Shown here: positions 1-63,633 of the stretch, in pieces
Layout of the letters: the number at the start of each line of letters is the position of its first letter
Position numbering within the stretch: position 1 is the stretch's first letter
Origin: Planctomycetota bacterium
Lineage (GTDB): Bacteria > Planctomycetota > MHYJ01 > JACQXL01
NCBI GenBank assembly: GCA_040753835.1
Contig: JBFMDM010000001.1
Coordinates: 1 to 63,633, forward strand
Reading direction: 5' to 3'
DNA: 63,633 bases
Notes under the pieces: model-generated
Databases searched by the model: none
What the model was told of the DNA's origin: nothing
What the model saw: only the letters and a program-made list of their open reading frames with translations
Made by a program: the position numbers and the translations under genes

Positions 1-377
1 TCGTATTCGGGACTTTGCTGACCGGACTGGGCTCGGCTGATGTGCTTTACTTAACAGACATCAGCGCGGATATCCCTTACACTTCCTTTGACCTGTCGGC
101 CTGGATTCCGGCGCAGGCAAAGGCAGTGATTCTGCAACTGGGAATTTTTAACCAGTCATTTGCCAATGGCCGGGCGTTCTTCAGGGTGCGGACTAACACG
201 GACCAGCGCGATGCCCTTGGGGTCGGCGTTGTCCCGGGCGCCAGTTCGCAGGTGGTAAATCAGGGGATTGTGCCGCTAACCAGCGCGAGAAGCATAGAGT
301 ATGCTCTCGAAAGTGTAGGAGGTCCCTGGTCGGCGACCTTGACGCTGTGGGTGACGGTGGTGGGATATATAGTATGA
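1..377 (+). CDS. 3' part of a B-family fibre-like protein gene (5' end off-window); conserved ~120-aa C-terminal domain
   Basis: Frame 3 is open from base 3. VFGTLLTGLGSADVLYLTDISADIPYT...GGPWSATLTLWVTVVGYIV aligns almost residue-for-residue with the C-termini of 27063-27929 and 59465-60439. Confidence 0.8.
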   Translation, partial: VFGTLLTGLGSADVLYLTDISADIPYTSFDLSAWIPAQAKAVILQLGIFNQSFANGRAFFRVRTNTDQRDALGVGVVPGASSQVVNQGIVPLTSARSIEYALESVGGPWSATLTLWVTVVGYIV

Positions 378-573
378 TTGTCCCGCTGGGACAATCAACT
401 ATAACTGGCAGTAACGTCGTAACTACCAGTAATCGTTTACCGTATAGCCCCGCTTTAGGCGGGATAAACTCCGAGCGTGGAACGTATAGTAGAAATACTA
501 TATGCTCTATGCTATTTGCATATCACCATCTTTTTACTTGACCCTGCGCATAATATTTGTGTAAAGTGCAAGG

Positions 574-1173
574 ATGAATAAGTCAGTTATTGCATTATCT
601 ATAATCCTCCTGGCGCTCTGGACACAGCCGGCGTCGGCCCGGGAAGACGATTTCTACCTCGGCGAGAGCCGGAACAGCGGCGGCTTTAACGTCTTTATCG
701 GGAAGAAATCGCTGGACAGTTCCTGGGACCCGGTCCAGGGCCAGATGGAAATCGGCCTGAAGTTTGATTATAAACGGAAGGACTGGCCGGTAAGCATTGC
801 CTTTGACGTCCTCGCTTCCAACGACAGCCAGGTGGATATAAGCACCAGCCCGGGAATAGAGTTCACCGGCAGCACCTTTGAGCGCAATATCGGGGCCAGG
901 TTTGACTCGCAGGTCACGGATTCCCTTAATATCTTTGCGGGCGGCGGGATTTCCTTTATCAGGGCGTCGTTCAAGAGCAGCGAGAGCGGGATAATGATAT
1001 CCGATGCGGAGAGCGCCGTGGGAAACTGGTTTGAGGCCGGGCTGCGCCTGACCACGGATAACCTCAGCGCGGGTATAGACATAATACAATCGTCCGGCAA
1101 CATGTCCCTATACGGGAAAAGTGTTAACGCCGGCGGCCTGCATTTCGGGCTGTTATTCGGGCTTAAATGGTGA
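574..1173 (+). CDS. Small secreted outer-membrane beta-barrel protein (OmpW/OmpA-like 8-strand type)
   Basis: Signal peptide MNKSVIALSIILLALWTQPASA, alternating amphipathic strands, and a C-terminal ...GLLFGLKW aromatic end typical of OMP barrels. Confidence 0.55.
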   Translation: MNKSVIALSIILLALWTQPASAREDDFYLGESRNSGGFNVFIGKKSLDSSWDPVQGQMEIGLKFDYKRKDWPVSIAFDVLASNDSQVDISTSPGIEFTGSTFERNIGARFDSQVTDSLNIFAGGGISFIRASFKSSESGIMISDAESAVGNWFEAGLRLTTDNLSAGIDIIQSSGNMSLYGKSVNAGGLHFGLLFGLKW

Positions 1174-1246
1174 TTAGGGTCGTTCCCGGTGCGATTTTAT
1201 TTCCATATTAATTGACCTTATCAGATAGATGTAATATTAGTTATCT

Positions 1247-1954
1247 ATGCCAATAGCAATACCAAAAGAGACCATCAAGCGGCTGTTCATTTATTACCGG
1301 GCCTTGCTGGAATCCCGCGAGACCGAGGTGGTCTCGTCCGAGGAGTTGTCGCAACTGACCGGATTCAGCGCGGCGCAAATCCGCAAAGACCTGACCTATT
1401 TCGGGCAGTTCGGAACGCCGGGCAAGGGTTATACCATCAAGGACCTGACCCATCAATTAAAGGCCATCTTGGGCATAGACCGCGACTGGGAGGTGGCCTT
1501 AATCGGCGTGGGCAACGTGGGCCGGGCGCTCGTGGCCTACGGGGGACTCAAGGCCCAGGGCTTTAAAATCACCCAACTCTTTGACGGCGACCAGAACAAG
1601 ACCGGGATGTTCTGCGCGGGCTTAAAGATAAAAGACATCAAAAACATCAAGGAGGATGTCCGGAGCAACAACATCAAGATAGCCATCCTAACCGTGCCGG
1701 CCCAGGCAGCCCAGGAGGTAACCAACCTGGTGGTTGAGGCCGGAATCAAGGCAATCCTCAATTTCGCGCCGACCAGAATAATTGTGCCTGAGGATGTCAA
1801 TGTCCTGAATATTGACATCACCAACGAATTGACGCGGTTGTCATATCATCTGGTCCAGCCCGCCAGCCGGTCGGGCGAGGCCGGCCCTTCAGCAGAGTCA
1901 CCCGCTTCTGATGAAACATCCCAGAACCCGGAGGGACATTTTGCAGGCGGGTAG
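1247..1954 (+). CDS. rex: Redox-sensing transcriptional repressor Rex
   Basis: N-terminal winged-helix IPKETIKRLFIYYRAL...SSEELS...GFSAAQIRKDLTYFG and Rossmann motif IGVGNVGRAL. It has an unusual Ser/Pro-rich C-terminal tail, and its stop codon abuts a MITE terminus at 1955. Confidence 0.9.
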   Translation: MPIAIPKETIKRLFIYYRALLESRETEVVSSEELSQLTGFSAAQIRKDLTYFGQFGTPGKGYTIKDLTHQLKAILGIDRDWEVALIGVGNVGRALVAYGGLKAQGFKITQLFDGDQNKTGMFCAGLKIKDIKNIKEDVRSNNIKIAILTVPAQAAQEVTNLVVEAGIKAILNFAPTRIIVPEDVNVLNIDITNELTRLSYHLVQPASRSGEAGPSAESPASDETSQNPEGHFAGG

Positions 1955-2245
1955 CCCCGCACATAACTTGCATATGTATTATGTTTATCTAATACAGAGC
2001 AGAAAAACCGGGAAGTTTTATATCGGGTTTACACCTGATTTAAGAGACCGGCTTAATAAACATAATACAGGAAAAGTCACGGCTACCAAGGTCTATATAC
2101 CGTATGAATTGATTTATTATGAGGCGTATAAATCAAAAAGAGATGCCTTGACGCGCGAGCATAATCTCAAATATTTTGGACAAGGATTCAGCAGATTAAA
2201 GGAAAGAATTAAATACTGTATCCATAATGCAAGTTATGTGCGGGG
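1955..2245. mobile_element. GIY-YIG gene unit bracketed by 19-bp perfect terminal inverted repeats of the CACATAA-MITE family
   Basis: ccccgcacataacttgcat (1955-1973) is the exact reverse complement of atgcaagttatgtgcgggg (2227-2245). Another left terminus starts at 2249. Confidence 0.6.
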
Positions 2246-2270
2246 TAACCCCGCACATAAAGATTGTTGA
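1974..2270 (+). CDS. Small GIY-YIG nuclease-family protein (URI domain only)
   Basis: MYYVYLIQSRKTGKFYIGFTPDLRDRLNKHN...YEAYKSKRDALTREHNLK carries the GIY/YIG, R, and E..N motifs. The internal ATG at 1974 is in frame with track ORF 1911-2270. Confidence 0.85.
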   Translation: MYYVYLIQSRKTGKFYIGFTPDLRDRLNKHNTGKVTATKVYIPYELIYYEAYKSKRDALTREHNLKYFGQGFSRLKERIKYCIHNASYVRGNPAHKDC

Positions 2271-2347
2271 CGCAAATCAGGGGACGCGATACGAATTTAG
2301 AGCGTCTAACATAATGCCGCCCCGAAGGGCGAGCCTCGCCACAGGCG

Positions 2348-2435
2348 GGAAACCACAGATTACTCCCGACATTCGTCGGGATAACTCGCAGTAACTTACT
2401 TCGTGCGAACTGCGAGTAAACAGATTTCGCAGATT
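2348..2435. repeat. Left arm of a perfect 88-bp inverted repeat
   Basis: Compared base by base, its reverse complement equals 3885-3972. The arm contains two internal hairpins (CCCGAC-attc-GTCGGG and ACTCGCAG...CTGCGAGT). Confidence 0.95.
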
Positions 2436-2491
2436 TTAATCCGTGTAATCTGCGCAATCTGTGGTTGCATTTTTCAGCGTCTATCTGCGGC

Positions 2492-3628
2492 TCATTTCCT
2501 GCCTCTTGGCTTCGCAGGTCTTGGCCTCGGAGCTGCCGGTTTTGTATTAGGCGCTGATGTCTTGGGCGTACGCCTGAAAAAATTGTCGTTCCAGTTGTGG
2601 CTCTTATCCCAGGCATCCTCCCTGCGGTCGCGGACATCCTCGCGTCTGTCGCGTCTGTCTTCTTTTCTGTCCCGGACGTCCTCGCGCTTATCACGGCGGT
2701 CTTCGGCCTTGTCACGCGCGCCGCCGTCGTGTTTGGCGTCCCTGGCGTCCTCTTTCTTATCGCGGATGTCTTCCTTCCGGTCACGGCGGTTTTCCCGCCT
2801 GTCACGGACATCTTCCCTTTTATCGCGCCTGTCCTCGGCCTTATCTGGATTAACCGGCGGATTCTTGGCGTCAACCTTATCCTCTGCCTTGTCACGCCTG
2901 TCTTCGCGTCTGTCGCGCACGTCCTCGGCATTATCTCTGCGGTCTTCACGCCTGTCCCTGACGTCCTCGGCCTTGTCGCGCGCCCCGCCGTCGTGCTGGG
3001 CATCCCGGACATCCTCGGCCTTGTCTTTTGCATCCTCAATGCGGTCGCGCACGTCCTCGGCTTTATCGCGTCGGTCCTCGCGCCTGTCCCGGACGTCCTC
3101 GGCCTTATCGCGGTTAATCCGGCGTCTGGCCCAAATATCGTCAGCCGCATCCGAGACGTCGGTCCACTCTCCGTTCTTCTTCTGTTCATCATCCCAGCGG
3201 TTGAGCAGTTCCTCGCGCTTAGCCGAAATATTCGCCTTTTCCGCATCGTCAAGTTGCCCGTCTCCGTTGGCGTCTCCGTGTTTGAGGATGAACTGTTTCT
3301 GGCGTGTTCTAAGATTGAATATCTTCTGGGTAATCTCCTCGTATTTCTCCGGGTCTTCGGCGCGCAGTTTAGCCAACCGTTCCTTCATGGTCTGTCTGAA
3401 TTTATCCGGGTCTTTATCGCGCAGGGCCAGCGCCTCGTCCTTTTCCTTCTGGAGTGCGTCATCGCCCCGACCACTGTTGCCATCGCCCACCTGGCCTGCC
3501 TGCCCCGCTGGGGCGGTAGGCAGGTCGGTCTTGTTGCTCTGGCTGTCATCCTGATTATCGGTTGCATACACGCCTGACCCAAATCCCATCAATCCCATCA
3601 GGACTATCATTAATACTGTCTTTCTCAT
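2492..3628 (-). CDS. Secreted, extremely charged D/R/E/K tandem-repeat protein with an EF-hand-like DxNxDG loop
   Basis: SD GAAAGGAG upstream and signal peptide MRKTVLMIVLMGLMGFGSGVYA. It has a DANGDGQLDD loop and many DKAEDVRDRREDRRD-type repeats. Confidence 0.7.
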   Translation of the reverse strand: MRKTVLMIVLMGLMGFGSGVYATDNQDDSQSNKTDLPTAPAGQAGQVGDGNSGRGDDALQKEKDEALALRDKDPDKFRQTMKERLAKLRAEDPEKYEEITQKIFNLRTRQKQFILKHGDANGDGQLDDAEKANISAKREELLNRWDDEQKKNGEWTDVSDAADDIWARRRINRDKAEDVRDRREDRRDKAEDVRDRIEDAKDKAEDVRDAQHDGGARDKAEDVRDRREDRRDNAEDVRDRREDRRDKAEDKVDAKNPPVNPDKAEDRRDKREDVRDRRENRRDRKEDIRDKKEDARDAKHDGGARDKAEDRRDKREDVRDRKEDRRDRREDVRDRREDAWDKSHNWNDNFFRRTPKTSAPNTKPAAPRPRPAKPRGRK

Positions 3629-3884
3629 AACAATTCTCCTTTCATCAAGTTCGTAATATCAAACACCCTTCCCCGTAAATAGTTTCGCTGTAATTAAAAG
3701 CGGATAGTCGGATGTTGATTTAACACCCCGCCCCTGTCTGATTGGAGCGGGGGACTATACTGGGCTGTATAATCACCGAGAAATCAACAGCCCAGTGTAA
3801 AAATCTGCTTTCAGCCAGTCACCAGAGGCGACCCGCCTTTGGCGGGAATCTGCTATATCCGCTAAATCCGCTTACTTAATTTTC

Positions 3885-3972
3885 AATCTGCGAAATCTGT
3901 TTACTCGCAGTTCGCACGAAGTAAGTTACTGCGAGTTATCCCGACGAATGTCGGGAGTAATCTGTGGTTTCC
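3885..3972. repeat. Right arm of the perfect 88-bp inverted repeat
   Basis: Exact reverse complement of 2348-2435. Confidence 0.95.
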
Positions 3973-4056
3973 CGTCCGTGGCGCCGCTTCTGGCGAGCCC
4001 CGCCCTTCGGGGCGTGAGTCCGCCCTTTGGGGTTCCTCCCACTGGAACCCGGTGGG

Positions 4057-5151
4057 TCACTTTGATTTTTCCACTTCGTGCTTGGTGAAGGAAACATTGA
4101 CCGGATTGGGCTCGTTGCGCCGCGCCAGCGTCTTGCCTTCGCTGTCCAGTTTGGTTATCTGGAGGTTTGAGACGGCCATTACCTTGTCAACCGGGTGCGC
4201 ATAGGTGAAGGCCACCCTGGTTCGCTCCTTGAAATCAAACGAGGATGGCGGAAGGGGTTTGCTTGAATCGTCTTCAGAGGGCGCATCCTTCTCCGGCCAC
4301 TTGACCTTGTAGGTGGTAACGTCCATCTGGCCGATATTCCACATCTTGTTGTATTTGACCGGCATAACAGTTCCGGCGACCTTTTCCTTTGCCCCGAGGA
4401 TTTCCAGCCGGGTTATCTGGAAATCAACGTTCAGCCAGAGGGTGATGGAGTCGGGCAAACTGTCGCGCCCGCCGACGTCCTTGTCTTCCTCTCTGGCGCC
4501 CCGCCCTTTCCGATTAGAGCGGGGACGTTTGGGTTTTTCCGAGTCCTTAAGGAACAATTCTATCTTCTGCAGTTTGCCTTCGGCAGAGGATTTAATCTCG
4601 TAGCGTTCGGTTTTCTGCAGGACGGTTATCTGCCTGATTATTTCCTGCACCATATTGGTGATTTTGGAAAACTCCTGGAGTTGCGCGGCCATTGCCTTGG
4701 CATAGAGTTCGGCCTCGGCCTTGGCCTCCCAGCCGAAATAGGGCGGGATGTCCCGGGGTTTCACGGTGATGGGCTTGTCCTCTTCCCAAATCATTTCGTA
4801 GTCCACCTTTTCCAGGATATAGCGGGAGCGGTACTGCTGGACCTTGAATATCTCGGGCGCCTGGACAAAGCAGGCAATCCGGGTAACCTTGGCCTTTTGC
4901 TGGGTGTAAAAAGAGTCGGCGCATTTCTGCAACTGCTCCAGGGCAATCTCGGCAGGAGTGGGCTGTCCTTCGCCACTCCGTAGCTTCGGAACAGCGGAGG
5001 GTGGCGGCGCTCCGCCCTCGTCCACTGGAGTGGGAGCGCCCTCGCCATAAACAACGGAGCGGGGCGGCTTTTCCCGGTCATCCTGGGCGCAGAGGCATTC
5101 GGCAACCAAAACGAGGCCGGTCAGAATTAAGACCGGTATGGTGCGATACAT
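4057..5151 (-). CDS. Secreted hypothetical protein
   Basis: A long ORF, with the likely start at the internal ATG (MYRTIPVLILTGLVLVAECLCA signal peptide). It contains an in-frame hairpin module at 4499-4524. Confidence 0.6.
   Translation of the reverse strand: MYRTIPVLILTGLVLVAECLCAQDDREKPPRSVVYGEGAPTPVDEGGAPPPSAVPKLRSGEGQPTPAEIALEQLQKCADSFYTQQKAKVTRIACFVQAPEIFKVQQYRSRYILEKVDYEMIWEEDKPITVKPRDIPPYFGWEAKAEAELYAKAMAAQLQEFSKITNMVQEIIRQITVLQKTERYEIKSSAEGKLQKIELFLKDSEKPKRPRSNRKGRGAREEDKDVGGRDSLPDSITLWLNVDFQITRLEILGAKEKVAGTVMPVKYNKMWNIGQMDVTTYKVKWPEKDAPSEDDSSKPLPPSSFDFKERTRVAFTYAHPVDKVMAVSNLQITKLDSEGKTLARRNEPNPVNVSFTKHEVEKSK
4499..4524. repeat. GC-rich hairpin module inside a CDS (CCCCGC...GATTAGAGCGGGG type)
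   Basis: 6-bp stem CCCCGC/GCGGGG. Similar units are intergenic at ~3720-3755 and ~45195-45230. Here it is read in frame as RPRSNRKGRGA. Confidence 0.6.
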
Positions 5152-5285
5152 AAATAGAACTCTATCAAATAATCTCATTAAGTCAAAGAAAATATAACCA
5201 CAGATTAACGCAGATTGTATAGACAAAACTACGGGGTAAATATATGGAATAGTTTTGTCGGGAATGATATAATAAAGGCATCCTT

Positions 5286-6311
5286 ATGAATTATTATCCC
5301 AAATTTCATACAACGAGTTATTATAAAATACCCATAATTATTCTTTTTCTGGCTGCAGCCGCCATAATCCTGCCGTCTGAGGACCAGAATCCGGAGAACA
5401 CGCCGGCAGAAGAATCATCCCAGCCTGCCCGACCGAATGACACCGGTCGTTCGGGCGGGTCGTCCCTGTTGGAGAAGAAACGCCCCGAAGATAAGATTTT
5501 CGTGGGCCAGTGGGCCAGATACCAGATCAGACGTTACAAAAAGGACGCAGCCGATGATACGATTAATGCGCTTTCAGAGGCGGATATTAAAATCAGTATT
5601 ATCGGCAAGGAAACCGTGATAGAGAACGAATACCTTTGGGCGGAATTTGTCATCAATGAGGGCAGGGCGGAACAGCGGATTGTGCGGCTGATGGCGGACA
5701 GGGAGGGCAAACCCGCGCCCGAGCGGCTGGTCCTGAAATACGGAAAACTGCCGGCCGTGGAGATACATCTCAGAATCTGGGAGGTCAAGACCAGAATCAC
5801 CCGCGAGATGCTCTTTGACGAAATGACCTCGGAACTCAACATCATCCCGTTTACCCGGATATTAACGCCCGAGGTCTTTGACGAGAGTTCGGTTACCTAC
5901 GAGACCCTGCCCATCAAGATAGGCCCGAAGGAGACCTCGCTCGGTTGCACCCGCGTGTTGTTAAAGCAGGAGGGGGCGCAACCCGCCCGACCGGACGGTC
6001 GTTCGGGCGGGGAGCCGGCGCTTTTGGCGCCGTCCGCCACAACCGGATATATCTGGTATTCGGACAAGGTGCCGCTGGCCGGGCTGGTGAAACTGCTAGT
6101 GACCGAAGACCGGTACCGGACGATGATACTTCTTACGGATTACGGCCGGGGCGGAGCCAGGTCGCTTATCAGGGAAACGCCGGCCAAACTGGATTTTAGG
6201 GAGAAAGCAGCAGCGCATCCCGTGAGGGAAGGAAATACAGCCGCAGATGACCCCTACGGGAATAACTCGCTGATAACGACCACGGGTCTAACAGCGAGTA
6301 AACACAGATGA
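5286..6311 (+). CDS. Hypothetical protein with N-terminal membrane anchor/signal
   Basis: A 341-aa ORF with hydrophobic N-terminus IPIIILFLAAAAIIL. It has two in-frame palindromes (5424-5459, 5982-6012), each encoding PARP(N/D)..GRSGG. Confidence 0.6.
   Translation: MNYYPKFHTTSYYKIPIIILFLAAAAIILPSEDQNPENTPAEESSQPARPNDTGRSGGSSLLEKKRPEDKIFVGQWARYQIRRYKKDAADDTINALSEADIKISIIGKETVIENEYLWAEFVINEGRAEQRIVRLMADREGKPAPERLVLKYGKLPAVEIHLRIWEVKTRITREMLFDEMTSELNIIPFTRILTPEVFDESSVTYETLPIKIGPKETSLGCTRVLLKQEGAQPARPDGRSGGEPALLAPSATTGYIWYSDKVPLAGLVKLLVTEDRYRTMILLTDYGRGGARSLIRETPAKLDFREKAAAHPVREGNTAADDPYGNNSLITTTGLTASKHR
5424..5459. repeat. In-frame GC-rich palindrome (CCTGCCCGA...TCGGGCGGG)
   Basis: 9-bp arms, translated as QPARPNDTGRSGGS. 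Confidence 0.7.
5982..6012. repeat. In-frame GC-rich palindrome (CCCGCCCGA...TCGGGCGGG)
   Basis: Same arms as 5424-5459, 13413-13442 and 20872-20907, translated as QPARPDGRSGGE. Confidence 0.7.
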
Positions 6312-6392
6312 ACCCCGTTAGAAAGGTCTGCAAATATAGTTATGACTATGACACATATTTGTCGTTCAGTTATAGGTCTTTCTAACGGGGTG
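6312..6392. mobile_element. 81-bp MITE-like element (TIR CCCCGTTAGAAAG) with an 11-bp target-site duplication
   Basis: The termini are accccgttagaaag... and ...ctttctaacggggtg. It is flanked by identical aacacagatga at 6301-6311 and 6393-6403. Confidence 0.75.
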
Positions 6393-6399
6393 AACACAG

Positions 6400-9300
6400 A
6401 TGAGATATAAATTCAGCATATTATTTATTCTTTTCTTCATCTGGCTCGCCCCGCTGTTTTTGTATCCCGAAGACAATCCTGAGGATGAGGATAAAATAAC
6501 CCCGGCGCCGGCTGAAGTGATATTTGACGAAGACCTGCCGGCTGATTTGGGAAAACTTATTGAGGTGGTCTATCGCTGGAAAGAGCCGCAGTCCAGCGTG
6601 GACGAGATTGTCTACAAGCGGCTGATTAAGGTCCAGGGCGCGCGGCTGGGCTGTTATTACTATGCAATGTACGCCCGGTGCAAGGATAATATCCTGGTTG
6701 GCAAAACAGCCGCGCCCGACCCGACAGGGTCCCTGCGGGATACGTGGACGCCTGAGCGGGTCCTGATGGGCGGAGAGGATATTTCCCTTGCCGTTTATAA
6801 AGGCGTGATAGAAACCCTCGCCTCGCCAGGCGCCCGCTCCGCCGAGGCGGAGACGAGGCGAGAAGCCGGCGGGGGCAAGAGCGCGGAGTATCGCATTATT
6901 TATTACCAGCAGACCCCGTATGGCCTGTTGCGTCTGGGCGAAATCAGACGCCACACGGATGAGTTTGTGCCCGATATGCGTTTTGTCAAGTGCATTGCCT
7001 CCGAAGTGGGCAAGGACACGCCGCCGACCTTGTGGCATATCGGCGCCCTGGTGTCCGGCTCGCTGGCGCTGTTTGATTATTTCAATCCCAAGGAGGAAGC
7101 GAAGAATCACGCGCCGGTTGCGGATTTCCGGACCATACCGGCCACCGGCACCATCAATACCGTTTTCTATTTTGACGCCGGCGTCTCAACCGACGCGGAC
7201 AGCCCAATAGGCGACCTGCTGGTGCGCTGGAATCTGAACGGCGACAGCGACTGGGATAATGTATTCACATTTGATAAGATAACCAGCACCTCATTCGGCG
7301 CGCCCGGGACATACAATATCGTGGCGCAGGTGCGCGACAAGGAGGGCGCATTTTCTACTATTACCAAGACGGTAACCGCCATTGCAGTCGGCCCAGGTCC
7401 CGGCTCCACGCCCCATCCGATGTTCCGCAACACCGTCACTCATACGGGAGTATCGCCTTACAACGGACCGGTGGTAACCACCACCAAATGGACCGTAACG
7501 ACCGGCGAAAGGATAGAGGCCGCTCCTTCTATCGCCTCTGACGGGACCGTCTATGTCGGCTCTTATGACGGCGCGCTGTATGCCATTCTGCCCGCAACCG
7601 GAGTCGTGTCCTGGACCAGCCCTTTGGCCGGTCCGGTTCATTCGTCTGCGGCCATAGCCACAGACGGCACGGTTTATGTGGCCGCAGATACGCGGTTGTA
7701 TGCGCTTAATCCGGCCAACGGTAATCCCTACTGGTCATACAGCACCGGCGGATTGGTGCGCTCCTCTCCGGTGATTGACTCGGACGGCACGGTTTATATC
7801 GGCTCGCTGGATAATAATCTCTATGCAGTCAATCCGGACGGCAGTTTCAAGTGGTCGTATGCCACAGGCGGGCAGATATGGTCCTCGCCCGCCATCGGGC
7901 CGGACGGCACGATTTACGTGGGCTCGCTGGATAACGGCATTTATGCGATAAACCAGAACAGCACGTTCAAATGGAAATATACGACCGGCGGCGGGATTTA
8001 TTCCTCGCCGGCCGTGGATAATTCTAACGTGGTTTATGCCGGGAGTTTGGACGGCTCGTTCTATGCGCTCAATCCGGACGGGACGCTGAAGTGGAGCATT
8101 CCGGCCGGCGGGCAGGTGTGGTCTTCAGCGGCTTTAAGCGGAACGGCGGTCTATTTCGGTTCGGATAGCGGCACCTTGTATTGCCGTAACGTTTCAAACG
8201 GCACGCCCCAATGGTCTTACCCGGCCGGCAACAGGATTCGCTCCTCGCCGACCGTGGATGCCTCGGGCCGGATTTATTTCGGAGCGGATGACGGTAAACT
8301 TTATGGCCTGGATTCGTCCGGAGCGGATTTATCTAATTGGCCGATTGACCTGTCCGGCGCCATCACACCCATCCGCTCGTCCGTGGCGATTGCCAATGCC
8401 GTGACGCCGACCCTGTATGTCGGCTCGTATGACAAGAAGATATACGCCATCGGTGCGGCCGCGCTTGACCCGGCTGACCTGGTTATCCAAAAGACAGCCA
8501 ATAAACAGCAGGTAACAATCGGCGAGGTGGTGACATATAAAATTGTAATCACCAACCAGGGTCCGGACCCGACCAATGGAACGCCGACAGCAATTATTGA
8601 CGCCATTCCGGCCGGGTTCAAGTATCTCAAGGGCTCAACCCGCCTGTCCGGCGCAGTTCAGCCGGACCCAAGCGGAAGCGATATCCTTACTTTTGACGTC
8701 GGGCATTTTACGCCCGGCTCTTCCAAGGCGTTGACCTACCAACTGGTAGTGGGAAGCGGGGTGCGCGAAGGCCGCTATGTCAACCGCGTGTATGCCGTTT
8801 ATTATTACGACCAGCCGCCGCTCACCGAGGGCAGGAGCGGTATCGCCAGGAGCGAGGTTTGGGTCGTGCCTGACCCGCTCTTTGACCTAGGCACGATTAT
8901 CGGCAAGGTATTCTGGGATAAGAACGCCAATGGAGTGCAGGATAAAGGCGAAGGCGGATACGGCGTAGCGCAGATAATAATGGAAGACGGGACGATAATT
9001 ACCGCGGACAGGAACGGCGGTTATCATATCCCGGGCGTGAAGCCGGGCACGCACCTGTTGCATCTCATGGATATTTCCGCGCACTGGATAACCACGGATA
9101 ACCCCTGCCTGGTGCGGGTTACGCCGGGCCTTCTGGTTAAGACGAATTTCGGGATTCATCCGGTGGATAAACCGCTGGATTCGTTTGTGCCGCCCCTTAA
9201 AGATATGACTTTTGTCTTATTGGGCGAGGGTGAAGTGAGCAGTATTTACGCCAACGGCAGCAATGCGGACAAGCAGGATAAGAGCGTCAGGGACGGCAAT

Positions 9301-11928
9301 TACCTGAACGGGCGGCTGGCCTATTATCTTTCAGGCCGGATAGAGGATAAGTTCACGGTTGTTTCGTCGCTTGATACCCGGCGCGCGCAGTCCCAGTCCA
9401 CGGGATTTCGGTACCTTGACCCGGATAAGTATTATACCGAATACGGCGATAATTCTTCGGTATCGTATGATGCCGCAAATGCGGCCGGCCCATTTTACCT
9501 GAGGATTGACTCGCTGCCCGGGGCGAACCTCGGGAAATCCAGTTTGTTATATGGTTCATATCAATCGGGGATTGACAAGACAGAACTGACGACGTATCAA
9601 AGGACGCTTTCAGGAGTGAAAATAGACGCCGCGCAGGTGCCGGTCTATGAAGACGAGCGCCTGAAGATAAAGGCGTCCGGCACGGTATTTGCCGCCCAGC
9701 CGGTTGATGCAGCGCAGGCGCCGGCCCATAACGAGTTCCGGGCCACCGGCGCTTCGGTGTATTACCTCAAAAACAGGGATATCCTGCAGGGCTCGGAGCG
9801 TATTGCCGTAGAAACGCGCGACAGGGTCACCAACCTTGCGTTTTCCACCAGGCAACTGCTCCGCGACAGCGATTACGAAATAGATTATTCCAACGGACGC
9901 ATTATCTTCAGAGCGCCGCCTTCAATGGTTGATACTTCGGCATATATTACCTCCAATAATATTCTCGGCGGCAATCCGGTTTACGTTGTGGTTGATTATG
10001 AATACGCGCCGGCCGGAGCGCGAGGGATTAATGACGGCCCTTACGGCGGCCGGCTCTCGGGCGAGTTGTCGGACGAGCGGGATAATAAAATCCAGTTGGG
10101 CGGGACATATATCGCGGAAAAGGACGACAGTGACTACGAACTAAAAGGTCTTGATTTCACCCTGAACGAGCCGGCGACGTTTATTATTCCGATGAGATTA
10201 TCCTTGGCTGCCGAATACGCCGAGTCAACATCCCGGGGCATAGACGGATATATCTCCTCAAACGGCGGGTTGGGTTTTAATGCCATCACCGGCACCAATT
10301 CCAGCGACGGGGTCGCGTATAAAATCAAGGGCGGGATAAAAACGTCCGAACAGTTTGGGATTGATTCGTATTACCAAAAGGTGGAGCCCGGATTTATTTC
10401 GGCTTCGTCATACAACAACCAGGGTTCGTTGCGCTACGGCTATCTAATATCTATCAAAGGTGATACTGCTTCGCGGTGTGGCGGCTACGACCCTCCCACG
10501 ATTGCTATAAATCTCCGTTATGATAACCAGGAGTTATTGAGGAACTCCAATATTATTTCGCAGGGCAATATCGGCGCGGAGCGCACCGAGACCGGCGCTC
10601 TGCAGGTAATTTACCGCAGCGATAAATGGACCATTACCAACGAATACCGTTATCAAGAGGCGACCAACCTGATTGGCGGTGTTAAGGCCGAGACCAACGA
10701 GGACCTGGCGCTCGGCGCGCTCAAGGTTGATTATGCGGTTACGCCGAGGAGCAATGTCTATGCAATCCAGCAGGCGGCCCTGAAGGGCGATGCCAATTCG
10801 CAGACCACCCTGGGTGCGACGTTCGGCCTGTGGGAAAAGACCGCGGTCGTGCTCCAGGCCACCTCCGGTACAAATGGTAATGCATTCCTGATAGGCGTGA
10901 ATAACAGGGTGTCAGACAAGACCGAGACGTTTTCCAATGTCAGCATCAGCGATGATAATTCATTGGACACGTTACAGGTCTCCAACGGTGCCTCGTACCA
11001 GTTGACGCCAACAACGCGCCTTAATGCACAGCAGGATTATTCAACCAGGAAGAACCAGTCAACAGATGCCACCCAACGTTCAACCGCCGCTTCGGTGGGT
11101 CAGGAAACCAAACTTTCAGACCGGTGGCGGTTCTGGGCGACCGCCCAGCAGGGTATTGTCAATGAATATAACGGCGCAACTAATATAGAAACCGTCAGGG
11201 AATCCGGCTGGCTCCGGTTCAGGTATGCGGATAATGACAATACCGTGTTTGACACCAAGATTGAAGCCAGGTTTGACGAGGGCGACGTGGACAAGCGCCA
11301 GTACCTAACCGCCAACAGTTTCAGGCATAAGATAACCGAGGACATTACGGTTTCTTTGCGGGATAATTATTCCCGGACCGAGAATCGGACTACCGATACG
11401 AACGAGGCGCTTTTTAACGAAGCCGGTTTGGGCCTGGCCCTGCGGCCGGTCAAATGGGACCGGTGGCACCTGTTGGCTAAATACACCTATCTTAAGAATA
11501 TCTATCCGTCCGCCCAGACCGACGCCACGGTGGGCACAACAAGGACGTTATCTAATATTTATGCCATAGAAACCGCCTATGACATCTCTAAATATCTGCA
11601 ACTGGTGAAGAAATACGCCCTGAAGGATATGAAAGAAACCGTGGCCGGCTATGACGAGACCGAGAATGAGGTTACGCTCTGGATTAACCGCATCAACTAC
11701 AACGTCATCAAGCAGTGGTATGCCGGCGTGGAATACCGCATCCTCAGGCAGACATTAGGCGAGGACAAAAAGAGCGGATTCCTGGTTGAGGTGACGCACC
11801 GGGCCTCGGAGAATATCCATTTAGGCGTGGGTTATAACTTCACTGATTTTTCTGACGACCTCAGGCAAAACAACAGTTATTCCAGCAACGGATTCTTTGT
11901 CAGGATTAATACGGCGTTCGGGTTTTAA
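6400..11928 (+). CDS. Giant (1842 aa) surface protein: PKD-like domain, ~9 PQQ/beta-propeller repeats, DUF11-type repeat, SdrD/Cna-B-like domain, large C-terminal OM beta-barrel
   Basis: N-terminal hydrophobic signal. Repeats of the form DGT(V/I)Y(V/I)GS.D..LYA(L/I)NP..G..KW. The motifs TIGEVVTYKIVITNQGPD and GKVFWDKNANGVQDKGE are present. The C-terminus ...GFFVRINTAFGF ends in Phe, as in OMPs. Confidence 0.85.
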   Translation: MRYKFSILFILFFIWLAPLFLYPEDNPEDEDKITPAPAEVIFDEDLPADLGKLIEVVYRWKEPQSSVDEIVYKRLIKVQGARLGCYYYAMYARCKDNILVGKTAAPDPTGSLRDTWTPERVLMGGEDISLAVYKGVIETLASPGARSAEAETRREAGGGKSAEYRIIYYQQTPYGLLRLGEIRRHTDEFVPDMRFVKCIASEVGKDTPPTLWHIGALVSGSLALFDYFNPKEEAKNHAPVADFRTIPATGTINTVFYFDAGVSTDADSPIGDLLVRWNLNGDSDWDNVFTFDKITSTSFGAPGTYNIVAQVRDKEGAFSTITKTVTAIAVGPGPGSTPHPMFRNTVTHTGVSPYNGPVVTTTKWTVTTGERIEAAPSIASDGTVYVGSYDGALYAILPATGVVSWTSPLAGPVHSSAAIATDGTVYVAADTRLYALNPANGNPYWSYSTGGLVRSSPVIDSDGTVYIGSLDNNLYAVNPDGSFKWSYATGGQIWSSPAIGPDGTIYVGSLDNGIYAINQNSTFKWKYTTGGGIYSSPAVDNSNVVYAGSLDGSFYALNPDGTLKWSIPAGGQVWSSAALSGTAVYFGSDSGTLYCRNVSNGTPQWSYPAGNRIRSSPTVDASGRIYFGADDGKLYGLDSSGADLSNWPIDLSGAITPIRSSVAIANAVTPTLYVGSYDKKIYAIGAAALDPADLVIQKTANKQQVTIGEVVTYKIVITNQGPDPTNGTPTAIIDAIPAGFKYLKGSTRLSGAVQPDPSGSDILTFDVGHFTPGSSKALTYQLVVGSGVREGRYVNRVYAVYYYDQPPLTEGRSGIARSEVWVVPDPLFDLGTIIGKVFWDKNANGVQDKGEGGYGVAQIIMEDGTIITADRNGGYHIPGVKPGTHLLHLMDISAHWITTDNPCLVRVTPGLLVKTNFGIHPVDKPLDSFVPPLKDMTFVLLGEGEVSSIYANGSNADKQDKSVRDGNYLNGRLAYYLSGRIEDKFTVVSSLDTRRAQSQSTGFRYLDPDKYYTEYGDNSSVSYDAANAAGPFYLRIDSLPGANLGKSSLLYGSYQSGIDKTELTTYQRTLSGVKIDAAQVPVYEDERLKIKASGTVFAAQPVDAAQAPAHNEFRATGASVYYLKNRDILQGSERIAVETRDRVTNLAFSTRQLLRDSDYEIDYSNGRIIFRAPPSMVDTSAYITSNNILGGNPVYVVVDYEYAPAGARGINDGPYGGRLSGELSDERDNKIQLGGTYIAEKDDSDYELKGLDFTLNEPATFIIPMRLSLAAEYAESTSRGIDGYISSNGGLGFNAITGTNSSDGVAYKIKGGIKTSEQFGIDSYYQKVEPGFISASSYNNQGSLRYGYLISIKGDTASRCGGYDPPTIAINLRYDNQELLRNSNIISQGNIGAERTETGALQVIYRSDKWTITNEYRYQEATNLIGGVKAETNEDLALGALKVDYAVTPRSNVYAIQQAALKGDANSQTTLGATFGLWEKTAVVLQATSGTNGNAFLIGVNNRVSDKTETFSNVSISDDNSLDTLQVSNGASYQLTPTTRLNAQQDYSTRKNQSTDATQRSTAASVGQETKLSDRWRFWATAQQGIVNEYNGATNIETVRESGWLRFRYADNDNTVFDTKIEARFDEGDVDKRQYLTANSFRHKITEDITVSLRDNYSRTENRTTDTNEALFNEAGLGLALRPVKWDRWHLLAKYTYLKNIYPSAQTDATVGTTRTLSNIYAIETAYDISKYLQLVKKYALKDMKETVAGYDETENEVTLWINRINYNVIKQWYAGVEYRILRQTLGEDKKSGFLVEVTHRASENIHLGVGYNFTDFSDDLRQNNSYSSNGFFVRINTAFGF

Positions 11929-12023
11929 CCCCGCACATAAGATTTATTAAGCGTTTATAACGGCTGATAAATACTTGATTCAAACCATCTGCATAATTGG
12001 TTATACAAATATTATGTGCGGGG
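11929..12023. mobile_element. 95-bp CACATAA-MITE copy
   Basis: Termini are ccccgcacataa (11929-11940) and ttatgtgcgggg (12012-12023). The interior is nearly identical to 21483-21577. Confidence 0.85.
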
Positions 12024-12111
12024 TTTTCCTGTTATTATATTTGACCTTTATTGATATTTGTTTATACCTATAACAACAGGCAGATAAACAACTTTAACGA
12101 AAGGAGTTTTT

Positions 12112-12756
12112 ATGGCAGAAACGCCGCAAACCGCGGCTCCGGACCAGCAGGCAGTGCCGGCGCCCCAGCCAGAGGTTATCGCCTGCTACGGGCTCGCCTG
12201 GAAGCAATTGTGGAAGAACTTCCCGATGCTTCTCCTGATTGTGGTCATCTATTCGGCAATGGCATCCCTTAACGCCCTTCCCTTTTGCATCGGTTTTGTC
12301 TACAGCGTTCTGGTCGGCTGGCCGATGGTCTACGGCCTTATGCAGGTTAATCTCAAGGCCGCCCGGGGCGAGAATCTGGAGGTCGGTGACCTCTTTGCCG
12401 GATTTAAGAACTACGGCAATGTTCTGCTGGCCATGCTGTTGACAAGTTTAATAATATGCGGAGGCCTTCTCCTGCTGATAGTTCCGGGCGTTATATTCGC
12501 CTGCAAACTCGCCTTTGTCCCATTCCTGGTAATGGACCAGAAAAAGGATGCGATCGAGGCAATCAAGCAGAGTTGGAATATGACCGGCGGATACTCAATG
12601 AAGATATTTCTGTTGTATCTGCTGGGTGTTCCGATTGCCATAGCCGGATTGATTGCCCTTTGCGTCGGAATTATACCGGCCTCAATGTGGATAAGTTTGG
12701 CCGTGGCGGTAATGTATTATGCGGTGGTAAGTGCGGGCAATAAAACCGCGGCGTAA
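12112..12756 (+). CDS. Integral membrane protein (4-5 TM), family not recognised
   Basis: SD AAAGGAG upstream of the ATG and several long hydrophobic segments. Confidence 0.6.
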   Translation: MAETPQTAAPDQQAVPAPQPEVIACYGLAWKQLWKNFPMLLLIVVIYSAMASLNALPFCIGFVYSVLVGWPMVYGLMQVNLKAARGENLEVGDLFAGFKNYGNVLLAMLLTSLIICGGLLLLIVPGVIFACKLAFVPFLVMDQKKDAIEAIKQSWNMTGGYSMKIFLLYLLGVPIAIAGLIALCVGIIPASMWISLAVAVMYYAVVSAGNKTAA

Positions 12757-12993
12757 TTAATACTTTGAGTCAGACGGGCTTGATTTTGAGGACAGGTCCT
12801 TAATTATCTGAAGCGCCTTGTCCACATCGGGTTCCCTGACCTGTAATTCAATCCGGTCTTCCCCAACGCCAAGTCTGCTAAGATATTGGTTTTGAATGAA
12901 GCATTCTATTTCCGCTTTCTCAAGATGCATTTTGAACACATGTGCTTCCAAGGAAGCGCCAAACGTAACCACAGTAACCAGTTTTTCTGACAT
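12757..12993 (-). CDS. Small DUF2007-like (putative signal-transducing, PII-like fold) protein
   Basis: 78 aa with the beta-alpha-beta pattern LVTVVTF..SLEAHVFKMHLEKAEIECFIQN... Confidence 0.5.
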   Translation of the reverse strand: MSEKLVTVVTFGASLEAHVFKMHLEKAEIECFIQNQYLSRLGVGEDRIELQVREPDVDKALQIIKDLSSKSSPSDSKY

Positions 12994-12998
12994 CTAGT

Positions 12999-14219
12999 TT
13001 ATTGCGCTGTGGAATAGGCGTCCAGCGCCAGTTGTTTGGGCGAATATCTCCGCCATTGGGCCGAGGCGCGGTATTTGGCATAGGCCATTGCTCCGACCAT
13101 CACCGCATTATCCGTGCAGTGTCTTCCGGCCGGCAGGAAGAGTTTGATATTATTTTCTTTTGCTGCCGCCTGGAATCTTTCCCTCAAACGGCCGTTGCAG
13201 GCCACGCCGCCGCCCAGGACAATCGCACTGCATTTTTTAATCTTTGCGGCCTGGAACGTCTTTTGAACCAGTGTATCCACAACTGCTTCCTGGAACGAGG
13301 CGCAGATATCAGGGATATTCAGCCCTTTCTTGAGCGGGGTCCTGGCCGAAGCGTTCTGGCCCTTGCAATGATACAGCGCCGCGGTCTTCAGGCCGCTGAA
13401 ACTAAAGCCCAGCCCGCCCGTACGACCGTACGGTCGGGCGGGCGAACCCTCTGACGCAATGCCTCTGGGGAATTTAATCGCGCTGGGGTTGCCCTTGCGG
13501 GCAATTTGTTCTATTATCGGCCCGCCCGGATAACCCAATCCTAATATTTTGGCTACCTTATCAAACGACTCTCCAGCCGCATCATCGCGCGTTCTGCCGA
13601 CGGTGCGATAATCTGCGGGCGATTTCACATAGAACAAACTGGTATGCCCACCCGAAACTACAAGACCTATATACGGATAAATTAGTTCTTCGGTCAAATT
13701 GTTCACATAAAGATGCGCCTCAATATGGTTGATTGGTATCAACGGCTTATCCAGGAGCCAGGCCAGGGTCTTGGCAACCGAGACGCCCACAAGCAGCGCG
13801 CCAATCAATCCGGGCCGGTTGGTTACAGCCACAGCCGAGATGTCTTTTAACTCAAGATGCGCTCCGCTCCACTCAACTGGGGCGAGAGCGTCCCGCTTCA
13901 GCGGATGAGTGCGGGGCGCGTCTTTCAGCGCCTTTATTAATATTGGCAGTATGGATTCAATATGCGCCCGGCAGGCAATCTCAGGCACCACGCCGCCGTA
14001 TACGCTGTGCAGGTCAATCTGGGACAGGACCACATTCGCCAGGATTTCTTTACCGTTGCGGATAATACTTACTGCCGTCTCGTCGCACGAGGTCTCAATG
14101 CCCAGGCAGACAAACCCAGCCCCTGCGCGCGAAGCCGCAGCAAAGTTCCGATTATTTCGGGGCAGGGGCTGGGCAAAAGGTTTGGTTTTATTCGCGCGAT
14201 TGGTTTTGATTCGCACCAT
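12999..14219 (-). CDS. tsaD: tRNA N6-adenosine threonylcarbamoyltransferase TsaD (start uncertain; ~40-aa N-terminal extension in the ORF)
   Basis: Motifs LGIETSCDETAVS, GGVVPEIACRAH, VSGGHT and FSFSGLKT. It carries an in-frame palindrome at 13413-13442. Confidence 0.9.
   Translation of the reverse strand: MVRIKTNRANKTKPFAQPLPRNNRNFAAASRAGAGFVCLGIETSCDETAVSIIRNGKEILANVVLSQIDLHSVYGGVVPEIACRAHIESILPILIKALKDAPRTHPLKRDALAPVEWSGAHLELKDISAVAVTNRPGLIGALLVGVSVAKTLAWLLDKPLIPINHIEAHLYVNNLTEELIYPYIGLVVSGGHTSLFYVKSPADYRTVGRTRDDAAGESFDKVAKILGLGYPGGPIIEQIARKGNPSAIKFPRGIASEGSPARPYGRTGGLGFSFSGLKTAALYHCKGQNASARTPLKKGLNIPDICASFQEAVVDTLVQKTFQAAKIKKCSAIVLGGGVACNGRLRERFQAAAKENNIKLFLPAGRHCTDNAVMVGAMAYAKYRASAQWRRYSPKQLALDAYSTAQ
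13413..13442. repeat. In-frame GC-rich palindrome inside tsaD
   Basis: cccgcccgtacgaccgtacggtcgggcggg is read on the minus strand as SPARPYGRTGG, just before the conserved FSFSGLKT. Confidence 0.8.
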
Positions 14220-14228
14220 TCGTGTTTA

Positions 14229-15539
14229 CTATTTGCCCTCTCGCAGGAATTTAATGGCCCGCTCCAACTGGATATCCACAAATTCGCCGGTTTCCTCTTC
14301 GGTCTCATCCGGGGCCCTTGAAGCGGGATTGAGCCGCGTCTTAAGCAATTGCGTTTCTTCCTGGGGTGACATCTCCACGATGATATCCGGCTCCAGACCG
14401 AAGTCCTTGACGCTTTTGTCGCGTTCCAGACACCGGCCCGAAGGCGTATAATACCGGGCCGTGGTCAGTTTCACCGCGCCGGTGACGTTTTTCTTGGCGT
14501 CGCGGATGGTAAATACGGACTGGACCGAGCCCTTGCCGTAGGTATGCGAGCCAATTAAGGTGGCCCGGTGATGGTCCTTCAGCGCTCCGGCCAGAATCTC
14601 CGAGGCCGAGGCCGAAGAGCCGTTAATCAGAACCACTATAGCCGTTGCGGTAATGGCCTTGTCGCCCGAGTCGGCCTTGATTTCCTCGTTTATTGTCTTG
14701 CCTCTGAGCGAAACCAGGACGCCGGACGGGATAAAGCGGTTTGATATGTTAAGAGCCGCATCCATCAACCCGCCGCCGTTAAAACGTAGGTCGATAATCA
14801 GCGACTTCATCTGCTGGTTCTGCAGTTTCTCCAGCGCCTGGTTGAAGAGTTCCGCAGTATCCTCCTGGAAAGCGGTGATTCTAAGGTAACCGATATGCGC
14901 TTTGCGGTCAATAATCCTTGCGTCTTTGACGCTTTTCATATTGATGATTTCCCTCACCAGCGTGATGTCCTCGGTGGTCTCCGCGTTCTTATGCAGGATT
15001 TTCAGGGTGACCGTGGTGCCGGGATTGCCCCGGACCTTTTTGGAGCAGTCCGAGACGGACAGGCCTTCGGTCGTCTCGCCGTTGATTTCCAGAATCTTGT
15101 CGCCTGGCAGAAGCCCGGCCCTGAAGGCCGGCGTGTCCTCAAACGGCGCGATGACCGTGATAATCCCGTCTTCCAACGCAATTTCCACGCCGATGCCGCC
15201 GTATTCGCCCTTGGTGGACGAGACAAAATCGTTGTATTCGTCCGCATTCATATACTGGCTGTAGGGGTCAAGCCCGCCGACCATTCCTTTAATGGCGTTT
15301 TCAAAGGCCTGGTTCTCGTTCGGCTCAACCACGAAATTATCTCTGATAAGTTGGTAGATGTTTCCGATGTCTTGGAGGTTTCTTTTGGTGTCCGTGGCGT
15401 TTAAGGTAGTTGCGGCCGGAGCTGCGCGAAGATAAAAACTTCTGCCGTCCAGAATGGTCTTGCCGACCAGGAAGGTTATGGCCAGCAGGACGACGAGGAT
15501 TACGGCATTAAGCCCTTTTTGGTAACTGATAGATTTCAT
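14229..15539 (-). CDS. C-terminal processing peptidase, family S41 (with PDZ)
   Basis: SD AAGAGGAG, TM anchor, GGIGVEI and the PDZ motif GDKILEINGE. Catalytic region GSSASASEILAGALKD...GKGSVQ. Confidence 0.9.
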   Translation of the reverse strand: MKSISYQKGLNAVILVVLLAITFLVGKTILDGRSFYLRAAPAATTLNATDTKRNLQDIGNIYQLIRDNFVVEPNENQAFENAIKGMVGGLDPYSQYMNADEYNDFVSSTKGEYGGIGVEIALEDGIITVIAPFEDTPAFRAGLLPGDKILEINGETTEGLSVSDCSKKVRGNPGTTVTLKILHKNAETTEDITLVREIINMKSVKDARIIDRKAHIGYLRITAFQEDTAELFNQALEKLQNQQMKSLIIDLRFNGGGLMDAALNISNRFIPSGVLVSLRGKTINEEIKADSGDKAITATAIVVLINGSSASASEILAGALKDHHRATLIGSHTYGKGSVQSVFTIRDAKKNVTGAVKLTTARYYTPSGRCLERDKSVKDFGLEPDIIVEMSPQEETQLLKTRLNPASRAPDETEEETGEFVDIQLERAIKFLREGK

Positions 15540-15685
15540 TATAAAACTCCTCTTAGAGCCATCTTGAGCGCAGCGAATTACTGGCTCTTAGACCCCGCCA
15601 TATAGCGGGGTATTCCTTATAAATATCGTAAGCTGGTTTTGCTGATTTAGCAGATTAAATATGTCGGCTTAATCCGCCTTCTCCG

Positions 15686-17002
15686 CTAAATCTGCTTACT
15701 CAATTTTGTATTTATTGCCTGGGCCGCGACCATCACCGGCTCCCAGACATCGGTCACCGGCGGCGAATAACAGAAGTCGCCCTTTAAAATATCGGCTATT
15801 GTCATCTTATTCTGAATAGCCAGTGAAATCATATTCACCCGCAGGGCAGCGCCTGATTTACATAATACCTGCCCGCCGATAATCCGATTGCTGGCCTTAT
15901 CGGCAATGAGTTTGATATGCACGTCTGTTCCGCCCGGATAATAATACGGCAACGAAGGATATTTAATTAAAGCGCTGACCGGATTCCTGTATCCTGTATC
16001 CTGTATCCCATATTCTGTTACCCCCACGCTCCCGATTTCCATGTCCAATAACCTCAAGACCGAAGAGTAGAGTATAGATGGTCCGGTCTCGCTTTTGCCG
16101 GCCGCATTAGCGCCGGCCACCACGCCCTGCCGGGCCGCGATTGTGCCCAGGCCGATGGTTATGGGCTGGCCGGTCAGGTCCGAAACCGCCTCAGCGCAAT
16201 CGCCCACCGCATAAACATTCGGCAGATTGGTCTGGAGATTCTTATCAACCTTGATTCCGCCGGTCAGGCCAATAGTTACGCCTATGCCCTTGGCTAATTT
16301 CACCGAAGGCCGCACGCCCGTGGAGATGACTACCATTGAATTCTTGTATTCATTTAAGTCAGAAATGTTCTTGTCTTCAATCAGTTTTATTCCAGCGGCT
16401 TCCAAACGTTGCCGGACCATCTGGCTGATTTCCTTATCCAGCATACGCCAGAGCAGGTATCTCTGTTCAATGACCGTGACATCCAAACCCAGGTGCTTCA
16501 ATGCCTCAGCAACTTCCAGGCCAATAAAACTTGCTCCAACTATCACAACCGACCTAACGGTCTTAACTGACCTAACGATATTATTCGCATCATCAATCGT
16601 ACGTAAGACAAATACGTTTTGACCCCCGATTCCAGCGATGGGCGGTTTGGATGGTGTGGAGCCGGTGGCAAAAATCAGCGAGTCGTAATTAACCTTACCT
16701 GGTTCGTCTGACGTTATATTGCGATAAGTAATCTCGTGTTTCTGGTGATTTATCTCTGTAACCTCGGTTGAGAGTTTCTGGATGATTTTTTGTGAGGCGA
16801 AGACCTTGGGCTGAAAGACCACGAGGTTTTCTATCGGGTTGATTACGCCCTTGATGGCAAAGGGTAGTCCGCATCTGGAATAGGTGGAATGCGATTCCTT
16901 ATCAATGATGGTGATTTCGGCGGTTCTGTCGGTCTTTCGGGCCGAGAATGCGGCCGAGGCGCCGGCCGTCCCGCTCCCGATTATCACGATTCTCTTTGGC
17001 AT
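15686..17002 (-). CDS. FAD-dependent pyridine nucleotide-disulfide oxidoreductase (CoA-disulfide reductase/NADH oxidase family)
   Basis: IVIIGSGTAGASAA dinucleotide fold, single active-site Cys in YSRCGLPF, and a second Rossmann motif VVIVGASFIGLE. Confidence 0.8.
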   Translation of the reverse strand: MPKRIVIIGSGTAGASAAFSARKTDRTAEITIIDKESHSTYSRCGLPFAIKGVINPIENLVVFQPKVFASQKIIQKLSTEVTEINHQKHEITYRNITSDEPGKVNYDSLIFATGSTPSKPPIAGIGGQNVFVLRTIDDANNIVRSVKTVRSVVIVGASFIGLEVAEALKHLGLDVTVIEQRYLLWRMLDKEISQMVRQRLEAAGIKLIEDKNISDLNEYKNSMVVISTGVRPSVKLAKGIGVTIGLTGGIKVDKNLQTNLPNVYAVGDCAEAVSDLTGQPITIGLGTIAARQGVVAGANAAGKSETGPSILYSSVLRLLDMEIGSVGVTEYGIQDTGYRNPVSALIKYPSLPYYYPGGTDVHIKLIADKASNRIIGGQVLCKSGAALRVNMISLAIQNKMTIADILKGDFCYSPPVTDVWEPVMVAAQAINTKLSKQI

Positions 17003-17183
17003 AGGTCAATACTACCTCTGATAACCGCAGAAGGCAATAAATATGAGCATAAAATGAGAACACGAATTACATGAACGTAAACTAACAACGCGAATAAAAC
17101 AATCTATTAGTGTGATTCGTTTCTATTTGTCTTATTCGTGATAAAAATTTGGTGTCTTAGTGTCTTTGTGGCAAAGAATCTTC

Positions 17184-17212
17184 TTGACAGATAATAATCG
17201 CCTGTCTATAAT
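17184..17212 (+). promoter_or_regulatory. Consensus sigma70 promoter TTGACA-17 nt-TATAAT driving a probably leaderless mRNA
   Basis: TTGACA lies at 17184-17189 and TATAAT at 17207-17212. The ATG of the methyltransferase gene begins at 17220, 7 nt after the -10, with no SD. Confidence 0.6.
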
Positions 17213-17219
17213 ATTATGT

Positions 17220-18050
17220 ATGAAAAAGTCAGACATAAAAAAGATAGTCCGGCAAGGATATGCCCAGGTTGCCACAACCAACACCTCGTGTTGCCCGACC
17301 ACCTCGTCCTGTGGATGTGGTGCTCCATCGGGCCTGTCCATCAGCAAGGCAATCGGTTATTCGGATAAGGAGATTAAGTCCGTGCCCAAAGAGGCCAATC
17401 TCGGACTGGGCTGCGGCAACCCCATTGCCCTGGCGTCCCTGAAACCGGGCGAGACGGTCCTGGACCTGGGTTCGGGTCCGGGGCTGGACTGTTTCCTAGC
17501 CGCCAATAAGGTCGGCAAATACGGTAAGGTCATCGGCATAGACATGACGCCGGAGATGCTCGCCAAGGCGCGGGCTAATGCCCAAAAAGGCAACTACTCA
17601 AACGTGGAATTCCGTTTAGGCGAGATTGAGAAACTGCCCGTGAAGGATAATTCGGTGGACGTGATTATTTCCAACTGCGTGATTAACCTTTCCCCGGACA
17701 AACCCAAGGTGTTCAAAGAGGCGTTCCGGGTCTTGAAGCCGGGCGGGCGCCTGATGGTCTCGGACATTGTCCTGACCAAGCCGTTGCCTGATACGGTTGT
17801 CAAATCGGTCGGCGCCTATGTGGGCTGTTTAAGCGGCGCGGTATTGAAAAACGTCTATTTAGGCACGGTCAAGGAAGCCGGGTTTAAGAAGATAAAGGTC
17901 TTGGACCAGGCCCGGTATCCAATAAAGTATATGATGAACGACCCGACAGCCCAGGCCTTGGCCCAGACCATTAATCTATCCACCAAAACCGTGGCGGGTC
18001 TGATCGGCTCGGTAATCTCCATCAAGGTCGCGGCCGTCAAGACAGAATGA
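17220..18050 (+). CDS. arsM: Arsenite methyltransferase-like SAM-dependent methyltransferase
   Basis: Cys-rich N-terminus (SCCPTTSSCGCG), GLGCGNP, VLDLGSGPGLD, VIGIDMTPEML and VDVIISNCVINLSPDK. Confidence 0.75.
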   Translation: MKKSDIKKIVRQGYAQVATTNTSCCPTTSSCGCGAPSGLSISKAIGYSDKEIKSVPKEANLGLGCGNPIALASLKPGETVLDLGSGPGLDCFLAANKVGKYGKVIGIDMTPEMLAKARANAQKGNYSNVEFRLGEIEKLPVKDNSVDVIISNCVINLSPDKPKVFKEAFRVLKPGGRLMVSDIVLTKPLPDTVVKSVGAYVGCLSGAVLKNVYLGTVKEAGFKKIKVLDQARYPIKYMMNDPTAQALAQTINLSTKTVAGLIGSVISIKVAAVKTE

Positions 18051-18098
18051 TTCGTCAGAACATTTAATTTTCAGGCAGGCCGTATAGATTGGTAAACC

Positions 18099-18274
18099 GA
18101 TACCGTCTCTATTGATAAGACCCGGCATCCCTTATATACTATATAGCCCAATAAGTTCATAAGAGACGGTGTTTGTATATATTTAAGATACCGCCTCTTT
18201 AGTAATAACCCGGCACCCCTTATCATCTATATGGAACTGTATGTTCATAAGGGACGGCTTGTGTAATGGCTTGA
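18099..18274. repeat. Two tandem ~88-bp diverged direct repeats in a convergent intergenic region
   Basis: Units start gataccg(t/c)ctct at 18099 and 18187. Shared blocks are acccggca.ccCttat, ctatat and gttcataag.gacgg. Unit 1 closes with the 9-bp stem ACCGTCTCT/AGAGACGGT. Confidence 0.7.
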
Positions 18275-18448
18275 GGTGCGGTATGTATAGATTAAGCGGG
18301 CTATCTCTAATGGCTTAAGGGGTGGGGGGAGAGCAGAGAGGCGGTGGGTATCTCCCCCCTGCCTGCATAAGGCATTGATGAATAAATAGTTATAAGAGGC
18401 AAAAATATGATTTTAGACCAAAAAACGCCTAAATTATTTAGAACTTAT

Positions 18449-19888
18449 TCATCTGACCTTTAATTCCCTTGCGGCCTTGACCTCATCCAGCCGGCCGACC
18501 GGCGTGGTGGTCGGGGCGGACTTGACTACATCCGGCATGGTCTCGGCCTCTTTGGCTATGGCAATCATTGCCTTGATGAATTCATCCAGGGTCTCTTTGC
18601 TCTCGGTCTCGGTCGGCTCTATCATCAATGCCTCGTGCACAATGAGCGGGAAATAGATGGTGGGCGGATGGAATCCATAGTCCAGCAGACGCTTGGCAAT
18701 GTCCAGGGTTCTGACCCCGAACTTTTTCATCTGAATCGTTGCGTCCAGCACACATTCGTGCATGCAGTGCTGGTCATACTGTAAATGGTAGTGTTGCTTT
18801 AATTGGGTCATGACGTAGTTGGCATTGAGGACCGCCATCTGGCTGGCTTTTTTGAGCCCGTCCGGCCCCATCATCCGGATATAAACATAAGCGCGGATGA
18901 TAACTGCGATATTGCCGAAGAATCCCTTGATTTGGCCGATGGATTCGGGCCGGTCATAGTCCAGCGAGTATTCGTCGTTATTCTTGACGACAATCGGCAC
19001 AGGCAGGTAGGGCGCGAGTTTGGCGCAGACCGCAATCGGGCCAGCGCCCGGGCCGCCGCAGCCGTGCGGCGTGGAAAAGGTCTTGTGCAGGTTAAAATGT
19101 AATACGTCAACGCAGACCAATGACGGCTTGGTGATGCCCATAATGGAGTTGAAATTGGCGCCGTCCATATAGATGAATCCGCCTCCAGCGTGGACGATTT
19201 GGCAGATTTCAGCGATGTGCTCGTCAAACAGTCCGAGCGTATTGGGGATGGTCAGCATCAGGGCCGCCACCTCGTTGGTCATCTTGGCCTTGAGGTCCGG
19301 AATATCCACGTTGCCGTGGCTGTCGGACTTGACCTCAACGGCCTTAAATCCGCAGAGCGCGCCGGATGCCGGGTTGGTGCCGTGCGCCGAGTCCGGAATC
19401 AACACTTTGGTTTTTTTCTCATTATGTTTCTTAAAGTATTGATGGATTACTTTCAACCCTGTGAATTCGCCGTGCGCGCCGGCCGCGGGCGCCAACGTCA
19501 CGCCTTCCAGGCCGGAGATTTCCTTGAGGAACTCGGCCGTTTCGTACATCAGTCGCAGGGTGCCCTGGACCGCGCCTTCGGGCTGGTAGGGATGCAGGTT
19601 GGCGAATTCGCTCAGGCCGCTCAGGGTCTCGTTGACTTTGGGGTTGTATTTCATCGTGCAGGAACCGAGCGGATAGAAGCCGGAATCCACGCCGAAGTTC
19701 TTTTTGGAGAGATTGGTATAATGGCGCACCAGGGTGAGCTCGTCCACCTCAGGCAGTTCAGCCGGGGCCGGCCTTAAGGCGGCCGGCGGCAATAGTTTAT
19801 TGATTTCCTGGGCTGGGACATCCAGGGCCGGCAAAGAACAGGCGCTCCGGCCGGGCTTGGATTCCTCAAATATCAGTTTGTCGTTCAT
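18449..19888 (-). CDS. gcvPB: Glycine dehydrogenase (decarboxylating) subunit 2
   Basis: MNDKLIFEESKPGR..., GSCTMKYNP, the PLP region NLHKTFSTPHGGGGPG-like (HKTFSTPHGCGGPGAGP). Confidence 0.9.
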   Translation of the reverse strand: MNDKLIFEESKPGRSACSLPALDVPAQEINKLLPPAALRPAPAELPEVDELTLVRHYTNLSKKNFGVDSGFYPLGSCTMKYNPKVNETLSGLSEFANLHPYQPEGAVQGTLRLMYETAEFLKEISGLEGVTLAPAAGAHGEFTGLKVIHQYFKKHNEKKTKVLIPDSAHGTNPASGALCGFKAVEVKSDSHGNVDIPDLKAKMTNEVAALMLTIPNTLGLFDEHIAEICQIVHAGGGFIYMDGANFNSIMGITKPSLVCVDVLHFNLHKTFSTPHGCGGPGAGPIAVCAKLAPYLPVPIVVKNNDEYSLDYDRPESIGQIKGFFGNIAVIIRAYVYIRMMGPDGLKKASQMAVLNANYVMTQLKQHYHLQYDQHCMHECVLDATIQMKKFGVRTLDIAKRLLDYGFHPPTIYFPLIVHEALMIEPTETESKETLDEFIKAMIAIAKEAETMPDVVKSAPTTTPVGRLDEVKAARELKVR

Positions 19889-19965
19889 AACACAACTACT
19901 ACGAATTACGAATCTGCGAATTACGAACACCGCAGTGACCGCGATAGCGAATTCGTCATTCGGAT

Positions 19966-21369
19966 TTAGACATTCTTTAATAAGATTGTCAGGTTATCTA
20001 TTTCTTCTTTCGTGTTCATCTCCGTCACGCACAGGAGCATCGCATTCTTTAGTTTGGGATAGAATCTCTTAAGCGCCAGGCCGCCGATGATGCCGGCTTT
20101 CAGGAGTTTCTTGTTTATCTGTTCAGGATTCTTGGGGCATTCTATTACGAACTCGTTGAAGAATGGCCCGTTAAATGCGAGTTTGAATCCCGGGATTTTG
20201 GATATTTGGTCGGCCGCATAATGCGCCTTTTGAAGGCACAAGGTGGCCACTTGCTTTATGCCCTCTTTGCCCACGGCCGCCAGGTATATGGCGGTCCGGA
20301 TGGCGCAGAGCGCCTGGTTGGAGCAGATATTGGAGGTGGCCTTTTCCCGGCGGATGTGCTGTTCGCGCGTGGACAGGGTCAGGACAAACCCGCGTCTGCC
20401 CTTGTTGTCCACGGTCTCGCCCACAATCCGGCCGGGCATCTTGCGGATATGCGCCATTTTGGCGGCCATAAACCCGAGATGCGGGCCGCCGAAGGACATC
20501 CGGTTACCCAATGATTGTGCATCGCCCACAACTATATCCGCTCCGTATCCGCCTGACCCATCCAGTCGGGCAGGTTCTCCGGGCGGTTTCAGCAGTCCCA
20601 GGGAAATCGGATTGACCACGTTGATGAGCATAACACCTTCGTATTTGCGCACGAGTTTGGCGATTTGGTCAACCGGCTCTACGATGCCGAAGAAATTCGG
20701 GGATTGGTAAGCCACGCAGGCAACGTTTCCGTCCAGTTTCTTTTCCAGCGCCTCCAATGAGGTCGCGCCATCAGCGAAATCTATTTCTATGATTTTGATA
20801 TTTAAATCCTCAAGCCAAGTCCGGACCACAGCCCGGTATTCCGGATGGATGGACTTGGAGAGGATGACCTTCCCGCCCGAACGACCGGCGTCGTCCGGTC
20901 GGGCGGGTTTCTTGTCGGTGGTATGAAGCGCCATCAGGACGGCCTCGGCCAGGGCCGTGGCGCCGTCGTAAAGCGAGGCGTTGGAGACCTCCATGCCGGT
21001 CAATTCGCACATCATTGTCTGGTATTCAAAGATGGTGGTCAGCGCGCCCTGGCTGGTCTCGGGCTGGTACGGGGTGTAGGCGGTATAGAATTCGCTCCGG
21101 GCGGCCAGGTGGTCCACCACGGCCGGCACGAAGTGGTTGTAACATCCCGCGCCCAGGAAAGACGTTGTTTTGGCGGCATCGGTGTTTTGTGCGGCCAATT
21201 CCGAGAGGAGTTTGGTCGCCTCCGGCTCGCTTAAGGCCTTGGGCAGATTAAGCGGCTGATTGAGGCGCAGTTGCGTCGGGATGCTCTTAAAAAGTTCGTC
21301 AATATTGGCGGCTCCGCTGGCTTTGAGCATCTCGCGGATGTCGGACTCTGTATGAGGGATATATGGCAT
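19966..21369 (-). CDS. gcvPA: Glycine dehydrogenase (decarboxylating) subunit 1, with two in-frame palindrome insertions
   Basis: MPYIPHTESDIREML..., FLGAGCYNH, YTPYQPE.SQG and TREQHIRREKATSNICSNQAL. Confidence 0.9.
   Translation of the reverse strand: MPYIPHTESDIREMLKASGAANIDELFKSIPTQLRLNQPLNLPKALSEPEATKLLSELAAQNTDAAKTTSFLGAGCYNHFVPAVVDHLAARSEFYTAYTPYQPETSQGALTTIFEYQTMMCELTGMEVSNASLYDGATALAEAVLMALHTTDKKPARPDDAGRSGGKVILSKSIHPEYRAVVRTWLEDLNIKIIEIDFADGATSLEALEKKLDGNVACVAYQSPNFFGIVEPVDQIAKLVRKYEGVMLINVVNPISLGLLKPPGEPARLDGSGGYGADIVVGDAQSLGNRMSFGGPHLGFMAAKMAHIRKMPGRIVGETVDNKGRRGFVLTLSTREQHIRREKATSNICSNQALCAIRTAIYLAAVGKEGIKQVATLCLQKAHYAADQISKIPGFKLAFNGPFFNEFVIECPKNPEQINKKLLKAGIIGGLALKRFYPKLKNAMLLCVTEMNTKEEIDNLTILLKNV
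20872..20907. repeat. In-frame GC-rich palindrome inside gcvPA
   Basis: cccgcccgaacgaccggcgtcgtccggtcgggcggg is read as KPARPDDAGRSGG. A degenerate second copy lies at ~20551-20575 (EPARLDGSGG). Confidence 0.8.
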
Positions 21370-21387
21370 AGCAATTGGGTTCTTAAC

Positions 21388-21686
21388 CCGCATTATTCAT
21401 AAATTTTTATACAATTATGTTGAAAGCCATTCCATAGTTGTTATATGGTGCGGGTAATCCAGCACATAACCTCTACTGCTTGCCCCGCACATAAGGTTTA
21501 TTAAGCATTTATGATGGCTAATAAATAACTTCCTCAAATCATCTGCATAATTGGTCATACAAATATTATGTGCGGGGTGAAGGCTACCCAAGTTGAAGGT
21601 TATGTGCTGGGCTACTTTATTGTATAGGCACAAACATCTAATACACTTTGTTACCATTTTTAGCATTGTATGAATAATCCAGATTA
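21388..21686. repeat. ~300-bp composite repeat (termini GCATTATTCATA.../...TATGAATAATCCAGATTA) between gcvPA and gcvH, with nested elements
   Basis: It shares its ends with 45075-45293 and 46002-46209. It contains the hairpin element 21459-21610 (CCAGCACATAAC.../...GTTATGTGCTGG), which is itself split by the 95-bp MITE at 21483-21577. Confidence 0.8.
21483..21577. mobile_element. 95-bp CACATAA-MITE copy nested in another repeat
   Basis: Termini are ccccgcacataa and ttatgtgcgggg. The interior matches 11929-12023 with few substitutions. Confidence 0.85.
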
Positions 21687-22076
21687 GTGGCCCGCGGATT
21701 CCGTCTCGCAGAGTTTCTCATACGCCTCCTTGGTCAGGAGGTTCTTGAGTTCTGCGCTGTCGGACAATTTAATCTTAACCATCCATCCGGCATTGAAAGG
21801 GTCGGTGCTGACCAGGTTAAGGTTGGAGGTAATCGGGTCATTGGCTTCAACAACCTCGCCGCTTAAGGGGCTGTTGATGTCCACCACGGTCTTGACCGAT
21901 TCTATTTCGCCCATCGGCTCGCCCTGCTTTACGGTTGATTTCACCTTGGGCAGGTTGATGAAAATCAGGTCGCTCAACTGCTGGGCCGCGAAGTCCGTGA
22001 TGCCGATGGTGGCGACGTGGCCTTCCACGTTGGCCCATTCATGCGTCTGCGAGAAATATAACTCTGCCATATACAC
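21684..22076 (-). CDS. gcvH: Glycine cleavage system H protein
   Basis: YFSQTHEWANVEG..ATIGITDFAAQQL and the lipoyl-Lys motif GEIESVKTVVDI. Confidence 0.9.
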   Translation of the reverse strand: MYMAELYFSQTHEWANVEGHVATIGITDFAAQQLSDLIFINLPKVKSTVKQGEPMGEIESVKTVVDINSPLSGEVVEANDPITSNLNLVSTDPFNAGWMVKIKLSDSAELKNLLTKEAYEKLCETESAGH

Positions 22077-22320
22077 CTTGCTTTCTATAAAACAAACTTC
22101 TGCTACAAAGGCGCTAAGGCACGAAAACCACGAAGTGACCGCGTCCAGCGAACTCTGCCCGCCCGAAGGCGAGGTCTCGCCAAAGGCGGACAGAGATCCC
22201 AGCCGGGAACGGGGCGGGCGCTATAGCGAATTTCTTGGTGTCTTCGTGTCTTGGCGGCTAAATTATAATACGTTAATAAAAAGGGCAAATAAATTCGGAT
22301 AAAATTATGAAAAGGGTTGA

Positions 22321-22440
22321 CCCCGTTAGAAGCATTTGGTTTAATATTTAGCATAAAAGTGTATATTAATAATTGACACAAAAGCGGGGTAAGGGTTTAA
22401 TGATACGGCGGCGCCAAGATGCCGCCTGCTTCTAACGGGG
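22321..22440. repeat. ~120-bp element with 14-bp inverted termini CCCCGTTAGAAGCA
   Basis: ccccgttagaagca (22321-22334) pairs with tgcttctaacgggg (22427-22440). The termini are related to those of 6312-6392. Confidence 0.6.
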
Positions 22441-22505
22441 TTGACCCCGCAGCGCCTAATCAAGCGGGGAAACAGTTAAAACTCTTACTTTACGGAGGTG
22501 TATAT

Positions 22506-23654
22506 ATGAGAAAAATCACATTATTGTTAGTCCTGTGTCTTCTCGGCGCATCGCTGTTGCCCGGCAATGTTTATTCCCAGGGGTTCAAGCCGCCTGCAGG
22601 CGGCGGGGGCGACGGCTCGCCGATAAACAGGAACACCTTTATCCAGATAGCCCAAAAGGTATCCCCGTCCGTGGTAAACGTATTTAATTTTATAGAATAC
22701 GGCGCCTTTAAGACGCGTGTCAAGGCCTCGCTGGGCACCGGTTTTATTATTGACGCCAAAAAAGGCATTGTCCTGACCAATCACCATGTTGTAGAAGGCG
22801 CAAAGGAAATGATGGTGGCGTTGCAGGATAAGAGGGTTCTCAAGACGAAGATACTCGGGAGCGACCCGATGTACGACGTTGCGGTGCTGGAAATACAGAA
22901 CCCGCCGGCCGACCTCAAACAGGCCAACGTGGGAAATTCGGACAAACTGGCCCAGGGTGAATTTATTATCGCTATCGGCCAGCCGCGCGGCTATGAATAT
23001 ACTGTCACTACCGGCATTATCTGCGGGTTCGGAAGGGAAATAAGAATCGGGAAAACCCAGTGGTCCACGGTGGAATACTCCCCGTCTTATTTGCAGATAG
23101 ACGCCATAATAGACGCCGGAAACAGCGGCGGTCCGCTCTTTAACCTGAACAGCGAGGTGGTGGGAATCAATACGGTCGGCTTTTATAAATACGGCGGGTC
23201 TATACCGATAAATACGGCGATACAGGTGAAAGACGAAATTATAAAAAACGGGCGGGTCATCAGGGCATATATGGGCATACAGGGCAGCGATTTTAACGAC
23301 GAACTTGCCTGGGGGTTTCAGGTCACCATTGAGGATTTGGTAAAGGACCTGGGATTGAAGGCGCCCAGGGGCGTTTTCATCAGAGGAAGCGAAGAGGGGT
23401 CTCCGGCCGGGGAAATCGGACTGGCCGAATCGGATGTGCTGGTTGAATTAGCCGACAAAAAAGTGGACAATCTGAACGACTATCGCGCTATAATCAAAAA
23501 CCTGAAGCCCGAAACGGAAATCAAGGTAAAATATATCCGCAAGGGTAAGGAAGAGGTGGCGACAGTAAAATTGGCGGAAATGAAAATCGGCAAAAAGCCC
23601 GGCGATAAACAACCCTCGGGCGAAGGCGACGAAGGCGAGGATGGCGAGCAATAA
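22506..23654 (+). CDS. HtrA/DegP-family serine protease with one PDZ domain
   Basis: SD GGAGG, signal peptide MRKITLLLVLCLLGASLL, catalytic motifs TNHHVV, DVAVL and GNSGGPL. Confidence 0.85.
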   Translation: MRKITLLLVLCLLGASLLPGNVYSQGFKPPAGGGGDGSPINRNTFIQIAQKVSPSVVNVFNFIEYGAFKTRVKASLGTGFIIDAKKGIVLTNHHVVEGAKEMMVALQDKRVLKTKILGSDPMYDVAVLEIQNPPADLKQANVGNSDKLAQGEFIIAIGQPRGYEYTVTTGIICGFGREIRIGKTQWSTVEYSPSYLQIDAIIDAGNSGGPLFNLNSEVVGINTVGFYKYGGSIPINTAIQVKDEIIKNGRVIRAYMGIQGSDFNDELAWGFQVTIEDLVKDLGLKAPRGVFIRGSEEGSPAGEIGLAESDVLVELADKKVDNLNDYRAIIKNLKPETEIKVKYIRKGKEEVATVKLAEMKIGKKPGDKQPSGEGDEGEDGEQ

Positions 23655-23675
23655 CAACAGGAGGTATTCATTATT

Positions 23676-25532
23676 ATGGAAAACATCATATTCTGCGGCG
23701 GATGCGGGACTTTTATCTCGGCGGCTGATATTTCAGCCGGCAAGGCATCCAAGATAAACAATATCTATTATTGCCAAAAATGTTCCACTGGCGCCCAGGC
23801 CCGGCCGGCCCAAGCCAGACCGCCGGCCCCTGCCGCAAGGCCGGCCCAGCCAGCCACGGCGCGGCCGGCTGCAATGCCGCCATTAGAGCGAGCCTCGCCT
23901 TCGGGCAGGCCGCCTCAGCAGAGACCGGCGCCCAAGCCGACTGTGCCTGTTGCACGACCCGTAGCGCCTGGCACACCGGCGGCAATGCCAGTTTCTCCGG
24001 TCCAAGCGCAAAGACCAGCGGCGCCAAGACCGGTTGCGCCCGCAAGGCAATTGGATGAGACGGTCGCCATCAACCAGCCCGCTCGGCCGTCCGCTCCGCC
24101 TTCCCGCTCTGGTGGGGTAGCGCGGCCCGCTGTGCCGCAGCAGAAAACCCAGAAGGTAATGCCTTCTACGCCGCCCAGGGTATCCCAGACCTCGCGTATC
24201 AGACAGCCCCCCGCCCCTGCGGGCGAGGCTCGCCCTTTAGGGCGGCAAGTTACCGCGGATACAGGCGGCGATGATATTGAGATTTTGGACGACGCCTCAT
24301 CCCGCAGGTTCGGCAAGGCAAAGACAGGCAAGGGCGGAAATAAGAAAATCTACCTGATTGCCGGAGCGGCCGCGGTTGTAATCATAGGCATTATTATCTG
24401 GTCGGTGTTGAGCGGTATGGCAACGGCGGCCAGGGAAAAAGAGGAGGCCGCGCGCCAGGCAAAACTCAAAAAGCAGTTTAACGCCATAGAAGAGGTTGAA
24501 AAGGACTTTGCGGACGACCCGCAGAAAATTATTGACAAGATAAAGGAACTGTCCGGCGAACTAAAAGGCACCAAATACGAGGATGAGATAAAGAAAAAGG
24601 AGGAAAACGCAAAGGCCCTGATAGAAATACTGGATAAGATAAATGAACTGGAAAAGCCGGTGGAAACAGCCGAGGAGGTTGACCAAAGGATAAAGGACAT
24701 TAGCAAACTTAAGAGCAATCCGGCCGCGGCAACCAGCAAGACGGCCGACAATAAACTCAGGGAATTGCTCAATGACTTCAGGAAAAAGCAGAAAAAGTTA
24801 GCCGAAGAGGAAAAGAAGGCGCACGAGGCGCAGGAGGCCGCGGAGAAAAAGGCCTACGAGGATTTCAAGGCAAAGATAGAACTCCTGAGAAACAGGCGGG
24901 ACTGGAAGGAGATGCTCAGGGAATGCGACATCCTTCTCGGGCGTCCCAACGGCCTGCAATACCAGGAGGAGGCGGATAAAATCAAGGAGGAGGCCAAGGC
25001 GGCGCTGGAAGAAGACCAGGAAAAGGCCAGGAAGCGCAAGGAATGGCAGGTCCTTAACGACGATATATCAAAATGGGACAGGTCCGGAGATTCCAAGGCG
25101 GAGATTTACGTGGACGAGGACAAGATACTCCTGAAGAACACGGCTTCGGCCGGCAACCGGGGCGCCGTTGCCAGCATTGCCAATAACAACGAGGGCGAGG
25201 GCTGGCAGGATTTTACGATGACCCTGGAATTCAAGGTGGTGAAGGGTTCTTTTGAAATGTTCCTGCGGGGCGGATTCCAGTCCTTTAATGTTCCGGGGCT
25301 TGGAAACTTTAGCGTCTTCAGCGGCATTCCCATTCCCTTCCCGAGGAAATTCAAGGACGAGTGGCAGAAATACACCATAGAACTGAAGGGCAAGAAACTG
25401 ACCATCAGCGGGACCGGCCTGAACGAACCCAAGGTGAGCGATGTCCCCGAGGGAAAGGGCGGAATCGGCATCAACGTAAAGGGCGGCGATGAAATAATCG
25501 TGAAAGAACTGAAAGTGAAGGTGATAGAATAA
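23676..25532 (+). CDS. Zinc-ribbon / Pro-Ala-rich / single-TM / coiled-coil protein with C-terminal DUF1080-like (LamG jelly-roll) domain
   Basis: CGGCG...CQKC ribbon, a long P/A-rich tract, TM IYLIAGAAAVVIIGIIIWSVL, a K/E-rich coiled coil, and C-terminal WQDFTMTLEFKV...KELKVKVIE. Confidence 0.7.
   Translation: MENIIFCGGCGTFISAADISAGKASKINNIYYCQKCSTGAQARPAQARPPAPAARPAQPATARPAAMPPLERASPSGRPPQQRPAPKPTVPVARPVAPGTPAAMPVSPVQAQRPAAPRPVAPARQLDETVAINQPARPSAPPSRSGGVARPAVPQQKTQKVMPSTPPRVSQTSRIRQPPAPAGEARPLGRQVTADTGGDDIEILDDASSRRFGKAKTGKGGNKKIYLIAGAAAVVIIGIIIWSVLSGMATAAREKEEAARQAKLKKQFNAIEEVEKDFADDPQKIIDKIKELSGELKGTKYEDEIKKKEENAKALIEILDKINELEKPVETAEEVDQRIKDISKLKSNPAAATSKTADNKLRELLNDFRKKQKKLAEEEKKAHEAQEAAEKKAYEDFKAKIELLRNRRDWKEMLRECDILLGRPNGLQYQEEADKIKEEAKAALEEDQEKARKRKEWQVLNDDISKWDRSGDSKAEIYVDEDKILLKNTASAGNRGAVASIANNNEGEGWQDFTMTLEFKVVKGSFEMFLRGGFQSFNVPGLGNFSVFSGIPIPFPRKFKDEWQKYTIELKGKKLTISGTGLNEPKVSDVPEGKGGIGINVKGGDEIIVKELKVKVIE
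24211..24245. repeat. In-frame string of three mini-hairpins (GCCC..GGGC, GCGAG.CTCGC, CGCCC..GGGCG)
   Basis: ccgcccctgcgggcgaggctcgccctttagggcgg is read as PAPAGEARPLGR. The same modules are intergenic at ~2318-2349, 22150-22190 and 61845-61900. Confidence 0.65.
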
Positions 25533-25534
25533 CT

Positions 25535-25876
25535 ATGAGCGACGCAATAAAAGAGGTGACAGACGGGGTATTTGAAAGCGAGGTATTGAAATCAGGCAGT
25601 CCGGTGCTGGTGGATTTCTGGGCGCCCTGGTGCGGGCCCTGCCGGATGCTCTCACCCATCCTGGCAAAACTCGCATCCCAATACCAGGAAAAACTAAAGG
25701 TGGTAAAACTGAATACGGACGACAATCCTGAAACGGCCACTACCTACAATATCTCGGCCATTCCCACCCTGCTTCTCTTCAAGGGCGGGCAGATTGTCAA
25801 TCAGGTTGTCGGCATAAAACCGCCTGAAGAGTTGAAAAAGATAATAGACGCCGTCGTCCATAGCGATCTCCAGTAA
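25535..25876 (+). CDS. trxA: Thioredoxin
   Basis: VLVDFWAPWCGPCRM active site; 113 aa. Confidence 0.95.
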   Translation: MSDAIKEVTDGVFESEVLKSGSPVLVDFWAPWCGPCRMLSPILAKLASQYQEKLKVVKLNTDDNPETATTYNISAIPTLLLFKGGQIVNQVVGIKPPEELKKIIDAVVHSDLQ

Positions 25877-25955
25877 AACCACGTCTGCTCTATAGCAATT
25901 CTGTAGAGAGAAGCGAAAAAGAGGAGATGACTATGGCGTCGGACGACGAAGCAGT

Positions 25956-26921
25956 ATGAAATACCTGATAACAGGCGGCGCCGGATTTATCGGCTCGCAC
26001 CTGGCCGAGGCCATCCTTAAGCAAAACGACGAGGTCTGGATTGTTGACAACCTTTCCACGGGCAGTATCAACAACATAGAGCGCCTCAAGGCCAATCCCA
26101 AGTTCCACTATATCATAGACACCATCTTCAACGAGCCGCTCCTGGCCGAGATGATAGACAACTGCGATATCGTGTTCCATATGGCCGCGGCCGTGGGCGT
26201 CCGGCTTATCGTGGAAAGCCCGGTCAACACCATTGAAACCAATATCAGCGGGACCGAGAGCGTGCTCAAACTGGCCAACAAGAAGAACAAGACCGTCCTG
26301 ATTGCCTCCAGTTCCGAGGTCTACGGCAAGAGCAGCAAAATCCCGTTCAGCGAGGAAGACGATATGATAATGGGGCCGACCGTGAAGTCGCGCTGGAGTT
26401 ACGCCTGCTCCAAGGCGATAGACGAATTCCTGGCCCTGGCCTACTGGCGCGAGAAGAAACTGCCGGCCGTTGTGGTCCGGCTCTTTAATACGGTGGGCCC
26501 GCGGCAGTCCGGCCGGTACGGGATGGTGATTCCGAGATTTGTCCAGCAGGCCCTCACCGGGGAGCCATTCACCGTTTACGGAACCGGCAAGCAGTCGCGT
26601 TGTTTTACCGATGTGAGCGACGTGGTCGGCGCACTGATAAAGGTGGTCAACCATCCCAAGGCAATCGGCGAGGTGTTCAATATCGGCAGCAACCAGGAAA
26701 TCACCATTGAGGACTTGGCCAAGAAGGTAAAAGAGAAGACCAAAAGCGCATCAAAGATAAAATATGTGCCTTATGACGAGGCATACGAAAGCGGGTTTGA
26801 GGATATGCTCAGGCGCGTGCCGGATTTGTCCAAGATAGAAAAACTCATCGGTTACAAACCGACCCAAAGCATTGACCAAATCCTGGACCGGATAATCGGA
26901 TATTTCAAGGCGCAGAAATAG
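25956..26921 (+). CDS. NAD-dependent nucleotide-sugar epimerase/dehydratase (extended SDR)
   Basis: ITGGAGFIGSHL, the SSSEVYG motif, and the YACSK catalytic Y-x3-K. Confidence 0.85.
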   Translation: MKYLITGGAGFIGSHLAEAILKQNDEVWIVDNLSTGSINNIERLKANPKFHYIIDTIFNEPLLAEMIDNCDIVFHMAAAVGVRLIVESPVNTIETNISGTESVLKLANKKNKTVLIASSSEVYGKSSKIPFSEEDDMIMGPTVKSRWSYACSKAIDEFLALAYWREKKLPAVVVRLFNTVGPRQSGRYGMVIPRFVQQALTGEPFTVYGTGKQSRCFTDVSDVVGALIKVVNHPKAIGEVFNIGSNQEITIEDLAKKVKEKTKSASKIKYVPYDEAYESGFEDMLRRVPDLSKIEKLIGYKPTQSIDQILDRIIGYFKAQK

Positions 26922-27062
26922 CGGACGGCTAACGGCGTCCCACAGGTAGTATAAAACACGAATCGCACGAATAGGAGCAAATGATACGAATAATTATTCG
27001 CCAGATTCGTTATCATTCGTCCTATTCGTGTTTCTCAGTTCTTCCGTCCCTCAGTTTCTCCG

Positions 27063-27929
27063 TTAGACAATGTATCCGACGACAGTGATATAGAGTGTAA
27101 GCGTTCCAACCCATGGCCCACCCACGGACTCCAAAGCATACTCAATCGTCCTCGGACCTGTGCCAACTACCAGCGGAACAATCCCCTGATTAGCCACCTG
27201 TGAATTCGCGCCCGGAATCAAACCCAAGCCGAGCGCATCGCGCTGGTCAGTGTTAGTTCTCACCCTGAAGAACGCCCGGCCTGTGGCAAACGACTGGTTG
27301 AAGATTCCCAGTTGCAGAATCACTGCCTTGGCCTGCGCCGGAATCCAGGGACTCAAATCAAAGACCGTGTAGGGAATATCCGCGCTGATGTCGGTCAGGT
27401 ACAGCGCCTCTACCGAAGGCGTCAGGAACGACATCCGGTCCCCACCGCCCACTCCGGGCGCTAACTTCTCGGCCGTGACTGCTCCATTCTGTATTTCACC
27501 TGTGCCGATGGCATTGTTAGCGATTTTCCCTTGCGTGATTGTATTTGTGGCAATCTTGGCATTGGTCACTGCGCCATCCGCAATCTTGAGCGCTGTTACC
27601 GCGCCGCTGGGCAGTTTATCGCCGGTCACCGCGCCATTGGCAATCTTATCGGCGCTTACCGCGTCGGTTGCCAGTTTGGTGTTGGTCACCGAACCGTCCA
27701 TCAGCGGAATCACCGAGACATCGCCGCCTAATTTGGCCAGTGTAACCGCGCCGTCCGCAATATCCTCGGTCCGGACTTGGCCCGGAGCGATATCCACTGA
27801 CTTGATGGTCTCGTCCTTGATTTTCTCCGAGGTGACTGCTTCGTTGGCAATCTTCTCCTCGGTTACCGCGCCCTCAACGATAGCAGGCGTCGTAACTTTA
27901 CCGTCAAAATATTTTGGTCTATATGTCAT
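27063..27929 (-). CDS. B-family protein, copy B1: ~14 eleven-residue repeats + GGGDR hinge + conserved C-terminal domain
   Basis: SD AAGGGGGTGA lies 5-6 nt before the ATG at 27929 (the track start at 27938 is GTG). Repeats look like GAVT.EKIA./DGAVTNAKIA. The C-terminus matches 1-377 and 59465-59830. Confidence 0.8.
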   Translation of the reverse strand: MTYRPKYFDGKVTTPAIVEGAVTEEKIANEAVTSEKIKDETIKSVDIAPGQVRTEDIADGAVTLAKLGGDVSVIPLMDGSVTNTKLATDAVSADKIANGAVTGDKLPSGAVTALKIADGAVTNAKIATNTITQGKIANNAIGTGEIQNGAVTAEKLAPGVGGGDRMSFLTPSVEALYLTDISADIPYTVFDLSPWIPAQAKAVILQLGIFNQSFATGRAFFRVRTNTDQRDALGLGLIPGANSQVANQGIVPLVVGTGPRTIEYALESVGGPWVGTLTLYITVVGYIV

Positions 27930-27987
27930 ATTTATCACCCCCTTTGTTATTCTGAATAAATGTTATCAAAAGGAGGTCGCCCAGCCC

Positions 27988-28004
27988 CCCGACGTTACGT
28001 CGGG
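27988..28004 (-). promoter_or_regulatory. Intercistronic stem-loop between A1 and B1
   Basis: CCCGACG-tta-CGTCGGG (7-bp stem), with no U-tract. Confidence 0.4.
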
Positions 28005-28030
28005 AGGCCGGGACTCTCCTTAACAACTCT

Positions 28031-28837
28031 TTACGGGGTTGTCAGTCCGGTCTGTATCCAGAGATACAGCAAGCCGCCGGCGTCCTGTGCCCAGACACAG
28101 AAGCATTTGTCAGATGCCGGTGTGGTCACAAAGACGTCGCACTTGGCCGGGTCGCGCATACCGTTCAGGAGTTCGGTATTGACGAGGTTCTCCTCCTGAA
28201 GCGCCTCGGGCTTAAAATCCTGGTTGATGACCATCAATCCGCCCTGAATGATTCTCTGCTGAACCGCGGCCTTAAGAGCCACTCTTTGCCTGGACTTGGC
28301 GATGTCGTAAGGCATTCCATCGGCAAAGTCGCCGGATGAAATCCAGCCCTGCGCGCGTTCGTCGCCGACCAGATAAAAGGCCGCAATCGGCGCCACGCCG
28401 CGTCCGCGGATCCTATCACCGGTCAGCCGGAGTGTCTTAGCCATCACCTTTAGCGCCCAGCGGTCCTTGGCATTGTCCACCCGCGCCTTGAAATCCCTGG
28501 CCACCACACCGTCCTTGGTCGCGAAGACGTCATTTATCTTCTCGTTCCATTTGCTGTATGCGGTAACTATGTTCTTGGCGTGAGTCCCTCTGATGCCGGA
28601 GTCCGTACGGTCGCTCTTGGAAATAAAGCCCGGCGGAACATAAGGGCCGTAGCCCTTAGTAGACGGCGTGGCTATATCCTTGATGAATGTTGCATCATCG
28701 GGAATCTTGGCCTGCCTGCGGTCGTTCATTATCTCCGCGGCCCGTTTCAAACCCTCAGCCCAGCGGTCCGGCATATCGCCGGCCGGCTCTGCGCTTTCAG
28801 GCACATAGAGTTTTAACTCAAAATGCTTGGTAAACAT
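28031..28837 (-). CDS. A-family protein, copy A1 (268 aa, soluble, unknown function)
   Basis: SD GGGAGGTG lies 7 nt before the ATG at 28837. It is a paralog of 60644-61438 (shared blocks AEIMNDRR/AETINNRR, LRLTGDRIRGRG/LRFTGSRARGRQ, DPAK...C.VW). Confidence 0.8.
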   Translation of the reverse strand: MFTKHFELKLYVPESAEPAGDMPDRWAEGLKRAAEIMNDRRQAKIPDDATFIKDIATPSTKGYGPYVPPGFISKSDRTDSGIRGTHAKNIVTAYSKWNEKINDVFATKDGVVARDFKARVDNAKDRWALKVMAKTLRLTGDRIRGRGVAPIAAFYLVGDERAQGWISSGDFADGMPYDIAKSRQRVALKAAVQQRIIQGGLMVINQDFKPEALQEENLVNTELLNGMRDPAKCDVFVTTPASDKCFCVWAQDAGGLLYLWIQTGLTTP

Positions 28838-29565
28838 TGTTCTCACCTCCCTTGTCGTTTTGTTAGAGGGTTACGAGGTTGTCCTCCGAACTTGCGCCGG
28901 AGAAGGGCTCAAGAGAAAGGTCGATATCCTGAAGAACTATGACAATCGCCACTCCAGCAACCGCCATAGGGAGTGAATCGCCAGGAGCATCCTGCCTTCT
29001 CTCTCCTCCACCCTCTCATTGCAGGACCGGCGGTATTTTGGGGCGAAAACCAGCAAAATATGCCGAAAAAATTGCCGCAACTCTTTGTTTGGGCAGGAGA
29101 TAAAATATTTGTTGAAAAAAATGCAAAATTCTTCAAGGGGGTGTTCTTGCGGGTTTTAGCGCCCTTTAACCTTAAGAATAATCAGGCAGGGCTATACCTG
29201 TATTCAAGGAGGTACAGATTCTTGGTAAGAGGAGAAGATGTTGTTGATACGATAGGTACGGGGAGTTAACAAGAGAGAAACCGGCTCTTGTTTTAAGAAA
29301 TGTATGCTTTTATTTAGAGAGGTATCGGGGGGCGTTTAAGGGGAAGCAGGTTGCCGATCAAACAGATATGCGCTTTTATTTAAAGGGGAGCGGGCAGTTA
29401 TCCAAAGAAGTATCGGGGGTTGATTAGAGAGATATCTGTTTTTATCCAGAGAAGGTGTGGGGCCTATTTAGGTCGTAGGGGGTATCTACCCGGTAGGGAT
29501 GGGGTATTGGGTAGATTAGCAAGGGGTATTCCCCCAGTCCCCCTGCGGATAAATTGGTTTTAAGA

Positions 29566-29593
29566 TTGACAGAACTTGTGGAATTGGTAATAT
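29566..29593 (+). promoter_or_regulatory. Sigma70-type promoter for the ATPase operon
   Basis: TTGACA (29566-29571), 16 nt, then TAATAT (29588-29593). SD AAAGGAGG lies at 29601-29608 and the ATG at 29618. Confidence 0.5.
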
Positions 29594-29617
29594 TGTCTTA
29601 AAAGGAGGCATACTAAA

Positions 29618-30604
29618 ATGATAAACAAGATTCTAGAAATCAAGAATTTCAAGTCCATCAAACACCTGAAACTGGATTGCAAGAAGATAAACATCTTCAT
29701 CGGCAAGCCCAATACAGGCAAGTCCAATATTTTGGAAAGCGTGGGATTTTTCTCGCTTCTTCACGGTGCTGACCACTTTAAAAAATGGATTAGGGTTCAA
29801 AATACAACTAATTTGTTTTATGATAATGACCTATCCCAACAAATATCAATAAATATTGATAATTCCAGGGGGACTCTGAAATTTAACAACGGTTCATTTG
29901 ATGGCGAGATAAGAATGCGTATAGGAGACCAAAGACAGAGTTTTATTTTTCATACTTATTATGATCCCCGTCTTCAGTGGCAAAAAGGTTGGAATACTAA
30001 AGCACCGTTTAAATTCTATAAGTTTAACATTCAAGATTCATTTCAGAGTAGTGATGCGAATTTTTTACACCCGCCGGATGGTGATAACCTATTGACTATA
30101 TTATTAACAAGTAAATCATTGAAAAAGGCAGCGGCAGATATATTCAGTGAATATAAGTTAAGAATTGTATTAAAACCACAGGAGCGTCAAATAGAAGTTC
30201 AGAAAGAAGTTGATGATGTTGTGATTTCCTGGCCATATTCGCTCGTCTCAGATACATTACAAAGGATTGTCTTTCATTTAGCGGCTATTGAAACAAACAC
30301 GGATTCGGTGATAATATTAGAAGAGCCGGAATCCCACAGCTTCCCGTATTACACGACATTTCTGGCTGAACGGATTGCCTTAGACAAGACCAACCAGTAT
30401 TTTATTGCTACGCACAACCCGTATTTCCTATTTTCTATTCTGGAAAAAGCACCTAAAGAAGATGTTGGGATATTCATTACCTATTTTGAGGACTACCAGA
30501 CCAAGGTTAGACCAATTAAGGATGAAGAAATGGCCCAGGTTTTTGATTTGGATGATGACATCTTCCTTAATTTGGATAAATTTATAAAATCCGGGAAAGA
30601 ATAA
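29618..30604 (+). CDS. ABC/SMC-like ATPase of the AAA_15/AAA_21 type (AbiLi/AriA/OLD-N-terminal-like)
   Basis: N-terminal ILEIKNFKSIKHLKL, Walker A GKPNTGKSN, signature-like SDTLQRIV, Walker B VIILEEPE and H-loop ATHNP. The region is AT-rich. Confidence 0.8.
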   Translation: MINKILEIKNFKSIKHLKLDCKKINIFIGKPNTGKSNILESVGFFSLLHGADHFKKWIRVQNTTNLFYDNDLSQQISINIDNSRGTLKFNNGSFDGEIRMRIGDQRQSFIFHTYYDPRLQWQKGWNTKAPFKFYKFNIQDSFQSSDANFLHPPDGDNLLTILLTSKSLKKAAADIFSEYKLRIVLKPQERQIEVQKEVDDVVISWPYSLVSDTLQRIVFHLAAIETNTDSVIILEEPESHSFPYYTTFLAERIALDKTNQYFIATHNPYFLFSILEKAPKEDVGIFITYFEDYQTKVRPIKDEEMAQVFDLDDDIFLNLDKFIKSGKE

Positions 30605-30607
30605 ACA

Positions 30608-31102
30608 ATGCGATATGTAGAATGCTACAAGGACGAAACACTGGCAAAAAGATTAGGCATACCAAAACAACAGATTAGACACAGCCCCGGTAAAACCAAA
30701 CTTTGTTATGGGTTAGAAAATACAACAAACTCTAAGGGAATGATAGATGAAGAACCCTGGAGCAGAGGGAACGAGGAAATTCCTTATATAAAGAAACTAA
30801 AAACATCAAACCCACAGGGATGGAATAACTTACAGCACAGCATCAGGGTTTTAGATGACAAGGACAAGCAAAACAAATTAATTGTTTTATGCCCAAATCT
30901 GGAAGGATGGATTTTAGAGGCGGCCAAAGAGGTTAAAATAGACGTTACGAAATCACCGTATGGATTACCCGATGATAAAGACGAATTGCATAAAGTATTA
31001 GGCACTAAGACCAGAAACGAAAACTACGAAAAACTCCTGGACGCAATGCTAAAAGCCAAATCCCCGATGCTTAAAACACTGGAGCAACTCCTAAAAAAGT
31101 AA
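30608..31102 (+). CDS. Small protein, possibly Toprim-like (RloB/DUF4276/DUF4435-like partner of the ATPase)
   Basis: It starts 3 nt after the ATPase stop. An N-terminal acidic strand (YVECYKDE), GMIDEEP, and LIVLCPNLEGWILE resemble the E...DxD...(P.lE.Wl) layout of OLD-type Toprim partners. This was read by eye only. Confidence 0.35.
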   Translation: MRYVECYKDETLAKRLGIPKQQIRHSPGKTKLCYGLENTTNSKGMIDEEPWSRGNEEIPYIKKLKTSNPQGWNNLQHSIRVLDDKDKQNKLIVLCPNLEGWILEAAKEVKIDVTKSPYGLPDDKDELHKVLGTKTRNENYEKLLDAMLKAKSPMLKTLEQLLKK

Positions 31103-31106
31103 ACCG

Positions 31107-31610
31107 ATGGATAAGTTAAGAATCAAGAAAGGATTCCTTAGATTTCCAGTTATTTCACACGGTGCGGAGTTTCTCGTCCAGGGATATTTAATGCGCCGGA
31201 ATATCCTGACCTACAAAGCACCGCCTAATAATGAGGGCTACGATTTAATATGCATTCATCCCGACCCAAGGATAAAAGGCAAACAGGTAAGGATTCAGGT
31301 AAAAAGTCGTTACCAAACTGATTGTGGTTTTTGGTTCCCTGTTAAGGAAAAAACGTTTAGGGGCTTTGACTTCTTAATAGCGGTATTCCTAAATGTGGGA
31401 TATTTTTATAAGAGAGGGGTGTCTTCCGTAAACGGACAACAGATACCAGAGTTTTATACTTTCCCTGTGAGTTTTATTAGGCGACACCACGATAAAAAAT
31501 CATCTTGGCATTTGGTAAATTTAGAAGGCGTCAATATTGAAAAATATAAAAATGAAAGAGGTTTTGAACTAATCGCCAAAGCACTTAATATACCTTATCC
31601 ATCAAGATAA
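31107..31610 (+). CDS. PD-(D/E)XK nuclease-fold protein (Hjc/restriction-endonuclease-like)
   Basis: It starts 4 nt after the previous stop. The motif order is GAEFLVQGYL ... GYDLICI ... VRIQVKSR, which is E ... D ... (E/Q)xK. Confidence 0.5.
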   Translation: MDKLRIKKGFLRFPVISHGAEFLVQGYLMRRNILTYKAPPNNEGYDLICIHPDPRIKGKQVRIQVKSRYQTDCGFWFPVKEKTFRGFDFLIAVFLNVGYFYKRGVSSVNGQQIPEFYTFPVSFIRRHHDKKSSWHLVNLEGVNIEKYKNERGFELIAKALNIPYPSR

Positions 31611-31643
31611 TTATTACACCAATTAGCAATAAGGAGAATGTTT

Positions 31644-32402
31644 ATGCGCAAAGGATTCTTCATCCGCATTGGCACGCGCACCACGAGCCGCAAAAAATCA
31701 GCCATCCAGGCCGCCCTGGAGCGCCGGATGTTAGACCGGCACCTGGACTACGTCATCGCCAAATACCACCCGGCCCTGCTTTATTCCGTCCGGGAAATCG
31801 TCCTGAACCAATACGGCGCGGGCAAGATTATCGGATTTTCGCCCGAGGAGTTCGTGGATAACTGCATCAAGGACGCCTTTAGCCGCATCAGGGAATACGA
31901 CCCGAAATACAAGTTCCGGACCTTCCTGTGCAAGATGATAGTCATCCCGGCCCTGGTAAACCTCCTGCGCGAGGCAAAGAAGGAGCGCACGGCCATAGAG
32001 GCCTATGTGGCCGAGAAGAAAACCATCCAGGATTTGGAGAGCGAATTTGAGACCGCGCTCAGATACGCCCTGACCAAACAACTCTTCTTTGACGCCCTGA
32101 TGCGCTACAAGAACGAAGAGCCGATTCGCTACGAGGTCTTTTGTATGTCCTTCTATGAGAAATTATCCTATCCCAAGATTAAGGACGAACTGGGCAAACT
32201 CTACCCGCATCTGCAGGTGGAATCCAGCCGGTATGTCCGAACGCTCCACGAGCAGGCCATTAAAGGGCTGAAACACTACCTGCGCCAGACCTACCATGGC
32301 CGGAAGTATTTTGACAAAGACCTGATAATGGACGATAAATTCCTCAAACGGCTAAGGGCGGAAACAACCAAGGCGAAGGCAACCACAGATGGACGCAGAT
32401 AA
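31644..32402 (+). CDS. ECF-like sigma-70 family factor
   Basis: Region 2-like CIKDAFSRIREYDPKYKFRTFLCKMIVIPALVNLLRE and region 4-like RYEVFCMSFYEKLSYPKIKDELG...YVRTLHEQAIKGLKHYLRQ. The SD AAGGAGA touches the first ATG (31638), so the second ATG (31644) is preferred. Confidence 0.65.
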   Translation: MRKGFFIRIGTRTTSRKKSAIQAALERRMLDRHLDYVIAKYHPALLYSVREIVLNQYGAGKIIGFSPEEFVDNCIKDAFSRIREYDPKYKFRTFLCKMIVIPALVNLLREAKKERTAIEAYVAEKKTIQDLESEFETALRYALTKQLFFDALMRYKNEEPIRYEVFCMSFYEKLSYPKIKDELGKLYPHLQVESSRYVRTLHEQAIKGLKHYLRQTYHGRKYFDKDLIMDDKFLKRLRAETTKAKATTDGRR

Positions 32403-32455
32403 ACACGGATAGCTACAGATTACACAGATGGCACAGATAAGAAAGGATATTTATT

Positions 32456-32743
32456 ATGGGTGATGAATATGTAAAAGATAAAGATAAAAACCAGATATTA
32501 TCTGAACTTAAAGGCACTGCTCTTCCAGGTTCCGTCGTGCATGAACAGCAAAAAATGGCAATTATGATAAGGTGTACGGAAGATATAGAGAAAACTATTG
32601 AAGGATTACGCAAACAGATTGAATTATCAACAAAAGAAACATCATCTTTAAATCGCGGAGTATTTTGGTTAACGTTCATTTTAGCTGTAGCAACAGTGGT
32701 TGGTGCTTTTGCCACTGTATGGAATGTCTTCTGTAAAAAATAA
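32456..32743 (+). CDS. Small tail-anchored membrane protein (possible minimal anti-sigma or effector)
   Basis: 95 aa with a C-terminal TM (VFWLTFILAVATVVGAFATVW) and an SD-like AGAAAGGA. The region is AT-rich. Confidence 0.45.
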   Translation: MGDEYVKDKDKNQILSELKGTALPGSVVHEQQKMAIMIRCTEDIEKTIEGLRKQIELSTKETSSLNRGVFWLTFILAVATVVGAFATVWNVFCKK

Positions 32744-32783
32744 TGACGATAAATAGATTATTCTATTTATCTGTGGTTAAAGT

Positions 32784-34364
32784 ATGAAGCCATTTAAAAA
32801 GATAGGCCAATACGAGATAATTGACACCCTTTACGCCCGGCCGGATTATGCCTGCTATCTGGCCTGCGGCCCGGATGATAAGAATTATGTCATCAAGGCC
32901 TTTGACCTGGGACTGCTGGAGAACGCCTCGGCTGAACTCAAAGCGGCCCGGCAACTCCAGGAAATCTCACACCCCAACTTAGTCAGAATCATTGAGGTCA
33001 AGCGCGATACCAAACTGAAAATCTACTACTACGTGATGGAATGCTGGGGCGACGACCTGCGCAATACCCTCAAGGAAGTCAAAGCCGACCCCAAATGGAT
33101 TCTTGATATTATCAAACAGGTATTAGCCGCATTGTCCGAATTGCACCAACACAATATGGTGCACCGGGACATCAAGCCGGAGAATATCTTTCTTAAGGGC
33201 AATCAGGTCAAGATAGGCGATTACGGGTTGGTCAAGTCCCAGCGTTATGTGACGCAACTCACCACCATTGCCGGCACGCGCGACTATATGGCGCCCGAAG
33301 TCCTGGGCGGTAAGCCGTATGATTATAGGTGTGATATATATTCTACAGGCGTGGTATTAAAGGAACTGCTGGGTGATGAAACGCATGGAGAGGTTTGTAG
33401 CAAGGCAATGGCAGAGAAGCCAACAGACCGATTCCAGACCGTGGAAGAATTCATCAACGCCCTAACCCACCGCAAAGACGCAAAGACAACAAATTCCTTC
33501 ACTGTAATTGACGGCAAGATAGTCAGAGGTCTAAGGTGTCCTATTCGGCCTAAAGAGAATTCTCTTGGCCAACTCAGTACCCCGGTGGTTAAAAGCCCAA
33601 TATTCCAGAAACTGGATATCCAGCGCTACCCGCCCAAGCCCGAACTGCGCGGACAGGACGACCCGGGCGTTCTGGTCAAGACACTACAAACAAGATTGGA
33701 TGAGATTCTTCGTTCCACTCCCCGAAATAATCGGGACTCCGTTGCGGCTTCGCAGAATGACAAATATCAGAGTGCCTTGCCGGTAGCAGAAGAATGGACT
33801 AAGGCGGTAGAGCAAAGATTCACCAGACAGAATTCCCGTACGGCCGATGCATACGATAAATTAGCCGGCATATATCTGCTATTAGGTAACCACCAAAAAT
33901 CAGAAGAGAATTATAGAATCTCTTCAGAGATTGACCGCCGCCTCTATGGAGAACCCTCCCGTCAGGCCGTAAGTGATTATTATCATCTGGCGCAGATGTT
34001 CGCCCACGCTGGTAATTATTCAAAAGCAAAGGAGTGTTACGGTTTTTCCCTGCGGATGGCCATTAAGAATACTTCTGACTATACAATCATCGCTAATAAT
34101 ATTGCGGTAGTATATTGTTATTTGACGGAATATCAACTGGGCTTAAACTTGCTAAAAGAAGCATTAGTAACAAACGAGAAACAGAACCGGTTCTCCGAGC
34201 CGGTGGTAATCAATCTCTACAATATGGCCTTGACCTATGAGGCGATGGGAAACAAGGGCACAGCCGAGCCGCTCTATAAACAGGCCAAAGATACGCTGGC
34301 CAAACTCCCGCCGGACAAGATAACCCTTTCAGAACAGGACAAACAGCGAATTTCTCACGGATGA
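32784..34364 (+). CDS. Hanks-type Ser/Thr protein kinase with C-terminal TPR repeats
   Basis: YVIKAF (VAIK Lys), HRDIKPENIFL, GDYGL (DFG variant), YMAPEV, and C-terminal TPR-like Y..LA..Y...G.Y..A repeats. Confidence 0.85.
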   Translation: MKPFKKIGQYEIIDTLYARPDYACYLACGPDDKNYVIKAFDLGLLENASAELKAARQLQEISHPNLVRIIEVKRDTKLKIYYYVMECWGDDLRNTLKEVKADPKWILDIIKQVLAALSELHQHNMVHRDIKPENIFLKGNQVKIGDYGLVKSQRYVTQLTTIAGTRDYMAPEVLGGKPYDYRCDIYSTGVVLKELLGDETHGEVCSKAMAEKPTDRFQTVEEFINALTHRKDAKTTNSFTVIDGKIVRGLRCPIRPKENSLGQLSTPVVKSPIFQKLDIQRYPPKPELRGQDDPGVLVKTLQTRLDEILRSTPRNNRDSVAASQNDKYQSALPVAEEWTKAVEQRFTRQNSRTADAYDKLAGIYLLLGNHQKSEENYRISSEIDRRLYGEPSRQAVSDYYHLAQMFAHAGNYSKAKECYGFSLRMAIKNTSDYTIIANNIAVVYCYLTEYQLGLNLLKEALVTNEKQNRFSEPVVINLYNMALTYEAMGNKGTAEPLYKQAKDTLAKLPPDKITLSEQDKQRISHG

Positions 34365-34429
34365 TGAGTATCTTGAGACATATCTATTTCTTGCCAGCGG
34401 GCGGTTAATAAGGTAATAGTGACGTCAGT

Positions 34430-35431
34430 ATGAAGTTCGGCGAGTTTGGGATATTTCCGGTCAGCGACGGGTTTTTCCGCTTAGACGGCGGCGCGATGTT
34501 CGGCGTGGTGCCCCGTGTGCTCTGGGAAAAACGCGCTCCCCCGGATGCCAAGAACCGCATCCGGATGGGCCTCTGGTGCCTGCTTATCCAAGCCGCAGGC
34601 AAGAATATCCTCGTTAATACCGGCATCGGCAATAAATACACCCTCCGCTTCAACGAGATTTATGGGATTAAGCATCCGCCCTCGCTCATCTCGTCCCTGG
34701 CCGAACATAATGTCAAGCCAACCGATATTGATATGGTGATTCTGACCCACCTGCATTTTGACCACTGCGGCGGGAATACGGTTTATCAGGACCCGGATGC
34801 CGGGCTGGCTTATCCGCGGTCATCGCCGCTTTTGCCGGCCTTTCCCAATGCCCGGTATATTGTGCAGGAAGCGGAGTGGCAAAGGGCCGTTAATCCCAAC
34901 GAGCGCACCAGGGCCAGTTACATCAGGGAAAACATTATACCTATCAGGGATGCCGGACTGCTGGATTTGATTGAGGGCAATAAGGAACTCCTGCCCCCGC
35001 CCCCGCCGGCTCCGCCTGGCGAGGCGAGCGAAGGCGTCGCCCTTCGGCCCGCTCCGCTCTCGCTGAAGCGAGGCGAGGGCGAACCTCGCCCTGTTGGGCG
35101 GGAGGTTCGCCCTAATGGCGGCGGCGTCTCGGTCCGGGTTACCGGCGGACATACCAGGGGGCACCAGATTGTCTTTATAGAGTCCGGCGGCAAAAAGGCG
35201 GTCTTCTGGAGCGACCTGATTCCCACTACCGCGCACCTTGACCTGCCTTATATTATGAGTTACGACCTTTTTCCCGAAGAGACCTTAGAGGAGAAGAAAC
35301 ATCTGGTGGAGCAGGCCATAAGCGAGAAATGGCTCTGTTTTTGGGAGCACGACCCGGTGGTGAATTGCGGGTATATCCAGCGGAACGAAGAGGGCAGGCC
35401 GGTGGTTCAGCCGATATCTGAAAAACCTTGA
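34430..35431 (+). CDS. MBL-fold metallo-hydrolase with a ~45-aa in-frame hairpin-module insertion
   Basis: THLHFDHCGG and GGHTRGH motifs. An insertion (PPPPAPPGEASEGVALRPAPLSLKRGEGEPRPVGREVRPNGG) lies between conserved blocks. Confidence 0.8.
   Translation: MKFGEFGIFPVSDGFFRLDGGAMFGVVPRVLWEKRAPPDAKNRIRMGLWCLLIQAAGKNILVNTGIGNKYTLRFNEIYGIKHPPSLISSLAEHNVKPTDIDMVILTHLHFDHCGGNTVYQDPDAGLAYPRSSPLLPAFPNARYIVQEAEWQRAVNPNERTRASYIRENIIPIRDAGLLDLIEGNKELLPPPPPAPPGEASEGVALRPAPLSLKRGEGEPRPVGREVRPNGGGVSVRVTGGHTRGHQIVFIESGGKKAVFWSDLIPTTAHLDLPYIMSYDLFPEETLEEKKHLVEQAISEKWLCFWEHDPVVNCGYIQRNEEGRPVVQPISEKP
34990..35130. repeat. Composite in-frame insertion of GC-rich hairpin modules inside the MBL hydrolase gene
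   Basis: Stems such as AGGGCGA-acc-TCGCCCT and GCGAG...CTCGC. The same words occur in the adjacent intergenic region 35480-35590. Confidence 0.7.
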
Positions 35432-35691
35432 CTTTTTATCCGGTTAGGGATATAATAGAATTTAACGAAAAGAATGCCCGCCTGCGTCCCCCTGGGACTA
35501 CGGCGCGGCGTCGCCTTTTGAGGCGAACCTTCCGCCTTAGGCGCCGCCTCTGGCGAGCATCGCCCTTCGGGGCGGGAGGTCTAACTGGCCTCAAAGGAAA
35601 GTCCCGACAAAAACTGTCGGGATAAGATACTGTAACGGACTTTCCCGAAAGCATTCTGGGAATTCCTAACAGTATCTAAAAGGAGATTTAT

Positions 35692-36390
35692 ATGATAAAT
35701 AAGTTATTAGCCGGAGCCGTGGCGGTTCTGACCCTGGCCGGTTGCGCCGGGACACGGGTCTCCTCAACCTATTCGGTTGATACCACGCCGGTAAAGACGT
35801 ACGCGCCGCCGCCGGCCGCCATCAAGGTGAAGACCATCGCGGTCCTGCCTTTCAAGGATAAGACCGCGAACAGCCCGATTAAAGGCGATGTGGGTAGTAT
35901 GGCGGTTGACCAGTTGACCACGTTGTTGGTCAATACCGAGCGGTTTTCGGTGATTGAGCGTGAGCGGCTGGATGCGGTCCTGGCCGAGCAGGGCCTGGCC
36001 GGCAAGGGTATTGTGGATTCGGCTACCGCGGCACAGGTCGGCAAGATTCTGGGCGTTGACCTGATTTTCACCGGCGCGGTTACCAACTGGGAGGTCAAGG
36101 AAACGCGCTCGGCCACCTTTGTTCTGGTGGGCGGCGGGTCTGAAAAAGCCATTGATATTGACCTGGCCCTGGACGGGCGGATTATTGATACGACCACAGG
36201 CCAGATTTATGTCGCCGATTCGGGCGAGATTAAGCGCCAGGAAAAGGTCTCCTCCACGGCTATCTTGAGTTTTTCGCCGGGCGGCTATGTCAAACTGGAC
36301 CAGTCCGTGGCCGGCAAGCAACTGCGTTTGGCTTTGGATAATATGCTTTCCAAAATGGTTCCCAAGGTGGATGCCAAATTCAGCAGGTAG
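35692..36390 (+). CDS. CsgG-family lipoprotein (curli-type secretion channel family), copy 1
   Basis: Lipobox LTLAGC, plus LPFKDKT...MAVDQLTTLLVNTERFSVIERERLDAVLAEQ...KILGVDLIFTGAVTNWE. Confidence 0.75.
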   Translation: MINKLLAGAVAVLTLAGCAGTRVSSTYSVDTTPVKTYAPPPAAIKVKTIAVLPFKDKTANSPIKGDVGSMAVDQLTTLLVNTERFSVIERERLDAVLAEQGLAGKGIVDSATAAQVGKILGVDLIFTGAVTNWEVKETRSATFVLVGGGSEKAIDIDLALDGRIIDTTTGQIYVADSGEIKRQEKVSSTAILSFSPGGYVKLDQSVAGKQLRLALDNMLSKMVPKVDAKFSR

Positions 36391-36397
36391 ATGCAGA

Positions 36398-37192
36398 ATG
36401 AAAAGAAGCGGATTGCTGGTTTTTGCCGTTTGCTTTTTGGTTGTCGCTTTAATATCGGGATGCGCAACCGCTGGAACCAGGACTACTTACGAGGACGACG
36501 ACAGCAAATGCGGGATTTACCCGCCGCCTCCGGCTAATTTCGTCCGGAAGCGGATAGCGATAATCCCTTTTAAGGACAAGACCAACCAGCAGTATACCAA
36601 GACCGACCTGGGCTCGCAGGCCGTGGATATCGGGATAACCTTATTGCTCAACGCCGAGCGGTTTGATGTGGTGGAGCGTGAGCGGCTGGATGCGGTCCTG
36701 GCCGAGCAGAAACTGGTCGGCATCGTTGACCCTGAGACCGCGGCCAGGGCCGGGAAGATTCTGGGCGTGGACCTGATACTTACCGGCGCGGTAACCAATT
36801 TTGAGATAAAACACTCAAAGACCGGCGGGAGTTTCGCCCTGCCACGGATGGGCAAGATACCGGCCTTTGACATAGAAAAGCGGACATCCATTATGGAAAT
36901 TTTGATGGCGCTTGACGGCCGGGTGATTGAGGTGGAAACCGGCCGGGTTCTCTTTGCCGGCTCGGGTGAAATCAAGCGGGAGGAAAGGGCGGATAACTGG
37001 GGCATCATCCTGGAAACCGGGGCGCATGCTTCATCCAGGGAGAAAATCAGGATAGACCAGAACGCGGCCGGCAAGCAATTGCGCTTTACCCTGGACGCGC
37101 TGATTAAGAAGATTATTCCCAAGGTTGACGCGGCCTACGGCGCAGCGCCGGCTCCGGCAACGCCGGCCCAGGTCATTGAAACAAAACCCTGA
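36398..37192 (+). CDS. CsgG-family lipoprotein, copy 2
   Basis: Lipobox LISGC, plus IPFKDKT...RFDVVERERLDAVLAEQ...KILGVDLILTGAVTNFE. The start was taken at the internal ATG 36398. Confidence 0.75.
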   Translation: MKRSGLLVFAVCFLVVALISGCATAGTRTTYEDDDSKCGIYPPPPANFVRKRIAIIPFKDKTNQQYTKTDLGSQAVDIGITLLLNAERFDVVERERLDAVLAEQKLVGIVDPETAARAGKILGVDLILTGAVTNFEIKHSKTGGSFALPRMGKIPAFDIEKRTSIMEILMALDGRVIEVETGRVLFAGSGEIKREERADNWGIILETGAHASSREKIRIDQNAAGKQLRFTLDALIKKIIPKVDAAYGAAPAPATPAQVIETKP

Positions 37193-37244
37193 ATCAATGC
37201 AACTTGATTGAGCAAGACGGGGTTAAATAGAACAGGAAGTATTT

Positions 37245-37721
37245 ATGGAAAAGACACTGGTAATCATAAAACCGGACGGCGTCCAGCGGAGATTAACAGG
37301 CGAGATTATCAGCCGGTTTGAACGCAAGGGGCTGAAGATAGCGGCCTTGAAGATGCTCAAGGTCTCGCCCAAGCAGGCCGAGACGCTCTATGCGGTGCAT
37401 AAGAAGAAGCAGTTCTACCAGGGATTGCTTAAGTTCATCACGGCCGGGCCCGTGGTTACAATGGTGATAGAGGCAATCGGAGCGGTGAATATCTGCCGTA
37501 AACTGCTCGGCGCGACCTTCGGGCCGGACGCCGAGGCCGGCACCATCCGCGGCGACTTCGGGGCGAGCATAAGTTATAACCTCATTCACGCCTCAGATTC
37601 GCCCGAGGCCGCCCAGAACGAAATAGCCATATTCTTCAAGGATACCGAAATTCTGTCTTATACAATGGATAACATTAAATGGGTCTATCATCCTTCAGAG
37701 GAGAAGGAGATGGAGGAATAA
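37245..37721 (+). CDS. ndk: Nucleoside-diphosphate kinase
   Basis: EKTLVIIKPDGVQR, GTIRGDFG and N.IHASDS (active-site His). Confidence 0.95.
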   Translation: MEKTLVIIKPDGVQRRLTGEIISRFERKGLKIAALKMLKVSPKQAETLYAVHKKKQFYQGLLKFITAGPVVTMVIEAIGAVNICRKLLGATFGPDAEAGTIRGDFGASISYNLIHASDSPEAAQNEIAIFFKDTEILSYTMDNIKWVYHPSEEKEMEE

Positions 37722-37850
37722 AGACATTCTATAAAGAATCCCGCCCAAAAGGGCGAGTTTCGCTATAGGCGACAAGGAAAATCCCGCCATTTGGCGTGGT
37801 CTAAGTCGCTGTAAGGGCTAAAGCCCAACAGCGGCTAAGAGGAGTTACCG

Positions 37851-38378
37851 ATGAGAAACAAGAATAACCGCGGACTTGCCTCGCACATAAGCGATGATGA
37901 AATATTGAGGAATGAAAGTTCCCCGAATTTGGCGGTGAAGGATACAAAACGGCACGGCCATTTATGTGCGGGATTCACCCTGATTGAACTGCTGATGGTG
38001 GTAACGATTATCGGGATACTGGCCGCGATAGCGGTTCCGAAATTTGTCGGGCTTGGGAAAAAGGCGTCTATAAAGGCGTCTATTGCAGAGATAAGGGTTA
38101 TTGGCTCGGCGCTGGAGCGATACGAGATGGACAACCAGATGTTTCCCTCAACCGAACAGGGCCTTAAGGCGCTTATTGAAAAGCCGTCCACCTCGCCGGT
38201 GCCTAGGGACTGGAACGGCCCTTATTTAAGCGAGGATATTAACGACCCGTGGGATAATCCGTATCAATACCGGAATCCGCCCCAGAGCGGCCGGACCGAT
38301 TACGACCTCTGGTCCAAGGGGCCGGACGGTACGGACGGAACTGCAGATGATGTTACAAACTGGAAAAAAGAGAAATAA
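37851..38378 (+). CDS. gspG: Type II secretion major pseudopilin GspG with a MITE-encoded extended leader
   Basis: SD AAGAGGAG, GFTLIELLMVVTIIGILAAIAVPKF, and the GspG C-terminal block WNGPYL...DPWDNPYQY...DLWSKGPDG. Confidence 0.85.
   Translation: MRNKNNRGLASHISDDEILRNESSPNLAVKDTKRHGHLCAGFTLIELLMVVTIIGILAAIAVPKFVGLGKKASIKASIAEIRVIGSALERYEMDNQMFPSTEQGLKALIEKPSTSPVPRDWNGPYLSEDINDPWDNPYQYRNPPQSGRTDYDLWSKGPDGTDGTADDVTNWKKEK
37879..37972. mobile_element. CACATAA-MITE copy inserted in-frame in the gspG leader
   Basis: Termini are cctcgcacataa (37879-37890) and ttatgtgcggg (37962-37972). Removing it leaves MRNKNNRG|FTLIELL. Confidence 0.75.
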
Positions 38379-38748
38379 CCCCCCCCTGATTAACCGGGCC
38401 GGAATAACACTTCTTGAGGTTCTGGTTGCCATTTCCATCTTTGCCGTCTGCATTGTGGCGATTTTCCAGGCGTTCATCAGCGCCTTTGACGCCCAGTTAA
38501 GGGCTGAGAGTTATTCAAGGGCGCTGATGGTGGTTTCGGATGCGCTGGAATACGCCGAGGAGTTTAAGGTGCCACAGGGCGCGGAAGAATCAACTGAAGG
38601 CGCCACCCGCATCAGTTGGGAATTCACCCAGAATGATATTGAGGACTACCAGAAACTGAAAGAGATTGTCGTTGACACAACCTGGGAACACGGCAAGCGA
38701 AACGGCAGATTCTCTTTAACAACCTATTTCTGGAACCCGCAGAAGTAA
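38347..38748 (+). CDS. Minor pseudopilin (GspI-like)
   Basis: Prepilin-type N-terminus RAG|ITLLEVLVAISIFAV; 133 aa; overlaps the gspG end. Confidence 0.6.
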   Translation: MMLQTGKKRNNPPLINRAGITLLEVLVAISIFAVCIVAIFQAFISAFDAQLRAESYSRALMVVSDALEYAEEFKVPQGAEESTEGATRISWEFTQNDIEDYQKLKEIVVDTTWEHGKRNGRFSLTTYFWNPQK

Positions 38749-38755
38749 CGATAAA

Positions 38756-39523
38756 ATGAAGAAGACAGGATTAAGGGGACTTACCTCGCACATAAACGGG
38801 GATGAAACAACGCCGGAGGCAAATGTGTCAGCCCTGAATCTTACGCCAAAAGGTGTAGTGAGACGCGGTTATTTATGTGCGGGGTTCACTCTTATAGAAC
38901 TGCTGATAGCCAGCGTCTTGACGGCCTTGGTTGCCTTGGCCGCATATCACGCCTTTAGCCAGGGGATTCTAATCTGGAAAAAGGGCCAGGAAAACACCAA
39001 TCAAGACAAGGCGCTGATGGCAATGGAAAGGATATCACGCGAACTGAAGAATATGTTTTCCTTTGAACCGGTCGGGTTCAGCGGCGAGGAGACGAAGGTT
39101 TCCTTTCCCTGCCTGGCCTATAGATATGATTGGATAGAGCCGAACGAGGAAGCGATAATAGAGCCGGTCTCGGCCACGGCAGAAACCGCGCCGTTGCCGC
39201 TTATTACCAAGGCCACCTATGAATATAATCAGAGCGAGGAGAAACTTTCGCGCCTTGAAGAGGTATATGCCTATCCGGACCTGGAGGAGTTAAAGACCAA
39301 GACGGACTGGGCGAAGAAGGACTCCAGCCGCATTATCCTGGAGGATGTGGAGATACTGAAATTCTCCTACGCCATCACCAAGACGCCGGAACTCAGTTTT
39401 TCCAACAGCGTCATCAACTCCGGCATTCCGTATGCCGTGAAAATAGAGTTGAAACTGAAGAGTATGAAAGACGCCTTAACGCGCACCATACTTGTCCCGG
39501 TTATCAAACCGCCTATAAACTGA
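38756..39523 (+). CDS. Minor pseudopilin (GspJ-like) with a MITE-encoded extended leader
   Basis: GFTLIELLIASVLTALVALAAY, and a leader paralogous to that of gspG (RGLTSHINGDE...YLCAG). Confidence 0.65.
   Translation: MKKTGLRGLTSHINGDETTPEANVSALNLTPKGVVRRGYLCAGFTLIELLIASVLTALVALAAYHAFSQGILIWKKGQENTNQDKALMAMERISRELKNMFSFEPVGFSGEETKVSFPCLAYRYDWIEPNEEAIIEPVSATAETAPLPLITKATYEYNQSEEKLSRLEEVYAYPDLEELKTKTDWAKKDSSRIILEDVEILKFSYAITKTPELSFSNSVINSGIPYAVKIELKLKSMKDALTRTILVPVIKPPIN
38784..38884. mobile_element. CACATAA-MITE copy inserted in-frame in the GspJ-like leader
   Basis: Termini are cctcgcacataa (38784-38795) and ttatgtgcgggg (38873-38884). Removing it leaves MKKTGLRG|FTLIELL. Confidence 0.75.
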
Positions 39524-39528
39524 TACTT

Positions 39529-40569
39529 ATGAGAAACGGCAGTGTTCTGGTGATTGTGCTCTGGATAATAATCATTCTTACCATTCTTGCGGTGAGCGTC
39601 AGTATTGTCTCCTCGTCCCAGGTGTTTTTCACCAGGCGATACCGCTCGCAGGTAACGGAATATTTTATTGTCCGGGCCGGCATAGCCCTGTGCCTGGCTG
39701 AACTAAACCGGGACAAGGAACTCAATACCTATGATGCCTTAAACGAGGAGTGGAGCAACAAGCAGGAGTTTTTTGGCGAGAGGCCGATGGGCAACGGGTT
39801 CCTGAGCGTTTCGTATGAATATTCCAACTATCTTACGGTTCTTTCAGACGAGGGTAGCAAGGTGGTAACCAACACCTTTTACGGGATGGTTGACGAGGAG
39901 CGCAGGATAAATATCAACACGGCCAGCGCGGCTGTTTTGCAGACGTTATTCCGGAACCAAGCGGTTCTTTCGCCCCTGCAAGCCGGGGAAATCGCGGACA
40001 GCATCATTGACTGGCGCGATACCGACCAGACCAGACGGGAAAACGGAGCCGAGAACAGTTATTACCAGAGTTTGTCGTCTCCGTATTCCTGCAAGAATAA
40101 CAAGTTTGATATACCCGAGGAACTCATCCTGGTGCGGGGAATGCGGCCCGAGATTTTCCAGTCCGTTAAGGAATTTATCACGGTCTACGGAGACGGCAAG
40201 GTTAATATCAATACCGCGCCCAGGCCGGTTCTGCTGGCGCTCGGTATGTCCGAGGCGCTGGCCGAAAAGGTCATCCGTTGCCGGGCCGGCCCGGACGAAA
40301 CAGAGGGCACCGAGGATGACGAGGTTTTTACCCAGCCCTCGGCCATCGTCAGCGCCCTGAACCGGAAACAATCACTTACCCAGGAGGAAACCACCCAGAT
40401 AAATAATCTGATTAGCACCAGCGCCATCGGCGTAAAATCCGCCTATTTTCGGATTAATTCAGCCGGTTATCTTGCCGATATAAACACCGGAGAAATAGAC
40501 CGTAAAAATAGTAAGAGAATTACTTGTATTATCAACCGAAATGGTAAGATAGCATACTGGCAGGAGTAA
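39529..40569 (+). CDS. gspK: Type II secretion minor pseudopilin GspK
   Basis: N-terminal GSVLVIVLWIIIILTILAV, INTASAAVLQTLF, IIDWRDTDQ and VNINTAPRPVLLAL. Confidence 0.75.
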   Translation: MRNGSVLVIVLWIIIILTILAVSVSIVSSSQVFFTRRYRSQVTEYFIVRAGIALCLAELNRDKELNTYDALNEEWSNKQEFFGERPMGNGFLSVSYEYSNYLTVLSDEGSKVVTNTFYGMVDEERRININTASAAVLQTLFRNQAVLSPLQAGEIADSIIDWRDTDQTRRENGAENSYYQSLSSPYSCKNNKFDIPEELILVRGMRPEIFQSVKEFITVYGDGKVNINTAPRPVLLALGMSEALAEKVIRCRAGPDETEGTEDDEVFTQPSAIVSALNRKQSLTQEETTQINNLISTSAIGVKSAYFRINSAGYLADINTGEIDRKNSKRITCIINRNGKIAYWQE

Positions 40570-40597
40570 TTCATAACCCATAATTCATAATTATAAA

Positions 40598-42055
40598 ATG
40601 TTCGGTTCCAAAGATTTACTCGGTATTGAGATAGGCGGCCAGTATCTTAAAATCATCCATTTTAGCAGGAAGTTTGAGATACTGAACTGGGTTTCCACCG
40701 ATATCCGGACCCTGAATGACGATGGTATCGTGGAATTTATCCGCAACTATATCCAGGAAAAAGGGATAAAGTCAACCGATGTAATCAACCCCATCCCGGC
40801 CCGCTATACGATTACCAAGAATATAGAATTGCCTTCAACCAATCCGTCTGAAATCAAGCAAATTATCAAACTCCAGGCCGGGCATCATTCGCCCTATTCG
40901 CCTGAAGAGATTATCATTGACTATATCCCCATCGGCGTTTTCCGGGGCGGCTATACCAGGATATTCCTGATAATCGTCAACCGCGACAACATCAAGCGCA
41001 ATTTTGACATCATAGAGCGTTCCGGCCTGAAGTTGAAAAGAATCGTCCTGTCGCTGGAGACGATGGTCCTGTGGTATAAAGACCGTTCTCCGGCGGCCCC
41101 TCTGGGAATGCTTCATCTGGATGCGGATAATACTGATTTCCTGGTGATTAAAGAGCAAAAGCCCATCTTCCTGCGCAATATTCCGGTCGGCGTGGAGCAG
41201 ATATTATACGACCGCGATAAATACTTTCCGCAGTTATTGGAGGAGATAAATCATTCTTTGGAGGCGTATCAGACCGAGCAATTGGAGTCGCTTTCCGGGG
41301 TGGTTGCCTGCGGCGCCACGGTTAATGCCGCCGAATTCCTGCGGCTGATTCCGGAAAAGACCAATCTCGCGGTTGATATTGACGAACAACTTGAGGGCCT
41401 GAAACTTGCGCCGACCGCGCCGGATATCAAAGGCGTGGCCGCCGACCTCTCGGTCATTGGCCTGGCCGCCGGCGTTATCAAGCAGAACAAGACCCATCTT
41501 GACCTGACGCCTGAAGAGGTGAAAGTCCGCGAGGCCATGGCCGAGAAAAGCCGCGATATCATCTGGCTCGGCACGCTTCTGTTTTTTATTCTGATACTGT
41601 TCCTTTCGGTTTTCGCCCAGAAGATATGGATGAAGACCAGAATGGTGGATACGTTGGAGAAGGAAAACCAGAAATACCAGCAGGAGGCGGGTCAGTTAAA
41701 GAACACCAAGAAGCAGATTGAGCAGGTGAAAAACCATTTCCGGCGCCGGAATTTCCCGCTGGAAGCCCTGGTGGAGATTCATAAGTGTATGACTACGGAT
41801 ATTTACCTGACAAACCTGCAGGTAGATGACCAGCAGGGCAAGGGCGACCAAAACGCCACCAAGATAACATTAAGAGGAATCGCAAATACAACGGCCGATA
41901 TCAACCAGTTGGCGGAACGGCTGGAAAAGTCAAAATACTTCAAGGACATCAAACCTCCGAACGCCACACCCCGCGAAGAGATTGACCGCGCGACCGGCAA
42001 GACGAGAAAAGTGGTTGACTTTGACATAAGCGGTAAACTGGAGGTAATAAACTAA
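40598..42055 (+). CDS. PilM/GspL-like actin-fold protein fused to a PilN-like TM/coiled-coil segment
   Basis: LLGIEIGGQYLKIIHF..., a central TM IIWLGTLLFFILILFLSVF, and a C-terminal PilN-like region. Confidence 0.6.
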   Translation: MFGSKDLLGIEIGGQYLKIIHFSRKFEILNWVSTDIRTLNDDGIVEFIRNYIQEKGIKSTDVINPIPARYTITKNIELPSTNPSEIKQIIKLQAGHHSPYSPEEIIIDYIPIGVFRGGYTRIFLIIVNRDNIKRNFDIIERSGLKLKRIVLSLETMVLWYKDRSPAAPLGMLHLDADNTDFLVIKEQKPIFLRNIPVGVEQILYDRDKYFPQLLEEINHSLEAYQTEQLESLSGVVACGATVNAAEFLRLIPEKTNLAVDIDEQLEGLKLAPTAPDIKGVAADLSVIGLAAGVIKQNKTHLDLTPEEVKVREAMAEKSRDIIWLGTLLFFILILFLSVFAQKIWMKTRMVDTLEKENQKYQQEAGQLKNTKKQIEQVKNHFRRRNFPLEALVEIHKCMTTDIYLTNLQVDDQQGKGDQNATKITLRGIANTTADINQLAERLEKSKYFKDIKPPNATPREEIDRATGKTRKVVDFDISGKLEVIN

Positions 42056-42056
42056 G

Positions 42057-42581
42057 ATGAAGTTTTTCTCCAAACTATCTTCAAGAGAACGGATGTTCGT
42101 TTATATTACCGCCCTGATTATTATCCTTTTTGTGGTGGATAAGTTTATCTTCAGCGGGATGGTTGCCCGGATTGATAAACTGGATGAGCGGATAGAGGCG
42201 CTGACCGCAGAGTTGTCTGACAATAAAAATATTATTGCGGGTAAGGATAAAATAAGCCGGGAGAACGAAATCTACGGTAAATATCTGGTCAAAGAGCCGA
42301 GACCGGATATGGAATTGTCCAAGGTTGTGGATACCCTGGCGATACAATCAGAATTAGGCAAGCCGGAACTTAAGCCGGTTAAAGTGAAGGAAACGGAAGC
42401 GAACAGGTTTCTTATAGAGGTAAACGCCGAAGGCACAATGAAGAACGTAATTAATTTTATGTATAACCTGAATGCGAGTTCTTCTCTGCTTAAGGTGGAA
42501 AGAATAGACCTTTCGCCTAGGGCGGCAAAGTCGGATAAGTTGAAGATAAATATTTTAATATCCAAGACGGTCGTCCAATAG
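42057..42581 (+). CDS. PilO/GspM-like assembly protein
   Basis: 174 aa with N-terminal TM MFVYITALIIILFVV followed by a coiled coil. The start overlaps the previous stop region. Confidence 0.5.
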   Translation: MKFFSKLSSRERMFVYITALIIILFVVDKFIFSGMVARIDKLDERIEALTAELSDNKNIIAGKDKISRENEIYGKYLVKEPRPDMELSKVVDTLAIQSELGKPELKPVKVKETEANRFLIEVNAEGTMKNVINFMYNLNASSSLLKVERIDLSPRAAKSDKLKINILISKTVVQ

Positions 42582-42644
42582 CCCGAATCCCGCCGAAGGC
42601 GGGATAGCCCGGCTCGTAATTTCCTTTAGTAAGGCGGTCTGCCG

Positions 42645-44636
42645 ATGGGTCAGGAACGAGAAATCTACTGGCAAATCCCCAAAATCCTGGTCGTCATCCA
42701 TTACGGCCTTTTTATTATCGCCTCGGTCATTTTCCTATACGGCGTCTTCAGGCATTTCCGCCTGATTCGCCTGGGCAAGAAAGATAATAGGTTTGGCTCC
42801 ATTTCCAAACGGCTCTTTAATCTTATCTATTACGGCCTGTTCCAGCGCCGCATCCTAGAGCGCCCATATCAGGGCCTGACCCATACCGGTATCTTTTACG
42901 GCCTGGGCCTGCTCTATATCGGCACGCTTATTGTCCTGGTCCAGTCCGATTTCGGCATCGTTATCCTGACCGGTGCGTTCTATCAATACTTCTCGCTGGT
43001 GATGGACTTATCCGGCGCGGCCCTGATTCTCGGACTGGTCTTTGTCCTCATCCGCAGATATATTATCCGGCCGGCTGAACTTGATAACCAGGCCGACGAC
43101 CTTGTGGTCATCCTGTTCTTCGGCACGCTCGCCCTAACCGGCTTCTTCCTGGAATCAAGCCGGATGGTCGTCACCGAAATCCCGCAGAACCTGGCTATTA
43201 TGTGCTTTGAGCCGGTTGGGCTCCTGTTTGCCAAACTTATGCTCACCATGGGTATCAACGAATCCAATGTCCGCGCCTGGTATCCGTTTTTATGGTTCAC
43301 GCATTCAACTATTTTGGTGGCGCTCATTGCCTACCTGCCCTGGTCAAAACTTATGCATATATTCACCGCGCCGCTGAATATCTACTGCCGCGACCTGGAA
43401 CACCAGGGCACATTGGTCAATCTGGATTTGGAGACGTCAGAGGAATTCGGCATTACCAAGATAACCGATTTTACCTGGAAGCATCTCCTGGACCTTGATG
43501 CCTGCACCAGGTGCGGCCGCTGTAACACCGGCTGTCCGACCAATCTGAGCAATAAGCCGTTAAAGCCAAAGCAATTGATTCAGAACCTCAAGACGCATTT
43601 ATTCACCAAGGTGTCAAAATCCGCTCCCTTGCCAAATCTGGCCCCTGAAACCGCCTCATACGACGAAATTTGGGACTGCACCACCTGCGGATTCTGCCGC
43701 TCCAACTGTCCGGTCTTTATTGAGCATCCGCCCAAGATAGTGGAATTCCGACGGCACCTGGTCCTGGCTGAAAGCAATTTTCCGTCCGAGGTCAAGACGA
43801 TGTTCAAGAATATGGAAACCAACGGCAATCCCTGGCCGGTCAGTTGGGACAAACGGAGTGATTGGTGCAAGGATTCCGGCGTGAAAATACTCCGCGAGGG
43901 CGGGCAGGCCGATATCCTGCTCTGGGTGGGCTGTGCCGGCGCGACTGACGACCGCAATACCAGGGTGGCCAGCGCGCTGGTCAGGGTCCTGCAGAAGGCC
44001 GGAGTGGATTTCGCCATCCTTGGCAATGCCGAGCGTTGTTGCGGCGACCCGGCCCGCAGAATCGGCAACGAATACCTCTACCAACAACTGGCCGGCGAGA
44101 ATATTGAAACCCTCAAGAAATACAAATTCTCAAGGATACTAACCTACTGCCCGCACTGCTATAATACCCTCAGGAACGAATACCATCAGTTGGGCGCCGA
44201 TTTCTCCGTGCTCCACCATAGCGAATTCATCTGGGATTTGATTCGCTCCGGCAAACTCCAAATTAATAATTCAGAATTCATAACTAATAATTCGTTCGTG
44301 ACTTATCACGACTCCTGCTATCTTGGCCGGTATAACGACATCTACAATGCGCCCAGGCAAATTCTGAAATCCATTCCGGGCGTGGAATTCAGGGAAATGC
44401 CCCGTAACCACAAGAAGAGTTTTTGTTGCGGCGCGGGCGGCGGCCGGATGTGGATGGAGGAAAAACGCGGCACACGCATCAACCAAATTCGCATCCAAGA
44501 GGCGCAGGACACGGTCAAGGCGGGAACAGTCGTTACCGCCTGCCCCTATTGCCTGACGATGCTGGGTGACGGTATAAAGGAAAAGGGCATTGGCGATAAA
44601 CTCAAGGCGGTAGATATCGTAGAAATGCTATCGTAA
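42645..44636 (+). CDS. Membrane-bound HdrD/DsrK/GlpC-like Fe-S oxidoreductase fused to a NarI/DsrM-like membrane domain
   Basis: ~6 N-terminal TM helices, two ferredoxin motifs (CTRCGRCNTGCP and CTTCGFCRSNCP), and two CCG domains (ERCCGD...CPHCY and FCCGAGGG...CPYC). Confidence 0.75.
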   Translation: MGQEREIYWQIPKILVVIHYGLFIIASVIFLYGVFRHFRLIRLGKKDNRFGSISKRLFNLIYYGLFQRRILERPYQGLTHTGIFYGLGLLYIGTLIVLVQSDFGIVILTGAFYQYFSLVMDLSGAALILGLVFVLIRRYIIRPAELDNQADDLVVILFFGTLALTGFFLESSRMVVTEIPQNLAIMCFEPVGLLFAKLMLTMGINESNVRAWYPFLWFTHSTILVALIAYLPWSKLMHIFTAPLNIYCRDLEHQGTLVNLDLETSEEFGITKITDFTWKHLLDLDACTRCGRCNTGCPTNLSNKPLKPKQLIQNLKTHLFTKVSKSAPLPNLAPETASYDEIWDCTTCGFCRSNCPVFIEHPPKIVEFRRHLVLAESNFPSEVKTMFKNMETNGNPWPVSWDKRSDWCKDSGVKILREGGQADILLWVGCAGATDDRNTRVASALVRVLQKAGVDFAILGNAERCCGDPARRIGNEYLYQQLAGENIETLKKYKFSRILTYCPHCYNTLRNEYHQLGADFSVLHHSEFIWDLIRSGKLQINNSEFITNNSFVTYHDSCYLGRYNDIYNAPRQILKSIPGVEFREMPRNHKKSFCCGAGGGRMWMEEKRGTRINQIRIQEAQDTVKAGTVVTACPYCLTMLGDGIKEKGIGDKLKAVDIVEMLS

Positions 44637-45062
44637 ATAAATCAGCCCGTCCAGGAACAGTGCACCGCCGCCCAATATCATAAACAAAATCCCCAAGTCC
44701 GGCTTGACCTCAGCCAGTTTAAGGAAGACGTAAACATCGCTTGCTTCTATCCTGGTCCAGATAAAAAGCCCCAGGGCCGCCGCAATAATTCCGGCGACGA
44801 GTATTATGATACCGAAGACGGGTTTGGACGGCGCCAAAAGCGAGAGAAACCCGGAGAAGAACGTAACGGTAATAATAGCAATCAGGATTCCGAACGGCAG
44901 GCAGAGTTTCGGCTCGCTATAACCGTATGCGGTCTGGTTGACCAGCCCAAAGGTGCTTTTGCCGGTGGCCCAGGGCAGCGACAGCGCCCAGATTAACAGC
45001 CCCAGCCCGATAAGCAGCAGGAAGAAATGCATTACCCACAACAAGAAAGTCGGTTTTTTCAT
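44628..45062 (-). CDS. Small integral membrane protein (4 TM)
   Basis: 144 aa, almost entirely hydrophobic helices. Confidence 0.55.
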   Translation of the reverse strand: MKKPTFLLWVMHFFLLLIGLGLLIWALSLPWATGKSTFGLVNQTAYGYSEPKLCLPFGILIAIITVTFFSGFLSLLAPSKPVFGIIILVAGIIAAALGLFIWTRIEASDVYVFLKLAEVKPDLGILFMILGGGALFLDGLIYLR

Positions 45063-45074
45063 CGCAATAGATAG

Positions 45075-45293
45075 CCCGCATTATTCATAGATTTTTATAC
45101 AATTATGCTTAAGACCAACCCCGATATAATATTGGGATGCGGGTCATGCCAGAGGCAGATCCGTCTTCGGCTGGACAATCCCGCACCCCGCTCCAATCAA
45201 ATAGGGCGTGATGCGGGGCGAGATTATGGTATAAGCACAAATACCGAAAACAAACCGTTATCATTTTTAGCATCGTATGAATAATCCAAGATA
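45075..45293. repeat. Composite repeat, ATTATTCATA family, copy 2
   Basis: It starts cccgcattattcatagatttttatacaattatg and ends catcgtatgaataatccaagata. The interior differs from copies 1 and 3. Confidence 0.75.
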
Positions 45294-45409
45294 GTATTAC
45301 AGAACTCCGGCAAACGCAAGATTTATCCCGATTTAATATTTCTACGTTGCAGATTCCGGCAAAACCGCTATTTTACACGGAAACCAGGATTATAAAAATC
45401 CCCCTTGAT

Positions 45410-45505
45410 CCCGCACATAATATTTGTGTAAAATGCAGGATATCTAAGTAGATGTGGCAATTATTTCTATTCCCTGGAGGCGAATAATAATGCTTATGTG
45501 CGGGG
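45410..45505. mobile_element. 96-bp CACATAA-MITE copy
   Basis: Termini are cccgcacataa (45410-45420) and ttatgtgcgggg (45494-45505). Its left part (cacataatatttgtgtaaaatgcagg) matches a half-copy at 541-573. Confidence 0.8.
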
Positions 45506-45560
45506 CTTGACAAAACCGGATATCTATGCTATAATAACGGAATCAAAGGAGTAGCAATAG

Positions 45561-46001
45561 ATGAGAGGAATAATAATAACCACAGCGCTATTGGTGGTCA
45601 TCCTGGCACCGGGCTGGTATCTGATGAGCCAGAATACGGACCGGGACGGCGGGGCCGAGCCGGAATACGTCTGGAAACCGGTCCAGGCCAGGATTACCCA
45701 TTACAGTTGCAATGAAAAGACCGAGCGCAGATGGAAGGGCCGGACCTCGCTAAACAAATCCGCCCGCAACAATGACGGCGTGGCCGTTGACCCGAAGATA
45801 ATTCCCTACGGCTCCATTATCCACATTCCGGGCATCGGCACCCGCATCGCAGACGACACCGGCGGCAAATGCCGGCAATACGGCCGCAAGAATCAGATAC
45901 TCATTGACGTGCGCTGGAACGACAAGACCCGCAAGGAACTTTTTGATATGGGCGCAAACTGGCAGACCGTCTATGTCCTCCAAAAGGTCAGCAGCGATTA
46001 G
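45561..46001 (+). CDS. 3D-domain (MltA/RlpA-like double-psi beta-barrel) protein with N-terminal anchor
   Basis: ITHYS...GVAVDPKIIPYGSIIHIPGIG.RIADDTGG...ILIDV. Confidence 0.7.
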   Translation: MRGIIITTALLVVILAPGWYLMSQNTDRDGGAEPEYVWKPVQARITHYSCNEKTERRWKGRTSLNKSARNNDGVAVDPKIIPYGSIIHIPGIGTRIADDTGGKCRQYGRKNQILIDVRWNDKTRKELFDMGANWQTVYVLQKVSSD

Positions 46002-46209
46002 CCCGCATTATTCATAAATTTTTATGCAATTATGCTAAAGGCCGTGCATAGTTATTATATTATGCGGGCAATCCCGCACATAACTTCTGCTTTGGGCTAC
46101 CTAAGTTGAAGGTTATGTGCGGGGCTGGGCTATAAGATAAGTATAAAGATATAAGACGTCTTGGTATTATCTTAAGGGTAATATGGATAATCCAGATTAG
46201 CCATAAGGA
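46002..46209. repeat. Composite repeat, ATTATTCATA family, copy 3, containing a 52-bp CACATAA hairpin element (46073-46124)
   Basis: It starts cccgcattattcataaatttttatgcaattatg and ends atggataatccagatta. Its 3' end supplies the last 9 codons and the stop of prmC. Confidence 0.8.
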
Positions 46210-47035
46210 TGCGCGGAATCCGGTTATAGTCATTGAGGATTTTTATATCCCTGAAGCACCTGCCTTGCTTGGCCGTTCTCATCGTTTCCTTTGCCTGGCC
46301 GATGCCGATTTCCATCAATAGCCAGCCGCCGGGCTTAAGATGGTCCGGCGCATGTTTGATTATCTGCTCAATATAAAATAATCCCCGCCTATCAGCCCAA
46401 AGCGCTTCTGGCGGCTCGTATTTCAGTCCGGTCTGCCATCTGGATTTCTCTGCTTTGTCCACATAAGGCGGATTGGAAACAATGATATCCGCCTTGATTC
46501 CCTTAAACGGTCCAAATAAATCTCCGTGACAGAACTTGATGTGTTTATTGACCTTATGCCGCCGGGCATTAAGCCGGGCAATGCGCAGCGCCTTGTGCGA
46601 GATATCAGAGGCAAGGATGCGCAACCCTTCTGCCGCGCAGTGCTTGATGATGGAAACGGCAATGTTACCGCTCCCTGTTCCGATGTCTATAGCGTAGAGC
46701 GTAGAGCGTGGAGCATTATGCGTTAGGGCATCAACACATCGCAGCGCTTCTTCTACCAGCAATTCTGTTTCAGGCCTGGGAATCAGGACGTCCTGCGTAA
46801 CCAGAAAATCCAGCGACATAAATTCCTTGTGCCCGGTCAAGTACGCCACCGGCCAGCCCCTCTTATATTTGGCAAGCATCCTCCTGAATCTTGCATCCTG
46901 TATCGGAGTGATTACCCTGTCCGGGGTTTTATACAGGTCTATAGCCGGGTGCTTCAGGACGTGAGCCAGGAGGATTTCCATATCTGGTGGTTGATTGTTT
47001 GCTGAATACTTTGCCAGGGTTTGAGCGATATTCAT
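46172..47035 (-). CDS. prmC: Release-factor glutamine N5-methyltransferase
   Basis: DIGTGSGNIAV SAM motif and the IVSNPPY catalytic motif; adjacent to prfA. Confidence 0.9.
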   Translation of the reverse strand: MNIAQTLAKYSANNQPPDMEILLAHVLKHPAIDLYKTPDRVITPIQDARFRRMLAKYKRGWPVAYLTGHKEFMSLDFLVTQDVLIPRPETELLVEEALRCVDALTHNAPRSTLYAIDIGTGSGNIAVSIIKHCAAEGLRILASDISHKALRIARLNARRHKVNKHIKFCHGDLFGPFKGIKADIIVSNPPYVDKAEKSRWQTGLKYEPPEALWADRRGLFYIEQIIKHAPDHLKPGGWLLMEIGIGQAKETMRTAKQGRCFRDIKILNDYNRIPRILMANLDYPYYP

Positions 47036-47101
47036 TTGCCTTTTAACAGCGGGATTAAACGGATTTAACGGAAATCGGTTTAATCGGTTAAATCCTGTTG
47101 T

Positions 47102-48181
47102 TTATTTTGTGCTTCCGATATTCTGGAGTTTGAGTTTGCGGTCCTCTTCCAGCAGTTTATCAATCATTTCGTCCAGTTCGCCCTCCAGCACAGCCGGCAG
47201 GTTATGGATGGAAAAGTTAATCCGGTGGTCGGTCACGCGGTTCTGTGGGAAGTTGTAGGTGCGGATTTTCTCGCTCCGGTCGCCCGAGCCAATCTGGGTC
47301 TTGCGCATCTTGTCCCGCTCCTGCTTGTTCTTGGAGGCCATATTCTCATAGATGCGGCTGCGCAGGAGCCGCATTGCCAAATCCTTGTTGCGGTGTTGGG
47401 AGCGCTCCACCTGGCAGGCCACGACCGTATTGGTTGGGATATGCGTGATGCGCACGGCCGAGGCGGTCTTGTTCACGTGCTGGCCGCCCGGGCCGCCGGC
47501 TGAATAGGTGTCTATCTTCAAATCCTCGGGTTTTATCTCTATGTCCACCTCCTCGGCTTCGGGCAGGACCGCCACGGTTGCCGCCGAAGTATGAATCCGG
47601 CCGCTTGCCTCGGTCTTGGGCACCCTTTGCACCCGGTGCCCGCCGCTTTCAAACATTAGGCATTTATAGACATTCTCGCCCTCCACGGAAAAGACCACCT
47701 CCTTGAATCCGCCCAGGCCGGTCGGGCTTGAGTCCATCAGCAGGCATTTCCAGCCCTTGCGGTCCGCATACTTGGTGTACATCCGGAACAGGTCCGCGGT
47801 AAAGAGCGCGGACTCCTCGCCGCCCGTGCCGGCCCGGATTTCCATTATCACATTCCGGTTGCCCTGTTCCTGGTCCGTCAGGAACATCTCCTCCAGTTCG
47901 GACAGGATGGCCCTTTCTTTTTCCGAGAGCGTATTGATTTCTTCGGTGGTTAGGTCAATAAACTCCCTGTCATCCTTATGCTGGCTGATAAGTTCCCCGG
48001 CGTCCTTCTTTTGCCGGCGGGTCTCCTCCAGCGCTTTGATGCGTTCCACAAACCGGGAAAGCGACCCGCGCTCCTTCATCAGTCCGGCATAGCGCCCGGG
48101 ATTTCCGATGACCTCGGGCTGGACGATGAGTTTCTCAATCTCCTCGTACCGCTTCAGAATTTCAGCCAGTTTGTTTTTCAT
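47102..48181 (-). CDS. prfA: Peptide chain release factor 1
   Basis: GGQ motif [13 protein letters not shown] and the PxT-type recognition region (RVQRVPKTE). The start was taken at [16 protein letters not shown]. Confidence 0.95.
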
Positions 48182-48235
48182 AAATACAAATAGCCTGGAT
48201 TCCCGCTTCCGCAGGAATGACAAAACCGAAATTAG

Positions 48236-49549
48236 TTACGCACGGACAATGCGCTCATTCAGGCCGGTGACGCTTTTCGTGGCGTTGCGCGTGTCTATTA
48301 CCAGTTTGCTGCGCCGGACAATCCACTGGTAATCGTATGTTGTGTGGTCCGTGGAAATCACCACCGCATCCTGTTTCTTCAGCAGTTCGGCCGTCAGCGG
48401 CGCTGACTTCATCGCCGGGAATTTGTAGTGCCTCAGGTACGGCAGTTTCGGGATAAACGGGTCGTTGTAAACTACCTTTGCACCCTGCTCCCGGAAAAGT
48501 TCCGTCAGTTTCAGCGAAGGCGATTCTCTTAAATCATCCACGTCCTTTTTGTAGGCCATCCCCAAAATAAGGATGCGCGCGCCCTTGAGCGACCTGGAGC
48601 GCTTGTTCAGCGCCTCCATCGTTCTGGCCACCACGTAATAGGGCATTGAGATATTTATCTCGCCGGCCAGTTCTATGAATCTGGTCGTCATCTCGTATTG
48701 CCGCGCCTTCCAGGAAAGATAAAACGGGTCTATGGGAATGCAGTGCCCGCCCAGGCCAGGCCCGGGGTAAAAACTCTGGAACCCGAAGGGCTTGGTGGAT
48801 GCGGCTGAAATCACCTCCCAGATATTGATGCCCATCTTATCAAAGAGCATCTTGAGTTCGTTGACCAGTGCGATATTGACGCAACGGTAGATGTTCTCCA
48901 TTAGTTTGGTTGACTCGGCCACCCGCGCCGACGAGACCCTGACCACCTTAGCCACGGCCTGCTCATATAGCAGGACCGCGATGTCCGTGGCCATTTTATC
49001 AACTCCGCCCACCACCTTGGGTATCTTCTCAGTTGAGTATTTGGGATTGCCCGGGTCTTCGCGCTCTGGTGAGAAGGCCAGGTAAAAATCCTTCCCGCAT
49101 TTGAGGCCGGTCTTTTCCAGAATGGGACGGACCACCTCGTCGGTTGTGCCCGGATAGGTAGTGCTCTCCAGCACGATTAACTGTCCCTTGCGCAAGTTGG
49201 CCGCAATGCTCCGGGTCGTGTTTTCAATGTATGACATATCCGGGTCGCGCATTATAGTCAGCGGAGTCGGGACGCAGATAATGATGACGTCCATCCGGCG
49301 CAGTTCGCGGAAGTTGCCCGTGGCGTGGAATCCGTATTTCCTGCGCATCTCCTGCACCAACGTTGCCGGGATATGCTTGATATAGGATTTGCCGCTGTTT
49401 AGGGCCTTTATCTTGGCCGGGTCAATGTCAAATCCGGTTACCGGAAATCCCTTTTGGGAAAAGACCTTGGCTAAAGGCAGTCCGACATAGCCCATTCCGA
49501 TGATGCCGACCCTGGCTTTATGCGCCTTGATGAGTTCTGTAATCTTCAT
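48236..49549 (-). CDS. Nucleotide-sugar dehydrogenase (UDP-GlcNAc/ManNAc 6-dehydrogenase type)
   Basis: VGIIGMGYVGLPLA Rossmann motif and GGHCIPIDP catalytic Cys region. Confidence 0.85.
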   Translation of the reverse strand: MKITELIKAHKARVGIIGMGYVGLPLAKVFSQKGFPVTGFDIDPAKIKALNSGKSYIKHIPATLVQEMRRKYGFHATGNFRELRRMDVIIICVPTPLTIMRDPDMSYIENTTRSIAANLRKGQLIVLESTTYPGTTDEVVRPILEKTGLKCGKDFYLAFSPEREDPGNPKYSTEKIPKVVGGVDKMATDIAVLLYEQAVAKVVRVSSARVAESTKLMENIYRCVNIALVNELKMLFDKMGINIWEVISAASTKPFGFQSFYPGPGLGGHCIPIDPFYLSWKARQYEMTTRFIELAGEINISMPYYVVARTMEALNKRSRSLKGARILILGMAYKKDVDDLRESPSLKLTELFREQGAKVVYNDPFIPKLPYLRHYKFPAMKSAPLTAELLKKQDAVVISTDHTTYDYQWIVRRSKLVIDTRNATKSVTGLNERIVRA

Positions 49550-49567
49550 GGTTATCCAATCTATAAT

Positions 49568-50365
49568 TTATTCCGCCAGCAATATCTTGGTCATCACGAC
49601 CATCTCCAGGTATTCCATATTAAACGGCTTCATAATGTAGTCATAAGCGCCCAGTCTCATCGCCTCGCGCGTGCTCTGGTCGTCGTTCAGCCCGCTTATC
49701 ATTATGACCGGGATTTTCTTGTCTATCTGTTTCATCTTATTCAGGGCAACCAGTCCGTCCATTCCCGGCATCCGGATATCCATCAAGACCATAAAGGGCG
49801 TCTTCCTGTCCGCATCCTGTTTGGCGGAAACGTATTCAGTGACCGCCTTTACGGCTTCTTCGCCGCTTCCGGCCGTGGCTACCTCATAGCCCTGCCGGGC
49901 GAAGAATTTCTCCAGCATAAACCTGATTTCCGGCTCATCATCCACAACCAGGATTCTGCCCTTGGGCTTGGCCGCCGGCTGGGCGCGCTTGGCCTTGCGC
50001 TTTTCCAGCACGTAATTGACCGACTTCATAAAGAGTTCCACGCCCACGCCCTTGCGCAGAATTTCGGAAACGCCTAATTTGCGCGCCTGGGTCTCCAGGT
50101 CGTCTATATTCGCGCCGGTCAGGAGAATCACCTCTATCTGCGGGTCTATTTTGCGCATCCGGACAAACGCCTCAAGCCCGTTTATCCCCGGCATCATCAG
50201 GTCCATAATCACCAAATCCGGCCGCTCGCGCTCCAGCATCTTCACGCCCTCGTCACCGTTCGGCGCGGTGATGGCCTTGAATCCGTTCCTAGTCAGGACG
50301 TTATACAGCAGGTCGCGCATCACCAGTTCGTCATCCACAACAAGGACTTTTTCTTGGTTTGGCAT
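49568..50365 (-). CDS. Response regulator with two tandem receiver domains and no output domain
   Basis: KVLVVDDE...LVIMDLMMPGINGLE and RILVVDDE...MVLMDIRMPGMDGL. Confidence 0.85.
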   Translation of the reverse strand: MPNQEKVLVVDDELVMRDLLYNVLTRNGFKAITAPNGDEGVKMLERERPDLVIMDLMMPGINGLEAFVRMRKIDPQIEVILLTGANIDDLETQARKLGVSEILRKGVGVELFMKSVNYVLEKRKAKRAQPAAKPKGRILVVDDEPEIRFMLEKFFARQGYEVATAGSGEEAVKAVTEYVSAKQDADRKTPFMVLMDIRMPGMDGLVALNKMKQIDKKIPVIMISGLNDDQSTREAMRLGAYDYIMKPFNMEYLEMVVMTKILLAE

Positions 50366-50606
50366 AGAATTTCTCTCCCTTGGAGTAAGCATATTCAATT
50401 AATGATGAAAAGTCAATAATTCTCTGGACTCTTTTTCTTCCCGATAACTGATTGCTGCTACGAATTTTCTAATTACAGATTCGTAATTCGCCGATTCGTA
50501 ATTTGTAGAGTTAGGAATTCGTGGGGTTAATTTCTTGCCTTGTTCCCCAATATTTGCTATTTACAGCGCTTGATTATAAGCCGATATAGAAGAGAGGTTT
50601 GAGATT

Positions 50607-50771
50607 ATGCAAAGCACCTATCATCCGTCCAAGACCAGGCGCCGCAGGAAATACGGGTTCCGGGCCAGGATGAAGACCAAGGGCGGCCGCAAGGTCCTGT
50701 CGCGCCGCAGGGCACGTGGCTGCTGGAAACTCTCGGTCAGCGACGAAAAGACCCTGAAAAACAGGAAATAG
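50607..50771 (+). CDS. rpmH: 50S ribosomal protein L34 (absent from the ORF track because it is under 60 aa)
   Basis: [38 protein letters not shown]... matches the L34 consensus M.RTYQPS...R.HGFR.RM.T..GR.VL..RR.KGR. SD AGAGAGG upstream. Confidence 0.9.
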
Positions 50772-50809
50772 CAATATCGCCTATCTGCGTAGTCCAGAGG
50801 ACTCTGCGT

Positions 50810-51292
50810 TTATCTGCGGCCCAGTTTCTTCTTAAGCGCATCCTGGATTTCCGCCGGTACGAATAGTTGCATATCCGCGCCCAGCGATACCGCCTCCTTT
50901 AACAGGTGCGACGAGATGTAGGAATATTTTTCGCAAGTCATTACGAAGACCGTTTCAATATCCGGCGCAATCGCCCGGTTGGTCAGGGCCATCTGGAACT
51001 CGTATTCAAAGTCCGAGATGGTCCTGATGCCGCGCAGGATAATATTGGTCTTTTGCTTCCGAACGTAGTCAATTAACAGCCCCTTGAATGAATCCACCCT
51101 GACATTAGGGTATTTGCCGATGACCTTTTTGATATGATTGACCCGTTCCTGTTTGCAGAAGATGGGGTTCTTGGCCGGGTTGTCGGCCACGGCCACGACC
51201 AATTCGCTGAAGATTTTAGCCCCGCGTTCAATGACATCAATATGCCCTTTGGTCAGGGGGTCAAACGTGCCTGCATAAATCGCCTTACTCAT
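50810..51292 (-). CDS. coaD: Phosphopantetheine adenylyltransferase
   Basis: AIYAGTFDPLTKGHIDVIERG and ILRGIRTISDFEYE. Confidence 0.95.
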   Translation of the reverse strand: MSKAIYAGTFDPLTKGHIDVIERGAKIFSELVVAVADNPAKNPIFCKQERVNHIKKVIGKYPNVRVDSFKGLLIDYVRKQKTNIILRGIRTISDFEYEFQMALTNRAIAPDIETVFVMTCEKYSYISSHLLKEAVSLGADMQLFVPAEIQDALKKKLGRR

Positions 51293-51294
51293 AT

Positions 51295-52593
51295 TTAACT
51301 CCTTCCGATTCCGTAATACACAAAACCCAGGTGTTTCATCTTGGTTGGCTCAAAGATATTCCGGCCGTCTATGATGACCGGCTTACGCAATAGTTTCTTC
51401 ACCCGGGCTAAGTTGGCCTTGCGGAATTCGTTCCATTCGGTGGCAATAAAGAGACAGTCGCTTTTCCGGAGCGCCTCGTATGCCGTGGCGCAGTAGTGGA
51501 TGTGCGGTAGAACTTTCCTGGTTTCGTGCATTGCCTGAGGGTCGTATGCCCTGATGCGCGCCTTTTGGCGCAGGAGTTCTTCTATTATATATAGCGAAGG
51601 CGATTCCCTGATGTCGTCCGTATTGGGCTTGAATGATAATCCCCAGACCGCAATGTGCTTGTTGCGCACGGTTCCGCCCAGGGCCTTCTTTATCTTGTTG
51701 ACCGCAACCTCGCGCTGGAAAACATTGGTCTTCTGCACGGCCTTGAGGATGCTGAAGTCATAGCCGAGTTTGTTGGAGATGTGGATAAAGGCGGCCACGT
51801 CTTTGGGGAAACAGAATCCGCCGTAGCCGATGCCGGCATTAAGGAAGTGCGGGTTGATGCGTTTGTCCATTCCGATGCCGCGCGTGACCATCCTGATATC
51901 CGCGCCGCTCTTTTCGCAGACATTGGACAACGCATTGGCGTATGAGATTTTCAGGGCCAGGAAGGAGTTGGCCGCATGCTTTATGAGTTCCGCGCTCTTG
52001 ATGTCGGTCACGAGTATAGGCGCTCGGAACGAACCGAAGACCTTGCGCATCGCCTTTTCGGCCTGCGCGGTCTTGACTCCGAATACGATGCGGTCCGGAT
52101 AGAGCGTGGTCCTGATAGCCGAGCCCTCCTGGAGGAATTCGGGATTGGAGACGATGTCAAAGCGGGCGCCCCTGGGCGCGTGCATTCTGATGATGCGCTC
52201 CATTTCATCTGCCGTGCCGACCGGCACCGTGCTTTTTTCCACGATGACCTTGTATTGGCTGTTCAAGTTATCTGCGATTTCCCTTGAGACCCGGCGGATT
52301 TGGGACAGGTTGGCGCCGCCCCATTTGCCCAGAGGCGTGCCGACCGAGATGAAGATGACCTCGGCAAAGCGCACGGCCTGGCTGATGTCCGTGGAAAAGC
52401 CCAACCGTTTGGCCTTGTGGTTGCGCCGGACCATCTCAGGCAGTCCCGGCTCGTAAAATGGCACAACCAGTTTGCGGAGCGATTCTATTTTCCTGCGGTC
52501 GCTGTCCACGCAGATGACCTTGTGTTTCTTTTCGGCTAAACACGCGCCGGTAACCAGGCCCACGTGCCCCGAGCCGATAATGGCAATTCTCAT
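51295..52593 (-). CDS. ugd: UDP-glucose 6-dehydrogenase
   Basis: MRIAIIGSGHVGLVTGACLA and GYGGFCFPKDV. Confidence 0.9.
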   Translation of the reverse strand: MRIAIIGSGHVGLVTGACLAEKKHKVICVDSDRRKIESLRKLVVPFYEPGLPEMVRRNHKAKRLGFSTDISQAVRFAEVIFISVGTPLGKWGGANLSQIRRVSREIADNLNSQYKVIVEKSTVPVGTADEMERIIRMHAPRGARFDIVSNPEFLQEGSAIRTTLYPDRIVFGVKTAQAEKAMRKVFGSFRAPILVTDIKSAELIKHAANSFLALKISYANALSNVCEKSGADIRMVTRGIGMDKRINPHFLNAGIGYGGFCFPKDVAAFIHISNKLGYDFSILKAVQKTNVFQREVAVNKIKKALGGTVRNKHIAVWGLSFKPNTDDIRESPSLYIIEELLRQKARIRAYDPQAMHETRKVLPHIHYCATAYEALRKSDCLFIATEWNEFRKANLARVKKLLRKPVIIDGRNIFEPTKMKHLGFVYYGIGRS

Positions 52594-52609
52594 AGCACTA
52601 CAAATAATA

Positions 52610-55003
52610 TTACTTTACCCCCTTAGGCGAGAGGAAGATATTAAAATTCTGTTCATCCTTGCCCTTGTCAATATTCAGGGTGAATTCAAGATAGAACTCG
52701 TGCAAATCCCGGCGCAGTGAATAACTCCGGTTGATGAAGTTTCCGGCCCGGAAGTCATACTGGTCCGCGATGGACAATTGCCATTTCTCCAGGGGCGAGC
52801 AGGTCAGGTTCAGGCCGTAGGTATCGGTGCGGTCAAGGAGATAATTGCCGAAGAGCGAGACCTTCCAGGTGGAATAGGGCATAAAGGCGGTGTTGAAATA
52901 CCAGGCCTCGCCCACGTGGGTGTTGGTGTTATACTGCCAGATAGTCCTGAACGAGAACGGCGCGGCCGGCGTAAGCAGGACGTCCAGGTTGAGGTCCGAG
53001 ATTTTCCGCTCCGGGAAATCGTTGTTCTCCACCGGCGGAATGGTCAGGGCGCTCATCGGATAGAGATAATTTGAGGCCGGGTTGGTAATCGGCCTGGAGT
53101 AGCGTTCCATAGACAGCCCGATGTCCAGGAATTCGTTATAGGTTCCCTTGTGCTCGGACTTAAAGCGGTTGCGGATTTCAAAATACCATTCGCCCATCTC
53201 GTCATAGCGGTCTGTATTGTCAAAGTAATATAAATCCGAGGATGGGACGTTTACCGAACTGTGGTTGGCATAACGGACGTCAAAGGAGACGGTGTGGATG
53301 GGCTTGGAGATGCCCAATGGTTTCTCCTTGAGGTCAAATTGGCGCGAGAGTTGGGTGTAAAAACGGCCGCCTTCAGAGGCGATAAACCGGGTTGCGTAAT
53401 CAGTGTCCTGCAGGGTTTTGTTATAGCCGGTCCAGCGGCCGGCTACAAAGGGCGTGAACCGGGTGACGCCGAGGTCTATCGGCGCTGAGAGTTCGTTGAA
53501 GGAGTCAACCCGGTTGGCCTGATAGCCGGGCTGTTCAGGCAGTTCGTCCAGCGCCCGGCGCGGGGTGGAGAACTCCATTGTCCCGGAATAATATACCAGG
53601 GGCGTTGAGCCGGTAAACCAGACCGGCTCGTTCATCATATACGTCTTAAGCGCGGGCTGGTATTCGGTCTTGTTCTGGTAGTTGGTCATTGTGGGCTGGC
53701 CGAGCAGGGTCAGGGCCTTATTGTAGCGCAAATAACGCAGGTAAAAATAGGATTCGGGCGGTTTGTGTTCCTTGTATTCGTCGTTAAAGAATTCGGGCAG
53801 GAAGTAGCGGTCCGAAAGATTATACATCTCCACGTCCAGCCGCAGGTTCGGATTGTTGTTGCCGGTCTGGGCCTGTCCCGGCGTGAGATTCTGGCGGTGG
53901 AATGAATGTATGCGTCCGCGCTCCTCGTTGACGACCGAGTCCATTGCCTGGGGCGTCTGGTAAATGAGCGTGCTGTAGCGCAGGTCCGGGTCAGGCCCCT
54001 TGTCGTTGATATAATAGCCCTTGACAAAACCCTCGTATTTGCCCCAGTCGTATTCCAGTTGCGCCTCAGAGGCCAGGCCGCGCTTTTCGTAGATATGCTC
54101 ATCCAGCGTCAGGTCGCCCCAGAGTTTGGTCTTGTAATAGCCGTCCCGGTCTTTGGCTATTTCCCCTTTTTCATCGCGGACGTATTTTGCGAGATTCATA
54201 CCCAGTTTCACATCCGTGCTTTTGCCCAGCCGGTTGGATGTGGAAAAGCGGACGCCCCTGATGATGGAATCCTCGCCCAGGGTCTTGCTGTAATAAGGGA
54301 TGTAGAAAACCGGGATGCCGATGATATGCGGGACGAGATGATAGGTGGTTACGTGCTTGCCGGATTCGTCCCTGACGAACGAAATCTGATGGGCCCAGAA
54401 ATAATAATGGGGCTGGCCGTGCGGGCAGGAAGTGACCGAGGCGTTGCGGGCGATAATCGTGTTCTTGTCCGTCTGGTAGGCGATATTGGCCCGGACCACC
54501 AGGGAAAGTTCCTGTCCGTCCCGGCCCTTGGCCGAGGTCCGTATTTCCAGGTTGATAAGGATGCCGGTGTCGTTGTAAAAGTTATAATAGAAGCGGTCGG
54601 CGGACAAAAGGTCGTTCTCGCTGATGACCTTGACGTTGCCCTCGGCGTAGACCTCATCAAAGATAATATCCTTGTCGTGCGCGGGATTGCCGGTCCTGGC
54701 CTTGTTGCGGGCAATGAGGGTGTCGGCCTTGAGGATCTTGCCGGCCTGGTAGAGTTCCACCTTGTTGGTAAAGACCGTAATCTGGACGCTGTCCTCCTTG
54801 CGGATTTCCATCTGGCCGTAGCGGACATAGGCCGAGGGCTCGGGTTTTTGGGGCGCGGCCTCTTCGGCCTTGGGCGCAGGCGCGGCGTCTTTGGCGCCCC
54901 CGTTCTTCTCCTGGGCCGGGGAAAGGAACGGCATATTGATAAACAGCCCGAGGCAGAATGTTAATAGCAAACTGAAACCGGATTTCATAATATCCATCTT
55001 CAT
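52610..55003 (-). CDS. lptD: LPS-assembly outer-membrane protein LptD/OstA-like
   Basis: Signal peptide, an OstA-like N-terminal beta-jellyroll (VELYQAGKILKADTLIA...EGNVKV), and a ~600-aa Tyr/Asn-rich beta-barrel. Confidence 0.6.
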   Translation of the reverse strand: MKMDIMKSGFSLLLTFCLGLFINMPFLSPAQEKNGGAKDAAPAPKAEEAAPQKPEPSAYVRYGQMEIRKEDSVQITVFTNKVELYQAGKILKADTLIARNKARTGNPAHDKDIIFDEVYAEGNVKVISENDLLSADRFYYNFYNDTGILINLEIRTSAKGRDGQELSLVVRANIAYQTDKNTIIARNASVTSCPHGQPHYYFWAHQISFVRDESGKHVTTYHLVPHIIGIPVFYIPYYSKTLGEDSIIRGVRFSTSNRLGKSTDVKLGMNLAKYVRDEKGEIAKDRDGYYKTKLWGDLTLDEHIYEKRGLASEAQLEYDWGKYEGFVKGYYINDKGPDPDLRYSTLIYQTPQAMDSVVNEERGRIHSFHRQNLTPGQAQTGNNNPNLRLDVEMYNLSDRYFLPEFFNDEYKEHKPPESYFYLRYLRYNKALTLLGQPTMTNYQNKTEYQPALKTYMMNEPVWFTGSTPLVYYSGTMEFSTPRRALDELPEQPGYQANRVDSFNELSAPIDLGVTRFTPFVAGRWTGYNKTLQDTDYATRFIASEGGRFYTQLSRQFDLKEKPLGISKPIHTVSFDVRYANHSSVNVPSSDLYYFDNTDRYDEMGEWYFEIRNRFKSEHKGTYNEFLDIGLSMERYSRPITNPASNYLYPMSALTIPPVENNDFPERKISDLNLDVLLTPAAPFSFRTIWQYNTNTHVGEAWYFNTAFMPYSTWKVSLFGNYLLDRTDTYGLNLTCSPLEKWQLSIADQYDFRAGNFINRSYSLRRDLHEFYLEFTLNIDKGKDEQNFNIFLSPKGVK

Positions 55004-55202
55004 AGTTTATATTCCCGCAAAGTCAAACAAAACCGCCCAAAACTTGACCCGGTTAGAAATACATATTATTATAACTTATATATAGACAGGCGTCTCAGGC
55101 ATGACAACCGCAGATTTCACCGATTAAAATCGGTGTTACCTGCCCGCCGAAGCATCGGCGCAGGCGGGTCTGCGAAATCTGTGGTTACGAAGTTTTCTGG
55201 AC

Positions 55203-55275
55203 GCTCCCGTAGCTCAACTGGATAGAGCACTGGCCTCCGGAGCCAGGAGTACAGGTTCAACTCCTGTCGGGAGTA
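55203..55275 (+). tRNA. tRNA-Arg (anticodon CCG), no encoded CCA
   Basis: Cloverleaf folded by hand: acceptor GCTCCCG/CGGGAGT (G1-U72), D arm GCTC-AACTGGATA-GAGC, anticodon arm CTGGC-CTCCGGA-GCCAG, T arm ACAGG-TTCAACT-CCTGT. Confidence 0.9.
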
Positions 55276-55368
55276 ATACCCCCAGCCGGCCTTAAAATAA
55301 ATAATTATTTTCTTGATTTCTGCGGGGTAATATGTTAAATTAGGCGTTATCAAAAGGAGGGTATTATT

Positions 55369-55839
55369 ATGGCCAATATTGTTGAATGTCCGCTTTGCGA
55401 TACCAAGTATGATATCAGTTCCCTGAAGGACGGGATGAAACTGAAATGCACCCGCTGCCATAAGGTGGTTGGCACAATCAGCGGCGGAGCGCTGTTGCCG
55501 ATTCTGGAGACCATCAAGGCGCCGGCGATGCTGAAGAAAGCGCCGCCGCCTCCGCCGCGCCAGGTGGTGGAAGAGGTCTACGAAGGCGACGAGGGCGAAT
55601 ACGAAGAGGTTATCGTCCGCAAGCGGGTTCCCAGGGGAATGGGGCACCGCCAGGGAATGGCAATGGAACCGGCCGTGCCGCGGGAAAAGCCGCCCCTGAT
55701 GCTGATGCTGGCCGGATTAGCCGGGCTGGCCGCGGTCGTTACAGTTGTCTATGTCACGGTGATGCTTTATCAGCCATTCAAGGCGCCGTCCAGGAACACA
55801 GATAAGGCCGTTGCGAGCGACACCAACCCTGAGAAATAA
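55369..55839 (+). CDS. MJ0042-type zinc-ribbon protein with C-terminal TM segment
   Basis: VECPLCDTKYDI...LKCTRCHKVV and TM LMLMLAGLAGLAAVVTVVYVTVML. Confidence 0.65.
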   Translation: MANIVECPLCDTKYDISSLKDGMKLKCTRCHKVVGTISGGALLPILETIKAPAMLKKAPPPPPRQVVEEVYEGDEGEYEEVIVRKRVPRGMGHRQGMAMEPAVPREKPPLMLMLAGLAGLAAVVTVVYVTVMLYQPFKAPSRNTDKAVASDTNPEK

Positions 55840-55851
55840 CTCTGCGCTAAA

Positions 55852-57441
55852 ATGGGAAACGCTTTGTGGCTGAATCTCGGCGAAATGCTCAGGGTCAATT
55901 CCGCAAAATATCCCAACAAGACCGCTTTCAAGGATAAAACTGTTTCGCTTACCTTCAGCGGGCTGAACGCGCGGGTCAACAAACTGGCCCATCTCCTGCT
56001 GGGCTTGGGGCTGAAAAAGGGCGACAAGGTTTCCTGCTTCCTGGAGAACTGCCTGGAGATAGTGGAGTTATACCTGGCCTGCGCCAAGACCGGCATCATC
56101 ATAAATCCCATAAACTTCCGCCTGGACGCGCAGGACGTGTCTTACATCATCAACGATGCGGACAGCAGGGCGCTTTTCTTCCACAGCGAATTTGCTCCGG
56201 TGATTGAGCCAATCCGGAATTCACTGCCGCAGATTAAGCATTATTTTACCGTCGCTTCTGATGCCGGCAAGGCAGGCCTGCCTGCCGTCCCGTTTCGGAC
56301 GGGACAGGCAGGCGCGTCCGATTACGAGTCCGCAATAAAGGATATGCCGGCGTCCGAGCCGGACTGCAGGGTCAGGCACGAGGATATCTGGGTGCTGTTA
56401 TACACCTCAGGCACCACCGGGAAACCCAAGGGCGTCCTGCGCTCCCACGAGTCATACGTCGCCTTCTATCTCATTAACGCAGGCGACTTCGGGTTTACGC
56501 CCGACGATGTCTGCCTTAATGTAATGCCGCTCTGCCATGTCAATACCACCTTTTTCTCTTTCACCATAACCTATCTGGGCGGGAGCGTTTATGTCCATCC
56601 GGCCCGGCACTTTGAACCGGCCGATATCCTGCGGATTATAGAAAAGGAAAAGATAACCTTCATTTCGCTGATACCCACGCACTATCACCTTCTGTTAAAT
56701 CAGCCCGGGGAGGTCCTCCGGAAATACGATGTCTCGTCAATAAGGAAACTGCTTTGCTCCTCGGCGCCGGCCCGGGGCGATATCAAACAGCGGGTAATGG
56801 ATTATTTTAGGGGCGTGGAATTATACGAGGGCTACGGTTCAACCGAGGCCGGCATCGTCACGGTCTTGCGGCCGTCAGAGCAAATGTCCAAGGTCGGCTC
56901 CATCGGCCGGGAATCCTCCGGCACGGACTGCATCAAACTGCTGGACAAGGACCATAAAGAAGTTGCGGCCGGCCGGGTGGGCGAACTGTATTCGCGCGGG
57001 CCGATGCTCTTCAGCGGCTATTACAAACTGCCGGAAAAGACCAAGTCCTCATTCTGCGGCGAGTGGTTCTCGGCCGGCGATATGGCGCGCCGGGACGCGG
57101 ACGGCTATTACTATCTGGTTGACCGCAAGGACAATATGATTATCTCGGGCGGCGAGCATATCTATCCTTCCGAGGTGGAGGAAGTCCTGATGCGCCATCC
57201 CGGGATATTTGAGGCCGCGGTCATCGGAGTGCCTGATGACAAATGGGGCGAGAAGGTGGTTGCGATTGTGTCGCTGAAAGACAATGCCCCGGCTGATGAA
57301 GATGAGATTATAGAATTCTGCCGCGACAAGATGGCATCCTACAAAAAGCCCAAGACCGTGAAATTCATTCCGGCAAAAGATATGCCCCGGACGGCCAGCG
57401 GCAAGATTCTGCACCGCGAATTGCGGCGGTTATTTTCCTGA
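55852..57441 (+). CDS. AMP-dependent acyl-CoA synthetase/ligase
   Basis: AMP-binding motif LLYTSGTTGKPKGV, YGSTE and GDMARRDADGYYYLVDRKDNMI. Confidence 0.9.
   Translation: MGNALWLNLGEMLRVNSAKYPNKTAFKDKTVSLTFSGLNARVNKLAHLLLGLGLKKGDKVSCFLENCLEIVELYLACAKTGIIINPINFRLDAQDVSYIINDADSRALFFHSEFAPVIEPIRNSLPQIKHYFTVASDAGKAGLPAVPFRTGQAGASDYESAIKDMPASEPDCRVRHEDIWVLLYTSGTTGKPKGVLRSHESYVAFYLINAGDFGFTPDDVCLNVMPLCHVNTTFFSFTITYLGGSVYVHPARHFEPADILRIIEKEKITFISLIPTHYHLLLNQPGEVLRKYDVSSIRKLLCSSAPARGDIKQRVMDYFRGVELYEGYGSTEAGIVTVLRPSEQMSKVGSIGRESSGTDCIKLLDKDHKEVAAGRVGELYSRGPMLFSGYYKLPEKTKSSFCGEWFSAGDMARRDADGYYYLVDRKDNMIISGGEHIYPSEVEEVLMRHPGIFEAAVIGVPDDKWGEKVVAIVSLKDNAPADEDEIIEFCRDKMASYKKPKTVKFIPAKDMPRTASGKILHRELRRLFS
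56271..56313. repeat. In-frame GC-rich hairpin inside the acyl-CoA synthetase gene
   Basis: GCCTGCCGTCCCGT-ttcgg-ACGGGAC(A)GGCAGGC is preceded by the 12-nt palindrome ggcaggcctgcc. It is read as GKAGLPAVPFRTGQAGA. Confidence 0.7.
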
Positions 57442-57918
57442 GTTTTTGCCTTCCAGGTCCTTGATGCGTTTTTCCAGTTCCTCAATGCGCCTTTTCAGGG
57501 CGGCGTTGTCGTTATTTAAGCTCAACAGCGCGTTTTCCAGTTCCCGGACCCGCCGTTTTGCGTCCGCGGTCTCTTCTTTAAGGGCCGGAATGGTCTTGGT
57601 CAGCTTGGCGTTCTCGTCTTTTAACTGCTTGTTCTTCTGGACCAACTCCTTGTTTTCTTTTACGGCGGCTTCCTTTTCCTGGACTGCGCCGCTTGCCTCG
57701 GCCTTTAACAGGGCTATTTCGTCTCCCAGTTCCTTTATCCTGGTCTGAAGGCCCGACACCTTATCGGCCTCGGCCAAAGCCTTATTGAGATTTTCCCGCA
57801 CCTCTTCCAGCGCCTTCTCGGCCCGGGCGCAACGGTCCTGCAACAGTTTCGTCTTGTTGTCGCAGCCAACAGCGGCCAGCAATATGGCGCAGACAGAAAC
57901 AATTAACATATTTTTCAT
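57430..57918 (-). CDS. Coiled-coil lipoprotein
   Basis: Lipobox LLAAVGC, with a heptad-rich K/E/L remainder. The 3' end overlaps the convergent acyl-CoA synthetase gene by 12 nt. Confidence 0.65.
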   Translation of the reverse strand: MKNMLIVSVCAILLAAVGCDNKTKLLQDRCARAEKALEEVRENLNKALAEADKVSGLQTRIKELGDEIALLKAEASGAVQEKEAAVKENKELVQKNKQLKDENAKLTKTIPALKEETADAKRRVRELENALLSLNNDNAALKRRIEELEKRIKDLEGKNSGK

Positions 57919-57932
57919 AGACGCACCTCCAT

Positions 57933-59315
57933 TTACTTCGCCGCGGCCTGCAACTTGTTTACCCGGTCGCTGACATCGCGGTAACTGATGTCCACCTCCA
58001 TTATTTTCTTGTATTCGGAGATGGCCTGTTCGCGGTTCTGGTTATATTCATAAGCCAGGGCCAGGTTATACCTGATGGCCTTGGCGTATTCGTTGGTCAG
58101 AGCCCCGCCTTCAAGGGCCTTGGTGAATTGCCCGACCGCCATATCGTAGAGTTTCTTGGCGATGAAGCAGAGCCCGAGATAATTCAACGAGTCGGTCTTG
58201 AGTTTATGGTCGCGCAGAGAGGCCTGGAACTCGGCCACGGCCTCGTCATACTGCTTGGCGTCGTAAAACGCCCGGCCCAACTGGTAGCGGTAAATCAGGT
58301 TGGTCGGGTATAACTTAACCCGCTGGCGGTATTCCTCTATCCGGAAATTGTTCTTCTCCTGCTGCGCCCTGGCCAGCGCCTCCTTGAGCTTATGATTGCC
58401 CGGCTCGGATTTCAGTTCCTGTTGGAGTTCCCTGATGCGCTCGTCAAAGACCTGAACCTTAATATCCCCGATTTTCATTGAGAGCGACCCGTCCGCGGGC
58501 GCCAGTTTCATGGCCTGCTCGTAAGTGGCCAGCGCCGCGCTGAAATCCTTCTGCCTGCTTTGCAGTTCCCCGATTTTCTTCAGGAACCGCACGTTGTCCG
58601 GGCTCTGCGGGTTCTGGTTGACGATGCCCTTGAGCCGGCTGATTTCCTGGGGGATGTCGCTGTCCTTGACGAATTGGGTCTCCTTTTCCAGTTCCTGGGC
58701 GGTCTTGGTATCCTTGACGATATCGCGGGATGACTTGGCCGTGGACCAGCCGCCCTCATGCAGGGTGGTCAAAGCGGCCAGGTCCTTCAGGGCCCGGGTG
58801 GCCTGCAAATCAGAGGGTTTTAAGGCCAGGGCTTTTTCGTAATAGAACTGGGCCTTTTTGACGTCGTTCTTGAGCCGGTAGAGTTCGCCCAGTGATTTCA
58901 TCGCCCGGGCGTCGCGCGTCTTTAAGGCGGCCAGCGCCTCAAATTCCTCTATGGCGCTGTCCGTGTAATTCAGGTTCTCCAATGCGCTGCCTACAATCAT
59001 CCGGCCCCAGATGCTGTAGGGATTCCGGGACAGGAACTCCTCGCCGGCCTGCAGGACTATGCCGTATTTCTTCAGCAGGGAAAACAGGCAAATCTTGATG
59101 ACCGGGAACAGTCCGGTGACAAAGGCCAGATACGGCGAAGGCGCGGTCTTTTGGATTTCGCACCGGCCCACCGAACTGGCCCTGAGGATTTTGCGGGCCT
59201 GGGCGCTGGACGGGTTGAATTCAAGAATCTGCCGGGCCAGGTCTATGGCGTAGTCGTAATTGCGCTTGTCAAATGCCTCCTGGGCCTTGGCGGACAGTTT
59301 CTCGGTGTCTATCAT
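57933..59315 (-). CDS. TPR-repeat protein
   Basis: Multiple 34-residue A..Y..AL...P motifs; 460 aa. Confidence 0.75.
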   Translation of the reverse strand: MIDTEKLSAKAQEAFDKRNYDYAIDLARQILEFNPSSAQARKILRASSVGRCEIQKTAPSPYLAFVTGLFPVIKICLFSLLKKYGIVLQAGEEFLSRNPYSIWGRMIVGSALENLNYTDSAIEEFEALAALKTRDARAMKSLGELYRLKNDVKKAQFYYEKALALKPSDLQATRALKDLAALTTLHEGGWSTAKSSRDIVKDTKTAQELEKETQFVKDSDIPQEISRLKGIVNQNPQSPDNVRFLKKIGELQSRQKDFSAALATYEQAMKLAPADGSLSMKIGDIKVQVFDERIRELQQELKSEPGNHKLKEALARAQQEKNNFRIEEYRQRVKLYPTNLIYRYQLGRAFYDAKQYDEAVAEFQASLRDHKLKTDSLNYLGLCFIAKKLYDMAVGQFTKALEGGALTNEYAKAIRYNLALAYEYNQNREQAISEYKKIMEVDISYRDVSDRVNKLQAAAK

Positions 59316-59464
59316 AATGCGTTGATTTTATACCAAAACCGCTAATGCGGTGGCAAGAAATAAATGTCATAAAAAACTTCTTTTACCGCAAAGACTGCAA
59401 AGCAGCCGCGTCCAGCGAACAAAGCGAACTTTACTGCCCCTTATCCCGTAGCAAAGCGGAGGGG

Positions 59465-60439
59465 CTACATTATATAACCGACGACTGTAATGTATAGCGT
59501 CAATGTAGCAGACCATGGACCGCCCACGGACTCCAACGCGTACTCAATCGTCCTCGGTCCTGTTCCCACCACCAGCGGCACTATCCCCTGATTGGCCACC
59601 TGCGAATTCGCGCCCGGAATCAAACCCAAGCCGAGCGCGTCGCGCTGGTCAGTATTAGTCCGGACCCTGAAGAACGCCCGGCCTGTGGCAAATGCCTGGT
59701 TGAACATCCCCAGTTGCAGAATCACGGCCTTGGCCTGCGCCGGAATCCAGGGACTCAAATCAAAGGCCGTATAAGGAATATCCGCGGAGATGCCGGTCAG
59801 GTAAAGCACATCAGCCGAACCCAGTCCGGTGAGTAATGTCCCGAAGGTAAAGCGGTCTCCGCCTCCGATACCAGCCGCCAATTTCTCCTGCGTCACCGCG
59901 CCGTTCTGGATTTTCTCCGTACTGACACTGCCTACTGCCAACTCACTACTGCCTACTGCTCCAGATTGTATTTCGCTGGAGCCAATCGCATTAGCCGCAA
60001 TCTTTGAGGCCGTAACTGCGTTATTCGCTAACTTGGCATTGGTTACGGCTCCATCCACCAAATCCTCTGTTCTGACGCTCTGGTCTGCGACCTTTTCTCT
60101 GGTAATTGCGCCGTTGGCAATCTTCTCTGTGGTTATTGCCCCGGCCACTATCTTGCCTGAGGTAATTGAGCCGTCTGCAATCTTTTCGTTAGTCACGCTG
60201 GCCGATTGCAACTTATCATTGGTTACTGCCTTACTGGCTATTTTTACGGCGCTAACTGAACCGTCTACTAATTCATCAGTTCCGACCACACCATCGGCAA
60301 TCTTGCGCCTGGTTACCACACCGTCCTTGATATGTTTTTCCTCAATAGCGTCATTGGCTATTTTCTCGCCCGTGGCCGATTGCGGGCTTAGGTGTTTTGT
60401 TTTGATTTCGTTGAGTCGGTCGTACAAAGTCCTTGCCAT
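59465..60439 (-). CDS. B-family protein, copy B3: ~16 eleven-residue repeats + GGGDR hinge + conserved C-terminal domain
   Basis: SD AAAGGAG. Repeats look like DGSITSGKIVAGAITTEKIANGAITREKVAD. The C-terminal ~120 aa are near-identical to 1-377 and 27063-27420. Confidence 0.85.
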   Translation of the reverse strand: MARTLYDRLNEIKTKHLSPQSATGEKIANDAIEEKHIKDGVVTRRKIADGVVGTDELVDGSVSAVKIASKAVTNDKLQSASVTNEKIADGSITSGKIVAGAITTEKIANGAITREKVADQSVRTEDLVDGAVTNAKLANNAVTASKIAANAIGSSEIQSGAVGSSELAVGSVSTEKIQNGAVTQEKLAAGIGGGDRFTFGTLLTGLGSADVLYLTGISADIPYTAFDLSPWIPAQAKAVILQLGMFNQAFATGRAFFRVRTNTDQRDALGLGLIPGANSQVANQGIVPLVVGTGPRTIEYALESVGGPWSATLTLYITVVGYIM

Positions 60440-60569
60440 AACACATTACTCCTTTCGCATTCCCGAACTTATGGTCCGGGCATAAATGTAATTTTGTTTG
60501 TTCGTCGTAGTAAAACGCCATATTTTCACACTGGCGGTTTTTTTGGCTTAACGCCTCGCATTGTTTCAT
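60351..60569 (-). CDS. Possible small Cys/His protein between A2 and B3 (overlaps the B3 start out of frame)
   Basis: SD-like GGAAAAAGGA. The N-terminus MKQCEALSQKNRQCENMAFYYDEQTKLHLCPDH has a C..C...C..H spacing. The downstream half overlaps B3 and may not be real. Confidence 0.3.
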   Translation of the reverse strand: MKQCEALSQKNRQCENMAFYYDEQTKLHLCPDHKFGNAKGVMCYGKDFVRPTQRNQNKTPKPAIGHGRENSQ

Positions 60570-60588
60570 AAATTATCCTTTTTCCTCT

Positions 60589-60625
60589 GCCCTAACCCTC
60601 TCCCCCTTAGGGGAGAGGGCAGGGC
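60589..60625 (-). promoter_or_regulatory. Strong stem-loop immediately downstream of A2
   Basis: GCCCT-aa-CCCTCTCCCC-ctta-GGGGAGAGGG-c-AGGGC. Confidence 0.5.
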
Positions 60626-60643
60626 GAGGGGTTAATCTGTGGT

Positions 60644-61438
60644 CTACACCTTCCAGATTTGTGTCTGGAGTTTGAGTTGGCCGTCCTCCACATACCATAC
60701 ACAGTAGGACTTATCCGCTGTAATGGCCGCCACCCAATCCGTTGCCTTGGCTGGGTCTGACATTCTTTCCAACGCATCTTTAATCCTGCCGTTATGCTTT
60801 GTCAGCATCGCCGAATCAAACCCGGATTCGTTGATGATGACGCCGGTCTGAATTAAAAGTTGGGTTAAGGCCGCTCTCAGGGTTGCCCGCAAGCCGTTTG
60901 AGGAGATGTCGTATGGACCGCCATCCAGTACTTGTGAGCCATCGGGCAGCCGCTGGGTTGCCTGGATATCGCCTGTCAGCCAATAGCCCATTACCGAGGC
61001 CACCTGCCTGCCTCTGGCGCGCGAGCCGGTGAAACGCAGTGTCCCACGGGCCGCCTCTTCGTCCCAGTTTGACTGCTTTGCGGTAACCGCATCCTTGAAC
61101 CGCTTGGCATAGACGCCGTCCACCTCCTCAAAGGCGTGGTCCAGGCCGTCGTTATACTTGTCGTATGACCTGAGAATCTTTCCGCGATGCATAGTATAGA
61201 TATCCGCGGCATCACGATCGCCCTGTGTTGAGGTCGGGAAATTAACCCGGTTCTTGAATTTGTCCGCAGCCGGAGTGGCAATAACCTGGCCGAAAGTCCC
61301 GTCGTTGCCTATCCGCTCCTTACGCCGGTTGTTGATGGTCTCGGCGTTGTTAATCAGGCCGCTGACCCGCTTTTCGGACATATCCGAATGTGGCGTAATC
61401 AGTGCCGCCACCGGCACTATAAGTTTTGTGCGTATCAT
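60644..61438 (-). CDS. A-family protein, copy A2 (264 aa, soluble, unknown function)
   Basis: SD AAAGGA; a paralog of 28031-28837. Confidence 0.8.
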   Translation of the reverse strand: MIRTKLIVPVAALITPHSDMSEKRVSGLINNAETINNRRKERIGNDGTFGQVIATPAADKFKNRVNFPTSTQGDRDAADIYTMHRGKILRSYDKYNDGLDHAFEEVDGVYAKRFKDAVTAKQSNWDEEAARGTLRFTGSRARGRQVASVMGYWLTGDIQATQRLPDGSQVLDGGPYDISSNGLRATLRAALTQLLIQTGVIINESGFDSAMLTKHNGRIKDALERMSDPAKATDWVAAITADKSYCVWYVEDGQLKLQTQIWKV

Positions 61439-61628
61439 AGTTTTATCCTTTCTTAGGGACTGTTAGACCGAAGGAAGTTATCCGCCAAAGGCGGATCCGC
61501 CTCCGGAGGACAGTCCCTTAGACCCGCCTCTGGCGGGTATTGTAATCAGCCGGTGGGCTAGCTGCGTCTTGCCCCCCGATGGTAATTCGGGGTGACGCCG
61601 ATAGCCAGCCGCACCGGGCTGGTAAAGT

Positions 61629-61721
61629 TTACTGTTTGGTTTTTTCCTTCAGAATCTCCAGGACAATCTCCACGACCATCCGGATGATTTTCCTCCAGAA
61701 ATCGGAAATCATTTTGGCCAT
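61629..61721 (-). CDS. Possible 30-aa amphipathic peptide upstream of A2
   Basis: Strong SD AAGGAGGG lies 5 nt before the ATG. The peptide is MAKMISDFWRKIIRMVVEIVLEILKEKTKQ. It is not in the ORF track because it is too short. Confidence 0.35.
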   Translation of the reverse strand: MAKMISDFWRKIIRMVVEIVLEILKEKTKQ

Positions 61722-62004
61722 AAGCCCTCCTTTTCTTACTGGCTGTTCGGCCGCGGAAGTTGACCTGCGCTCCCCGAATACTTTCGGAGTGCTCGGAGTC
61801 ACGCTTCGCTTAGTTCCAGCCAGTTATCCGCCAAGGGCGCTCGCCTCGCCAGGCGCCGCCCGAAGGCGAGCCTCGCCAAAGGCGGGAAGCCGGCGGGGCT
61901 TTCAATGAGTGCTTAACCACAAAGGACACTAAGACCGTCCCGAAAGCATTCGGGGTGCGCTTTGTGGTTATATCTTTTGACGATCTGGGCTCAAACAGGC
62001 CATG

Positions 62005-62040
62005 AAAAAACCCCATACTCCGATTGCTCAAAGTATAGGG
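62005..62040 (-). terminator. Rho-independent terminator after the sigma/S24 gene pair
   Basis: On the minus strand: CCCTATACT-ttgagcaatcgg-AGTATGGGG followed by TTTTTT. Confidence 0.6.
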
Positions 62041-62095
62041 TTGTTATTGAATCAACGCCTGTGTGTTTGGATTGTTGCCTTTGCCCAGCCGCCGG

Positions 62096-62830
62096 CTATT
62101 TTTTACCCTGTCTGAATTTAACCCATACCACCGGATACATCCTCCAGATGTTCTTCCTGCTTATTTCCTTGGGCGGATATTCCGGGTTTGTGGAAATCAG
62201 GGTCGCTTTGCCGCCCTGGATTTTCACCAGTTTTACAGCGGCTTCATATTCCTTGTTGATGACCATAGCCAGCGAGCCGGACCTTGCCTCCTTGCGCGGG
62301 TCAATGACCGCATAAGAGCCGTCCGGGATGGTCGGCTCCAAACTGTCGCCCTTGATTTGCACCGCGAATATCTCCTTATAGGGCAGGTCAAAAGGCCGGG
62401 TGATTTTCTCCCAGCCCTCAATGGTCAGCAGGGCATCCGGCTCGCAGGACATCGCCTCGCCGGCCGCGGCCAGCCGCACCACCGGGATTCCGTCGTATTC
62501 CCTGGTCAGGGGATGCGGCACGTCGAATATTTTTATCTCATTGCCGTTTTTGTCGCCTTTGGAAAAGGAGGAGAGGAGTTTTTGTTTTATGCTTTGCTCG
62601 GTCTCGGCAGGAATCTCCTGCCTGGGCCAGGGTGTCTTGGCGGACTCCAGAATTACCAGGCTCATCTCTAATTGTTGTCGCAACTGGTCAGCGGGTGCGT
62701 CGGCCGAGGCGTATTTCTCCACCCATTCATCAACAGAAGGCCTCCGGCCGCTGCGGCACGCATTGTTGAATCGTTCCACAATCCGGCCAATCTTGATGGC
62801 CCTTTCCTTTTCCGTTCCTCGCTCTTTCAT
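62096..62830 (-). CDS. LexA-type S24 autopeptidase-domain protein without a recognisable HTH
   Basis: C-terminal AAGE...IKGDSLEPTIPDG...AVKLVK...LISTNPEYPP carries the Ser/Lys dyad motifs. SD AGAGGAG lies before the ATG at 62830. The N-terminus carries ERFNNACRSGRRPSVDEWVEKY. Confidence 0.75.
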   Translation of the reverse strand: MKERGTEKERAIKIGRIVERFNNACRSGRRPSVDEWVEKYASADAPADQLRQQLEMSLVILESAKTPWPRQEIPAETEQSIKQKLLSSFSKGDKNGNEIKIFDVPHPLTREYDGIPVVRLAAAGEAMSCEPDALLTIEGWEKITRPFDLPYKEIFAVQIKGDSLEPTIPDGSYAVIDPRKEARSGSLAMVINKEYEAAVKLVKIQGGKATLISTNPEYPPKEISRKNIWRMYPVVWVKFRQGKK

Positions 62831-62930
62831 AATCCTCACTCCTCTTGCCGGCTGTTAATCCGTCAGGATCTTACAGCCAGTTATCCCGACAGTTTTTATC
62901 GGGAGCCTCTCTTTTCCTTCCTTATCATAA

Positions 62931-63596
62931 TTATTCCAATTCTCTGCCTGTAGCGGCGTCCAGGCACAGCCGCCGGGCCAAACGGTCTCTTAAGGCCTGT
63001 CGGGCCTGGCTCAGTCGCCAGTAAATCTCGGTCTCGGCAATCCCGCAAAGCCGCGAAATATCCTCTGCCGAACAATTCTGCCAGTAGGCCAGATAAATTA
63101 CCCACGAAGACATCCTCGGCAGTTTGAGAATCTCCTCCTGGATAATCTCCCTGCTCTCCCGGTTGACCAGCCGCTCCAGGATACCGGGCTTCTCGCATTT
63201 TTCAGGAATGGTCTGGCCCAATGAAACCGGATTGTCGTCCTCATCCTGCCCGACCTCCTTGTCAAGCGAGGCGAACGAGAATTTTTGCTGTATGAAAATG
63301 GCCGAATAATGTCCGATGATGCCGTGCGGCGCGCCGAAGCCCAGGTAGGCGCGGCCTAAAAGCGCCTTGACTGACTTGCCCTTGAAATTCCCGATGGCCT
63401 TGATAGCCCTTTGCCAGACCTCGGAGCAGAAATCGGCGACATCGGCCGCTCGGTTCGGCGGAATCAAATGCCTTGCTTCATCAGCCACATATTTCTTATA
63501 TCTCTCATATACATTTATAACAGCGTCATCTTTTTTCTTTGGGTCTTCCTTAATCAGCCGGATTAACTCCGCATCTGAATATTTCTTGTCAGGCAT
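62931..63596 (-). CDS. ECF-like sigma-70 family factor
   Basis: Region 2-like FCSEVWQRAIKAIGNFKG and region 4-like VIYLAYWQNCSAEDISRLCGIAETEIYWRLSQARQALRDRL. It has the same AAGGAG-ATGTTTATG start context as 31638/31644. Confidence 0.65.
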   Translation of the reverse strand: MPDKKYSDAELIRLIKEDPKKKDDAVINVYERYKKYVADEARHLIPPNRAADVADFCSEVWQRAIKAIGNFKGKSVKALLGRAYLGFGAPHGIIGHYSAIFIQQKFSFASLDKEVGQDEDDNPVSLGQTIPEKCEKPGILERLVNRESREIIQEEILKLPRMSSWVIYLAYWQNCSAEDISRLCGIAETEIYWRLSQARQALRDRLARRLCLDAATGRELE

Positions 63597-63633
63597 AAAC
63601 ATCTCCTTGTATAATCGGCGCCATTCGTTTGAA

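Follow-up and report, generated by a model that had tools for sequence, protein, structure and literature searches.

A probably acquired AT-rich islet of a Planctomycetota bacterium: a compact OLD/AbiL/MAD3-4-like ATPase gene pair beside a solitary DREN-like nuclease gene

The AT-rich block located at positions 29566 to 31610 of a 63,633-nt stretch of contig JBFMDM010000001.1 (Planctomycetota bacterium, assembly GCA_040753835.1; this whole stretch is hereafter the window) is probably a horizontally acquired islet, composed of a compact gene pair similar to the OLD, AbiL and MAD3-4 systems and of a solitary DREN-like nuclease gene. The pair (genes 1 and 2) and the nuclease gene (gene 3) appear to constitute two evolutionarily independent modules, adjacent only in this genome, and this is the reading that we favour.

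Location, base composition and upstream region of the islet

The block contains, as predicted, three co-directional open reading frames, all of them on the + strand and separated by gaps of 3 and 4 nt. Gene 1 (29618–30604, 328 aa) encodes a compact AAA_15/AAA_21 ("OLD-ABC") ATPase, gene 2 (30608–31102, 164 aa) a small protein with acidic motifs, and gene 3 (31107–31610, 167 aa) a predicted stand-alone PD-(D/E)XK nuclease, DREN/DUF4365-like. Homologues under purifying selection were found for each of the three frames, which are therefore considered real genes. The motifs attributed to genes 1, 2 and 3 in the original prediction were all located in the translations, at the residues given below.

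The G+C content of the four 60-nt lines from which a compositional break had been proposed was recounted as 0.35, 0.317, 0.50 and 0.65, and the break with respect to the flanks was confirmed for the entire block. The G+C content of the trio was 0.373, versus a mean of 0.52 for the window, and was the lowest among all 2-kb windows of the stretch (z = −4.25); GC3 ranged from 0.36 to 0.41 in genes 1–3 and from 0.56 to 0.75 in the flanking genes. The block is thus compositionally foreign. Direct repeats flanking the islet, conserved DNA past the coding sequence of gene 3 and a tRNA near the islet were searched for and none was found. Cassettes of the attC type were also considered and are ruled out by the 3–4 nt gaps.

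Both the promoter and the Shine–Dalgarno sequence proposed ahead of gene 1 are present, as consensus matches only. The sigma-70-like promoter match (29566–29593, + strand; TTGACA-16-TAATAT, with an upstream TG as in an extended −10) agrees with 10 of 12 positions of the sigma-70 consensus, which may not be that of Planctomycetota, and the Shine–Dalgarno-like AAGGAGG (29602–29608, + strand) was read from the sequence 9 nt before the ATG of gene 1. Degenerate direct repeats with a 66-nt unit and a 22/44-nt sub-period extend from 29295 to 29471 (no strand assigned), in a 770-nt intergenic region upstream of the promoter match; they were not detected by TRF. Rfam yielded no match to a non-coding RNA, retron-like RNA included, in this spacer, its fold z-score was only −2.1, and the genes past it are divergent and without Pfam match.

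The gene 1–gene 2 pair

The placement of gene 1 among the AAA_15/AAA_21 ABC ATPases, a class shared with AbiL, PARIS, Gabija and OLD, was borne out by Pfam (AAA_15, 1.6e-12 and 48.2 bits, cut-off 32.1; AAA_21, 7.5e-10 and 39.8 bits, cut-off 27) and by PADLOC. The best profile matches of gene 1 were defence ATPases, namely AbiLi, NsnB, GajA, AriA, MAD3 and the retron Eco8 effector; in PADLOC the AbiLi (6.6e-15) and NsnB (1.4e-13) matches were full-length, and those to GajA, AriA and HEC-01A partial. No match was obtained against PDB sequences. The motifs GKPNTGKSN, SDTLQR, ILEEPE and ATHNP start at residues 29, 211, 233 and 264, respectively, and the positions conserved in at least 90% of 32 homologues were G29, G34, K35 and S36 of Walker A, S211, T213 and R216 of the signature, E235–E238 of Walker B, and H266. 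The closest homologue is archaeal (Methanoperedens, 62% identity). Judged from these motifs, gene 1 is an intact ABC ATPase, and it is proposed as the sensor/regulator subunit of the pair.

Gene 2 had been described as a mini-Toprim protein, a description that received weak support from its acidic motifs and from the weak but recurrent MAD4 and AbiLii matches of its relatives, and none from Pfam, PDB or structural modelling. YVEC, IDEEP and PNLEGW start at residues 3, 46 and 96; E5, D47, P96 and E99 are invariant in the family alignment, and C6, D9, H25, E48, D49, P50, W101 and H128 nearly so. A Toprim fold would have a conserved Glu after beta1 and a DxD after beta3; the candidate counterparts in gene 2 are VEC..D (with E5) and D47-E48-D/E49, placed 42 residues further on, to which an invariant P..E.W motif is added. 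The family comprises 1120 clusters at 50% identity (E ≤ 1e-3), with members of about 150 aa that are taken to be alpha/beta proteins, and is modelled by neither Pfam nor PADLOC.

Among 121 relatives of gene 2, matches to NCBIfam MADS4 (15 proteins), PADLOC mad4 (3) and AbiLii (5) were detected, all of them individually weak. The MAD4 matches had E-values of 0.014 or worse, for a cut-off of 160 bits, and the MADS4 similarity of the family is local, limited to a stretch of ~35 residues at the PRLEEW motif. In the relative P0256, residues 73–156 aligned with positions 41–124 of the 125-position AbiLii profile; when the family and sub-family consensus sequences were compared with PADLOC nothing was retrieved, and only P0256 gave weak mad4 and AbiLii matches. 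Neither gene 2 nor its relatives scored above any curated threshold, a Pfam scan of the 121 relatives gave no Toprim, DUF4276, RloB or DUF4435 match, and the family profile had no match among PDB sequences. The AF2 model, obtained from a shallow alignment of 6 sequences, was poor (pLDDT 64, with residues 27–89 below 50), and Foldseek returned only noise with it. Considering these weak recurrent matches, its only links to other families, a Toprim assignment is plausible, and gene 2 is proposed as the nuclease effector of the pair, a minimal Toprim-like protein akin to MAD4/DUF4276 and AbiLii; MAD4/DUF4276 and RloB belong to the Toprim superfamily (PMC12065111, PMC11464382).

A lack of co-occurrence in other genomes, named at the outset as a result that would refute the prediction, was observed for gene 3, which was never beside genes 1 or 2 elsewhere, and not for genes 1 and 2. 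In every complete locus the gene 2 homologue is immediately preceded by a gene 1 homologue; this applies to about 40 loci of bacteria and archaea and to one archaeal provirus (35 GTDB loci, about 8 metagenome contigs, and gp15–gp16 of the provirus GahPV1), and both genes overlap by 4 nt at 30 of 38 junctions. The pair was AT-richer than its flanks in 33/33 loci, by 8.8 points on average. Homologues of both genes, with 54% and 41% identity, are carried by a Geoglobus pleolipovirus, where they adjoin a RelE toxin; a search of the viral contigs of IMG/VR did not retrieve the pair.

A defence-gene neighbourhood was not the rule in other genomes, where housekeeping neighbours predominate and defence-type genes are a minority. 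In some loci the pair forms part of a housekeeping operon whose stop and start codons overlap (DUF512-pair-der and OmpH-LpxD-pair), and this setting is not that of a classic defence island. Within lineages the pair occupies syntenic sites (loci L001/L039, L004/L005 and L031/L033/L037), which denotes some vertical persistence. [quoted passage not shown]

For this cassette a sequestration-and-release mechanism, together with its substrate and defence phenotype, may be envisaged by analogy. An oligomer of the ATPase would hold the small nuclease inactive; gene 1 would sense the invading virus or plasmid, and ATP binding or hydrolysis would release or activate gene 2. The freed nuclease would then cleave nucleic acid (tRNA or DNA) and the infection would be aborted, so the pair would also act like a toxin–antitoxin pair. 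It is unlikely that genes 1 and 2 are solely a selfish, toxin–antitoxin-like addiction cassette, acting by post-segregational killing and with no anti-phage role. The pair is small, AT-rich, patchily distributed, translationally coupled and inserted among housekeeping genes, as such a cassette would be, the RelE toxin adjoins it on the provirus, and PARIS itself acts as a type II TA system (PMC13064643). On the other hand, PARIS performs both functions, and addiction is therefore compatible with defence; besides, all the catalytic motifs of the ATPase are kept, which fits a regulated sensor better than a simple antitoxin, and the vertical persistence at syntenic sites also speaks against a purely selfish element.

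Gene 3 and the alternative readings of the trio

The PD-(D/E)XK fold and the E..D..QxK site attributed to gene 3 were corroborated by the AF2 model (pLDDT 84), by Foldseek and by residue conservation. GAEF, GYDLI and IQVKS start at residues 19, 44 and 63, and E21, D46, Q64 and K66 are invariant (D46, Q64 and K66 in 37 sequences). The top Foldseek matches of the model were the N-domain of Eco15I, SPARDA DREN, I-Ssp6803I, Hjc, EcoRV and SwaI. The score against Pfam DUF4365 was 12.0 bits (E = 0.23), below the threshold of 24.3, and the gene 3 profile retrieved only spurious cytochrome b5 matches from PDB sequences. By its predicted fold, gene 3 is a PD-(D/E)XK nuclease.

More than 2267 homologues of gene 3 were retrieved (more than 2,200 clusters at 90% identity), 60–75% identical across phyla. 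No conserved neighbour was found in 88 loci, and no Pfam family recurred in more than 2 of 142 neighbouring proteins, which were drawn from about 76 distinct homologous loci. In other genomes each homologue stands by itself behind an upstream region of its own, and the mean G+C content of the homologues is 0.50. The family seems, on balance, to work without a fixed partner.

The trio had originally been presented as a single candidate defence system, and this claim was not upheld: none of about 40 pair loci, the closest ones included, contains gene 3, and none of 88 gene 3 loci contains the pair. The slot 3′ of the pair is filled by unrelated genes in other genomes, and the solo condition of the gene 3 homologues, each with its own upstream region, points in the same direction. 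A true three-gene system, in which the ABC ATPase would control both the mini-Toprim and the DREN-like nuclease, is accordingly regarded as quite improbable, in spite of several features of this locus that would suit it. The 4-nt gap between genes 2 and 3 has room for neither a promoter nor a Shine–Dalgarno sequence, and the atypical GC3 is shared by the three genes, whereas the mean G+C content of the gene 3 homologues elsewhere is 0.50. Furthermore, DREN by itself is an inactive monomer that requires tetramerisation (PMC12205087); in a three-gene system the ATPase could, for example, drive the oligomerisation needed by DREN-type nucleases.

The low GC3 common to genes 1–3 suggests their joint residence in a low-GC donor, and because of this shared composition and the lack of promoter space before gene 3, the three genes probably arrived together and are co-transcribed, so that some functional link between the two modules may exist; a single promoter probably serves both modules. 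It is quite improbable that genes 1 and 2 constitute an unnamed, minimal, stand-alone immunity based on an ABC-ATPase-controlled nuclease, with the DREN-like gene 3 perhaps captured as a co-regulated third effector. Finally, a housekeeping role of genes 1 and 2 as a RecF/RecR-like DNA-repair mediator pair (ABC ATPase plus Toprim) is very improbable: RecF–RecR likewise consist of an SMC-like ATPase and a Toprim protein, gene 1 matches TIGR00611 RecF (8.4e-8) and some pair loci lie within housekeeping operons, but the RecF match is limited to the P-loop (residues 6–52; 31.7 bits versus a cut-off of 172), gene 2 has neither the HhH and zinc-finger region of RecR nor any RecR model match, and the foreign composition in all 33 loci, the inter-domain transfer and the carriage by a provirus are contrary to such a role.

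[quoted passage not shown] Current defence finders miss the pair because its small subunit has no model. Additionally, the homologues of gene 3 reveal a very large, unannotated family of DREN-like nucleases that stand alone and have no conserved partner, and the families of gene 2 and gene 3 both merit a Pfam/PADLOC model.

Comparison with named systems

Gene 3 was compared with the DREN (DUF4365) nuclease of SPARDA, whose catalytic residues D41/Q60/K62 have been defined experimentally (PMC12205087). Residues D46/Q64/K66 of gene 3 correspond to them with a near-identical spacing; in SPARDA, however, DREN is fused to APAZ and encoded with a short Argonaute, and gene 3 has neither of the two. 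The homing endonuclease I-Ssp6803I is a structural match to the gene 3 model in Foldseek, but gene 3 is not within an intron. The TM-scores in these comparisons are only 0.45–0.56.

With respect to the pair, Gabija and the class 1–2 OLD systems differ in that the matches of gene 1 to the GajA and Old profiles are confined to their ATPase parts, the Toprim not being fused, and no helicase (GajB UvrD) adjoins gene 1. In Menshen, the binding and regulation of an effector is the role predicted for NsnB, and the NsnC effectors include DUF4276 and RloB Toprims (PMC12065111). Gene 1 spans positions 1–317 of 345 of the PADLOC NsnB model, but no DUF262 (ParB-like) NsnA gene is found upstream of it and it has no Pfam DUF3696 match.

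AbiL and MADS3-4 have been grouped with PARIS and OLD (PMC12065111, PMC11464382). The pair resembles MAD3-MAD4 of MADS in the combination of an AAA_15/21-class ABC ATPase with a small acidic-site protein, and gene 1 matches NCBIfam MADS3 at 1.1e-8. The scores are, however, 34.7 versus 420 bits for gene 1 and at most about 15 versus 160 bits for the gene 2 family, the MAD4 profile has 206 positions versus the ~150 aa of that family, and the pair stands alone, whereas the MADS model requires MAD6-8, with a methyltransferase in addition. No methyltransferase match was obtained among the flanking proteins scanned with Pfam. Membership of MADS through a nearby Ser/Thr kinase was considered and rejected, with 86 bits versus 460 for MAD6, a generic kinase score.

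PARIS (AriA plus the DUF4435 Toprim AriB; OLD class 4) shares with the pair the architecture of an ATPase and a separate nuclease and, by analogy, probably also a mode of action in which the nuclease is sequestered until a trigger releases it. AriA models match gene 1 at 3.5e-12 to 4.9e-11, and both PARIS and the pair occur on mobile elements or viruses. Nevertheless, neither gene 2 nor its 121 relatives have a DUF4435/AriB match, AriB has about 300 aa, so that gene 2 is half its size, and AriA is a protein of about 53–55 kDa (PMC11464382), gene 1 being much smaller.

AbiL and the RloAB system of Campylobacter are, like the pair, two-gene operons with the ATPase first and a small effector second. 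Gene 1 covers positions 3–304 of the 340 of the AbiLi profile, and the best AbiLii match of the five gene 2 relatives is 3e-4; the similarity to AbiL is nonetheless weak (about 53 bits), and gene 2 of the window has no match to AbiLii or to Pfam RloB and is shorter than these proteins. From the whole of these comparisons we infer that the pair is an unnamed compact variant of a known anti-virus type; the claim of a new system of three genes is not sustained by the loci of other genomes.

Position and composition of the three genes

Three adjacent ORFs lie on the + strand, gene 1 (29618-30604, 328 aa), gene 2 (30608-31102, 164 aa) and gene 3 (31107-31610, 167 aa), separated by gaps of 3 and 4 nt, respectively; their placement in the original prediction was exact, every peptide motif quoted there was present and its four hand-counted G+C values were correct. 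The genes are preceded by a promoter-like TTGACA-16-TAATAT with an extended -10 TG (29566-29593) and by AAGGAGG 9 nt 5' of the gene 1 ATG, both being consensus matches only. The composition break is strong: the trio, at 37.3% G+C where the window averages 52%, ranks lowest among all the 2-kb windows (z = -4.25), and GC3 is 0.36-0.41, versus 0.56-0.75 in neighbouring genes. Genes 2 and 3 are hypothetical proteins in database records. The flanks consist of ordinary chromosomal genes (epimerase, HtrA-like protease, MBL hydrolase, CsgG-like proteins, ECF-sigma-like protein and Ser/Thr kinase-TPR protein), and no att-like repeats were found flanking the islet.

The 770-nt spacer 5' of gene 1 carries degenerate direct repeats (29295-29540), with three units of ~28 nt, a spacing of 66 nt and sub-periods of 22 and 44 nt, each unit comprising a 'TTTTATTTAGAGAGG'-like part and a G-run. 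TRF and Rfam detected nothing in this spacer, whose fold z-score was -2.1. A gene with host-like GC3 (0.73), its own SD and sub-threshold ECF sigma-70 similarity (TIGR02937, 1.2e-7) is located 27 nt 3' of gene 3 (31638-32402, +); no terminator-like site lies between the two, and transcripts starting at the islet promoter may therefore extend into this gene. A 95-aa ORF (32456-32743, +; G+C 0.35, GC3 0.25) forms another small AT-rich islet, located between this ECF-sigma-like gene and the one for the Ser/Thr kinase-TPR protein; it is hydrophobic over a C-terminal stretch and had no match in Pfam. Pfam matches were also absent for a 291-aa ORF made largely of short repeats of the 'DGAVT.EKI / NGAVT.DKL' type (27063-27938, -) and for the genes at 23676-25532 and 28031-28846.

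Conservation and mobility of the gene 1-gene 2 pair

Genes 1 and 2 together make up the conserved unit; gene 3 is a solo gene independent of them. All loci with a complete homologue of gene 2 have one of gene 1 (39-62% identical, E-values 1e-74 to 1e-133) immediately upstream, with a 4-nt overlap at 30 of 38 junctions. The co-occurrence expected by the original prediction thus held for genes 1 and 2 but not for gene 3, and a single three-gene system is not supported from either side: a gene 3 homologue was absent within 6 kb in all of the ~40 pair loci, and neither gene 1 nor gene 2 homologues were found across the 88 gene 3 loci analysed. On the contigs with the closest gene 2 homologues, what follows is either a PncB-like gene or one in convergent orientation.

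Gene 1 passed the Pfam thresholds of both AAA_15 and AAA_21, confirming the ATPase class first proposed. PADLOC gave full-length alignments with AbiLi (6.6e-15) and NsnB (1.4e-13) and partial ones with GajA, AriA, HEC-01A and Old, and the NCBIfam matches (retron Eco8 effector, MAD3 and RecF) were N-terminal and all sub-threshold; on these grounds, gene 1 is a separate clade of 'OLD-ABC' ATPases outside every named family. A RecF identity was rejected, because the match is N-terminal only and scores 31.7 bits where the cut-off is 172. Among 32 homologues, conservation is 90% or higher at the residues of Walker A, the signature (S..T..R), Walker B (EEPE) and the H-loop, a pattern that argues for an active ATPase.

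The word-indexed search with gene 2 retrieved five relatives only, whose alignment seeded an exhaustive HMM search yielding 1120 clusters (50% identity) at E<=1e-3 and 700 at E<=1e-10; almost all of the 150 best-scoring matches are 145-165 aa long. In a 121-sequence alignment E5, D47, P96 and E99 are invariant and C6, D9, H25, E48, D49, P50, L98, W101 and H128 near-invariant, the pattern being 'hhVEC..D', ~42 residues and then 'DEDP'. Classic Toprim motifs are a Glu after beta1 and DxD after beta3 (Aravind et al. 1998). The two gene 2 motifs appear to match these. NCBIfam antiphage_MADS4 was weakly matched by 15 of 121 family members (runner-up family, 3), as were PADLOC mad4 by 3/121 and AbiLii by 5/121; where coordinates were available, the match was local, over the beta4 'PRLEEW' region. 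These recurrent weak matches link the family to MAD4, a DUF4276 protein, and DUF4276 and RloB are assigned to the Toprim superfamily (PMC12065111). Members matched no family in Pfam scans, the PDB sequence search gave no match, PADLOC searches with consensus sequences returned nothing, and Foldseek on the AF2 model, itself poor, was uninformative. The proposed mini-Toprim identity is therefore weakly supported by motif spacing and recurrent MADS4/AbiLii matches but not by Pfam or PDB sequence, and a 'minimal Toprim-like nuclease' is the most likely reading, favoured by a modest margin of confidence. One family member (P0256) is named 'uncharacterized protein (DUF1778 family)' by JGI with no supporting Pfam match, which looks like an annotation artefact.

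Pair loci occur in bacteria (Zixibacteria, Nitrospinota, Dehalococcoidia, Bacteroidota and Spirochaetota) and archaea (Methanoperedens, Halobacteria, Archaeoglobaceae, Thermoplasmatales and Aenigmarchaeota), and the closest relative of the planctomycete gene 1 is archaeal. Horizontal mobility of the pair is strongly supported. In 33/33 loci it has a lower G+C than its flanks (mean -8.8 points), and the integrated archaeal pleolipovirus Geoglobus ahangari pleomorphic virus 1 (GahPV1; BK065157.1, 5364-6805, locus L130) encodes it as gp15-gp16 (54% and 41% identity), bracketed by two wHTH regulators with a RelE/ParE toxin nearby; the paper describing that virus does not mention the pair. An IMG/VR search for the pair found none.

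Defence-island support is weak, since neighbours are mostly housekeeping genes (EngA/Der, DUF512, LpxD/OmpH, PurL-type and enolase-superfamily), with a defence or mobile minority (Uma2, type IIG RM, mad2/mad8, DRT-like reverse transcriptase and HerA), and the pair sits inside housekeeping operons in several genomes, its stop/start codons overlapping those of neighbours (4 nt), as at L001 and L039 (5021-7784) and L004 and L005 (3403-6459). Two such arrangements are DUF512 radical-SAM - pair - EngA/Der and OmpH-LpxD - pair. Mobile defence cassettes are not usually placed in this way.

Gene 3, a solo nuclease

All top Foldseek/PDB matches of gene 3 were PD-(D/E)XK nucleases, including the Eco15I N-domain (7e-5), SPARDA DREN domains (3e-4), the homing endonuclease I-Ssp6803I (4e-4), Hjc resolvases, EcoRV and SwaI. 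Together with the invariance of E21, D46, Q64 and K66 in the family, this bears out the predicted E...D...QxK restriction-endonuclease fold. Viral library matches were small phage PD-(D/E)XK proteins, a DUF4365 protein and RecU. Gene 3 falls below the Pfam threshold of DUF4365 and differs from SPARDA in having neither APAZ nor an Argonaute partner. The DREN catalytic residues of NbaSPARDA are D41, Q60 and K62, and its isolated DREN domain is an inactive monomer, active as an I-Ssp6803I-like tetramer (PMC12205087); by this analogy, the Gln of the gene 3 motif is compatible with catalysis.

Gene 3 has >2267 homologous clusters (the best 120 being 57-75% identical), occurs in at least 556 metagenomic loci and is AT-richer than its flanks in 47/55 loci. 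Among 142 neighbouring proteins no Pfam family occurred in more than 2. The sole recurrent neighbour, in 7/88 loci (L050, L051, L056, L064, L079, L080 and L083), is a diverged paralogue of 160-171 aa directly downstream, with the same E..D..QVK motif and shared GxE..., YD and QVK motifs; this adjacency suggests that such small nucleases may form tandem or heteromeric pairs.

DNA similarity to close homologues ends at the CDS ends, and third-position variation is typical of purifying selection, so gene 3 is not an element that has spread recently and kept conserved termini. The low GC3 shared with the pair and the promoterless position suggest that gene 3 was acquired along with the pair and shares its transcript here, and for the same reasons a local functional link keeps some probability, even if a slim one. 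Gene 3 most likely acts alone as an oligomeric endonuclease, for which modification-dependent restriction, structure-specific cleavage or homing are conceivable.

Proposed mechanism and relation to known systems

The two genes are conserved as a coupled unit; the ATPase motifs are intact, one acidic site is invariant, and horizontal mobility extends to carriage by a virus. Binding and control of a nuclease by an oligomeric ABC ATPase is the arrangement described for PARIS, Septu and Gabija and predicted for the Menshen complex (PMC11464382, PMC12065111). By analogy, we infer that the gene 1 product would sequester the predicted gene 2 nuclease until a cue from a virus or plasmid, linked to the binding or hydrolysis of ATP, released or activated it, and that the freed nuclease would cleave nucleic acid and arrest growth.

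The interest of these genes lies in two widespread unannotated families, the ~150-aa effector family and the highly conserved solo DREN-like nuclease family, rather than in any demonstrated unexpected principle. PADLOC models would miss the pair, as its small subunit has no model. In working logic the pair may be likened to AbiL, PARIS and MAD3-MAD4; in the membership tests it was clearly assigned to none of the named families, and it is best filed as a compact, new variant of OLD-like ABC-ATPase + Toprim systems.

What the first reader, a model, noticed from the sequence alone, without database searches (positions are those of the whole stretch)
37851..38884. MITEs inserted in-frame exactly at the prepilin cleavage site of two pseudopilin genes, creating ~45-aa leaders
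GspG reads MRNKNNRG-[LASHISDDEILRNESSPNLAVKDTKRHGHLCAG]-FTLIELL, and the GspJ-like protein reads MKKTGLRG-[LTSHINGDETTPEANVSALNLTPKGVVRRGYLCAG]-FTLIELL. The bracketed parts are encoded by 94- and 101-bp elements (37879-37972 and 38784-38884). Their termini, CCTCGCACATAA / TTATGTGCGGG(G), belong to the CACATAA-MITE family found intergenically and around the GIY-YIG gene. Deleting each element restores a canonical short basic leader ending in Gly before FTLIELL.
The element's own 3' end (..GCGGGR) recreates the -1 Gly codon. A prepilin peptidase could therefore still cleave at G|F and discard the MITE-encoded peptide, making the leader a phenotypically silent landing pad. Two independent hits at the same codon position suggest either target preference for the GGR/TTC junction or selection retaining only such insertions.
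Basis: partly seen in the sequence, partly recalled or inferred. Interest (0 to 1): 0.7.

Follow-up and report, generated by a model that had tools for sequence, protein, structure and literature searches.

The report
Mobile repeats lengthening pseudopilin leader peptides
Two neighbouring pseudopilin genes each carry a ~100-bp mobile inverted-repeat element inserted in frame where the leader peptide is normally cut off, and the element's own end rebuilds the cut site, so the genes probably still work with leaders five times the usual length.

Summary
gspG (37851-38378) and a gspJ-like gene (38756-39523) carry 99- and 105-nt in-frame, stop-free inserts between a canonical 8-residue leader and FTLIELL. 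Each insert is a 95- or 101-bp element with 12-bp inverted ends (CCTCGCACATAA / TTATGTGCGGGR) plus 4 nt.

The same ends bound at least five other copies in the window. The closest syntenic relative (GspG 85% identical) has both sites empty.

A more distant relative, and three unrelated metagenomic prepilin genes, carry separate insertions of the same family at the same junction. These show clean 4-bp target duplications (TTCA or TTTA).

The geometry explains the "restored" cut site. The duplicated TTYA re-supplies the Phe+1 codon, and the element's last three bases (GGG/GGA) become Gly-1.

Only 6.7% of family copies from other contexts would be in frame and stop-free at such a site, yet every prepilin-site copy is. 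That argues for translation through the element and for selection, not strong targeting.

Cleavage of the 41- and 43-residue leaders is inferred, not shown. The two window copies share derived features and are probably sister copies, not independent hits.

A side finding: the same inverted ends also flank tiny GIY-YIG nuclease genes, a possible autonomous partner.

The parts
37838..37844 (+). Shine-Dalgarno-like AGAGGAG, 6 nt upstream of the gspG ATG
   Evidence: Read directly from the sequence. Equivalent motifs precede the canonical ATG in L001 (AGGAGG) and L002 (GGAGGA).
37851..38378 (+). gspG major pseudopilin gene, 175 aa with a 41-residue leader
   Evidence: Pfam T2SSG E=6.5e-30 and N_methyl. 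The identical NCBI protein P0001 is named GspG, Planctomycetota MAG. dN/dS is 0.037 against L001.
37851..37874 (+). Original short basic leader MRNKNNRG of gspG
   Evidence: The orthologs P0003/L001 read MNNKNNRG|FTLIELL.
37875..37878 (+). CTTG, the position of the 5' copy of the 4-bp target duplication, here degenerate (expected TTCA)
   Evidence: Comparison with L002, L092, L093 and L095, where TTCA/TTTA flank both sides.
37879..37973 (+). 95-bp CACATAA-family inverted-repeat element in gspG (left end 37879-37890, right end 37962-37973)
   Evidence: In frame and stop-free. Interior GC is 0.465, against 0.28-0.34 for the AT-rich ~95-bp intergenic copies at 11929, 21483 and 45409. The two ends pair as a stem when folded.
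37974..37977 (+). TTCA, the 3' copy of the target duplication: Phe+1 codon plus the first base of Thr+2
38347..38748 (+). Third pseudopilin (gspI/H-like, ...NRAG|ITLLEVL) without an insertion
   Evidence: N_methyl match. The motif scan of the window finds only three class III signal peptides.
38756..39523 (+). gspJ-like minor pseudopilin gene, 255 aa with a 43-residue leader
   Evidence: N_methyl plus weak T2SSJ. Syntenic orthologs in L001 and L002 have short leaders MIKIKLSG and MPKIRLSG. dN/dS is 0.088.
38756..38779 (+). Original short leader MKKTGLRG of the gspJ-like gene
38780..38783 (+). CTTA, degenerate 5' flank, shared in form with gspG (CTTR)
38784..38884 (+). 101-bp CACATAA-family element in the gspJ-like gene (left end 38784-38795, right end 38873-38884)
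   Evidence: Interior GC is 0.519. The two ends pair as a stem, z = -3.8.
38885..38888 (+). TTCA, the 3' copy of the target duplication (Phe+1 codon plus A)
1955..2245 (+). 291-bp member of the same family whose interior is a 92-aa GIY-YIG nuclease ORF (1974-2251). A solo inverted end follows at 2249-2260, making a 27-nt perfect hairpin.
11929..12023 (.). Intergenic 95-bp family copy, AT-rich interior
21483..21577 (.). 95-bp family copy (88% identical to the 11929 copy), nested inside a short related element (about 21458-21610)
45409..45505 (.). 97-bp family copy flanked by CTTGA on both sides
46072..46124 (.). 53-bp short family copy

Best explanation
A family of small non-autonomous inverted-repeat elements has landed in the class III signal peptides of two pseudopilin genes of a type II secretion/type IV filament operon. 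Family members are about 50-110 bp long, have 12-bp ends YCCCGCACATAA, and make a 4-5-bp target duplication. The organism is a Planctomycetota MAG.

Insertion duplicated TTCA, which is the Phe+1 codon plus one base. In that frame the last three bases of the element (GGG/GGA) become the Gly-1 codon. The G|FTLIELL cleavage motif is therefore rebuilt automatically at the 3' junction.

Because element plus duplication is a multiple of three (99 and 105 nt) and free of stops, translation starts at the original ATG and reads through. This gives 41- and 43-residue hydrophilic, net-positive leaders.

The prepilin peptidase is then expected to cut after the new Gly and release an unchanged mature pseudopilin. 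If so, the insertion is nearly neutral. Only such self-healing, open-frame insertions survive selection, which explains why the same junction is occupied repeatedly in different lineages.

Shown here: insertion, empty sites, recurrence, target duplication, open frames, relaxed evolution of the insert, and purifying selection on the mature parts. Inferred: start-codon use, membrane topology, peptidase cleavage, and the identity of the mobilising enzyme.
For: 1. Empty sites. The syntenic locus L001 (NDK-gspG-gspI-gspJ) has MNNKNNRG|FTLIELL and MIKIKLSG|FTLIELM. Its GspG is 85% identical to the window protein.
2. Independent insertion of the same family in the gspG of a 57%-identical relative, seen in three assemblies (L002-L004): GGATTCA[CCCCGCGCATAA...TTATGTGCTGGG]TTCACG, a TTCA duplication.
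3. A DNA scan of metagenomes for 'right end + G|FTxIE' found three further unrelated prepilin genes (L092, L093, L095) with both ends and TTTA/TTCA duplications. It also found allelic variants of the L002 event, L096 and L097.
4. The family is mobile and multi-copy: 15 end motifs in the window against 0.33 expected, and a nested copy. Exact 4-bp duplications occur in 17 of 93 copies found (92 after merging reverse-complement duplicates) against 1.6 expected.
5. Only 12 of 180 (6.7%) element-orientation combinations from other contexts would be in frame and stop-free at a G|F site. All prepilin-site copies are, including the 4 events found by DNA pattern alone: L092, L093, L095 and the L096/L097 allele of the L002 event. 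Under no selection that has probability 0.067^4, about 2e-5.
6. L002 and L092 inserts have no in-frame ATG, GTG or TTG, so the upstream ATG must be used. Shine-Dalgarno motifs precede the canonical ATG in filled and empty alleles.
7. Between the L002 and L096 alleles, 5 of 96 nt differ inside the insert against 4 of 435 in the rest of the gene (Fisher p=0.012). All 3 amino-acid changes are in the insert, as expected for a discarded peptide.
8. The mature parts are under strong purifying selection: dN/dS 0.037 and 0.088.
9. All long leaders are net positive, +2 to +6, which fits the positive-inside topology of prepilins (PMC4471445).
Against: - No experimental evidence exists for translation, processing or function. 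41-43-residue leaders exceed the 6-26 residues documented for class III signal peptides (PMC4471445).
- Both window inserts do contain in-frame GTG codons that would give canonical short leaders (MKDTKRHGHLCAG, MRRGYLCAG), so internal initiation cannot be excluded for these two genes. In one other locus (L007, second pilin) the upstream frame is closed and an internal ATG appears to be used.
- The 5' flank in the window (CTTG/CTTA) does not match the 3' TTCA. The target duplication is therefore inferred for these two copies from other lineages only.
- Most family copies (71 of 92) show no clean duplication.
- dS between the window and L001 is saturated, so the purifying selection measured may largely predate the insertions.
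Confidence: 0.78

Rival explanations
1. The element acts as a new 5' region. Translation starts at an in-frame GTG inside the element (gspG MKDTKRHGHLCAG|F, gspJ MRRGYLCAG|F), which gives a normal-length leader. The upstream ATG and the first ~30 codons would then be an untranslated or irrelevant remnant.
For: - In-frame GTGs lie 13 and 9 codons before Phe+1, and the resulting leaders are short and basic.
- In L007's second pilin the upstream frame is closed by a stop in the inverted end, and an internal ATG gives an open leader.
Against: - No Shine-Dalgarno motif precedes the gspG internal GTG, while a strong one (AGAGGAG, 6-nt spacing) precedes the canonical ATG.
- The upstream 28-34 codons stay open in both window genes and in every other prepilin-site copy, against a 6.7% baseline. 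That would be unnecessary under this model.
- L002 and L092 inserts have no in-frame start codon at all.
Confidence: 0.1
2. The insertions impair the genes. The long leaders block SRP targeting or peptidase recognition, so the two pseudopilins are non-functional or on the way to becoming pseudogenes.
For: The leaders are longer than any documented. No functional data exist. MAG lineages do lose systems.
Against: - Both ORFs are intact, with full-length Pfam domains and dN/dS of 0.04-0.09.
- The same type of insertion persists with an open frame in several lineages and in several samples of one lineage.
- A disabling insertion would not need to be in frame and stop-free.
- The rest of the operon is intact: gspK, pilM/N and an M-like gene.
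Confidence: 0.08
3. The element is removed or skipped at the RNA or translation level, by intron-like excision or by ribosomal bypass from the first Gly codon to the second, as in T4 gene 60 or the mitochondrial 'byp' elements.
For: - The inverted ends form a 12-bp stem that brings the two Gly codons together.
- In gspG both Gly codons are GGA.
Against: - Take-off and landing codons do not match in the other cases: GGA/GGG, GGC/GGG.
- No stop codon follows the first Gly.
- No Rfam family matches.
- The invariably open frames would be unnecessary if the insert were skipped.
Confidence: 0.02
4. The long leader is an ancestral, conserved feature of this pseudopilin lineage, and its resemblance to the repeat family is coincidental.
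For: None beyond the intact reading frame.
Against: - The closest homologs (85% and 67% identical) have 7-8-residue leaders.
- The insert ends match, at 11-12 of 12 bases, a repeat found at least seven times in the window and in many phyla.
- The interiors of the inserts are unrelated between lineages.
Confidence: 0.01

Closest known systems
Rickettsia palindromic elements (RPEs) and other bacterial MITEs found fused in frame inside ORFs (ERIC, 107-bp Correia, YPAL)
   Same: Small palindromic or inverted-repeat mobile DNA of about 100-150 bp, inserted in frame in conserved protein-coding genes, translated with the host protein and tolerated (PMC10969869, PMC2229807).
   Different: - Here the insert lies in a peptide that is cut off, rather than on the surface of the mature protein.
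- The element's terminal bases rebuild the processing site.
- The same junction is hit repeatedly in unrelated lineages and by at least two, possibly three, repeat families.
- No sequence similarity to RPEs was looked for or expected.
Class III (prepilin) signal peptides with naturally long leaders (type IVb pilins, Flp)
   Same: A hydrophilic leader ending in Gly, followed by F/M-T-L-I-E and a hydrophobic helix, cut on the cytoplasmic side by a prepilin peptidase (PMC4471445).
   Different: Documented leaders are 6-26 residues and are lineage-conserved. Here they are 41 and 43 residues, arise by recent insertion into a type IVa/GspG-type gene, and contain the old leader plus a second Gly.
REPINs / REP-BIME elements mobilised by RAYT transposases
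   Same: About 100-bp units made of two inverted short repeats with variable spacers. Head-to-head and tail-to-tail arrangements both occur, for example the hairpin at 2234-2260 (PMC3116915, listed).
   Different: - The individual 12-mer is not itself a palindrome.
- Clear 4-5-bp target duplications are present, and REPINs make none (from my own knowledge).
- No RAYT gene was seen between or near the repeats. The only ORF bounded by the ends is a GIY-YIG nuclease.
Free-standing GIY-YIG homing endonuclease genes and standalone Slx1-like bacterial GIY-YIG proteins
   Same: A minimal GIY-YIG domain of about 85-92 aa with no auxiliary domain, as described for prokaryotic Slx1-like members (PMC1564403). 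It is wedged into short intergenic gaps, as in L102 between wzm and wzt.
   Different: Homing endonuclease genes are not bounded by inverted repeats and leave no target duplications. Here each GIY-YIG gene is tightly framed by a 12-17-bp inverted repeat that co-varies with the protein, and has ORF-less miniature relatives.

Membership tests
Bacterial MITE (miniature inverted-repeat transposable element) | Small size (under about 300 bp) and no transposase ORF | tested here: met
   95 and 101 bp. The only reading frame through them is the host gene's.
Bacterial MITE (miniature inverted-repeat transposable element) | Terminal inverted repeats shared by a multi-copy family | tested here: met
   12-bp ends. 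There are 15 copies of the 9-mer core in the window against 0.33 expected, and 83 loci in GTDB genomes.
Bacterial MITE (miniature inverted-repeat transposable element) | Target-site duplication flanking the element | tested here: inconclusive
   The family shows exact 4-bp duplications in 17 of 93 copies against 1.6 expected. TTCA/TTTA flank the elements in L002, L092, L093 and L095. The two window copies have CTTG/CTTA on the left and TTCA on the right, so the duplication is not visible there.
Bacterial MITE (miniature inverted-repeat transposable element) | Presence/absence polymorphism (empty orthologous sites) | tested here: met
   L001 has both sites empty. L002 has gspG filled by a different copy and gspJ empty.
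Bacterial MITE (miniature inverted-repeat transposable element) | A related autonomous element with the same ends that encodes the transposase | tested here: inconclusive
   The same ends bound a GIY-YIG ORF in the window, L041, L083 and L099. Variant ends bound homologs in L099, L101 and L102. GIY-YIG is not a recognised IS transposase, and no DDE or HUH gene was seen between end pairs up to 1.5 kb apart.
In-frame intragenic palindromic elements (RPE-like behaviour) | Inserted in frame, without stops, in a conserved protein-coding gene that stays intact | tested here: met
In-frame intragenic palindromic elements (RPE-like behaviour) | Sequence homology to the Rickettsia RPE families | not tested
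   No RPE sequences were compared. The host is a different phylum and the ends differ, so membership is not claimed.
Class III signal peptide / type IV pilin-like protein | N-terminal methylation motif: Gly-1, Phe+1, Glu+5 and a hydrophobic helix | tested here: met
   PF07963 matches at residues 39-62 and 41-64. G|FTLIELL is read directly.
Class III signal peptide / type IV pilin-like protein | Short hydrophilic leader (6-26 residues documented) | tested here: not met
   The leaders are 41 and 43 residues, against 6-26 in PMC4471445. They are hydrophilic and net positive.
Class III signal peptide / type IV pilin-like protein | Cleavage by a prepilin peptidase after Gly-1 | not testable with these tools
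   Needs biochemistry. No peptidase A24 gene was looked for in the window.
Programmed translational bypass (T4 gene 60, mitochondrial byps) | Matching take-off and landing codons, a stop after take-off, and no need for an open frame in the gap | tested here: not met
   Codons match only in gspG (GGA/GGA). The others read GGA/GGG or GGC/GGG. There is no stop after take-off, and the gaps are always open.
REPIN / REP-RAYT system | Each repeat unit is itself a short palindrome, and a RAYT (Y1 HUH) gene is flanked by the repeats | tested here: not met
   The 12-mer is not self-complementary. The only ORF flanked by the repeats is a GIY-YIG. The window was not exhaustively scanned for RAYT.

The most novel reading that the evidence does not exclude
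The 95-bp elements are miniature derivatives of a previously undescribed class of very compact prokaryotic mobile element. That class would be a roughly 250-290-bp unit holding only an 85-92-aa standalone (Slx1-like) GIY-YIG nuclease gene, framed by 12-17-bp inverted repeats that co-vary with the protein. It spreads across phyla (Planctomycetota, Patescibacteria, Bacteroidota, Gammaproteobacteria, Bifidobacterium). Because the ends finish in ...CGGG, members of this and similar repeat families can 'self-heal' the Gly-1|+1 junction of class III signal peptides. This would make prepilin leaders a general safe harbour for selfish DNA.
Probability: 0.35. Interest if true: 0.8.

Novelty: new variant of a known kind. 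Interest (0 to 1): 0.6.

Why it matters
- **A natural test of leader tolerance.** If the long-leader precursors are processed, these genes show that the prepilin peptidase and SRP/Sec targeting tolerate leaders about five times the normal GspG length and of arbitrary sequence. The only requirements left would be Gly-1 and the hydrophobic helix. That is directly testable and useful for engineering type IV filament subunits.
- **A selection filter made visible.** A mobile element can persist inside an essential-looking gene at the one position where its product is thrown away and its own terminal bases rebuild the processing site.
- **Annotation.** Pilin predictors and start-codon callers that expect short leaders will mis-call such genes.
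- **A possible new mobile element class.** The link between the inverted ends and tiny GIY-YIG genes points to an unrecognised type of mobile element, widespread in uncultivated phyla.

Tried and rejected
- **Exact-protein look-up of the window GspG:** not on record.
- **Protein search with a 48-residue alignment of the long leaders, to find all LCAG|FTLIEL junctions:** useless, because E-values against 5.8 billion sequences are too strict (one hit at E=3.5). Replaced by a DNA pattern scan.
- **Rfam on the whole window:** only a tRNA, and no RNA family for the element.
- **Literature searches:** nothing relevant on MITE plus prepilin, on GIY-YIG plus inverted repeats or MITE, on YhbQ/COG2827, or on a GIY-YIG transposon.
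- **Is the G|F junction the family's preferred target?** Rejected. None of 83 GTDB loci is at such a site. Flanks are only loosely T/A-rich and end in A.
- **Are the interiors of the two window inserts homologous?** The 62% identity is at background level. Only the ends and subterminal parts are similar.
- **Integron attC-like sites:** the order of the core motifs is reversed, so rejected by inspection.
- **IS200/IS605-type insertion 3' of a fixed tetranucleotide:** rejected, because the flanks vary and duplications exist.
- **Translational bypass or RNA excision:** rejected (see rivals).
- **Same GIY-YIG protein in several genomic contexts as a mobility test:** P0137 gave a single context, so it was uninformative, although it revealed a fourth variant of the ends.
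- **L094 and L098 from the metagenome scan:** judged chance or solo-end matches. L094 is not a pilin and has no left end; L098 has no left end. Both were not counted.
Full report

The window is a 63,633-bp contig of a Planctomycetota MAG. The exact GspG protein is in NCBI as P0001.

At 37851-38378 and 38756-39523 lie two ORFs with T2SSG/N_methyl and N_methyl/weak-T2SSJ Pfam matches. They sit in an operon NDK-gspG-gspI/H-like-gspJ-like-gspK-pilM/N-M-like.

Both proteins read as a canonical 8-residue basic leader ending in Gly, then 33 or 35 extra residues ending in LCAG, then FTLIELL. The extra codons are bounded by CCTCGCACATAA and TTATGTGCGGG(A/G). The 9-mer core CGCACATAA occurs 15 times in the window against 0.33 expected.

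Further copies with the same ends are:
- 11929-12023 and 21483-21577, which are 88% identical to each other. The second is nested in a short related element.
- 45409-45505 and 46072-46124.
- A 291-bp version at 1955-2245, whose interior is a GIY-YIG ORF.

The corrections are that the elements measure 95 and 101 bp with symmetric 12-bp ends, and that the inserted DNA is 99 and 105 nt.

**2. Are these insertions?**

Yes. The nearest GspG homologs (85% identical, 141 aa) read MNNKNNRG|FTLIELL and MKNNRAG|FTLIELL.

The DNA of one of them (L001) is syntenic, with NDK-gspG-gspI-gspJ. Both junctions are uninterrupted, including the gspJ-like gene (MIKIKLSG|FTLIELM).

**3. Recurrence elsewhere.**

A 57%-identical GspG (P0005) comes from a syntenic groundwater locus assembled independently three times (L002-L004). 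It carries a different member of the same family at the same place: CGC GGA TTCA[CCCCGCGCATAA...TTATGTGCTGGG]TTCACG. This shows a clean TTCA duplication, and its gspJ is empty.

A metagenome scan for 'right end + Gly-Phe-Thr-x-Ile/Val-Glu' returned seven loci:
- L096 and L097 are alleles of the L002 event.
- L092, L093 and L095 are unrelated prepilin genes with both ends and TTTA, TTTA and TTCA duplications.
- L094 and L098 lack the left end (L094 is not a pilin) and were discounted.

In addition, two other GspG homologs (L005, L007) carry a different inverted-repeat family (CCCCGTTAGAGA...) at the same junction, with TTYA flanks. The gspI-like gene of L002 carries a 36-nt hairpin element between ...NSAG and ITLLEV.

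All these elements end in ...CGGG.

**4. Why is the cleavage motif restored?**

With a 4-bp duplication TTYA, whose first three bases are the Phe+1 codon, the last three bases of the element (GGG/GGA) are read as the codon just before Phe. That gives Gly-1. The duplicated TTYA plus the original downstream sequence restores F-T-L-I-E.

The insert stays in frame if element length + 4 is a multiple of three. This holds for 95+4, 101+4 and 92+4.

This is direct reading of the sequences.

**5. Targeting or selection?**

A scan of one genome per GTDB species found the family in 83 loci. They span Patescibacteria, Bacteroidota, one Gammaproteobacteria MAG with more than 20 copies, Planctomycetota/Brocadiia and a Bifidobacterium. 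None of these is at a G|F junction.

Among 199 ends, the flanking base -1 is A in 60%, and positions -4 to -2 are T/A-rich. TTCA (5) and TTTA (3) are used but are not the commonest; CATA, TATG, TTGA and TCAA are commoner. There is no G enrichment further upstream. The junction is therefore compatible with the element's loose preference, but is not a hotspot.

Only 12 of 180 element-orientation combinations from other contexts (6.7%) would be in frame and stop-free if placed at a G|F site. In contrast, all prepilin-site copies are open. That includes the four events found purely by DNA pattern, which is unbiased for frame: L092, L093, L095 and the L096/L097 allele of the L002 event. Under no selection the probability is about 2e-5.

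Selection for read-through is therefore the main filter.

**6. Which start codon?**

Strong Shine-Dalgarno motifs precede the canonical ATG in the window (AGAGGAG, 6-nt spacing), in L001 and in L002.

L002 and L092 inserts contain no in-frame ATG, GTG or TTG, so their proteins can only be made from the upstream ATG.

The window inserts do contain in-frame GTGs that would give short basic leaders, so internal initiation cannot be excluded there. However, it would not explain the preserved open frames. In L007's second pilin the upstream frame is closed and an internal ATG seems to be used, so both solutions may exist in nature.

**7. Is the inserted peptide dispensable?**

Between the L002 and L096 alleles the insert has 5 of 96 differences, against 4 of 435 in the rest of gspG (p=0.012). 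All three amino-acid changes lie in the insert.

Insert interiors are unrelated between lineages.

The mature parts of the window genes are under strong purifying selection against L001 (dN/dS 0.037 and 0.088). dS is saturated, so the timing relative to the insertion is unknown.

All long leaders are hydrophilic and net positive, +2 to +6. That fits the cytoplasmic location of prepilin leaders (PMC4471445).

The interior GC content of the two coding copies (0.47 and 0.52) is host-like. The three ~95-bp intergenic copies are at 0.28-0.34; the 53-bp copy at 46072 is 0.48. This is compatible with long residence under a no-stop constraint.

**8. Are the two window hits independent?**

Probably not. 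Three features point the same way:
- Both have the left-end variant CCTCG, which is not seen in any of the other 90 elements listed.
- Both have the same unusual left flank CTTR instead of TTCA.
- They share subterminal similarity (GATGAAA after the left end).

One copy most likely gave rise to the other within the genome, carrying a few flanking bases. That suggests recombination or gene conversion between the paralogous 5' ends, or repair templated on the filled paralog, rather than clean transposition.

This remains unexplained. An alternative is parallel selection removing the upstream G-F.

**9. What mobilises the family?**

No DDE or HUH transposase lies between any pair of ends up to 1.5 kb apart. 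The only ORF framed by the ends is an 85-92-aa GIY-YIG protein. This is seen in:
- the window, at 1955-2245;
- two units in one Patescibacteria MAG (L041, L083), which also holds at least five miniature copies;
- L099, with two units. One has CCCCGCACATAAT ends and one has CCCAGCACACAATTTCC;
- L101, with CCCTCACACCAATTG;
- L102, with CCCCACACTTAATTATT, wedged into a 20-nt gap between wzm and wzt.

The closest protein homologs even carry the ends translated in their called ORFs, for example ...DPAHNSH-MYYVY... and ...ASYVRG.

Such standalone GIY-YIG proteins were classed as prokaryotic Slx1-like minimal nucleases (PMC1564403). I found no paper describing them as inverted-repeat-bounded mobile units.

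That the GIY-YIG protein is the mobilising enzyme is an inference from architecture and co-occurrence only.

**10. Comparison with what is known.**

In-frame MITE insertions that are translated and tolerated are well documented: Rickettsia RPEs, ERIC, the 107-bp Correia element and YPAL (PMC10969869, PMC2229807). The general kind is therefore known.

Three things are new here:
- the position, in a cleaved class III leader;
- the self-restoring geometry;
- the recurrence across lineages and repeat families.

The resulting leaders of 41 and 43 residues exceed the documented 6-26.

I rate it a new variant of a known kind, with interest 0.6. Processing of the long leaders is the key untested step. 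The GIY-YIG link is the more novel lead, but it is only circumstantially supported.

Noticed in passing
window 1955-2260; also L041 4657-4904, L083 5278-5526, L099 2290-2620 and 2982-3275, L101 1975-2275, L102 1482-1768: Tiny GIY-YIG nuclease genes (85-92 aa) are tightly framed by 12-17-bp inverted repeats. The repeats are identical or related to the ends of the 95-bp elements and co-vary with the protein. This looks like an undescribed, very compact mobile unit with miniature derivatives.
   Followed up: partly
window 34430-35431 (insert about 35000-35125): The metallo-beta-lactamase-fold gene carries a 42-residue in-frame insert (PPPPAPPGEASEGVALRPAPLSLKRGEGEPRPVGREVRPNGG) that is absent from the L002 and L003 orthologs. 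The insert is built from a different GC-rich repeat family, with copies at 3980-4018, 24210-24248, 35540-35578 and 2315-2348.
   Followed up: partly
L002 8985-9025 (same in L003, L004, L096, L097): The gspI-like pseudopilin of the groundwater relative has a 36-nt hairpin element (CCCGCTCAAACGACCGAAGTCATTCGGTCGGACGGG) inserted between ...NSAG and ITLLEVL. It again ends in Gly. It resembles the GC-rich palindromes at window 5424-5459, 5982-6011, 13413-13442 and 20872-20907.
   Followed up: partly
L007 560-740: Two adjacent pilin genes on one 774-bp contig both carry the CCCCGTTAGAGA-family element at the leader junction. In the second, the upstream frame is closed by a TAG in the inverted end, and an internal ATG gives MNNKPKK...LSLTG|FTLIEIM.
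   Followed up: partly
window 21458-21610: Nested insertion. The 95-bp copy at 21483-21577 sits inside a short (about 55-bp) relative with ends CCAGCACATAA/TTATGTGCTGG, homologous to the 53-bp copy at 46072-46124.
   Followed up: partly
window 537-570 and 45404-45437: A 34-nt stretch that is 88% identical between the two places (CTTGAYCCYGCRCATAATATTTGTGTAAARTGCA). It overlaps the left end of the 45409 element and looks like a -35/-10 promoter, so elements of this family may carry or create outward or inward promoters.
   Followed up: no
window 2613-3113: A long array with 21-nt periodicity (10 or more overlapping copies, 60-80% identical) next to the GIY-YIG element. It is flanked by a 104-nt, 96%-complementary inverted repeat (2332-2435 / 3885-3988).
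   Followed up: no
window 6-277, 27070-27416, 59472-59845: Large dispersed repeats (245-300 nt, 82-87% identical, in direct and inverted orientation) with 30-nt periodic sub-repeats at 27555-27870 and 59882-60260. They are probably paralogous repeat-protein genes.
   Followed up: no
window 35692-37192: Tandem paralogous CsgG-like lipoprotein genes upstream of NDK and the pseudopilin operon (75-84% identical blocks). The arrangement is conserved in L002-L004.
   Followed up: no
L018 1441-1522; L016 5306-5388: Copies of the CACATAA family that lie in open frames near the N-terminus of long ORFs: an 894-codon downstream ORF in a Bacteroidetes MAG and a 204-codon one in a Planctomycetota MAG. N-terminal or signal regions may tolerate these elements more generally.
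   Followed up: no

Follow-up and report, generated by a model that had tools for sequence, protein, structure and literature searches.

A sigma factor and a candidate self-cleaving S24 partner precede a fibre-type gene cassette with a structured RNA in an uncultured Planctomycetota genome

In the genome of an uncultured member of the Planctomycetota, an ECF-type sigma factor gene (sigma2) and the gene for an S24 partner protein lie upstream of a four-gene cassette encoding a 30-residue peptide (pep30), protein A (copy A2), a small zinc ribbon and a tail-fibre-like protein (B, copy B3), with a structured RNA (R1) before A, all on the minus strand of the window, i.e. the whole stretch of 63,633 nucleotides that was analysed. 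The best explanation of this layout is two units, one made of sigma2 and its partner and the other of pep30, R1, A, a hairpin, the zinc ribbon and B, and our proposal, on which we hold an evenly balanced judgement, is that the first unit controls the second by means of a self-cleaving anti-sigma factor. The genes, terminator, hairpins and small ORFs described in an initial annotation were all found in place, at most a few bases off. Its interpretation stands with regard to regulator linkage, S24 self-cleavage features and a fibre-like B, but not with regard to a LexA type for the whole S24 protein, phage origin, a role for a second sigma gene, the 'MFM' start or the specificity of GGATAAC modules. 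The features are as follows.

62931..63596, minus strand: ECF-type sigma factor, sigma2 (Sigma70_r4_2, Sigma70_r2, TIGR02937)
62848..62904, minus strand: generic leader module before the S24 gene (small GC hairpin, GGGATAAC, second stem-loop, Shine-Dalgarno sequence)
62096..62830, minus strand: two-domain sigma partner, the S24 protein (Peptidase_S24, 66 bits)
62606-62830, minus strand: N-domain of the partner, aa 1-~75, three helices in the structure model
62459-62470, minus strand: AAAG site of the partner, aa 121-124, in the predicted LexA-type S24 autoprotease (C-domain)
62342-62344, minus strand: Ser163, predicted catalytic residue of the C-domain
62231-62233, minus strand: Lys200, predicted catalytic residue of the C-domain
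62009..62042, minus strand: intrinsic terminator closing the sigma-S24 unit (15-pair stem, then T run, dG -20.8 kcal/mol)
61722..62008, minus strand: hairpin-rich spacer from terminator to pep30 (inverted repeat 61914-61970 and second generic leader module)
61629..61721, minus strand: pep30, conserved 30-residue amphipathic micro-protein (MAKMISDFWRKIIRMVVEIVLEILKEKTKQ; tblastn matches)
61537..61627, minus strand: R1, conserved structured RNA in the pep30-A spacer (three stacked helices around conserved GUCA and GCAAG stretches)
61439..61536, minus strand: third generic leader module, immediately before the A2 Shine-Dalgarno sequence (fold dG -50 kcal/mol)
60644..61438, minus strand: A2, 264 aa (AF2 pLDDT 87.6)
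60584..60631, minus strand: strong intercistronic hairpin after A2, lacking a U tract (spacer 60570-60643 folds at dG -43 kcal/mol)
60351..60569, minus strand: small CCCH zinc-ribbon protein (C4, C14, C30, H33; weak zf-C3Hc3H match)
59465..60439, minus strand: B3, fibre-like protein (phrog_892 tail fibre, E 1.4e-36)

Sigma2 matched Sigma70_r4_2 over its cutoff (32.1 bits, E 9e-8), and Sigma70_r2 (22 bits, E 1.4e-4) and TIGR02937 (38.6 bits, E 8e-10) slightly under theirs. A start at an alternative ATG further upstream (63602) would read 'MFM', which had been regarded as common to sigma2 and a second sigma gene in the window (31638-32402). Both genes do carry the string AAGGAG(A)ATGTTTATGC, which represents a Shine-Dalgarno sequence with a 6-7-nt spacer ahead of the real ATG; since the start region of the equivalent sigma gene at a related locus, L017, reads GGAGGTATTTATG and is missing the first ATG, 'MFM' was rejected as a real start. 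The suggested association of the second sigma gene with the other module copy in the window (A1/B1) is likewise unsupported, as it lies on the strand opposite to A1 at a distance of 2.8 kb, with a low-GC AbiL/Gabija-like island in between, and similarity between its product and sigma2 was not detectable.

The S24 partner aligns with LexA over its C-domain only, and this is the part to which the label 'LexA-type' properly applies. Every feature expected of a self-cleaving protein is present there (AAAG site, Ser, Lys and LexA C-domain fold), with AAAG, S163 and K200 invariant in 12 homologues. A Foldseek search matched the C-domains of LexA, lambda cI and UmuD at a target-normalised TM-score of ~0.7 from a low-confidence model, whose poor overall quality (pLDDT 60.7) we counted against the best explanation. 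The N-domain (~75 residues) is found in three contexts: fused to the S24 domain, fused to TPR repeats, or alone. It is homologous to the N-terminus of a TPR protein at locus L006 (hhalign 94%, E 9e-8), and a profile search with it returned only stand-alone proteins of 78-92 aa, all three of those looked up being encoded directly downstream of an ECF sigma gene. Because the N-domain recurs on TPR proteins or alone in this position, the partner reads as an anti-sigma-like module that is switched by cutting itself, and its N-domain is most likely an anti-sigma domain accompanying this sigma family. No similarity of the N-domain to known anti-sigma domains was found, which counts against the proposal, and neither a transmembrane helix nor an HxxxCxxC zinc motif was seen in the protein when its sequence was judged by eye.

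The model put forward originally makes the S24 protein a DNA-binding repressor of the LexA/cI type, whose N-domain contains an HTH that has escaped recognition; it would keep the sigma operon or the cassette switched off until SOS-induced self-cleavage lifts the repression. We consider this doubtful. The complete LexA-type catalytic domain and cleavage site are as it would require, S24 homologues are labelled HTH or LexA repressors in public annotations, and the modelled N-domain is a small helical bundle (short helix, turn, longer helix) that could bind DNA instead; but neither HTH nor LexA_DNA_bind was matched at permissive thresholds (Pfam, NCBIfam, PDB sequence search), and the N-domain, whether by itself or as part of a TPR protein, is encoded right after an ECF sigma gene, the classic place for an anti-sigma factor. 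Reading of the intergenic sequences across loci revealed no conserved palindromic operator that stood out, the CTGT...ACAG arms vary in spacing (15 to 46 nt) with RNA-type covariation, and no SOS box was found. The partner shares with LexA, lambda cI and UmuD (MEROPS S24) the C-domain fold, the Ser-Lys dyad and an Ala-Gly site in an AAAG context, and differs from them in having an ECF sigma-accompanying module in place of a winged-helix or HTH domain. Its position upstream of a fibre-type gene is also that of the pyocin regulator PrtR and of prophage repressors.

Proteolysis-switched ECF sigma/anti-sigma pairs (RseA-DegS-RseP; self-cleaving RsgI and FecR-type) offer a parallel to the proposed anti-sigma role, as the sigma gene is followed directly by the partner gene and partner proteolysis is the likely switch; here, however, the self-cleaving unit is a predicted cytoplasmic LexA-type S24 domain. 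Self-cleaving anti-sigma factors are documented (PMC10328401, PMC12036975), and the words S24, LexA and peptidase are all missing from the main text of the 2021 ECF reclassification (PMC7826278). In the Type III-E CRISPR system Csx29-Csx30-RpoE, a protease cleaves a small sigma inhibitor and thereby releases an ECF-like sigma (PMC10028731). The L006 sigma weakly matched the CAS_III-E sigma model (E 1.5e-5); in contrast to that system, our loci carry no CRISPR genes and a different protease family, and cleavage would be in cis.

Linkage of regulator genes to A/B modules, as suggested in the initial annotation, extends to other genomes. An ECF sigma gene adjoins the A cassette in 8 of ~20 distinct loci, and in half of these (4/8: the window, L017, L005 and L018) it is paired with an S24 gene and followed by pep30-A, the S24 proteins of L017, L005 and L018 being 82%, 49% and 42% identical to that of the window; the remaining four of the eight have an ECF sigma gene as neighbour. 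At L006/L013/L014/L032 the sigma gene is joined by an N-domain/TPR protein and then A, zinc ribbon and B, at L021 and L022 by a stand-alone N-domain protein (L022 also has an A homologue 2.8 kb further downstream), and the sigma gene is also adjacent in L025 and L031. The L017 sigma, in the equivalent position, is 75% identical to sigma2. Those of L005, L018, L021 and L022 are 42-57% identical to one another regardless of the partner's C-domain, and that of L006 is a more distant member (26-30%). Sigma2 itself is only weakly related to the sigma family of L005/L018, a point counted against the best explanation. Counted likewise was the finding that most A loci are without the sigma/S24 pair; most have other upstream partners (Trypsin_2 with a zinc ribbon, a sigma-54 activator, unknown proteins), which would make the sigma/S24 switch one among several.

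That the adjacency is meaningless, with the sigma-S24 unit ending at its terminator and controlling genes elsewhere while the cassette is regulated separately, is in our view very unlikely. A strong terminator hairpin does separate the units in all four sigma-S24 loci, many other upstream genes precede the cassette, and a shared promoter motif was not found; yet the same one-strand order of sigma, partner and cassette recurs at 42-82% S24 identity, with three partner architectures, and even beside an A homologue only ~30% identical to A2. Such recurrence in otherwise unrelated flanks is hard to attribute to chance. A hairpin with a T run likewise follows the S24 gene in L005 and L018, and in L017 the hairpin has a weak T run (TTTCTTAT). 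The terminator-to-pep30 spacer is not conserved in length, being just ~50 nt in L005 and L017, where read-through into the cassette could occur; in the window the corresponding 324 nt, terminator included, fold with z = -5.0 (vs 100 shuffles).

Hairpin modules with GGATAAC occur throughout the genome as a leader element and are no promoter particular to this system. The module before the S24 gene also stands before unrelated genes at 35692, 37851 and 15539 and in many other loci; the second lies immediately before pep30 (GGATAACT at 61822-61829), and the third, of the same genome-wide type, contains the previously noted 5' UTR pairing of TAGGGACTGT with ACAGTCCCTTA (inverted repeat I4, 61451-61463/61510-61522, 13 nt, 92% complementary). 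No sigma-type promoter shared across loci was found in front of pep30 or A, which counts against the proposed control by sigma2.

The 30-aa ORF with the Shine-Dalgarno sequence AAAAGGAGG is present as described, and pep30 recurs in 8 sequence-distinct loci (30-37 aa) with substitutions concentrated in third codon positions (244/142/394). The possible small Cys/His protein is a CCCH zinc-ribbon ORF whose tail overlaps the B3 start by 89 nt; it is kept over its full length at 54-87% identity in L004-L008, L015 and L017, occurs in several metagenome loci, including L025 and L039, and is missing from L001, L002 and copy 1. Judged by this conservation, both are real small genes. R1 is a new structured RNA of ~90 nt with strong covariation: 20 of its 27 pairs show compensatory changes, 92.7% of cells are paired compared with 73% in shuffles (0/500 reach 92.7%) and ~40% with partners slid, and its covariance model scores 59-89 bits in 10 loci, while no Rfam family was matched. 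Like structured cis-regulatory leaders (riboswitch-like or protein-binding), R1 is a multi-helix, covariation-supported 5' leader with conserved unpaired nucleotides; unlike them, it falls outside Rfam families and its distances to pep30 (1 to 68 nt) and to the A start (9 to 98 nt) vary across loci.

Named members of the A family are all Planctomycetota, and relatives number 32 clusters in a word-indexed search and 219 representatives in a profile search. A2 had no match in Pfam, PHROG, NCBIfam or PADLOC, its confident AF2 model found nothing in PDB or BFVD by Foldseek at E <= 0.001, and no A relative was found in IMG/VR viral contigs. Hairpin-forming spacers follow A in 7 other loci (8 in all) at dG -27 to -47 kcal/mol, with unrelated sequences. 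B has a conserved architecture, in which the first ~30 residues are almost invariant (MARTLYDRLNEIKTKHL in 9 loci) and are followed by tail-fibre-type repeats and a variable C-terminus of ~130 residues, which is at most 30% identical between genomes, over most of its length where an alignment was found. Since B is fibre-like (PHROG tail-fibre families, E 1e-36), the idea that A/B is structural rather than metabolic is reasonable. No signal peptide was seen by eye in A or B, leaving a surface location unexplained, and where A homologues carry a fused C-terminal extension, as some do, this has no significant similarity to B; both were counted against the best explanation.

B shares its repeat type (phrog_892 and others) and a mosaic of conserved N-terminal anchor and variable C-terminal head with the tail fibres and receptor-binding proteins of phages, and the module has several copies in one genome. 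Both features would also suit A/B as the remnant, or a still functioning component, of a phage, tailocin or GTA-like particle. We regard this as extremely improbable: no capsid, portal, terminase, sheath, tube, baseplate or lysis gene lies within +/-10 kb at any locus examined, the flanks are housekeeping genes that differ from locus to locus, and A lacks viral relatives in IMG/VR and matches in BFVD or PHROG. Unlike a virion fibre, B is chromosomal and multi-copy.

Another alternative, which we find quite unlikely, is that the A-adjacent proteases (S24, membrane-anchored Trypsin_2, proteasome-like) mature or activate A, B or pep30, in the manner of prohead proteases or of protease-activated effectors, in which case the cassette might serve conflict or abortive infection instead of forming a fibre. 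Trypsin_2 is immediately upstream of A in L007, L008, L015/L016/L038 and L039, and is called as a single ORF with A in P0068, P0074 and P0055; however, these 'fusions' may be read-through calls, as their linkers look like intergenic repeats in translation, and an internal Met then stands where A usually starts. Proteasome-like proteins occur in L025 and L031, pep30 resembles a small membrane-active peptide, and restriction-modification and AbiEii genes are close by in some loci, whereas an invariant AAAG site within an S24 domain marks it as self-cleaving, the A model matches no bacterial gasdermins or other effectors in PDB, and PADLOC had no match for A, pep30, sigma or S24 and a single one for B (PD-Lambda-5_A, E 1.3e-8), inside the repeat region.

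Under the preferred two-unit reading, the N-domain of the cytoplasmic partner would hold the sigma factor until a signal, such as a RecA filament or other co-protease-like cue, leads the partner to cut itself at AAAG, upon which loss or degradation of the N-domain would free the sigma. The likely target of the freed sigma is the cassette, from pep30 and R1 through A, the hairpin and the zinc ribbon to B, where post-transcriptional control, probably yielding much more A than B, may come from the leader R1 and from the strong hairpin that follows A. The invariant N-terminus of the B fibre would dock on a conserved partner, probably A, and its variable C-terminal domain may bind something outside the fibre.

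Within the window's genome the module is multi-copy, and A1/B1 and A2/B3 differ in A (35% identical) and also in the N-terminus of B; B1 and B3 are 59% identical overall, with nearly identical C-terminal domains (85%).

All the elements listed by the initial annotation are present in the window, which comes from a Planctomycetota MAG with AB1599_ locus tags, and that observation is confirmed, while the accompanying interpretation, a stress-inducible, phage-like structural system controlled by a dedicated sigma factor and a self-cleaving LexA-like protein, is supported in part only.

Features of the gene string and of the related copies in the window
62931-63596/63602, minus strand: sigma2, ECF-type sigma factor, 221-223 aa
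62096-62830, minus strand: S24 protein, Peptidase_S24
62009-62042, minus strand: terminator, 15-pair stem plus T run, dG -20.8 kcal/mol
61629-61721, minus strand: pep30, 30-aa ORF
61537-61627, minus strand: R1, structured RNA between pep30 and A
60644-61438, minus strand: A2
60351-60569, minus strand: Cys/His ORF, 72 aa, CCCH zinc ribbon
59465-60439, minus strand: B3
28031-28846: A1, first module
27063-27938: B1, first module
6-374, plus strand: third B copy (B2), C-terminal ~123 residues, 84% identical to the B3 C-domain
31638-32402, strand opposite to A1: sigma1, the sigma gene near the first module

The pairing proposed ahead of A2 corresponds to a 13-nt inverted repeat (61451-61463 / 61510-61522), the stretch from the terminator to pep30, described as structured, folds far better than shuffled sequences (z = -5.0), and the strong stem-loop after A2 lies in the spacer 60570-60643, whose fold has a dG of -43 kcal/mol. 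A1 and A2 are 35% identical, and B1 and B3 share 59% identity over their whole length, their C-domains being almost the same. The remainder of the third B copy and its A partner are outside the window; two or more additional paralogues of A (P0012, P0016) lie on other contigs of the same MAG, and exact look-ups of A2, P0012 and P0016 for other contigs of this MAG gave no record.

The sigma factor that leads the string, sigma2, is of the ECF type, as had been suggested: it contains regions 2 and 4 only, as in ECF sigmas, and matches Sigma70_r4_2 above cutoff, with region 2 (22 vs 24 bits) and TIGR02937 (38.6 vs 42.9 bits) both just under theirs. Its promoter lies outside the window. The protein encoded next had been called LexA-type, a description that holds for its C-domain (fold, catalytic dyad and cleavage site) and not for its N-domain, where an HTH was not detected. 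It scores 66.3 bits against Peptidase_S24 (cutoff 23.3), and its predicted structure, although of low overall model confidence, retrieved the C-domains of LexA, cI and UmuD in Foldseek at a target-normalised TM-score of ~0.7 and an rmsd of 2.2-2.6 Å. Across 12 homologues there is no variation at A121-A122-A123-G124, at S163 (part of a GDSLEP motif) or at K200, and these residues align with the VAAG site, Ser and Lys of LexA, respectively; the C-domain has all the features of a complete LexA-type autoprotease.

The N-domain is modelled by AF2 as three helices (pLDDT 84-91). Searches with the S24 protein returned no HTH or LexA_DNA_bind match in Pfam (E <= 0.1) or NCBIfam (E <= 0.01), a PDB sequence search aligned residues 87-226 only, and nothing in LexA or cI matched the first ~105 residues. 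These results bear on the main rival explanation, in which the S24 protein would act as a genuine DNA-binding repressor: it shares the catalytic C-domain of the LexA and cI repressors, but their N-terminal HTH or winged helix was not detected, no common palindromic operator stood out in the intergenic sequences read by eye, and we consider a repressor unlikely.

The N-domain is homologous to the N-terminus of a TPR protein encoded after the sigma gene of L006, a comparison locus from another genome (hhalign 94%, E 9e-8). Profile searches with this domain returned only stand-alone proteins of 78-92 aa, and the three that were looked up (L021, L022, L023) all lie directly downstream of an ECF sigma; a 129-aa protein of L025 was rejected as a homologue (hhalign 22% only). 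Partners with the N-domain directly follow the sigma gene in the window and in L017, L005, L018, L006, L021 and L022. Among these sigmas, those of L005, L018, L021 and L022 share 42-57% identity whichever C-domain the partner has, that of L006 stands further off in the family (26-30%), and sigma2 and its L017 orthologue are only weakly related to them. Because of this homology, these positions and the sigma identities regardless of partner C-domain, we regard the N-domain as a module that accompanies the sigma.

The gene directly downstream of an ECF sigma occupies the classic anti-sigma position. The S24 protein matches no Pfam anti-sigma family, and it differs from known anti-sigmas (class I ASD / ZAS) in that its alignment, by eye, has neither the HxxxCxxC signature of the ASD nor a hydrophobic span that could serve as membrane anchor. 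We infer that it is anti-sigma-like, with S24 self-cleavage as the switch. The resulting scheme, an ECF sigma controlled by a soluble, self-destroying LexA-type partner, is the likeliest of those considered, and we give it about even weight: the partner would hold the sigma and, by destroying itself through its LexA-type domain, would free it to switch on a lineage-specific cassette encoding a fibre, on which a structured RNA leader would impose additional control. In a fuller version, put forward only tentatively, the S24 protein would represent a new class of soluble anti-sigma, in which a signal of the RecA-filament type or similar frees the ECF sigma directly, without a DNA-binding repressor, and the sigma drives a Planctomycetota-specific fibre cassette with A as the major part, B as a variable binding fibre and the RNA leader as a tuning element. 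Literature searches found neither an S24-type anti-sigma nor a case of LexA-type self-cleavage coupled to an ECF sigma, and the 2021 ECF reclassification (PMC7826278) does not use the words S24, LexA or peptidase in its main text. If the N-domain binds the sigma, this coupling would be a new ECF input, and one sigma-partner domain occurring alone, on TPR repeats and on S24 forms a natural sensor-swap series within one sigma family. What is new here is the domain combination, protein A and the RNA.

Regulator genes are linked to A/B modules in other genomes as well. A comparison of 42 gathered loci that used tblastn, Pfam and clustering of ORFs showed a conserved core, A-(zinc ribbon)-B, often with pep30 in front, and flanks that are not conserved; the sigma/S24 regulators are one among several upstream solutions for A/B.

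Upstream gene sets at the compared loci
ECF sigma and S24 protein: window, L017, L005, L018
ECF sigma and TPR protein: L006/L013/L014/L032
ECF sigma and 82-92-aa protein: L021; L022/L023 (in L022 the A homologue is 2.8 kb downstream)
ECF sigma, small protein and proteasome-like/TPR protein: L025
Sigma and proteasome-like protein, divergent orientation: L031
Membrane-anchored Trypsin_2 and 78-aa zinc ribbon: L007, L008, L015/L016/L038
Trypsin_2 gene, no zinc-ribbon hit: L039
Trypsin_2 called as one ORF with A: L019, L020
Sigma-54 activator: L001 and its duplicates
Unknown proteins: L003, L004, L026, L033, L035
A alone, other contexts: L009-L012, L040

At each of the four sigma/S24 loci a hairpin equivalent to the terminator stands behind the S24 gene (with a weak T run in L017), and sigma and S24 therefore form a unit of their own. 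In L025 (1749-5442) and L031 (2330-4620, minus strand) an ECF sigma beside the A cassette is followed by a protein with a proteasome-beta-like N-terminal domain (weak Pfam hit), fused in L025 to 14 TPR repeats; this protein is a third kind of protease-like partner. The Trypsin_2 loci are L007 (5311-6353), L008 (8778-9545), L015 (5814-6933), L039 (4966-5826), L019 and L020. The 78-aa upstream protein typical of this set is a CxxC...CxxC zinc ribbon, the R1 covariance model found no match in those scanned (all but L039), and pep30 had no match in any of the six. The Trypsin_2-A fusions are probably read-through gene calls and were kept as adjacency evidence only.

The parallel drawn earlier between the two sigma genes did not survive. 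Sigma1 gives a weak ECF hit (31.6 bits vs a cutoff of 42.9), lacks the similarity to sigma2 expected of a paralogue, lies on the other strand from A1 and is separated from it by an AbiL/Gabija-like island. The peculiar 'MFM' start context at both genes is a Shine-Dalgarno sequence plus spacer, and was discarded as a signal, the second ATG being properly spaced from the Shine-Dalgarno sequence and the first missing in L017. ECF-kinase pairing is known from Planctomycetes, and because sigma1 is followed by a Ser/Thr kinase gene (32784-34364, plus strand), fused by eye to TPR-like repeats, our data suggest that it belongs to a regulatory pair other than that of sigma2. The island (29618-31610, plus strand) comprises three genes of low GC (0.41), the first encoding an AbiLi/GajA/OLD-like ATPase (PADLOC E 1e-15), and probably represents defence genes that were inserted as an island between A1 and sigma1.

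A search for a promoter motif shared by A1 and A2 had also been proposed. One candidate, GGATAACT, is enriched in the window (8 copies vs 1.7 expected) and occurs upstream of S24, pep30, A2 and, distantly, A1; it was rejected as a system-specific motif since it is part of a hairpin module of leaders, which stands in front of unrelated genes too (those at 35692, 37851 and 15539). The module has a fixed order: a small GC hairpin, ATAAC/ATAAG/TCTAAG, a second stem-loop (UAAC-rich loops), CTAAGAGGAG and the ATG.

Leader modules in the window
62848-62904, ~61735-61845, 61439-61536 and 15540-15610, minus strand
35581-35691 and 37780-37850, plus strand

The same module, for which Rfam gave no match, is found in L001, L003, L005, L006, L009, L011, L012, L015 and L018. 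It is an element of leaders throughout the lineage and not a sigma2-specific promoter, and its role could be a general one in translation, stability or the binding of a protein.

R1, the RNA between pep30 and A, forms 27 pairs, and compensatory changes occur at 20 of these; the share of paired cells is 92.7%, vs 73% in shuffles (0/500 reach the observed value) and ~40% with slid partners. A covariance model matched 10 loci at 59-89 bits, with no other match in 314 kb and no further copies upstream of A1 or in A-only loci; since it was built from nine of the matched sequences, the evidence for R1 is covariation, not search hits. For R1 and the leader modules together, Rfam gave a single hit, the P9 sRNA (E 0.98, 19 bits vs a gathering score of 43), and R1 is a new RNA motif, well supported by covariation and without an Rfam family. 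Further downstream, the spacer after A (dG -27 to -47 kcal/mol) forms a hairpin without a U tract in 8/8 loci examined, with sequences that are unrelated between them. Similar hairpins in other operons stabilise the upstream message, a hint that A may be made in excess over B.

Both small ORFs proved to be genes. The 30-aa ORF, pep30, is conserved in 8 sequence-distinct loci (30-37 aa; consensus M-F-K-x-M-S-x-F-W-K-K-V-I-K-A-I-I-E-I-V-L-D-L-L), and its substitutions by codon position (244, 142, 394) are as expected of coding sequence. The possible Cys/His protein proves to be a zinc ribbon of the CCCH type (C-x9-C-x15-C-x2-H); its entire length is conserved in at least 8 loci, and it ends 74-86 nt inside B. 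The conservation of its tail is due to the overlapping, almost invariant B N-terminus, which L001 and L002 also have although they lack the zinc ribbon, and a programmed frameshift from the zinc ribbon into B (B being in frame +1 relative to it) was set aside on this ground.

Protein A belongs to a family of 32 clusters by word-indexed search and 219 representatives at 50% identity by profile search, all named members seen being from Planctomycetota. It had no match in Pfam, PHROG, NCBIfam or PADLOC and no relatives in an IMG/VR scan. The AF2 model (pLDDT 87.6, pTM 0.69) consists largely of helices, plus a strand at the N-terminus and a hairpin at the C-terminus, and because Foldseek against PDB and BFVD returned nothing at E <= 0.001, A is not an HK97, encapsulin, gasdermin or any known tail protein. 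The cassette is multi-copy and tightly regulated, is confined among named members to uncultured Planctomycetota, and has as its main protein one with a confident model for which no structural relatives were found.

The repeats of B match phage tail fibres (phrog_892, E 1.4e-36; phrog_28766, E 1e-24; and others). From genome to genome its first ~30 residues hardly vary, and its last ~130, where alignable, are <=30% identical over most of their length; within this genome the C-terminal regions of B1 and B2 are 85% and 84% identical to that of B3. The divergent A1 is paired with a different B N-terminus, and docking of the B N-terminus on A would fit this sequence pattern, which does not prove it. 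Supposed A-B 'Rosetta stone' fusions (P0110, P0122) were dismissed, as the C-terminal extensions have no PHROG hit and no significant BLAST/phmmer similarity to B. The suggested phage, tailocin or GTA origin finds support in nothing but the B repeats; unlike a phage tail fibre or tailocin cluster, the loci have no neighbouring virion or tail genes, the flanks of the A cassettes differ between loci and consist of housekeeping genes, and A was not found in IMG/VR, PHROG or BFVD. PADLOC gave no match for sigma, S24, pep30, A or the zinc ribbon, and matched B to PD-Lambda-5_A via the repeat region only.

Several minor observations concern the rest of the window. A 104-nt inverted repeat (2332-2435 / 3885-3988, 96% complementary) encloses a 1449-nt segment with long ORFs on both strands and a leader module in each arm, which may be invertible or mobile. 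A metallo-beta-lactamase-like ORF (by eye; 34430-35431, plus strand) carries a Pro/Gly/Glu/Arg-rich insert, PPPPPAPPGEASEGVALRPAPLSLKRGEGEPRPVGREVRP, that resembles the translation of a GC-rich repeat or hairpin element. The decamer CCACAGATWA occurs in 5 copies vs 0.2 expected (60633-60642 on the minus strand, 2353, 3958, 5198 and 32767), one of them directly after the A2 stop, and L004 and L007 have similar CCACAGAT strings behind the stop of A.
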